Position numbers and translations under genes: made by a program | The notes under the pieces: generated by a model | Told to the model about the DNA's origin: nothing | The model's input: the letters and a program-made list of their open reading frames with translations, nothing else | Database searches by the model: none | IMG/VR virus record: IMGVR_UViG_2526164630_000049 | Source: a virus | Taxonomy: Duplodnaviria > Heunggongvirae > Uroviricota > Caudoviricetes | DNA length: 19,618 nucleotides | Reading direction: 5' to 3' (one strand) | In this document: in pieces, positions 1-19,618 of the stretch | How the letters are laid out: the number at the start of each line of letters is the position of its first letter | How positions within the stretch are numbered: position 1 is the stretch's first letter

Positions 1-90
1 TTGCCTCCCCCCCGTTGATGGGTAAAATAGCCGCAATTTTTCGTTTTCAACAAGCGCGGCGCGATGCCGCTTACTCAAGAAGAAAGAATT

Positions 91-165
91 ATGACGTTGT
101 CTCCTTATTTGCAAGAGGTGGCGAAGCGCCGCACTTTTGCCATTATTTCTCACCCCAATAATTAA
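91..165 (+). pseudogene. prfC: 5' fragment of host prfC (peptide chain release factor RF3), truncated at the prophage attL junction
   Basis: ATG at 91 translates [22 protein letters not shown], which matches the RF3 N-terminus as I recall it, then diverges (NN, stop at 163-165) exactly where AT-rich phage DNA begins. Not in the ORF track because it is under 60 aa. Confidence 0.55.
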
Positions 166-318
166 GCCCAAATTAAAGCTCTTTTACTCTTTCAAAATCC
201 TTTCAGTTAATTGAGTTTTGGTTATATAAATCATTTAAATACATATATTTGTGTGACTTTTTAATTGAAGATTCTTTCATGTAACTTTAAATCGATCAGG
301 TTGCTTTCATCAAAAATC

Positions 319-376
319 TGTACATATGCTTGTACATAATGTACAAAGCAGCAGAGGTGTTTTGCGATTTGTACAA
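319..376 (+). promoter_or_regulatory. Cluster of four TGTACA(T/A)A direct repeats immediately upstream of int; candidate Int arm-type or regulatory sites
   Basis: TGTACA at 319-324, 331-336, 340-345 and 370-375, all within 60 bp of the int ATG at 385. Confidence 0.35.
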
Positions 377-384
377 GGTGAGTA

Positions 385-1608
385 ATGGCGCTGTCTGATG
401 CGTGGTTGCGTTCAGTCGTTGGAAAGGAACGTGATAAGGTTTTGGTTAAATCCGATCGTGATGGTCTGTCTGTCAGAGTATCACCGAAAGGTCGCGTAGT
501 ATTCCAATATCGTTATCAATGGGCAGGGAAAGGTGAGCGTCTTGATATCGGAACTTACCCGGCAACTGGATTAAAAGAGGCCAGAGAAGAAGTTATCCGT
601 CTTCGTGGTGAACTCGAGTCAAACCGCAATCCACGATTGGTCAAGCAGGTAGAAAAACGCAAAGCTACTGAAGCCATGACGGTGGAGTCTGTGATCCGTG
701 CCTGGTATGCAGCATATTGTGTAAAAAATAAAAAAGGTTCTGAGCAGATACTCCGCTCATTTGAACTGCACCTGTTCTCTAAAATCGGGAGTATCCCTCA
801 CGATGTAGCTACATTGCATGATTGGTTAGAGGTCCTGGAGCCTCTTAGCACTAAGACTCCAGCAATAGCAGACCGATTGCTAATTAACGCAAAGCAGGCC
901 CATGTCTGGGCGTATAAGAGAAAGCTCATTGAAACTCGCCCGCTGTCGGATATCACGGGTAAAGATATGGATATCCGTAAAGGTCAGAAGAAACGGTTTC
1001 TGACACATGATGAAATTAAAATCCTTTATGCTGCGATCGATGGTTCTCGAATGGTTCCTAAATACCGGGCCTTCATTAAACTATTGCTGCATTTTGGTTG
1101 CCGTAGTTCAGAGCTAATTACTGCCCGGGTGGACGATTTTGATTTCATTAATAAAGTATGGACTGTACCACCAGAACGACATAAGACTGGGGAGATAACA
1201 GGCGAACCGCTAAAGCGACCCATTATTGAACCGGTTGAAGAGCTTATAAAGTACGCTATCTCTATGAACAATGGTTCCGATATGCTTTTTACTAAGGAAG
1301 GAAGCAGGGAACCCGTTGGTCGGACATCATTGCAGTCGCTGCCTTACAATTTAATGCAGTACGCATGGCGGCGTTTGGGGTATCAATTCCCTCATTGGTC
1401 TCTTCATGATTTGAGACGAACAGCACGAACAAACTTTTCTGATCTTACTGAGCCTCATATTGCAGAAATAATGCTAGGTCATAAACTGCCAGGGGTATGG
1501 CAAGTTTATGATAAGAGCGATTATCTAGAAGAACAGCGTAAAGCCTACCAGGCATGGTGGGAGAGAGTTGAATCGATTGTTACTTGTACTAACTCATGCT
1601 CCAATTGA
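385..1608 (+). CDS. int: Phage tyrosine integrase (site-specific recombinase)
   Basis: 407-aa ORF adjacent to the att junction. N-terminal arm-binding-like segment (VRVSPKGRVVFQYRY); C-terminal catalytic region with LHDLRRTARTN, LGH and a terminal Tyr region (VYDKSDY), consistent with the R-H-R-Y tyrosine recombinase signature. Confidence 0.9.
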   Translation: MALSDAWLRSVVGKERDKVLVKSDRDGLSVRVSPKGRVVFQYRYQWAGKGERLDIGTYPATGLKEAREEVIRLRGELESNRNPRLVKQVEKRKATEAMTVESVIRAWYAAYCVKNKKGSEQILRSFELHLFSKIGSIPHDVATLHDWLEVLEPLSTKTPAIADRLLINAKQAHVWAYKRKLIETRPLSDITGKDMDIRKGQKKRFLTHDEIKILYAAIDGSRMVPKYRAFIKLLLHFGCRSSELITARVDDFDFINKVWTVPPERHKTGEITGEPLKRPIIEPVEELIKYAISMNNGSDMLFTKEGSREPVGRTSLQSLPYNLMQYAWRRLGYQFPHWSLHDLRRTARTNFSDLTEPHIAEIMLGHKLPGVWQVYDKSDYLEEQRKAYQAWWERVESIVTCTNSCSN

Positions 1609-1640
1609 TACAGTATGCCCAGCCAGTATGTAATCAAATT

Positions 1641-1690
1641 TGGCAGCCTGCTTTGAGCGTAAAGCGAGAGCTGCCATTATTCTTATATTT
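1641..1690 (+). terminator. Possible intrinsic terminator downstream of int
   Basis: Inverted repeat TGGCAGC (1641-1647) / GCTGCCA (1670-1676) followed by a T-rich tract (TTATTCTTATATTT). The loop is long, so this is weak. Confidence 0.3.
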
Positions 1691-1779
1691 GAACGCTATA
1701 CGATTAACTTTTTGACTGATAGATCAACTGGGTTCAGGATACCACCTGCAATATAAGCAGGTGATGGATAAATATATCA

Positions 1780-2346
1780 TTATTGGTCAGGATATTTTGA
1801 TAGTTCAACTTCAAAAGTTGAATTTTTGTTTTTTAGAACATGATCAACACCTGTATAAAGTTGCCGTAATTTATTTACTGCATTTATATCAATGGAAGCA
1901 GGGGAGAATGCTCGGATAAGATTGTTGAAGATTTCCTTGGAGTAAGCAGATTTCTTCTTTTTATCAAGAGAGTCCATTCTTTTAATAATGATTTCTAAAA
2001 GATATGTCTTTTGATTGTTATGCATTTTTTCTGAAGTAATAATCAGATACATCATTTCCCCCAAGGTTTTAGAGGCAAAGAACTCTGGAGATTGCTCTTT
2101 ATCTTCTGTTGTCCAGTTATCATAATTGAGGTGTTCTGTTGCTCCTGCCCATATATTACAACGGCTGATTAGCTCATATATTAAATAATCAAATCGCATG
2201 GGGAACTCTCTATTTACATCTATGCTGCTAGATTTTTCATAGCTCTCAAGTATTTCCTTTAGGAAACAACGATAATACATGAGCCACATATTGTTTTTTG
2301 AGCGTTTGAATATTGCTGTAGATACCATAACATCGAAAAACGTCAA
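1780..2346 (-). CDS. Hypothetical protein, downstream partner of the membrane protein in an AT-rich cargo module
   Basis: 188-aa ORF (TTG at 2346; first ATG at 2328 gives 182 aa). Its start overlaps the stop of the upstream ORF by 4 nt. No motif I recognise. Long open frame in AT-rich DNA. Confidence 0.55.
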   Translation of the reverse strand: MTFFDVMVSTAIFKRSKNNMWLMYYRCFLKEILESYEKSSSIDVNREFPMRFDYLIYELISRCNIWAGATEHLNYDNWTTEDKEQSPEFFASKTLGEMMYLIITSEKMHNNQKTYLLEIIIKRMDSLDKKKKSAYSKEIFNNLIRAFSPASIDINAVNKLRQLYTGVDHVLKNKNSTFEVELSKYPDQ

Positions 2347-3332
2347 TCCAACGAAGATTGGGCATTCCCAACGCTCATCACTACTTGAATAGTAATTATC
2401 TGGATGATTGTAAAAGCAAGAACTCCCTTTTTGTTTTTTATGTAGCTAATGACATAATTACCCACAGGTTTCCATATTTCTAAATCTATCGCCATGCGAA
2501 TATCATTTAAATAAAAATTAAGCAAGGCATTACTTTCGTCGAGTGCATACTCCCCTGTATATGAACGATTTTGGTTGTCTCGTAACTCCCTATACATAAT
2601 GCTGTTTGGGTTAGATATTAAATACGTAAAGAAATTTGTATTATACTCACAATTATATCTAAGCTGTAAGCAGGTGGCCTTCATAGCTACGTGAGGGTAA
2701 GTATCAATTAGATAATGTGAAAAAACCTTTGATTTCAGAAGATTGGATATATTTAATTGAATATCATTTTGTCTTTTGTCTTCATAAGGGAAAAACTTTG
2801 ACAGAAATCTCCTGACTTTTTTGAATCGTAATTTTTTTACCTTCTCTTCATCCATTTCAATGGGAGATAATGAAGGGGCTAAGTAATTATGTACGCGAAC
2901 ATACCATTTTTTATTGCTGATTATATTGAATAGCTGCTCGTGATATTTATCAAAAAGATATCCTAGTTGTTCTATTTTTTTTGCGCGCAGATATGTTTCT
3001 GAAACACTGATCCAACAGGTAAGGTTTGCTTTTGGTAGTATTTTGCCCTGTACTTTAATTCCAAAAAATATAATTATGATACAAAGACAAGTAAAAGCCA
3101 ATGTATCTTCGTTAAAACCGAGTATCCAAGGGATCGGTTTTATCGGGAAAACACTTAGCAAAACCTTAGAATATATAACTGTTAATATTGTTGATATAAA
3201 AAAGATAATGAATACTAAATTAAATTTAGATATGCGTAACCTTAAATCAACACGTCTCTCATCCGTTAAGAGAGTATACCAAGCAATAAGTATGGCGAAG
3301 ACTGCTAGTAAACCATTGGCACCCATTATCAC
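2343..3332 (-). CDS. Hypothetical integral membrane protein (about 3 N-terminal TM helices plus a C-terminal hydrophobic segment)
   Basis: 329-aa ORF in very AT-rich DNA. Hydrophobic stretches LLAVFAILIAWYTLL, FNLVFIIFFISTILTVIY, LAFTCLCIIIIFFGI and C-terminal GVLAFTIIQIITIQVVM. No recognisable catalytic motif. Confidence 0.6.
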   Translation of the reverse strand: MIMGANGLLAVFAILIAWYTLLTDERRVDLRLRISKFNLVFIIFFISTILTVIYSKVLLSVFPIKPIPWILGFNEDTLAFTCLCIIIIFFGIKVQGKILPKANLTCWISVSETYLRAKKIEQLGYLFDKYHEQLFNIISNKKWYVRVHNYLAPSLSPIEMDEEKVKKLRFKKVRRFLSKFFPYEDKRQNDIQLNISNLLKSKVFSHYLIDTYPHVAMKATCLQLRYNCEYNTNFFTYLISNPNSIMYRELRDNQNRSYTGEYALDESNALLNFYLNDIRMAIDLEIWKPVGNYVISYIKNKKGVLAFTIIQIITIQVVMSVGNAQSSLD

Positions 3333-3558
3333 CTCTGAATAAGCTACATTTAGACATTCATAAAAAACTTTAATACTATGTACTTATTGTAACAAATTCT
3401 GGGTGTTTTCATCAGAATTATCTGCATCATCCTGCACCATTAATTTTGGTGCTTCGCTGGTGGTATTTGCAACATCTACTTCAGGCACAGAGTAGACAGT
3501 CTGATTAGGTTTAGCTCTGTGCCATAGATGTGTTAACTCACATCTGAACGAATACGTA

Positions 3559-3753
3559 TTACTCAATAACTCCCGCAAACCTGTATATCTTGCGTGATGC
3601 CCATTTATTTGGGCAGGATTTAATATCAGGATCTGGGAAGTCAGGCCTGTATTTCTGGCCAGTTCTCCTGTTTACGCTGTTCCAGCGAAGAACTGTCGAT
3701 ACTGAAACGCCACAGAAATCAGCGACTTGTTTAGTTGTCATTAAGTTGTTCAT
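3559..3753 (-). CDS. xis: Excisionase-like DNA-binding protein
   Basis: 64 aa; HTH-like segment TKQVADFCGVSVSTVLRW followed by a basic region. Small gene near int, as in lambdoid phages. Confidence 0.55.
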   Translation of the reverse strand: MNNLMTTKQVADFCGVSVSTVLRWNSVNRRTGQKYRPDFPDPDIKSCPNKWASRKIYRFAGVIE

Positions 3754-4133
3754 TACTTCACCTCCTGCGGCGGCTCCGGTAGCGGCATCCAGTGTGTGGC
3801 CTGTTCAATACCATTACCATCAATACCATTACCAGGCGTAACCGTTATCTGCCCACGCCGAAAGGTGCTTCCGGTATAGCGTGCGGAGCATATTAGCGGT
3901 TCAACCAGAGAGCTATCGAAATTCACCGAAATAAGCACGTTCTGGCCCTTTTCAGGCATTCGATCACTACAGCTTATCCAGCCATCCGTAGTTACCGGAG
4001 AATTGCCAGCCTTGCGCATGGCAATCTCCATGATTTCAACCATATCCCCTGGTGGAATTTTACAATGCTGACCAGTATGCCTCTGCTGTCTGGCATATTC
4101 GAGGATGTGCTCCAGCTTGGTACGATTAATCAT
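3753..4133 (-). CDS. DUF551-like phage protein
   Basis: 126 aa; C-terminal HWMPLPEPP motif typical of DUF551 proteins of lambdoid prophages (from memory). Confidence 0.55.
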   Translation of the reverse strand: MINRTKLEHILEYARQQRHTGQHCKIPPGDMVEIMEIAMRKAGNSPVTTDGWISCSDRMPEKGQNVLISVNFDSSLVEPLICSARYTGSTFRRGQITVTPGNGIDGNGIEQATHWMPLPEPPQEVK

Positions 4134-4948
4134 GATTTATCTCCCTTAAGCATGGCAGCGCGGCAGGCATCCTCTACGCCCTTAACTGCATCTGCGCAGT
4201 AGTTATAGCGATTGCATTCCACTAACTTCTGCTTGAGATTTTCAATTGATTGCGCGATATCAGCCTGTATTACCGGAGCTGGCGGAACGGCTGTCTGCAC
4301 TCGAACGTCATCAGGTACTACCGGCTCTACTGCCAACTGACTGGCATATTTGTTAATGGTAACGATAAGCTCTTGCTCAGCCTCATCCAGACAATCACCG
4401 ATACCTCGCCTGTCACCGTCAAAATCATCGACATCGGCACGAATCTTGGCAACCTTCAGGATTGCGGACAACACCTCACTAGGAATTACCGGATAGTTGG
4501 TTGACGTTTCCGCGATTTCCCGAAAATTATTGGTTGACGAATTCTTGTTTTCCCGAAAGTTTCCGGACTGAAGCATAGCGGCACGGCAGGCGTTCCAGCC
4601 TCTCACCTCTGCAATAGCGGCAACAGCATCAACCGCGTACATGCTAAGAGGATTAGGCATTGGTTTTTCTTCCGGTACTACTGGTGCTGGAGGGGCGGCG
4701 TAAATGCCCTCTATCACTAAATGTTTGCGCTCAAAATCATCTGGCTCTCGATGATATACGTAACTCCAATCACCAAGGTTATCATTGCGCCTGCAACGGA
4801 AACCTATCGGCTCGGCTTCCAGCGCTGCCAGAGCAATTCGTGCCAGTTCTTCCGCTTCTTCTGCTGGCAGTACAACGTTGCTACCAGGTCCGTATGTTTC
4901 GCGCCACTGTTTGATTGTCAGCAGTCGCCCTTTGGTAATAGTGATCAT
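4130..4948 (-). CDS. Hypothetical phage protein
   Basis: 272-aa ORF; 4-nt overlaps with both neighbouring genes in the leftward operon. Confidence 0.55.
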   Translation of the reverse strand: MITITKGRLLTIKQWRETYGPGSNVVLPAEEAEELARIALAALEAEPIGFRCRRNDNLGDWSYVYHREPDDFERKHLVIEGIYAAPPAPVVPEEKPMPNPLSMYAVDAVAAIAEVRGWNACRAAMLQSGNFRENKNSSTNNFREIAETSTNYPVIPSEVLSAILKVAKIRADVDDFDGDRRGIGDCLDEAEQELIVTINKYASQLAVEPVVPDDVRVQTAVPPAPVIQADIAQSIENLKQKLVECNRYNYCADAVKGVEDACRAAMLKGDKS

Positions 4949-5460
4949 GCCGCGTTTCCTTCTTTCTTATTAACAATCACACCGTCATATATTTCATTAA
5001 GGTGCCCTCTCAACTCCATGCGCCTTAATGCAGATAACATGTAATCGCATTCAACCTGCTTATTCCCAGTAAATGGCTTATCGTCAGGATTACCCCAACA
5101 GCAATTACCCTTGGGCCACCCATGTACTTTCCGTACTCTTCCGTTAACAACGTGAAGTAATCCCCAGCCAGGTGGTAAATCCTCAATTGAAATAATTCCC
5201 GGCTCACTAATAAAGAATCGCCAGTCGCCCATTCCAAGAGACGGATTTTTACGGAAACGCTTTTTTTTATCTGCCAACAAGTCAGCATGAGAACACTTCG
5301 CCTCTATCAGGCATGATGCTGAATTTCTGAATCCCATAGCATCTGGCTGTTCTCCGGTACTGGTTACGGCTATAAAGCGGTCATGAAAGCAAACCTTGAA
5401 CCCGTTGCGCTTAAGGAACTTGTACGCAATCTGACAGAGTTCTCGGTGTGTTAACGCCAT
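4945..5460 (-). CDS. Hypothetical protein, possibly a PD-(D/E)xK-type nuclease
   Basis: Track ORF 4945-5622 overlaps the upstream gene. The internal ATG at 5460 (MALTHREL...) has a good SD (AAGGAGAG) and abuts the upstream stop at 5462-5464. Contains D...IEAKCS resembling a D-x-E-x-K nuclease motif; this is weak. Confidence 0.5.
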   Translation of the reverse strand: MALTHRELCQIAYKFLKRNGFKVCFHDRFIAVTSTGEQPDAMGFRNSASCLIEAKCSHADLLADKKKRFRKNPSLGMGDWRFFISEPGIISIEDLPPGWGLLHVVNGRVRKVHGWPKGNCCWGNPDDKPFTGNKQVECDYMLSALRRMELRGHLNEIYDGVIVNKKEGNAA

Positions 5461-5461
5461 C

Positions 5462-6232
5462 TCACTCTCCTTTGATGCGAATGCCAGCGGCGCGCTTGGC
5501 TTCACTTTGTTCCCAAAACCACTTGTGAAGCGCCATAAGCTTTTCGTCAATCGGTGCATATTTGCGATTAAAGTAGGCCTGGGCATCTTTCTCAGATTCG
5601 TCCGGTAATTCGCCAGGGCCAAACAGTGTGTTATAAATCCATGCTAGTCCGCTCTTAGCGTCGCCAGTTGCCTGCCATTCGATAATGGCAGCCTGCATGA
5701 CCAGAATGTTTTTCCCGATTAATAGGTCCAGTTCTTTGTACCGGTTGCGGATGTATGCATTCTCGCTTTGTAATTTTGCGTTGCGCTTTTCTGAGGCTTC
5801 AAGTAACGCCAGCTTATCGCGTAGAGCTTCTTCCAGTTCAGCAACATGGCATTCACTATCAATAAGGTTGTTCTCTGCTGCTTCAAGCTCAACACGCAGC
5901 TTCCCAACCGTAAGCGCAATCCCCTCGTTCTCCTGGTCGCGGCGTTTGATGTATTGCTGGTTTCTTTCCCGTTCATCCAGCAGTTCCAGCACGGTAGCCG
6001 GGTTAGCCTCTGCTATGAATTCAGCGTTTGCATAAGCCTGAGCATCTGATTCAATCAGGCAGTTAACATGACATTCCGCAATCACGCCACCGGGTTCTCC
6101 TTTCCATTTTTGGCAAACAAAAACTCCTGTTAAATTGCCGTGCTGGTTAACAGATGTATGCCCTACGATGTAGCTTCCTTTAGTTGCTTTTTCTGCCTTT
6201 TCACGCAGTGCCTGATAATTAATTTCGCTCAC
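5462..6232 (-). CDS. Ead/Ea22-like coiled-coil protein
   Basis: 256 aa; central heptad-rich region (LRVELEAAENNLIDSECHVAELEEALRDKLALLEASEKRNAKLQSENAYIRNRYKELD). Position and composition resemble lambdoid Ea22-like proteins (from memory). Confidence 0.5.
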   Translation of the reverse strand: MSEINYQALREKAEKATKGSYIVGHTSVNQHGNLTGVFVCQKWKGEPGGVIAECHVNCLIESDAQAYANAEFIAEANPATVLELLDERERNQQYIKRRDQENEGIALTVGKLRVELEAAENNLIDSECHVAELEEALRDKLALLEASEKRNAKLQSENAYIRNRYKELDLLIGKNILVMQAAIIEWQATGDAKSGLAWIYNTLFGPGELPDESEKDAQAYFNRKYAPIDEKLMALHKWFWEQSEAKRAAGIRIKGE

Positions 6233-6450
6233 TTCGAACCTCTCTGTTTACTGATAAGCTCCAGATCCTCCTGGCAACTTGCACAAGTCCGACAACCCTG
6301 AACTGCCAGGCGTCTTCGTTCATCTATCGGATCGCCACACTCACAACAATGAGTTGCGGATACAGTCTGGTAGTTCAGGCGACGCATTTTTATTGCTGTA
6401 TTGCGCTGTAATTCTTCAATTTCTGATGCTGAATCAATGATATCTGCCAT
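6229..6450 (-). CDS. TraR/DksA-family C4 zinc-finger protein
   Basis: 73 aa with CxxC...CxxC (CCECGDPIDERRRLAVQGCRTCASC), the typical phage TraR/DksA-like zinc ribbon. Confidence 0.6.
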   Translation of the reverse strand: MADIIDSASEIEELQRNTAIKMRRLNYQTVSATHCCECGDPIDERRRLAVQGCRTCASCQEDLELISKQRGSK

Positions 6451-6500
6451 CTTTCATTAATCCCTGAATTGTTGGTTAATACGCTTGAGGGTGAATGCGA

Positions 6501-6527
6501 ATAATAAAAAAGGAGCCTGTAGCTCCC
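6501..6527 (-). terminator. Intrinsic terminator on the minus strand
   Basis: Minus strand reads GGAGC-TACAG-GCTCC followed by TTTTTTATT (plus-strand A-tract 6501-6510, hairpin 6512-6526). Confidence 0.45.
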
Positions 6528-6548
6528 TGATGATTTTGCTTTTCATGT

Positions 6549-6830
6549 TCACCGTTCCTTAAAGACGCCGTTTAACATACCGATTGCCAGACTTAAGTGA
6601 GTCGGTGTGAATCCCATCAGCGTTACCGTTTCGCGGTGCTTCTTCAGTACGCTACGGCAAATGTCATCGACGTTTTTATCCGGAAACTGCTGTCTGGCAT
6701 TTTTGATTTCAGAATTAGTCTGACGGGCAATGCTGCGAAGGGCGTTTTCTTGCTGAGGTGTCATTGAACAAGTCCCATGTCGGCAAGCATAAGCACACAG
6801 AATATAAAGCCCGCTGCCAGAAGAATGCAT
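6549..6830 (-). CDS. Hypothetical protein (start uncertain; ATG at 6830 or at 6764)
   Basis: 93-aa ORF. No convincing SD at either candidate start. Confidence 0.4.
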   Translation of the reverse strand: MHSSGSGLYILCAYACRHGTCSMTPQQENALRSIARQTNSEIKNARQQFPDKNVDDICRSVLKKHRETVTLMGFTPTHLSLAIGMLNGVFKER

Positions 6831-6840
6831 TCAGTGGTTG

Positions 6841-7032
6841 TCATACCTGGTCTCTCTCATCTGCTTCTGCTTTCGCCACCATCATTTCCAGCTTTTGTGA
6901 AAGGGATGCGGCTAACGTATGAAATTCTTCGTCTGTTTCTACTGGTATTGGCACAAACCTGACTCCAATTTGAGCAAGGCTATGTGCCATCTCAATGCTC
7001 GTTCTTAACTCAACAGGAGATGCTTTGTGCAT
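6841..7032 (-). CDS. Small hypothetical phage protein (DUF1382-like from memory)
   Basis: 63-aa ORF in the cluster of small genes downstream of exo. Confidence 0.45.
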   Translation of the reverse strand: MHKASPVELRTSIEMAHSLAQIGVRFVPIPVETDEEFHTLAASLSQKLEMMVAKAEADERDQV

Positions 7033-7193
7033 ACAGCCCCTCGTTTATTATTTATCTCCTCAGCCAGCCGCTGGGCTTTCAGTGGATTTTGGATAACAGA
7101 AAGGCCGGGAAATACCCAGCCTCGCTTTGTAACGGAGTAGACGAAAGTGATCGTGCCTACGCGGATATTATCGTGAGGATGCTTCATCGCCAT
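7005..7193 (-). CDS. Small hypothetical phage protein (DUF1317-like from memory)
   Basis: 62-aa ORF overlapping the exo stop, as is typical of tightly packed early-left genes. Confidence 0.45.
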
Positions 7194-7864
7194 TGCTCCC
7201 CAAATACAAAACCAATTTCAGCCAGTGCCTCGTCCATTTTTTCGATGAACTCCGGCACCATCTCGTCAAAACTCGCCATGTACTTTTCATCCCGCTCAAC
7301 CACGACATAATGCAGTCCTTCACGCTTCATACGCGGGTCATAGTTGGCAAAGTACCAGGCATCTTTTCGCGTCACCCACATGCTGTACTGCACCTGGGCC
7401 AGGTAAGCCGATTTTATGGCCTCGAAACCACCGAGCCGGAATTTCATGAAATCCCGGGAGGTAAACGGGCATTTCAGTTCAAGGCCGTTGCCGTCACTGC
7501 ATAAACCATCGGGAGAGCAGGCTGTACGCATACTTTCGTCGCGATAGATAATCGGGGATTCAGTAACATTCACGCCGGAGGTGAACTCAAACAGGACTCT
7601 GGCGTCGTTCTCGTATTGTTTTCCCCAGGCCAGTGCTTTGGCATTAACTTCCGGAGTCACACCGGTGCAAACCTCAGCAAGCAGGGTGTGGAAGTAGGAC
7701 ATTTTCATGTCAGGCCATTTCTTTCCTGAACGGGGTTTTGCTATCACGTTGTGAACTTCTGAAGCTGTAATGACGCCGAGCCGTAATTTGTGCCACGCAT
7801 CATCCCCCTGTTCGACAGCTCTCACGTCGATCCCGGTACGCTGCAGGATAATGTCCGGTGTCAT
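7184..7864 (-). CDS. exo: Lambda-type exonuclease (Red alpha)
   Basis: 226 aa, the same length as lambda Exo. Sequence recognisably Exo ([37 protein letters not shown]...). 4-nt overlap with bet. Confidence 0.9.
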
Positions 7865-8646
7865 GCAGCCACCTTCTGTTCAGAGGCTTTCTGTTTCAGG
7901 AATCCAAGAGCTTTCACTGCTTCGGCCTGTGTCAGTTCTGACGATGCGCGAATGTCGCGGCGAAATATCTGGGAACAGAGCGGCAATAAGTCGTCATCCC
8001 ATGTTTTGTCCAGGGCAATCAGCAGAGTGTTAATCTCCTGCATGGTTTCATCGTTAACCGGAGTGATGTCGCGTTCCGGCTGACGTTCTGCAGTGTATGC
8101 GGTATTTTCGACAATGCGCTCGGCTTCATCCTTGTCATAGATACCAGCAAATCCGAAGGCCAGACGGGCACACTGAATCATGGCTTTATGCCGTAACATC
8201 CGTTTGGGATGCGACTGCCACGGTCCGGTGATTTCTCTGCCTTCGCGGGTTTTGAATGGTTCGCGGCGGCATTCATCCATCCACTCGGTAACGCAGATCG
8301 GATGATTGCGGTCTTTGCGGTAAATCCGGCATGTGCAGGATTCATTGTCCTGCTCAAAGTCCATGCCATCAAACTGCTGGTTTTCATTGATGATACGGGA
8401 CCAGCCATCAACGCCCACCACCGGAACGATGCCGTTCTGCTTATCAGGAAAGGCGTAAATTTCTTTCGTCCACGGATTAAGACCGTACTGGTTGGCGACG
8501 ATCAGCAATGCGATGAACTGCGCATCGCTGGCATCACCTTTAAATGCCGTCTGGCGAAGAGTGGTGATCAGTTCCTGTGGGTCGACAGAATCCATGCCGA
8601 CACGTTCAGCCAGCTTCCCTGCCAGCGTTGCGAGTGCTGTACTCAT
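7861..8646 (-). CDS. bet: Recombination protein Bet (Red beta, single-strand annealing protein)
   Basis: 261 aa, the same length as lambda Bet. Recognisable sequence ([37 protein letters not shown]...). Confidence 0.9.
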
Positions 8647-8651
8647 TCGTT

Positions 8652-8948
8652 TTATACCTCTGAATCAATATCAACCTGGTGGTGAGCAATGGTTTCAACC
8701 ATGTACCGGATGTGTTCTGCCATGCGCTCCTGAAACTCAACATCGTCATCAAACGCACGGGTAATGGCTTTTTTGCTGGCCCCGTGGCGTTGCAAATGAT
8801 CGATGCATAGCGATTCAAACAGGTGCTGGGGCAGGCCTTTTTCCATGTCGTCTGCCAGTTCTGCCTCTTTCTCTTCACGGGCGATCTGCTGGTAGTGACG
8901 CTCCCAGCTCTGAGCCTCAAGACGATCCTGAATGTAATAAGCGTTCAT
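8652..8948 (-). CDS. gam: Gam (RecBCD inhibitor), short GamS form
   Basis: 98 aa starting [15 protein letters not shown] and ending [10 protein letters not shown], matching lambda GamS. The upstream in-frame GamL-like extension is interrupted by TAA. Confidence 0.85.
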
Positions 8949-9166
8949 GGCTGAACTCCTGAAAATGGCTGTGAAAATATCGCCCGCGAAATGCCAGGCT
9001 GATTAGGAAAACAGGAAAGGGGGTAGTGAATGCTTTTGCTTGATCTCAGTTTCTGTATTAATATCCATTTTTTATAAGCGTCGACGGCTTCACGAAACAT
9101 CTTTTCATCGCCAATAAAAGTGGCGATAGTGAATTTAGTCTGGATAGCCATAAGTGTTTTATCCAT
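8945..9166 (-). CDS. kil: Kil-like host cell-division inhibitor
   Basis: The ATG at 9166 (SD AGGAG upstream) begins [43 protein letters not shown], which matches lambda Kil. The frame stays open to 8945 (73 aa), longer than I recall for lambda Kil, so the true stop is uncertain. Confidence 0.6.
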
Positions 9167-9299
9167 TTTTTGGAACTCCTGGCTGATTAAGTATGTCGAT
9201 AAGGCGTTTCCATCCGTCACGTAATTTACGGGTGATTCGCTCAAGTAAAGATTCGGAAGGGCAGCCAGCAACAGGCCACCCTGCAATGGCATATTGCAT
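9159..9299 (-). CDS. cIII: CIII (FtsH inhibitor)
   Basis: The ATG at 9299 (SD AAGGAG) begins [46 protein letters not shown], near-identical to lambda CIII. 46 aa here. Confidence 0.8.
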   Translation of the reverse strand: MQYAIAGWPVAGCPSESLLERITRKLRDGWKRLIDILNQPGVPKNG

Positions 9300-9360
9300 G
9301 GTGTGCTCCTTATTTATACATAACGAAAAACGCCTCGAGTGAAGCGTTATTGGTATGCAT

Positions 9361-9386
9361 ATAAAAAGGCCCTCACACTGGAGGGC
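9361..9386 (-). terminator. Intrinsic terminator in the early-left operon (tL-like)
   Basis: Minus strand reads GCCCTC-CAGTGT-GAGGGC followed by CTTTTTAT (plus-strand hairpin 9369-9386, A-tract 9361-9367). Confidence 0.55.
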
Positions 9387-9490
9387 AAAGAAGATTTCCA
9401 ATAATCAGAACAAGTCGGCTCCTGTTTAGTTACGAGCGACATTGCTCCGTGTATTCACTCGCTGGAATGAATACACAGTGCTTATTCGTA

Positions 9491-9961
9491 CTAATAAAAT
9501 ACCCAATTTTCTGTTTCTTGGTTGTGTCCAAAGTTATATTCAATATCTGGTATTGATGTATCAATATTCTTCATCCCATCAACAAGAGTTGATACAACAG
9601 CCAAATCTTGTTTGATTCTCATTAAATGGTATTTCTTCCGGCGCAATAAACTTTCAATGGCAAGTTTCTTCGTTGGGAATGCAAAAGATCTTTCTGCATT
9701 TTTTGCTACTTTCTTAATTGCATATCTATTTCTCTTTTGTTTCCATTCCTGTAACCACTGATTTGGTGCTGGTTTAAAATTAACAATCCAATGCGCAGGA
9801 ACCAACCATGCATAATGCTCTGTCTGATGAAAAGCTATATATTGAAGTGCGAATATTTTTATCCCATCTTCTTCAACTGTCGCCTGGAATCTCCAGAAAA
9901 CAGGCATTCCATCATGTTCAGTTTCTGATTCAGGAAAAGGTACGCTCCATGATTTTGTCAT
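9491..9961 (-). CDS. Hypothetical basic protein at the ral/sieB-equivalent position between N and cIII
   Basis: 156-aa ORF in AT-rich DNA, immediately downstream of N. Basic C-terminal half (KQKRNRYAIKKVAKNAERSFAFPTKKLAIESLLRRKKYHLMRIKQD). No recognised motif. Confidence 0.55.
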   Translation of the reverse strand: MTKSWSVPFPESETEHDGMPVFWRFQATVEEDGIKIFALQYIAFHQTEHYAWLVPAHWIVNFKPAPNQWLQEWKQKRNRYAIKKVAKNAERSFAFPTKKLAIESLLRRKKYHLMRIKQDLAVVSTLVDGMKNIDTSIPDIEYNFGHNQETENWVFY

Positions 9962-10019
9962 ATCTCACCTCAAATAAGTGGTTTGCTGCCTAATTTCATT
10001 TTCTGGCGACCAACACAAG

Positions 10020-10404
10020 TCATCTTGCTGTCAGTTGTTTTGATTTCCGGTAGCCTGCCGCGTAAAGAGCTACGTTTGGAAGACATACACCAGTTTCTGG
10101 TTGCTTATGTCCAAACTCATTCGCGTACACAATGGCCGCTCGCTCCAGATTGCGTCTGTATTCTTTCTGTTGCCAGATCACGTCCTGTGCCATGAACTTA
10201 ATTGGCTTAGCGTCTTCTATGCGCTCAGGCGTTTCGTGAGTACCTTTAGCCTGAATCTGCGCTCTACTTAGAGTAGGGCGGTGTAATACTTCTGAACTTA
10301 TTGTCTTCTTCGCGGGCCAGCACGCCGTTAGCTAATGCCTTTGCCTTTAAACGCTCACGACGACGAGAACGTGAATTGCCTTTGAACTGAGTTCTGCGTG
10401 TCAT
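10020..10404 (-). pseudogene. N: N antiterminator homolog, reading frame broken by a 1-nt indel
   Basis: ATG at 10404 with a strong SD (AGGAGG) encodes MTRRTQFKGNSRSRRRERLKAKALANGVLAREE (arginine-rich motif), then hits TAG after 46 codons. The rest of the protein continues open in the +1 frame to TGA at 10020-10022. The span is 385 nt, i.e. 3n+1. Confidence 0.6.
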
Positions 10405-10569
10405 ATAGACCTCCTGATGAACTTTGGTGGTGTGGTAGGTGGGAGACCCATTTCGACCTGTTTCGGCCTACTTCAATTCGGCAATAGTCCCGCAGGCCTC
10501 GCCGCTTTACGTGCGACATATTCCCGTCCATGAACCCTTCACCACACCCCAAAGTTCACTTTGGTTATT

Positions 10570-10584
10570 GCGCTTTGTCAGCGC
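10570..10584 (-). promoter_or_regulatory. Candidate nutL boxB hairpin
   Basis: The leftward transcript reads GCGCU-GACAA-AGCGC (5-bp stem, 5-nt loop), about 170 nt upstream of the N start, the same geometry as lambda nutL. A near-identical hairpin lies at the nutR position (15394-15408). Confidence 0.5.
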
Positions 10585-10660
10585 CGTAGATTCATATTCG
10601 AATCGTTGTATATTCACCGCCCTGGTGAGTAATGCGTCCTGCTGACGACGATAATAATGA

Positions 10661-10693
10661 ACCAATAGTTCGACATTATCAAGAACTATTGGT
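10661..10693. promoter_or_regulatory. Perfect 11-bp inverted repeat in the pL/oL region
   Basis: ACCAATAGTTC (10661-10671), 11-nt spacer, GAACTATTGGT (10683-10693), between the stk-operon terminator and nutL. Confidence 0.3.
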
Positions 10694-10865
10694 ACGAATT
10701 TTGGTGATTTATTAACTCTACGAAGTATGATTCTGATATATAAGGAAATTTATTTTTGAAAATGTGGCTGATGAAGGTTATGCGGCAGGGATCATAACTG
10801 CATGGTTTAGCGAGTTACATCAATAAATACAATTGGTTATGTTTTTTAGGTGGGCGAACGTGAGG

Positions 10866-10892
10866 CAAAGAAAACCCGGCGCTGAGGCCGGG
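10866..10892 (-). terminator. Intrinsic terminator ending the cI-stk immunity operon
   Basis: Minus strand reads CCCGGC-CTCAGC-GCCGGG followed by TTTTCTTTG (plus-strand hairpin 10875-10892), directly after the stop of the small ORF at 10893. Confidence 0.6.
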
Positions 10893-11057
10893 CTAGATTT
10901 TAAAGTATTTATCTTTTAGAGATGTAGATGTAAAACTTTTCGCCTTTGAAAATTTTTTGTCATCAGAAGGACTTATGAACTCATCTTTTTTGTAGGGAAC
11001 CGCTAATGCTGCATCACGTCTGCGAGGCAGCTTGCTTACTTCCTCGCGCTTTTTCAT
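10893..11057 (-). CDS. Small lysine-rich protein translationally coupled to stk
   Basis: Not in the ORF track (54 aa). ATG at 11057 lies 2 nt after the stk stop (TGA-TC-ATG). Translation MKKREEVSKLPRRRDAALAVPYKKDEFISPSDDKKFSKAKSFTSTSLKDKYFKI. Its stop abuts the terminator hairpin. Confidence 0.4.
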   Translation of the reverse strand: MKKREEVSKLPRRRDAALAVPYKKDEFISPSDDKKFSKAKSFTSTSLKDKYFKI

Positions 11058-11059
11058 GA

Positions 11060-12106
11060 TCAGTTATCCTTTAATAACCTATACAGTTTTGTAGGGGTAC
11101 ATCCTGAGGATATTGTTAAGTTCGTAGCACGCCTTTTCCGCCCATCATCGTATAAACGAAAACCAGTAGTAGACGAATTTTCTGCGTCAAAAACTATAGA
11201 CAGTATAGCGTCCCCAGACTTTTTTTGCCATTCGCATGTGCCGTTAGTTGGTTTCGTCATCTGTAGACGCCAGTCAAGAACGCCATCACTTATAGCTGAG
11301 AGATCGTTTAGTACATCTAGTACGGATTGATATCTTTCATTTGGATCTACATGAATGCATTTGTTCACTATTGTTATTAATTTTTTATGTATATGGGGAG
11401 GATACTCTTTTAATGGATAGCAGCCATTAATTATCGACTCTCTGAGTTGTTCAATCGTGCTAAATGCAGATCTTTCTCTTTCAAAATTATCATGTCCAAC
11501 ACACATTCTATATATGGTTAATCCTGCCTGATATATGTCATATGTGAAATTATAATCATTTGTTGATAAAGAAAAATATTCCGGTGGCACATGAAAATGA
11601 TATCCAAACTCAGGCGCAGCTCTCGATTCCTCATTGACTAACTGAGATAATCCAAAGTCAGATAGCATGGCCTCATTTCTGTTTGATATCATAATGTTAT
11701 TAGGTTTTATATCAAAATGCATAAGACCTTTTGAGTGTATATGATAAAGTCCACTTAAAAATTGAATGGAATACCGTATTATCTCCCTGCTTGTAAGATT
11801 ATTTTTTTTCATTAATTGGTTTAGCGAACCATTATGATAAAATGGCATGGCTATATAGATATTGCTCTCACATTGAGCAGCATACTGAACTTGCACAATA
11901 TTTGGATGTGCATGTTTATAGAGAAGCCTTGCTTCATTAAAGTAGTCGTCGTGGTTAGTGTTTTCTTTTTTTTCTATTTCTTTAATCACCAAGTCATGAG
12001 CTAGGTGTCTGTCATGAGCCAGATATACTTTTGAAAAACAACCCTGTTCTTCTAGATCACTAATCCATTCGAATTCTACATCAGCTCTTTTGTATGGAGT
12101 TAGCAT
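11060..12106 (-). CDS. stk: Eukaryotic-like protein kinase (Stk-like, Hanks-type)
   Basis: 348 aa with a lysine-containing beta3-like LVIKEIEK, catalytic loop HFDIKPNN, DFG motif (LSDFGLS) and PPE. AT-rich. Sits between cI and N, where 933W carries stk (from memory). Confidence 0.85.
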   Translation of the reverse strand: MLTPYKRADVEFEWISDLEEQGCFSKVYLAHDRHLAHDLVIKEIEKKENTNHDDYFNEARLLYKHAHPNIVQVQYAAQCESNIYIAMPFYHNGSLNQLMKKNNLTSREIIRYSIQFLSGLYHIHSKGLMHFDIKPNNIMISNRNEAMLSDFGLSQLVNEESRAAPEFGYHFHVPPEYFSLSTNDYNFTYDIYQAGLTIYRMCVGHDNFERERSAFSTIEQLRESIINGCYPLKEYPPHIHKKLITIVNKCIHVDPNERYQSVLDVLNDLSAISDGVLDWRLQMTKPTNGTCEWQKKSGDAILSIVFDAENSSTTGFRLYDDGRKRRATNLTISSGCTPTKLYRLLKDN

Positions 12107-12348
12107 CCCCTTACCTCCGCAGATAGTGCAGCCAAAACAGCTTCATTTGTTTCAGTTGTAAAACCAGAATTATCGATTCCATTTATATTGCGGTGTGACT
12201 TCAATATTTCTTTATACTCGATCTCTGTTAGGTTCAATGATGATTTCATGCCAGATTTTCTAATAGTGTAATATTTTCTTACATCACTGCTTGAAAATGC
12301 TTCTTGAATAACAGCTTCTATATAAAGGCGGTCAATGCTAAGATTATC
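12100..12348 (-). pseudogene. 3' portion of the first gene of the stk operon, separated from its 5' portion by the IS629 insertion
   Basis: Reading frame is continuous with 13659-13874 across the IS and the 3-bp target duplication. Track ORF 12100-12441 borrows a TTG start inside the IS left end. Reconstructed protein is about 153 aa. Confidence 0.6.
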
Positions 12349-12402
12349 TGAACCGCCCCGGGAATCCTGGAGACTAAACTCCCTGAGAAAGAGGTAAACA
12401 GG

Positions 12403-12729
12403 ATGACTAAAAATACACGTTTTTCCCCCGAGGTCCGTCAACGGGCAGTTCGTATGGTTCTGGAAAGTCAGGGCGAATATGACTCACAATGGGCGGCAAT
12501 TTGTTCCATTGCCCCAAAGATTGGCTGTACACCAGAGACTCTGCGTGTGTGGGTTCGTCAGCATGAGCGGGATACCGGGAGTGGTGATGGTGGACTCACC
12601 ACCGCTGAACGTCAGCGTCTGAAAGAGCTGGAACGTGAAAATCGTGAACTGCGCCGCAGTAACGATATCCTTCGCCAGGCTTCCGCTTATTTTGCGAAGG
12701 CGGAGTTCGACCGCCTCTGGAAAAAATAA
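12403..12729 (+). CDS. IS3-family transposase OrfA (HTH and leucine-zipper region)
   Basis: 108 aa ([33 protein letters not shown]...); coiled-coil [17 protein letters not shown] typical of IS3 OrfA. Confidence 0.85.
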
Positions 12730-13616
12730 TGCCGCTGCTGGATAAGCTGCGTGAGCAGTACGGGGTCGGACCGGTATGCAGTGAACTGCATATTGCCCCG
12801 TCAACGTATTACCACTGTCAGCAACAGCGACATCATCCTGATAAACGCAGTGCCCGTGCTCAGCGCGATGACTGGCTGAAGAGAGAGATACAGCGCGTAT
12901 ACGATGAAAATCATCAGGTGTACGGTGTGCGTAAAGTCTGGCGCCAGTTGTTACGCGAAGGTATCAGGGTGGCCAGATGTACAGTGGCGCGCCTCATGGC
13001 GGTTATGGGACTTGCCGGTGTTCTCCGGGGTAAAAAGGTCCGTACTACCGTCAGCCGGAAAGCCGTTTCCGCAGGCGACCGCGTAAACCGTCAGTTCGTG
13101 GCAGAACGTCCTGACCAGCTGTGGGTGGCTGATTTTACTTACGTCAGCACATGGCAGGGCTTCGTCTATGTGGCGTTCATCATTGATGTGTTTGCCGGAT
13201 GTATCGTGGGGTGGCGAGTCTCATCGTCTATGGAAACGACATTCGTGCTGGATGCACTGGAGCAGGCGTTGTGGGCCCGTCGGCCGTCCGGCACAGTCCA
13301 TCACAGTGATAAAGGTTCTCAGTATGTATCACTGGCCTATACGGAGCGACTAAAAGAAGCAAAACTGCTGGCATCAACAGGGAGTACAGGTGACTCGTAT
13401 GACAACGCGATGGCGGAGAGCATCAATGGTCTTTACAAAGCGGAGGTAATACACCGTAAGAGCTGGAAAAACCGTGCAGAAGTGGAACTGGCCACACTCA
13501 CGTGGGTGGACTGGTATAACAATCGACGATTGCTGGGAAGGCTGGGTCATATCCCTCCGGCAGAAGCAGAAAAAGCTTATTATGCTTCCATCAGAAACGA
13601 TGATCTGGCAGCCTGA
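12729..13616 (+). CDS. IS3-family transposase OrfB (DDE integrase core)
   Basis: 295 aa; DDE-type catalytic core (WVADFTYV ... HHSDKGSQY ... DNAMAESINGLYKAE). Start overlaps the orfA stop, the usual frameshift arrangement. Confidence 0.85.
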   Translation: MPLLDKLREQYGVGPVCSELHIAPSTYYHCQQQRHHPDKRSARAQRDDWLKREIQRVYDENHQVYGVRKVWRQLLREGIRVARCTVARLMAVMGLAGVLRGKKVRTTVSRKAVSAGDRVNRQFVAERPDQLWVADFTYVSTWQGFVYVAFIIDVFAGCIVGWRVSSSMETTFVLDALEQALWARRPSGTVHHSDKGSQYVSLAYTERLKEAKLLASTGSTGDSYDNAMAESINGLYKAEVIHRKSWKNRAEVELATLTWVDWYNNRRLLGRLGHIPPAEAEKAYYASIRNDDLAA

Positions 13617-13658
13617 GTTCACAGATAAAACACTCTCCAGGAAAACCGGGGCGGTTCA

Positions 13659-13874
13659 ATCAGAGTTTGATTCAGTAACGCGTATGGCAGCTAATTCAAC
13701 ATTATATAAATTAAGAATGTCGAGGATGTTATTTCTCACATACTTTAATTTTTCTGGTGTGTCTAAGGTCGAAGGTATTTTAATAACATCAACACATTTG
13801 AGTGCAGACTCATTAGTGCAATATACAACAAAAGATGTAACTTTGGGCGCCGCTCTAACACCTAGTATTCTCAT
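13659..13874 (-). pseudogene. 5' portion of the first gene of the stk operon, interrupted by IS629
   Basis: ATG at 13874 (MRILGVRAAPKVTSFVVYCTNESALK...); the ORF runs into the IS right end, and its last sense codon is the ATC target duplication. Confidence 0.6.
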
Positions 13875-13941
13875 TTTTTATATCCTATTTTAGAATCAGG
13901 CCGCATCTCTGCGACCATCCATCATCCAAACGTCTCTTCAC

Positions 13942-14282
13942 TCATCCGAAGAAGCAGCAATCCGGGTCAGCACGCACAAGCTCAAGCGCATCAGTCAGCG
14001 AAAGTTCAGTACTGTACTGATGCCATTTCATATCCTTCCGCATCCAATAGATTTTCCATCTATCCAGAGAACGTATGTACTTGATTCTTGCTGATGGCAG
14101 GATGTTTGTTTCACCTGGATTGCCCTGCCACACGGGCGCTGTTCGCCGATATCTATCGTTTGGTCATTGATGCTATAAACAATATCCAGTTCATTGCGGA
14201 TATGTTCAGGCGGCCTTATGCTTTCAATGAATTGGTGAACTTCTTTTTTTACTGCTTGATATTCAAGGTCATTGAACGCCAT
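13942..14282 (-). pseudogene. Hypothetical gene downstream of cI, apparently frameshifted
   Basis: Two overlapping track ORFs (14028-14282 and 13942-14133) in frames differing by 1. The N-terminal part of one and the C-terminal part of the other look protein-like. The span is 341 nt, i.e. 3n-1. Confidence 0.35.
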
Positions 14283-14342
14283 CTATCCTCCTTACCCAAA
14301 CGTCTCTTCAGGCCACTGGTTACCAGCTATGTGACGATGAAG

Positions 14343-15049
14343 TCACGAACTTTTCAGCCACTCCCTTGCCTCGATGTCATCCAGATGGCGAGATTGCTTC
14401 AGAATACCAGCTACATACTCCACCTTTGCTACTTGATGATAAGGCAACGTTATAGGCCTGTGATCCTGGTTAATGCTTGTAAATTGGTATTCTCCATCTC
14501 TGTCATAGCCAAGAACCTTAATCATGTTGTGTCCTTCAACGGTTCTGACAAACACCTCATCACCCGGGAATACTTTGGTGTTAGGCTCAATGAGTACATA
14601 TTCTCCTGATTTTATTCTGGGCCACATGCTGTCTCCTTTCACACGAAGACCAAAGGCATCTGGATCATCGCTATAAATTTTGAGCCACCCATCGCGCTCT
14701 TCGGTCATCTCGATGGCACCATCAACACCAAGAATTGCCTCACCAACCACGCGCACTAACCCTTTTTTAATTTGCCAACAAATGAAAGAGTATCTTCATC
14801 ATTCGCTCCATTTAACGAAGTGCCGTGCTGAAGCCAAACAACATCAACGTTTAGAAATTTCGCAAGCGCATTCATTTTTTCCTGACGCGGTAAAGACTCA
14901 GCATTAAACCATTTGCTAACGCCTTTGGACGAAAGAGAAAGGGCACGGGCTATAGCCATTCCCCTACCATGTTCATCAAGACCAGCTTCTTTACAGGCTT
15001 GCGCTAGCCGCTGGGCGAATTCTTTGCGCACTTTTTCATTCTGAACCAT
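14343..15049 (-). pseudogene. cI: CI-type repressor split by a 1-nt frameshift into an N-terminal HTH ORF (14756-15049) and a C-terminal S24-peptidase ORF (14343-14756)
   Basis: N-terminal ORF ends ...FVGKLKKG-stop; the C-terminal ORF (GTG start) carries the LexA/S24-like GDSMWPRIKSGEYVLIEP motif. The junction lies in an A6G3 run (plus 14759-14767); one extra A or G would give a single 235-aa ORF. The span is 707 nt, i.e. 3n-1. Confidence 0.65.
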
Positions 15050-15127
15050 GAGTACGATACTAAAGCACTTGCAAAAACTTTCAGTTCAACCATAATACGT
15101 ACTGAAAGTACGAAAAAGGATATTCCT
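15050..15127. promoter_or_regulatory. oR/pR/pRM region between divergent cI and cro
   Basis: 15-bp palindrome CGTACT-GAA-AGTACG (15098-15112). Related half-sites ACTTTCAGT (15078-15086) and AGTACGATACT (15051-15061) suggest three operators. Candidate pR: -35 TTGCAA (15069-15074) and -10 CATAAT (15091-15096). Confidence 0.55.
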
Positions 15128-15355
15128 ATGCAAAATCTTGATGAGCCGATTAAAGGTGTCGGCATCCCTGAAGTTGCGAAGGCTTGTGGAGTTAGCGAAA
15201 GGGCTGTCTATAAGTGGCTCAAAAACGGCTTCCTCCCTAAGACTGAGTTTTTTGGGAAAACTAAATACGCATCAAAAATCGAAGAGATTTCTGGTGGCAA
15301 ATATCAAGCAAGCGAAATGCTTGAAATAAGCAAAAAGAACCTTCTGGCTGCATAA
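15128..15355 (+). CDS. cro: Cro-like repressor
   Basis: 75 aa; HTH (IPEVAKACGVSERAVYKWLKNG); SD AAAAGGA upstream; divergent from cI. Confidence 0.8.
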   Translation: MQNLDEPIKGVGIPEVAKACGVSERAVYKWLKNGFLPKTEFFGKTKYASKIEEISGGKYQASEMLEISKKNLLAA

Positions 15356-15393
15356 GTAACACCGCTATTTTCACAATGGACATTCGTCCTACG

Positions 15394-15408
15394 TCGCTGA
15401 CAAAGCGA
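15394..15408 (+). promoter_or_regulatory. Candidate nutR boxB hairpin
   Basis: TCGCT-GACAA-AGCGA between cro and cII, with the same loop and near-identical stem as the nutL candidate. Possible boxA-like CGCTATTTT at 15363-15371. Confidence 0.5.
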
Positions 15409-15493
15409 GTCCCAATATATCTGACCAACTAAGGCTACATGCGTTTCCACGCATACCTTTCAACTAACTATTCACTATTGGAAATCTTAAGAA

Positions 15494-15790
15494 ATGGAAC
15501 AAACAAGTTACAGCAAACTATCCCAGCGTGACGTTGATCGCGCAGAAACAGATTTACTCATCAACCTGTCAACGCTTACCCAGCGCGGTCTGGCAAAGAT
15601 GATTGGCTGTCATGAATCGAAGATAAGCAGAACGGACTGGAGATTTATTGCTTCGGTCTTGTGTGCTTTCGGAATGGCATCAGACATCAGTCCGATTAGC
15701 AGGGCTTTTAAGTATGCGCTTGATGAAATCACAAAGAAAAAATCCCCGGTGGCCGCCGGGGACTCTAAGCAAATTGATATGCAATTCTGA
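15494..15790 (+). CDS. cII: CII transcriptional activator
   Basis: 98 aa; C-terminus KKKSPVAAGDSKQIDMQF resembles the lambda CII C-terminus; position after cro and nutR. Confidence 0.75.
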   Translation: MEQTSYSKLSQRDVDRAETDLLINLSTLTQRGLAKMIGCHESKISRTDWRFIASVLCAFGMASDISPISRAFKYALDEITKKKSPVAAGDSKQIDMQF

Positions 15791-15822
15791 GGGAATTACT
15801 GGATCAATCCACAGGAGTCATT

Positions 15823-16760
15823 ATGACAAATACAGCAAAAATACTCAACTTCGGCAGAGGTAACTTTGCCGAACAGGAGCGTAATGTGGCAGATCTCGAT
15901 GATGGTTACGCCAGACTATCAAATATGCTGATTGAGGCTTATTCAGGCGCAGATCTGACCAAGCGACAGTTTAAAGTGCTGCTTGCCATTCTGCGTAAAA
16001 CCTATGGGTGGAATAAACCAATGGACAGAATCACCGATTCTCAACTTAGCGAGATTACAAAGTTACCTGTCAAACGGTGCAATGAAGCCAAGTTAGAACT
16101 CGTCAGAATGAATATTATCAAGCAGCAAGGCGGCATGTTTGGACCAAATAAAAACATCTCAGAATGGTGCATCCCTCAAAACGAGGGAGGTTCCCCTAAA
16201 ATGAGGGACATCCCTCAAAACGAGGGAAAATCCCCTAAAACGAGGGATAAAACATCCCTCAAATTAGGGGATTGCTATCCCTCAAAACAGGGGGACACAA
16301 AAGACACTATTACAAAAGAAAAAGAAAAGATTATTCGTCCGAGAATTCTGGCGAATCCTCTGACCAGCCAGAAAACGATCTTTCTGTGGTTAAACCGGAT
16401 GCTGCAATTCAGAGCGGCAGCAAGTGGGGAACAGCAGAAGACCTGACCGCCGCAGAGTGGATGTTTGACATGGTGAAGACTATCGCGCCATCAGCCAGAA
16501 AACCGAATTTTGCTGGGTGGGCTAACGATATCCGCCTGATGCGTGAACGTGACGGACGTAACCACCGCGATATGTGTGTGCTTTTCCGCTGGGCCTGCCA
16601 GGACAACTTCTGGTCCGGTAACGTGCTGAGTCCGGCCAAACTCCGCGACAAGTGGACCCAGCTCGAAATCAACCGTAACAAGCAACAGGCAGGCGTGACA
16701 GCCAGCAAACCAAAACTCGACCTGACAAACACTGACTGGATTTACGGGGTGGATTTATGA
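15823..16760 (+). pseudogene. O: Replication initiator O, frameshifted by a 1-nt deletion in the A-rich tract after the origin iterons
   Basis: N-terminal ORF (15823-16446) is near-identical to the lambda O N-terminus. The C-terminal O sequence (...RKDYSSENSGESSDQPENDLSVVKPD ... TDWIYGVDL) lies in the +1 frame (track ORF 16272-16760). The shift maps to GAAAAAG (A5 at 16319-16323), where an A6 would restore a 312-aa O. The span is 938 nt, i.e. 3n-1. Confidence 0.65.
16171..16295. repeat. Replication origin: six 19-bp iterons (O-binding sites) followed by an AT-rich region
   Basis: Iterons of ATCCCTCAAAACGAGGGA type at 16171-16189, 16191-16209, 16210-16228, 16230-16248, 16254-16272 and 16277-16295; AT-rich tract 16296-16335. 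Confidence 0.8.
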
Positions 16761-17460
16761 AAAACATCGCCGCACAGATGGTTAACTTTGACCGTGAGCA
16801 GATGCGTCGAATCGCCAACAACATGCCGGTACAGTACGACGAAAAGCCGCAGGTACAACAGGTAGCGCAGATCATCAACGGTGTGTTCAGCCAGTTACTG
16901 GCAACTTTCCCGGCGAGTCTGGCTAACCGGGACCAGAACGAACTGAATGAAATCCGCCGCCAGTGGGTTCTGGCTTTCCGGGAAAACGGGATCACCACAA
17001 TGGAACAGGTTAACGCAGGAATGCGCGTAGCCCGTCGGCAGAATCGACCATTTCTGCCATCACCCGGGCAGTTTTGTTGCATGGTGCCGGGAAGAAGCAT
17101 CCGTTATCGCCGGACTGCCAAACGTCAGCGAGCTGGTTGATTATGGTTTACGAGTATTGCCGGAAGCGAGGCCTGTATCCGGATGCGGAGTCTTATCCGT
17201 GGAAATCAAACGCGCACTACTGGCTGGTTACCAACCTGTATCAGAACATGCGGGCCAATGCGCTTACTGATGCGGAATTACGCCGTAAGGCCGCAGATGA
17301 GCTTGTCCATATGACTGCGAGAATTAACCGTGGTGAGGCGATCCCTGAACCAGTAAAACAACTTCCTGTCATGGGCGGCAGACCTCTAAATCGTGCACAG
17401 GCTCTGGCGAAGATCGCAGAAATTAAAGCTAAGTTCGGACTGAAAGGAGCAAGAGTATGA
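16757..17460 (+). pseudogene. P: Replication protein P (helicase loader), disrupted by two 1-nt insertions
   Basis: N-terminal ORF 16757-17140 matches lambda P up to ...LPSPGQF; the C-terminal part (MVYEYCRKRGLYPDAESYPW ... KFGLKGARV) is in another frame (track ORF 17074-17460). The wt-like intervening segment VAWCREEASV.AGLPNVSELVD is readable only in the third frame. Insertions map to the T4 run at 17072-17075 and to GATTATGG at 17139-17146. The span is 704 nt, i.e. 3n+2. Confidence 0.65.
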
Positions 17461-17747
17461 CGGGCAAAGAGGCAATTATTCATTACCTCGGGACGCATAA
17501 GAACTTCTGTGCACAGGACGTTTCCGCGGTAACAGGCGCAACCGTAACCAGCATAAATCAGGCTGCGGCTAAAATGGCGCGGGCAGGAATCCTGATCATT
17601 GATGGTAAGGTCTGGCGAACGGTGTATTACCGGTTTGCTACCAGGGAAGAACGGGAAGGAACGGTGAGCACGAACCTGATTTTTAAGGAGTGTCGCCAGA
17701 GTGCAGCGATGAAACGGGTATTGGCGGTATATGGAGTTAAAAGATGA
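17457..17747 (+). CDS. ren: Ren (Rex-exclusion) protein
   Basis: 96 aa, near-identical in my recollection to lambda Ren (MTGKEAIIHYLGTH ... AMKRVLAVYGVKR); start overlaps the P stop. Confidence 0.8.
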   Translation: MTGKEAIIHYLGTHKNFCAQDVSAVTGATVTSINQAAAKMARAGILIIDGKVWRTVYYRFATREEREGTVSTNLIFKECRQSAAMKRVLAVYGVKR

Positions 17748-17772
17748 CCATCTACATCACTGAGCTAATGAC

Positions 17773-17804
17773 AGGCCTGCTGGTAATCGCAGGCCTTTTT
17801 ATTT
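17773..17804 (+). terminator. Intrinsic terminator downstream of ren (tR2-like)
   Basis: AGGCCTGC-TGGTAATC-GCAGGCCT followed by TTTTTATTT. Confidence 0.65.
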
Positions 17805-17817
17805 GGGGGAGAGGGAA

Positions 17818-18177
17818 GTGAACGATAGCTACCGACAGTTTGAAAACTGGTGGTCAAAAGACAAAAGCCAGTTCACGGGAGACGATGAATTAAAAGAGTT
17901 TGCCTGGGTGATATGGCAGGCATCGCGCTCTGCTATTGAACTGGATATCGACTGGCCCGAATCGAATGACGACCTTTGGAAAGATGGTGAAGAAGGTGCT
18001 TATGCGATGGGTTATGAGGATGGGCGTGACAAAACGGTAATTGCAGTAATGAAAGCCATCAGGGCCGCAGGAATCAAAGAAAGATTTCGATTAAGCAAAT
18101 ATCACTTCAATAAATCGCTTTTAAGGTCATCACAATCGCTCTGTGGTGAGGTAAGCACGTGCAAGGCATGCCGATAA
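17818..18177 (+). CDS. Hypothetical nin-region protein
   Basis: Track ORF 17803-18177 begins with TTG; the GTG at 17818 preceded by GAGGGAAG is the more plausible start. Acidic, Trp-rich. No recognised family. Confidence 0.45.
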   Translation: MNDSYRQFENWWSKDKSQFTGDDELKEFAWVIWQASRSAIELDIDWPESNDDLWKDGEEGAYAMGYEDGRDKTVIAVMKAIRAAGIKERFRLSKYHFNKSLLRSSQSLCGEVSTCKACR

Positions 18178-18228
18178 GCAGCGAGAAATGAAAAATGCGT
18201 CAGAATGCGTTTGAGGAGGTTTTAAGAA

Positions 18229-18444
18229 ATGAGTACGATAGCTGAGCTTGTCAGGGCTAATTTTCGTGAAGAGTTGGTGCGTTGGTATCGGTATCGTTCA
18301 TCGTCCAGTTTGCCGCTTGATGAGTTGTATGAGCATTCACCTGCCGCACGACGCTATCCGCGTGACCGTGTTCTTCGACGGTTGTTCAAACTCAACAATG
18401 AGTTTCAGCGCAACAGAATTATCCGGAGTCTGGATTTTAAGTGA
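18229..18444 (+). CDS. Small hypothetical nin-region protein
   Basis: 71 aa; ATG at 18229 preceded by a strong SD (GAGGAGG at 18213-18219). Confidence 0.5.
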   Translation: MSTIAELVRANFREELVRWYRYRSSSSLPLDELYEHSPAARRYPRDRVLRRLFKLNNEFQRNRIIRSLDFK

Positions 18445-18454
18445 AGGAGTGAGC

Positions 18455-18692
18455 ATGAGCGACCTATCATTAACCCAGCCAAAGCTAAAAGAATGTCCGT
18501 TTTGCGGCGGTAATGCTCGTCTGTGGGTTGAGGCCGGAATAAATATTGATGTGTGGGGCTATGCAGAATGTGACCTCTGTGAAGCCAGGGGGGCATGGGC
18601 ACCATCAGTTGCTGCGGCGGACTGAAAAATGGAACCGGAGAGCAGGAGATGAAGCAAACCTTTCTGCTTCGCAACGAAGCAATCAGAAATAA
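18455..18692 (+). pseudogene. Lar-like restriction-alleviation zinc-ribbon protein, frameshifted in a G6 run
   Basis: ATG at 18455 with SD AAGGAG; MSDLSLTQPKLKECPFCGG...CDLCEA zinc-ribbon. The current frame ends at 18625, but with one fewer G in GGGGGG (18588-18593) the frame continues through ...EKWNRRAGD to a stop at 18690-18692. The span is 238 nt, i.e. 3n+1. Confidence 0.45.
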
Positions 18693-19094
18693 CGCCATAG
18701 ACGCCATTCTCTCACTACCCATCGACGACAAGTCACCCCACGAAGTCCACGTTAAAGAACCCAAGCGCAGCAAAGCGCAGAATGACCGCATGTGGCCGAT
18801 GCTGAACGATGTTTCGCGTCAGGTGCTATGGCATGGTCAACGGCTGGCGCCGGAAGACTGGAAAGACCTGTTCACTGCCCTGTGGCTTAAGACCAAAAAC
18901 TGGAGCAACGAAGTGTGCCTGGTATCGACGGTGGCGTTGTCATGCTTGGCGTGCGTACCAGCAAAATGCGGAAGGCCAGCATGACTGAGCTTATCGAAAT
19001 CATGTTCTGGTTCGGCTCAGAGCGCAACGTGCGGTGGAGTGATGACTCCTGGCGAGAGTATGAATGGTCACAACGAAAAGGTAGGGCTGCATGA
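18649..19094 (+). pseudogene. ninB: NinB (Orf/recombination mediator) homolog, frameshifted in an A5 run
   Basis: ATG at 18649 (MKQTFLLRNEAIRNNAIDAILSLP ... QNDRMWPMLNDVSRQVLWHGQ) resembles lambda NinB. The C-terminal NinB-like sequence (...GVVMLGVRTSKMRKASMTELIEIMFWFGSERNVRWSDD...) is in the -1 frame, ending at 19092-19094. The shift maps near ACCAAAAACTGG (about 18893-18904). The span is 446 nt, i.e. 3n-1. Confidence 0.55.
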
Positions 19095-19618
19095 CTATCA
19101 AATCAAATACGCCAGCACACGACAAGGACTGCTGGCAAACGCCGCTTTGGCTTTTTGATGCACTGGATATTGAGTTTGGATTCTGGCTGGATTCGGCAGC
19201 GAGCGACAAAAATGCTCTGTGCGCTCACTGGCTAACTGAGGCCGACGACGCGCTCAATTCTGAGTGGATAAGCCACGGTGCAATCTGGAATAACCCACCG
19301 TACAGCAATATCAGGCCGTGGGTGGAAAAAGCCGCTGAGCAGTGCATACAACAGCGACAGACGGTAGTGATGCTTGTGCCAGAGGATATGTCTGTCGGAT
19401 GGTTCAGCAAGGCTCTGGAGAGTGTTGACGAAGTTCGCATTATCACTGATGGACGGATTAATTTTATCGAACCATCGACAGGGCTGGAGAAGAAGGGAAA
19501 CAGTAAAGGCTCCATGCTGCTGATTTGGCGACCGTTCATCAGTCCTCGACGGATGTTTACTACCGTATCCAAAGCGGCATTGATGGCGATCGGGCAGGGC
19601 GTCAGGAGGGCGGCATGA
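19091..19618 (+). CDS. Phage DNA N6-adenine methyltransferase (Dam-like)
   Basis: 175 aa with an NPPY catalytic motif (AIWNNPPYSN). The start overlaps the NinB-frame stop (ATGA). The stop codon is the last 3 bases of the window. Confidence 0.7.
   Translation: MTIKSNTPAHDKDCWQTPLWLFDALDIEFGFWLDSAASDKNALCAHWLTEADDALNSEWISHGAIWNNPPYSNIRPWVEKAAEQCIQQRQTVVMLVPEDMSVGWFSKALESVDEVRIITDGRINFIEPSTGLEKKGNSKGSMLLIWRPFISPRRMFTTVSKAALMAIGQGVRRAA

Follow-up and report, generated by a model that had tools for sequence, protein, structure and literature searches.

Identity and layout of the prophage window

The window (the whole stretch of 19,618 nucleotides analysed) is an exact, byte-identical copy of the terminal 19.6 kb of contig AIGX01000042.1, belonging to the draft genome GCA_000250155.2 of E. 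coli DEC11C (O45:H2), a 2012 draft in short contigs. It holds the left arm of a prophage adjoining yjjG, at the same integration site as the O45:H2 Stx1a prophages, and its ORF layout, collinear loci and Pfam matches display the synteny of a lambda-like early region (int, red genes, N, cI-cro-cII, O-P, nin genes). The main comparators were two finished O45:H2 genomes carrying the same prophage, FWSEC0003 (NZ_CP031916.1) and UTAK-2 (NZ_CP157162.1), in which stxA1a and stxB1a are located about 6 kb past the position of the window end; the DEC11C contig stops 55 nt past it. Two features bear on the layout:

12348..13658, plus strand: IS3-family insertion sequence between stk and the immunity region; genuine, 100% identical to the FWSEC0003 copy
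19082..19618, plus strand: terminal stretch of the contig; end of ninB and Dam methylase gene

The genes int, exo, bet, stk, cro, cII and ren are full length, as had been noticed from the sequence alone, and the IS transposase, also listed as full length, has the ordinary two-ORF IS3 arrangement with a programmed -1 frameshift. The window is collinear with FWSEC0003 apart from a second IS, found in the relatives only, whose site between ninB and dam is empty in the window. Beyond position 19082, divergence between the window and FWSEC0003 rises to about 1.2%.

Single-base lesions in the broken genes

The sequence-only reading had described N, cI, O, P (twice), a Lar-family gene and NinB as split by single-base indels. 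Alignment to the finished genomes and frame arithmetic demonstrated that these splits are real; the gene list was nevertheless incomplete, as kil, a DUF3024 gene and genes for hypothetical proteins of 515 and 92 aa are also affected, together with two intergenic positions:

1780..3326, minus strand: large hypothetical gene, 515 aa in UTAK-2; T7 to T6 at 2434-2439, leaving pieces of 327 and 139 aa
8945..9166, minus strand: kil; G6 to G5 at 9019-9023, near the 3' end, changing 54 aa to 73 aa
10020..10404, minus strand: antiterminator N, 127 aa when intact; extra T at 10304, outside any homopolymer; span 385 vs 384 nt
13942..14282, minus strand: DUF3024 gene, 113 aa when intact; G4 to G3 at 14134-14136, splitting the frame
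14343..15049, minus strand: cI repressor (LexA/S24 family), 235 aa when intact; T7 to T6 at 14763-14768 (A7 to A6 on the coding strand); 707 vs 708 nt
15823..16760, plus strand: replication protein O, 312 aa when intact; A6 to A5 at 16319-16323; 938 vs 939 nt
16757..17460, plus strand: replication protein P, 233 aa when intact; T inserted at 17072 (T3 to T4) and at 17141 (T1 to T2); 704 vs 702 nt
17818..18177, plus strand: small hypothetical gene (Pfam Phage_phiTE_015), 92 aa when intact; deletions at 18079 and 18083, near the stop, giving 119 aa
18127 (inserted T) and 18186 (inserted A): intergenic single-base insertions; no annotated gene of FWSEC0003 or UTAK-2 covers either
18456..18692, plus strand: Lar-family restriction alleviation gene, 78 aa when intact; frame broken by an extra, non-homopolymer A at 18621
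18649..19094, plus strand: NinB, 148 aa when intact; A6 to A5 at 18895-18899; 446 vs 447 nt

Alleles were counted over 5,426 finished E. coli genomes, with the records for each gene as denominators, and the truncated products were searched for in about 15 billion proteins. For N, P, Lar, kil and the 92-aa and 515-aa hypothetical proteins, the truncated products correspond to the DEC11C GenBank proteins EHX059xx-EHX060xx. N is represented in the window by pieces of 46 and 57 aa, and by an intact 127-aa ORF in FWSEC0003 (10501-10884 of that locus); its shift had been expected at about 10280-10300 and lies instead at 10304. The 46-aa product occurred in a single contig, that of DEC11C, and the window allele of N in none of 412 finished-genome records. 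The cI gene yields two products, an HTH part of 97 aa and an S24 part of 135 aa; its window allele was absent from the 616 finished-genome records, and the identical split recurs in a further 24-32 contigs, among them drafts of other DEC strains, large-contig drafts that are fragmented, and Logan runs of unknown platform. The window allele of O was found in 5 of 1310 records; in the finished O26 genome RM8426 the A5 tract is an isolated lesion, marked as frameshifted by PGAP. P contains the two insertions that had been proposed for it as well as one substitution (16830); its 127-aa product was restricted to DEC11C and its window allele matched 0/2301 records.

Homopolymer runs had been named as the sites of most shifts, correctly for cI, O, P and NinB and wrongly for the Lar-family gene, whose G-run (18588-18593) is G6, the in-frame state, which 324 of 491 finished-genome records match perfectly. 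The run is G7, and the gene frameshifted, in FWSEC0003, UTAK-2 and a third locus (L017); the 98-aa Lar product was seen in DEC11C only, as was the 119-aa product of the 92-aa hypothetical gene. No NinB record among 640 had the window allele, and elsewhere the A5 allele and the 111-aa product were confined to VIFQ01 and VIFR01, two large-contig drafts that are visibly and heavily fragmented. At the DUF3024 site, every other fetched locus covering it carried the reference allele. The window allele of kil had no perfect full-length match in finished genomes, its 73-aa product being found also in one unrelated Logan run (DRR275247). The split of the 515-aa gene recurs in the Logan assembly of the public read run SRR096454.

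The finished relatives carry the intact alleles at all 15 sites, save for Lar, which is frameshifted in both genomes: in FWSEC0003 and UTAK-2, cI, O, P and NinB are full length by PGAP annotation, and N is an intact 127-aa ORF. Alignment to intact homologues of related Stx prophages, which had been suggested as a check, restores the frames of N, cI, O, P and NinB (Lar excepted).

Distribution of the indels in prophage and backbone

Between positions 1 and 19123, the same 15 single-base indels separate the window from both FWSEC0003 and UTAK-2; the body of the alignment adds one substitution, and a junction three more. Runs of 6-7 bases account for six of the nine deletions; of the six insertions, just one lengthens a run of at least three bases, and three adjoin no like base. 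Insertions off homopolymers are less typical of a well-covered pyrosequencing consensus. As a chromosomal control, 7.7 kb of backbone from the same contig (yjjP to yjjG) was compared with FWSEC0003 and showed no substitutions and five single-base deletions, all in runs of 5-8 bases: three tandem tRNA-Leu(CAG) genes are all one base short in the same C-run (86 vs 87 nt), and the others affect bglJ and an intergenic A-run. The indel rate is 0.65/kb in the backbone vs 0.78/kb in the window, and of the runs of 6-8 bases, 4 of 10 were under-called in the backbone, vs 6 of 40 in the prophage.

Annotated coding sequence contains 13 of the 15 indels, vs 79% expected (p = 0.75), P, the Lar-family gene and the 92-aa gene have two indels each and two others are intergenic; the near-expected coding share, the repeat strikes and the intergenic indels together indicate that there was no functional targeting. 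A ratio of fifteen indels to a single body substitution over 19.1 kb is not a chance pattern, and is a property of the data rather than of the phage.

The SRR096454 reads appear to come from DEC11C, judging by the near-identity of their Logan assembly to the GenBank contig; this assembly covers window positions 1-3804, without the right arm. Over 6.5 kb it differs from the contig by no substitutions and only two further T6 to T5 deletions, at window positions 730 (splitting int) and 3362. Additional homopolymer deletions are present in sibling DEC drafts.

The density of the lesions is uneven, with 12 of the 15 indels lying in 14133-18894 (2.39/kb, vs 0.21/kb in the left arm and 0.65/kb in the backbone; binomial 2e-5). 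This right-arm excess, threefold or greater and bounded by the IS sites and the contig end, counts against an artefactual origin of the lesions. An explanation by repeat copies was tried and failed.

Origin of the frameshifts and comparison with known systems

The sequence-only reading had offered two explanations, a grounded prophage and assembly error, and chose neither. We are highly confident that the frameshifts are base-calling or consensus errors of a low-accuracy draft assembly and not mutations of the prophage: the broken genes are almost certainly sequencing errors, because the same errors occur in chromosomal genes of the same contig and because the genes are intact in finished relatives (Lar excepted). 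The variant alleles are private to DEC11C or to low-accuracy assemblies, with the exceptions of O (5/1310) and of the cI split in drafts and Logan runs. In this assembly the read technology dropped one base from runs of 6-8, added stray single-base insertions and made almost no substitution errors; each error shifts the frame, and gene callers then report two half-genes. The real DEC11C prophage presumably matches the finished O45:H2 genomes in having N, cI, O, P and NinB intact, and its Lar gene may truly be a G7 pseudogene like those of its finished relatives. While assembly indels are strongly supported as the kind of error, the long reads to which they had been attributed are probably the wrong source, since a 2012 short-contig draft with under-calls, stray insertions and almost no substitutions fits pyrosequencing. 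We infer 454 pyrosequencing with the Celera Assembler, on circumstantial grounds from a sibling project: the same sequencing centre used 454 Titanium FLX and Celera in the same year for other STEC drafts (PMC3491183).

The cI, O and kil tracts evidently can change outside this draft, and it is conceivable, though unlikely, that most lesions are errors and a few slippage-prone tracts (cI A7 to A6, O A6 to A5, kil G6 to G5) are real in DEC11C, which would leave a prophage with a truly split repressor, a dead O gene, or both. All three alleles exist elsewhere (cI in the 24-32 contigs, O in RM8426, kil in DRR275247), and the cI split occurs on a 4.9-Mb contig where N, O, P and NinB are intact. Against this stand the finished genomes, where the allele was seen in 0/616 records for cI and in 0.4% for O and where kil had no perfect full-length match, and the intact alleles of the closest relatives; moreover, error is far likelier than a rare allele at these tracts because the assembly demonstrably under-calls runs of 6-8 bases. 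Much less credible, and largely refuted by these results, is a grounded prophage, in which inactivating frameshifts of N, cI, O and P were fixed by selection, leaving an element that is non-inducible but retains its recombination and defence cargo. The clustering of lesions in the immunity, replication and nin regions and the intact int, exo, bet and stk would suit it, but the lesions extend beyond regulatory and replication genes and beyond the prophage itself: intergenic DNA and cargo (kil, DUF3024, Lar, NinB) were struck as well, P and two other genes were struck twice, and chromosomal genes, three tRNA genes included, have the same type of lesion on the same contig. The N, cI, P and NinB lesions were found in no related finished genome, and they come without ordinary neutral divergence, the ratio of 15 indels to one substitution being the opposite of that of natural E. 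coli divergence. Re-assembly of reads apparently from the same strain also alters further homopolymers.

Two further explanations, a mismatch-repair-deficient ancestor and functional recoding, are each exceedingly improbable. Real, genome-wide homopolymer frameshifts in a mutator would place indels in prophage and backbone alike, many of them in homopolymers, as found here; mutator spectra, however, are dominated by transitions as well as indels, and 27 kb contained no transitions, the single body substitution being a T/A transversion. Neither the three identical deletions in tandem tRNA-Leu genes nor the insertions outside repeats fit a mutator, and run lengths differ in the Logan re-assembly of the apparently same-strain reads. 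Programmed ribosomal frameshifting or phase-variable tracts could yield full-length N, cI, O and P, several shifts being in A- or T-rich, possibly slippery runs and the adjacent IS3 transposase itself using programmed frameshifting. Conserved recoding sites would be common to relatives, yet the relatives encode these proteins in one frame, finished genomes numbering in the hundreds to thousands lack the shifted alleles (except O, 5/1310), and three shifts lie outside slippery sequences. Among homologues, a frameshift is conserved in the IS3 transposase and in none of the phage genes.

Draft-assembly error, the preferred explanation, agrees with the known behaviour of 454 drafts in several respects: indels far outnumber substitutions, deletions favour 6-8-base runs, prophage and backbone are alike affected, identical contexts give identical errors (the three tRNA-Leu genes) and run lengths vary on re-assembly. 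The right-arm rate of 2.4/kb, above that of the backbone, and the half of the insertions that adjoin no like base are unlike such drafts. Compared with the O45:H2 Stx1a prophage at yjjG of FWSEC0003 and UTAK-2, the window has the same gene order (int, exo-bet-gam-kil-cIII, N, stk, IS3, DUF3024, cI-cro-cII-O-P-ren, nin), 99.9% identity over 19.1 kb and an identical first IS copy; it differs in the state of kil and DUF3024, which are also annotated as intact there and are broken here, in its lack of the second IS3-family copy and in its Lar run (G6, vs G7 there). Broken replication genes in a lambdoid backbone recall the cryptic lambdoid remnant of ATCC 43888, in which the same A-run of the O gene is frameshifted. 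In true remnants, stretches of DNA and genes are missing and the neighbouring genes are rearranged, as in ATCC 43888 with its truncated P and adjoining tail genes. The window instead aligns collinearly with a prophage that appears complete, and is otherwise identical to it.

The prophage and its finished relatives

The last 19.6 kb of AIGX01000042.1 (250,800 nt), a contig of the draft GCA_000250155.2, are byte-identical to the window, and the contig ends 55 nt past the window end. The truncated products of the window were identified by exact-sequence look-ups as GenBank proteins of E. coli DEC11C. Comparison of the segment 10020-19094 with 5,426 finished E. coli genomes by megablast gave 99.8%-identical, fully collinear matches in FWSEC0003 (O45:H2), UTAK-2 and UTAK-4; DEC11C is itself of serotype O45:H2 (PMC6028524), which agrees with the identity of its nearest relatives. 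In the annotation of FWSEC0003 and UTAK-2 the region is a Stx1a lambdoid prophage whose integration site adjoins yjjG. The gene order of these relatives is: int, DUF551 and ea22-like genes, exo, bet, gam, kil, cIII, N, a Ser/Thr kinase gene and an IS3-family element; DUF3024, cI, cro, cII, O, P, a ren-like gene and small nin-region genes; then Lar, NinB, a second IS3-family element and Dam; and, further on, Q and stxA1a/stxB1a. The broken genes of the window are present as deposited, yet they are a draft-assembly artefact, and it is highly probable that essentially all of the window-specific indels are errors.

The single-base indels and their signature

Global alignment of window positions 1-19123 against the loci of FWSEC0003 and UTAK-2 revealed 15 single-base indels common to both comparisons. 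The body has a single substitution, at 16830, and three others fall at 19082-19115.

Single-base indels of the window relative to both finished loci
Sites, left part: 2433, 9018, 10304, 14133, 14762, 16318, 17072, 17141
Sites, right part: 18079, 18083, 18127, 18186, 18587, 18621, 18894
Deletions (n = 9): reference runs of 7, 6, 4, 7, 6, 4, 2, 7 and 6 bases
Insertions (n = 6): from 0 to 1 base (three times), 1 to 2, 2 to 3 and 3 to 4 bases

The sequence-only reading had described N, cI, O, P, a Lar-like gene and NinB as split by single-base indels, and this was borne out by the alignment, the gene mapping (two indels in P) and the spans in the window (N 385, cI 707, O 938, P 704 and NinB 446 nt). 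In the finished relatives the homologues other than Lar are intact: cI, O, P and NinB have full-length PGAP calls, and N, under-annotated, is a complete 127-aa ORF (10501-10884 in both loci). The list of damaged genes was too short, since a 515-aa hypothetical gene, kil, DUF3024 and a 92-aa hypothetical gene (two indels) are also changed and two indels are intergenic. PGAP reports N in both relatives only as a 69-nt 'incomplete' pseudogene. The label 'partial antitermination protein' was rejected as a sign of a true pseudogene, given the full ORF, and this annotation gap could itself be mistaken for gene decay.

The Lar frameshift had been placed at the G6 run, wrongly. The reading frame of Lar stays open with G6, for which some phages have GGGTGG; the run at 18588-18593 is G6, with a perfect match in 324 of 491 finished-genome records, and the break in the window is an extra A at 18621. 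The G run is polymorphic among finished genomes: FWSEC0003 (O45:H2; 19064-19070 of its locus), UTAK-2 and an unrelated Logan run carry G7, with the frame shifted at the tract. In the O45:H2 lineage Lar may have become a genuine pseudogene through G7, and the G6 of the window could itself be an under-call. The Lar gene of FWSEC0003 also has one extra T compared to UTAK-2 (window 18545; 19027 of the FWSEC0003 locus), and at window 2974 (3454 of the same locus) FWSEC0003 has T9 where UTAK-2 has T8, giving a 428-aa instead of a 515-aa hypothetical protein. Because two finished relatives differ by single-base homopolymer indels, finished assemblies may contain residual errors of the same kind too.

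Under-called long homopolymers, stray insertions and hardly any substitutions characterise pyrosequencing data and are not typical of a long-read consensus. Of the two readings offered from the sequence, that of long-read assembly errors was right about error and probably wrong about long reads, as the signature fits pyrosequencing. The same centre sequenced other STEC drafts that year on 454 Titanium FLX and assembled them with Celera Assembler (PMC3491183), and we infer that DEC11C was likewise probably pyrosequenced rather than sequenced with long reads.

Controls and the distribution of the indels

Natural divergence between E. coli strains consists predominantly of substitutions. The 15:1 ratio of indels to body substitutions in window 1-19123 is the reverse, and was taken as a control for error. 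The same comparison was made for 7.7 kb of chromosomal backbone from the same contig (from the locus fetched around a window gene) against FWSEC0003: there were no substitutions and five deletions of one base each, every one in a run of 5-8 bases, a rate (0.65 indels/kb) comparable to that of the window (0.78/kb). Three of these five deletions affect an identical C-run in three tandem tRNA-Leu(CAG) genes (16248-16566 of the DEC11C locus, about 4.7 kb left of the window), which ARAGORN sized at 86 nt in DEC11C versus 87 nt in FWSEC0003; one more lies in bglJ. As a clean internal marker, the tRNA-Leu(CAG) triplet exposes systematic under-calling of homopolymers; a process that acts alike on all three tRNA copies, and on housekeeping DNA too, belongs to the data and not to selection on the prophage.

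The Logan assembly of SRR096454 showed no substitutions against the contig over 6.5 kb, so this read run is apparently from the same strain; the assembly contains two extra T6-to-T5 deletions, one of which splits int, and homopolymer length is evidently unstable in this read set. Allele frequencies were obtained with 61-nt queries centred on the sites, so that records with a one-base gap could be told from those matching perfectly. The window allele was found in 0/616 finished-genome records for cI, 0/412 for N, 0/2301 for P (both insertions), 0/640 for NinB and 5/1310 for O, and the window allele of kil had no perfect full-length match among finished E. coli genomes. Among about 15 billion protein sequences, the truncated N, P, Lar and 92-aa products occur in DEC11C only. 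The NinB fragment occurs elsewhere only in the large-contig drafts VIFQ01 and VIFR01, whose phage genes look fragmented. A Logan match (SRR30722218) to the 105-aa C-terminal piece of P was discarded as confirmation: that contig begins within P, and the genes that follow are unbroken.

An alternative proposed from the sequence was that of a grounded prophage, in which loss of the regulatory and replication genes had been selected. It is unsupported: the backbone and the tRNA genes show deletions of the same kind, 13 of the 15 indels fall in coding sequence versus 79% expected (p = 0.75, neither excess nor deficit), and several genes are changed twice, which selection for inactivation does not predict.

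The indels are concentrated in the right arm, with 12 of the 15 in 14133-18894 (2.39/kb versus 0.21/kb further left), which is about 11-fold the density in the left arm and about 3.7-fold the backbone density. Homopolymer density was rejected as the cause, as the right arm has only 8 of the 40 runs of six or more bases; four of these eight runs are changed, versus 2 of 32 elsewhere (Fisher p = 0.0095). Multi-copy sequence would degrade a draft consensus. Repeat collapse was dismissed for the right-arm excess: in the closest finished genomes 15800-19090 matches a single place per record, and the left-arm control 1700-4990 matches 2-3 places per genome. The error-dense zone lies between the IS at 12348-13658 and position 19123, the point at which the relatives have their second IS3-family element and the window has a clean empty site without it. 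Exactly at this element, divergence from FWSEC0003 steps up from almost nothing to about 1.2% (window 19082-19618 plus the following 55 nt), with some 590 nt left before the contig ends; the step marks a real mosaic boundary or else a chimeric end of the contig. Of the six insertions, five are found in the final 2.6 kb of the contig. The excess is likely due to low depth, or to a patched and possibly chimeric contig end.

Tracts varying outside DEC11C and consequences for the draft

Three tracts (cI, O and kil) also vary outside the DEC11C draft. That one or more of these slips are real in DEC11C and the remaining indels errors is a combination we consider very unlikely. The A7-to-A6 change of cI (14763-14768), which yields a 97-aa HTH piece and a 135-aa S24 piece, recurs in 24-32 public contigs. 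Among them are five Logan runs, two large-contig drafts and two further DEC drafts, and in one 4.9-Mb contig that carries it N, O, P and NinB are intact; the split there may be a recurrent error or a rare real slip. The A5 form of O is annotated as 'frameshifted' in the finished O26 genome RM8426 (2036-2973 of its locus), as the sole lesion in an otherwise intact early region, and recurs in a decayed remnant in ATCC 43888 (2052-2973 of its locus). The 73-aa form of kil carried by the window was also found in the unrelated run DRR275247. However, only 0 to 0.4% of finished genomes have these cI, O and kil alleles, and the DEC11C assembly demonstrably under-calls such runs; together, these strongly favour error in DEC11C at each site. 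There is only a slight chance that a minority of the lesions are real, with cI A7, O A6, Lar G6/G7 and kil G5/G6 being natural sites of frequent slippage at which regulatory genes of Stx phages are now and then inactivated. If so, slippage in cI would separate the DNA-binding domain of the repressor from its S24 domain, leaving each free, and DEC11C might hold a truly non-inducible Stx1 prophage. The kil product (8945-9166) varies among phages and assemblies (47, 54, 73 or 82 aa), as set by a G-run near the 3' end.

The sibling DEC drafts AIFG01 and AIFP01 show extra homopolymer deletions relative to Logan contigs, but the strains compared are 10-29 substitutions apart. The deletions are of one base in A8, A6 and T5 runs, and parts of the stk and cI regions lack gene calls in both drafts; an error profile common across the DEC project may underlie this. 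The truncated O of DEC10A and DEC10B was considered as a project-wide error; this is weakened by the same frameshift in the finished genome RM8426, an O26 strain, so the truncation may be a true allele of O26.

Error at essentially all sites leaves no new biology in these frameshifts, and the result is mainly cautionary: prophage decay, inducibility, pseudogene load or Stx-phage regulation inferred from the DEC11C draft would be wrong, and inferences from the sibling DEC-collection drafts are probably affected in the same way. The check can be reused for other drafts, taking a near-identical finished genome as reference, counting indels against substitutions and repeating the count on flanking housekeeping DNA. 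Real frameshifts would have made this a naturally grounded Stx1 prophage, of relevance to toxin release given that Stx production requires induction.

Follow-up and report, generated by a model that had tools for sequence, protein, structure and literature searches.

An IS3-family insertion in the phage 933W stk operon and a proposed three-gene kinase cassette

Downstream of the repressor gene in IMG/VR virus record IMGVR_UViG_2526164630_000049, a minus-strand operon carries a Hanks-type protein kinase gene flanked by two small genes, the first of which is split by an insertion sequence (IS). The locus raises the question of whether the kinase acts with its two neighbours or by itself, and of what the insertion has left of the system. 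The window, by which we mean the whole 19,618-nucleotide stretch analysed, holds an operon that, leaving the IS aside, matches phage 933W and many Stx phages at 99.8-99.9% DNA identity. At the protein level, Stk, L0081 and L0083 as reconstructed each show 100% identity to their 933W counterparts. The order annotated in 933W, cI, L0084, L0083, stk, L0081 and the terminator tM, is retained here; what differs from 933W is a 1310-bp IS3-family element lodged in L0083 behind codon 72, together with 1-nt indels in L0084 and cI. The locus is the immunity-region operon of phage 933W, the accessory part of the lysogenic (pRM) operon, carrying an IS. The first-pass annotation, which had recognised a 933W-type Stk locus, equivalent in position to lambda rexAB and with an IS in the gene preceding the kinase, was correct on this point. 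Its features are listed below, with L0083 referred to as gene A, stk as gene B and L0081 as gene C.

10873..10894, minus strand: intrinsic terminator tM, end of the pRM transcript (terminator scan: 8-bp stem, 6 GC pairs, T-run; the annotated tM of 933W)
10893..11057, minus strand: gene C, 54-aa basic protein, L0081 of 933W (100% identity to L0081; phrog_4063 match)
11060..12106, minus strand: gene B, stk, 348-aa Hanks-type kinase, non-RD with an HFD motif (Pfam Pkinase E = 2e-46; identity to 933W Stk)
12100..12348, minus strand: gene A 3' fragment, L0083 codons 72/73-153 and stop (sequence reading, reconstruction)
12349..13658, plus strand: IS3-family element of the IS629/IS1203 group, 1310 bp (HTH_Tnp_1 and rve domains, ends, target duplication)
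13659..13874, minus strand: gene A 5' fragment, L0083 codons 1-72 (sequence reading, reconstruction)
13942..14282, minus strand: L0084, DUF3024 gene between cI and gene A (Pfam DUF3024 matches on both halves)
14343..15049, minus strand: cI repressor with HTH and S24 peptidase domains, first gene of the pRM operon (domains, 933W annotation)
15042..15096, no strand assigned: OR3 / pRM / pR region (transferred from the 933W annotation)

The genes of the distal part of the operon are closely packed. The end of gene A (12100) overlaps the start of stk by 7 nt (ATGCTAA), the TGA stop of stk is followed by the two nucleotides 'tc' and then the ATG of L0081, and tM begins at the stop codon of this small ORF. 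At the other end, 933W features mapped by offset put pRM at ~15057-15084 on the minus strand and pR at ~15069-15096 on the plus strand, and a promoter scan returned a pR-like site at 15069-15096. GC content is 37% in the operon without the IS, 45% in the window and 53% in the IS. The AT-richness, the overlap of the split gene with the kinase start, the small basic ORF 2 nt beyond the kinase and the terminator at its end had all been read correctly at first pass. Two other statements were wrong: the split gene is not the first after cI, since the DUF3024 gene L0084, left out at that stage, intervenes, and the 54-aa ORF described as unannotated has been L0081 since the original 933W record (AAD25426 / NP_049481) and is also listed as WP_000745483.1 and phrog_4063.

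The locus in itself is already known, and abortive exclusion of HK97 by Stk is published. Papers that cite Friedman et al. 2011 and Tyler 2004 (PMC3681748, PMC3564112, PMC6356687, PMC8008677) report that stk is transcribed together with cI and that Stk aborts superinfection by HK97, in agreement with the exclusion of a heterologous phage proposed at first pass. By these accounts Stk is almost or wholly inactive in lysogens that are not infected and causes abortive infection once triggered; infection-triggered tyrosine phosphorylation and HK97 exclusion come from literature on 933W only, and the exclusion phenotype is credited to stk alone. Lambda Rex and Stk both mediate abortive exclusion of heterologous phages, according to one of these papers (PMC3564112). 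The 933W genes also occupy the niche of lambda rexA-rexB, following cI, expressed from pRM in the lysogen and ending at a terminator before pL/N. No Rex model in PADLOC matched any of the five operon proteins, and the likeness to rexA-rexB is solely one of position and function, without sequence relationship. Biochemically the two differ, Rex working through a membrane channel and Stk being a protein kinase. The window therefore holds nothing new in kind: it is an archetypal prophage kinase defence, characterised since 2011, and the IS is a strain-level event.

The kinase itself is intact, as had been claimed: it has the HFDIKPNN, DFG and PPE motifs, and its alignment to 933W Stk, suggested earlier as a check, gave 348/348 identical residues. 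Loss of conserved catalytic residues was looked for and not found, with K42, E58, H130/D132/K134/N137, D150-F-G, P175-E176 and R258 invariant across 41 homologues of 39-86% identity; the Hanks-kinase core (VAIK lysine, alphaC glutamate, HxD...N, DFG, APE and subdomain XI arginine) is thereby complete. Judged by these residues, Stk is catalytically competent. Non-RD kinases, to which it belongs, form the class associated with receptors of eukaryotic innate immunity. The predicted structure (pLDDT 89) shows a eukaryote-like kinase fold followed by a ~70-aa beta/alpha C-terminal domain; a Foldseek search with the model returned generic eukaryote-like kinases and nothing informative on the C-terminal domain.

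We then asked whether the kinase gene is found by itself. Searching with a profile of the gene A family, a Stk-family kinase lay at the gene A stop codon in 76 of 80 genome loci, and the remaining four comprised three cut by contig ends and one orphan, giving 76/77 evaluable loci. From the kinase side, gene A was directly upstream in 77 of 80 viral contigs, the other three being cut at a contig end (77/77 evaluable). Over hundreds of divergent loci, the kinase was never seen apart from the RuvC-fold gene and hardly ever lacked the small ORF. The trio is present in Pragia, Klebsiella, Pseudomonas, Acinetobacter and Elizabethkingia, and the stop of gene A and the start of gene B overlap or lie no more than 4 nt apart in 73 of the 76 loci. 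The flanking genes vary in a way typical of mobile elements and include repressors, integrases, TniQ/TnsD, methylases and HipA. At 81% kinase identity, dN/dS was 0.05 for gene A, 0.08 for gene B and 0.20 for gene C. The joint occurrence of the three genes in different phyla leads us to treat the trio as one unit, and the earlier grouping of upstream gene, kinase and small ORF is in this respect strongly supported. These comparative data suggest that L0083-stk-L0081 is a conserved three-gene cassette, which is the addition of the present analysis. The three-gene system has no record in the PADLOC version searched or in the searchable literature, and our literature searches returned neither experimental work on either flanking gene nor a system combining a kinase with a RuvC-like protein.

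Defence catalogues list similar kinases as single-gene systems (PD-T4-6) and hold no models for gene A or gene C. Against Stk, 22 of the 25 families listed by PADLOC were PD-T4-6 models, with a best E of 1e-37 and coverage confined to the kinase domain (residues 20-273); the top PADLOC match of all was mad6. A Hanks-type kinase as anti-phage effector is what the Stk family has in common with PD-T4-6 (Vassallo et al. 2022) and the staphylococcal Stk2 (Depardieu et al. 2016). The Stk family differs from these catalogue entries in having a RuvC-fold gene before it and a small ORF after it, and the two-way linkage and the small ORF downstream set it apart from a stand-alone, single-gene architecture. 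The Streptococcus thermophilus PD-T4-6 has PASTA-like C-terminal modules (PMC11514479), in place of which our model of Stk has the single beta/alpha domain. It could be argued that Stk is nevertheless a single-gene defence like PD-T4-6 and Stk2, with L0083 and L0081 as passengers and the IS acting only through polarity on stk. Such a reading draws on the literature, which credits exclusion to Stk alone, and on the kinase-only PADLOC models, which have no equivalent for the neighbours. We consider it quite improbable, given the near-obligate linkage in both directions from Enterobacterales to Bacteroidota and a cyanobacterium, reading frames that overlap while the flanking genes change, and purifying selection that is stronger on gene A than on the kinase.

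If the three genes form a unit, what might gene A contribute? Its role had been called unassigned at first pass, which holds in that no experimental work was found for either flanking gene and fails in that L0083 carries a fold-based name, 'RuvC-like Holliday junction resolvase', in RefSeq and PHROGs. Fold comparison, and only that, assigns gene A a RuvC / RNase H-like fold, the structure having been predicted on a Klebsiella homologue 93% identical to 933W L0083. At the sequence level, a gene A profile gave no RuvC match among PDB sequences, NCBIfam gave no RuvC match, Pfam records no domain in any of 75 homologues and returned no matches for the two gene A fragments or the small ORF, and PADLOC and NCBIfam searches with intact L0083 and L0081 yielded nothing meaningful. 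The family stands apart from RuvC, with only 451 matches in a search of 1.84 billion proteins.

The catalytic tetrad of RuvC (D7, E66, D138 and D141 in E. coli) is not reproduced in gene A, whose sole acidic equivalent is E140 (D141). Position 7 is arginine in 120/121 representatives and position 65 is arginine or lysine in 121/121; profile alignment sets these on D7 and E66, equivalences that derive from a weak profile alignment and secondary-structure register rather than superposed coordinates. Relative to RuvC, gene A thus has 13% identity and basic residues at the D7 and E66 positions, lacks matches to RuvC sequence models and, the orphan apart, always sits in an operon with the kinase. 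That L0083 is an active RuvC-type nuclease, an effector switched on by Stk phosphorylation, is very unlikely in view of the basic residues at both positions, the silence of every RuvC sequence model and the separateness of the family. Gene A is probably not a nuclease, and the residue patterns suggest that the name 'RuvC-like resolvase' misstates the function of L0083. We propose that gene A is a RuvC-fold protein in which the equivalents of the catalytic Asp7 and Glu66 are basic and which would most likely serve as a non-catalytic regulatory or sensor subunit, for instance as a scaffold in dimeric form or as a module that binds DNA or phosphate.

Gene C is smaller and more variable. L0081 has 54 residues, of which 12 are lysine and 4 arginine (pI ~10), and has homologues in Serratia, Salmonella and Pragia; in nearly all loci an ORF of 50-65 aa starts at -3 to +10 nt of the kinase stop. 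Since random positions also pass a plain test for an ORF after the kinase 50% of the time, we replaced that test by profile specificity and dN/dS. A profile of the non-enteric small ORFs matched post-kinase ORFs only, among 6835 ORFs, and gene C dN/dS was 0.2-0.4. The same profile did not detect L0081 at E <= 10, and comparison of the enteric and non-enteric small proteins by hhalign gave a weak 15-column match (E = 0.0016, probability 16%). The two groups have in common only position, size, charge and short motifs, and are at best putative homologues. The gene C product is short and basic, has a pair of conserved motifs with a conserved tyrosine in the second, and would most likely act as a kinase tether or as a (pseudo)substrate.

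The quiescence of Stk in uninfected lysogens and its abortive action when triggered, as described in the literature, also bring to mind a toxin-antitoxin-like arrangement, in which gene A or gene C neutralises a kinase toxin until a phage trigger and the loss of gene A is tolerated only since the IS silences stk. Translational coupling is tight, as such a scheme would have it, gene C evolves fastest (as antitoxins and adaptors often do) and the IS-bearing allele keeps the kinase perfectly intact. We nonetheless regard this arrangement as rather unlikely: gene A, unlike typical antitoxins, shows the highest conservation within the trio, Pfam and NCBIfam place no DNA-binding autoregulator domain in gene A or gene C, and nothing was found to indicate toxicity of Stk by itself.

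We therefore return to the three-gene cassette. The last three genes of the operon would form a self-contained, mobile, kinase-based abortive-infection cassette, and their products, translated from overlapping or abutting frames, would be expected to act as one complex. The whole account, namely a 933W pRM operon with a three-gene abortive-infection cassette, the partner roles proposed above and a defect made by the IS, is in our judgement likely to be right. A broader proposal, put forward tentatively and a little short of an even call, is that Stk is the enzyme of an obligate three-protein system made up of a dead RuvC-fold sensor or scaffold, a non-RD kinase and, as tether or (pseudo)substrate, a basic peptide of 50-65 aa that has a conserved tyrosine motif at its C-terminus; this system would be distributed on prophages, Tn7-like transposons and islands in Pseudomonadota, Bacteroidota and a cyanobacterium, and the IS-bearing allele would be a natural sensor knockout.

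The inserted element is bounded by TGAACCGCCCCGG inverted repeats and a 3-bp direct repeat, ATC, and encodes orfA (12403-12729) and orfB (12729-13616) across an ALIL frameshift pseudoknot (12684-12800; Rfam RF01497, 121 bits), with HTH_Tnp_1 and rve domains and the RefSeq label 'IS3 family transposase'. The inverted repeats, 3-bp duplication, orfA/orfB pair with programmed -1 frameshift and DDE (rve) transposase are those of the IS3 family. Its 1310-bp length, ends, target duplication, gene pair, pseudoknot and rve DDE domain are shared with IS629/IS1203, and with only 95.4% identity to the IS629 copy of Stx2a_F422 it is a variant within the group. Excision of the IS together with one copy of the repeat restores exactly the 153-aa L0083 of 933W, as had been anticipated for the length of the split gene. 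Among 5,426 complete genomes of E. coli, colinearity with the IS-bearing allele is limited to 6; the insertion is a recent event, restricted to a small STEC clade (O45:H2 carriers). Other Stx prophages have IS copies elsewhere and an intact L0083, with no sign of recurrent targeting.

In the window, the frame of the gene A 5' fragment is closed by a TGA at 13656-13658, contributed by the three outermost bases of the IS, and insertion after codon 72 would make gene A null. With the IS in place, pRM and stk-L0081 would also be separated by 1.3 kb of IS RNA that is antisense and untranslated, from which we infer strong polarity. As the IS destroys the conserved partner and separates stk from pRM, the cassette in the window is probably defective, though genes B and C are intact. 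Alternatively, the IS might rewire the locus rather than inactivate it, an IS-borne or hybrid promoter driving stk-L0081 apart from the repressor promoter. Hybrid promoters are a known product of IS3-family elements, and a 113-codon chimeric ORF (12100-12441) joins IS-end sequence to the 3' portion of gene A. That ORF, however, starts with TTG and lacks a Shine-Dalgarno sequence, and the promoter scan found no sigma-70-like minus-strand site between the IS and stk, nor any from 11716 to 14436. In IS3-family elements, moreover, the outward-pointing -35 is situated at the right end, and in the window that end is turned towards cI and not towards stk. We give rewiring only the slimmest chance. 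A promoter candidate found by hand in the IS left end, TTGACG...TGTATT, was rejected as too weak.

The number of genes needed for exclusion decides what follows from these observations. Should stk alone on a plasmid exclude HK97, genes A and C would not be strictly required. Should all three be needed, Stk-like kinases would be under-described both in the sole functional study of the system, which credits the kinase alone, and in PADLOC, where only the kinase is represented, the public name of L0083 would be misleading, and the O45:H2 IS allele would offer a ready-made natural mutant for the role of the partner. The cassette could exemplify a pseudo-nuclease recruited as the regulatory subunit of an immune kinase.

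Nearer the promoter, 1-nt deletions split L0084 (at 14133) and cI (at 14762) in the window; both are probably sequencing errors. Intact L0084 matches the PADLOC candidate PDC-S43 over its full length at E = 4e-41.

The minus-strand operon at 10866-13874 belongs to the immunity region shared by Shiga-toxin phage 933W and many related phages, with 99.8-99.9% identity outside an inserted IS element. The 933W record gives the order cI, L0084, L0083, stk, L0081 and terminator tM; the promoter pRM lies upstream of cI. The first-pass annotation had described a split gene, a kinase, a 54-residue ORF and a terminator, all of which are present on the minus strand.

Features of the immunity region and its surroundings
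9254-9312, minus strand: lambda cIII thermoregulator (Rfam), upstream of cIII
10873-10894, minus strand: terminator hairpin (terminator scan), beginning at the small-ORF stop codon
10893-11057, minus strand: L0081, 54-aa ORF with 12 Lys and 4 Arg, pI ~10
11060-12106, minus strand: stk, 348-aa kinase ORF (ORF listing and direct reading)
12100, minus strand: 3' end of the L0083 ORF, overlapping the kinase start by 7 nt (ATGCTAA)
12349-13658, plus strand: IS element, 1310 bp, interrupting L0083 after codon 72
12684-12800, plus strand: ALIL frameshift pseudoknot inside the IS (Rfam, 121 bits)
13659-13874, minus strand: N-terminal fragment of L0083, its frame closed by a TGA from the IS end
13942-14282, minus strand: L0084, DUF3024 gene; full-length match to the PADLOC candidate single-gene defence PDC-S43 (E = 4e-41)

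By direct reading of the sequence, two bases separate the TGA stop of the kinase from the ATG of the 54-residue ORF. Once the IS and one copy of the repeat are taken out, L0083 encodes a 153-residue protein, the length predicted earlier, and the operon without the IS is AT-rich as claimed (37% GC vs 45% for the window). The ORF, IS, kinase-domain and GC readings all agree with the first-pass observation, which is thus correct and stands together with its main interpretation. Two details were amended. The small ORF, described as unannotated, has been L0081 since the original 933W record (RefSeq WP_000745483.1, phrog_4063), and the split gene, taken as the first of the operon, is separated from cI by L0084. 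The locus as such is not new and its IS allele is ordinary; our literature search turned up no publication on L0083 or L0081.

At the protein level, Stk, L0081 and the rebuilt L0083 each match their 933W counterpart with 100% identity. The kinase ORF matches Pfam Pkinase (E = 2e-46) and carries the HFDIKPNN, DFG and PPE motifs noted earlier; all catalytic residues are invariant among 41 homologues. Since the arginine of the HRD motif is replaced (HFD), Stk is a non-RD kinase. In the structural model (pLDDT 89), the kinase domain is followed by a C-terminal domain of ~70 residues, comprising four strands and a helix and carrying the invariant residues W279 and W293; a fold search with this model returned generic kinases only. 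The HK97 trigger of Stk is gp0.5. The exclusion of a heterologous phage mentioned in the first-pass annotation has a counterpart in the literature. In four papers that cite Friedman 2011/Tyler 2004 (PMC3681748, PMC3564112, PMC6356687, PMC8008677), Stk is described as co-transcribed with cI, as having little or no activity in uninfected cells, and as being activated by HK97 infection, which is then aborted.

Our new lead comes from comparison with other loci: Stk appears to belong to a conserved unit of three genes. L0083 homologues are widespread; a search of 1.84 billion representative proteins puts the family at ~450 clusters (50% identity), and nearly all of the best 150 of the ~450 matches are ~150-165 residues long. 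When species-level genome loci were surveyed with an L0083-family profile, a Stk-family kinase began at the L0083 stop in 76 of 80; three of the others were cut by contig ends and one was an orphan. These loci span gamma-, beta- and alpha-proteobacteria, Bacteroidota, a cyanobacterium and a myxobacterial MAG, and the two frames overlap or lie ≤4 nt apart in 73 of the 76. The reverse survey, with the kinase as query, drew 80 viral contigs; in 77 of these an L0083-family gene lies immediately upstream of the kinase, and the remaining three are truncated. Loci in Pragia, Klebsiella and Terasakiella run from an L0083-like gene through the kinase to a small ORF, where the contig extends that far, and distant kinases in Pseudomonas, Acinetobacter and Elizabethkingia again have an L0083-like gene upstream. 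That the three proteins form one obligate system is a tentative proposal, to which we give slightly less than even odds. Among the three genes, only the kinase has a model in PADLOC v2.0.0.

The flanks of the cassette vary by locus and are of mobile-element type, with cI/ImmA-type repressors, integrases, TniQ/TnsD, methylases and HipA; an LlaJI restriction system and ArdA also occur as neighbours. In four species the cassette adjoins TniQ/TnsD genes, and it may therefore be cargo of Tn7-like transposons there. The sole orphan among 77 evaluable loci is an intact L0083-family gene in a Sphingomonas MAG (L095:4001-4456), which lacks the kinase and adjoins thiC. At the other loci, DUF3024 is not one of the 25 Pfam families that neighbouring genes match most frequently, and L0084 therefore looks like a separate passenger gene. 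A DUF3024 gene likewise precedes the cassette in Proteus penneri.

L0083 bears the public name 'RuvC-like Holliday junction resolvase', which is probably wrong on function. No RuvC sequence model matched the family in the Pfam records of homologues, NCBIfam or a PDB sequence search. A profile alignment to E. coli RuvC, statistically weak and in agreement with the predicted strand register, places positions 7 and 65 on the catalytic residues D7 and E66. The first of these two positions is Arg in 120 of 121 divergent representatives, and the second is Arg or Lys in every one; conserved residues include the acidic E68, E82, E87 and E140. L0083 is most likely a non-catalytic module with a RuvC fold and without RuvC chemistry.

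The small ORF after the kinase is a genuine gene. In nearly all loci, a reading frame of 50-65 residues starts between -3 and about +10 nt from the kinase stop. The non-enteric members form a clear family with two motifs, roughly [IV]KNxxxxYxxR[SA]xL at the N terminus and [IV]Dxx[GF]Y[IVF]x[FW] at the C terminus, joined by a variable basic linker. Across 6835 ORFs on both strands of all loci, their profile matched post-kinase ORFs only, including members outside the training set. Enteric members, L0081 among them, resemble these in position, size and charge and have similar short motifs (LPRRRDAAL ... LKDKYFKI), and their statistical link to the non-enteric family is weak. Within the enteric group, a dN/dS of 0.2-0.4 indicates purifying selection on the small ORF, weaker than on L0083 (0.05) and the kinase (0.08).

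The IS is 95.4% identical to annotated IS629, has inverted ends TGAACCGCCCCGG flanked by a 3-bp direct repeat, and encodes orfA (HTH_Tnp_1) and orfB (rve); its ALIL pseudoknot suggests that the transposase expression signal is intact. L0083, split inside its fold, is therefore null. Translation driven from pRM would halt at the IS boundary, beyond which lie 1.3 kb of antisense IS sequence, and a promoter scan of the minus strand from the IS to stk found no promoter-like site. Together these lead us to predict that the insertion is strongly polar on stk and L0081 and that the cassette is defective. Should L0083 or L0081 act as a kinase inhibitor, loss of stk expression through the IS would account for tolerance of the allele. 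The insertion looks recent: the kinase and small ORF have not changed, the target duplication is preserved, and the allele is found, colinear at 99.9-100% identity, in only six of the 5,426 complete E. coli genomes, one of them O45:H2 FWSEC0003. Other Stx prophages with a nearby IS have it at different sites and keep L0083 whole. Related Stx prophages gather IS629-group copies in their early-left region (downstream of N, between N and L0081, beside the integrase and in kil/gam), and L0083 is struck only in the window's allele.

Compared with FWSEC0003, the closest complete genome, the window differs over 9.8 kb by one substitution and seven indels of a single base, mostly in short base runs (9018, 10304, 14133, 14762, 16318, 16830, 17072 and 17141). 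These changes disrupt kil, N, cI, O, P and the DUF3024 gene, and none falls within 10866-13874. They are probably consensus errors; if real, they would leave the prophage dead in regulation and replication. An AT-rich 156-residue ORF at 9491-9961 (minus strand), between N and an ssb-like gene, corresponds to L0079 of 933W, a hypothetical protein by annotation. Towards the left end of the window, an AT-rich block at 1500-3500 (GC 0.32-0.36) holds minus-strand ORFs of 188 (1780-2346) and 329 residues (2343-3332).
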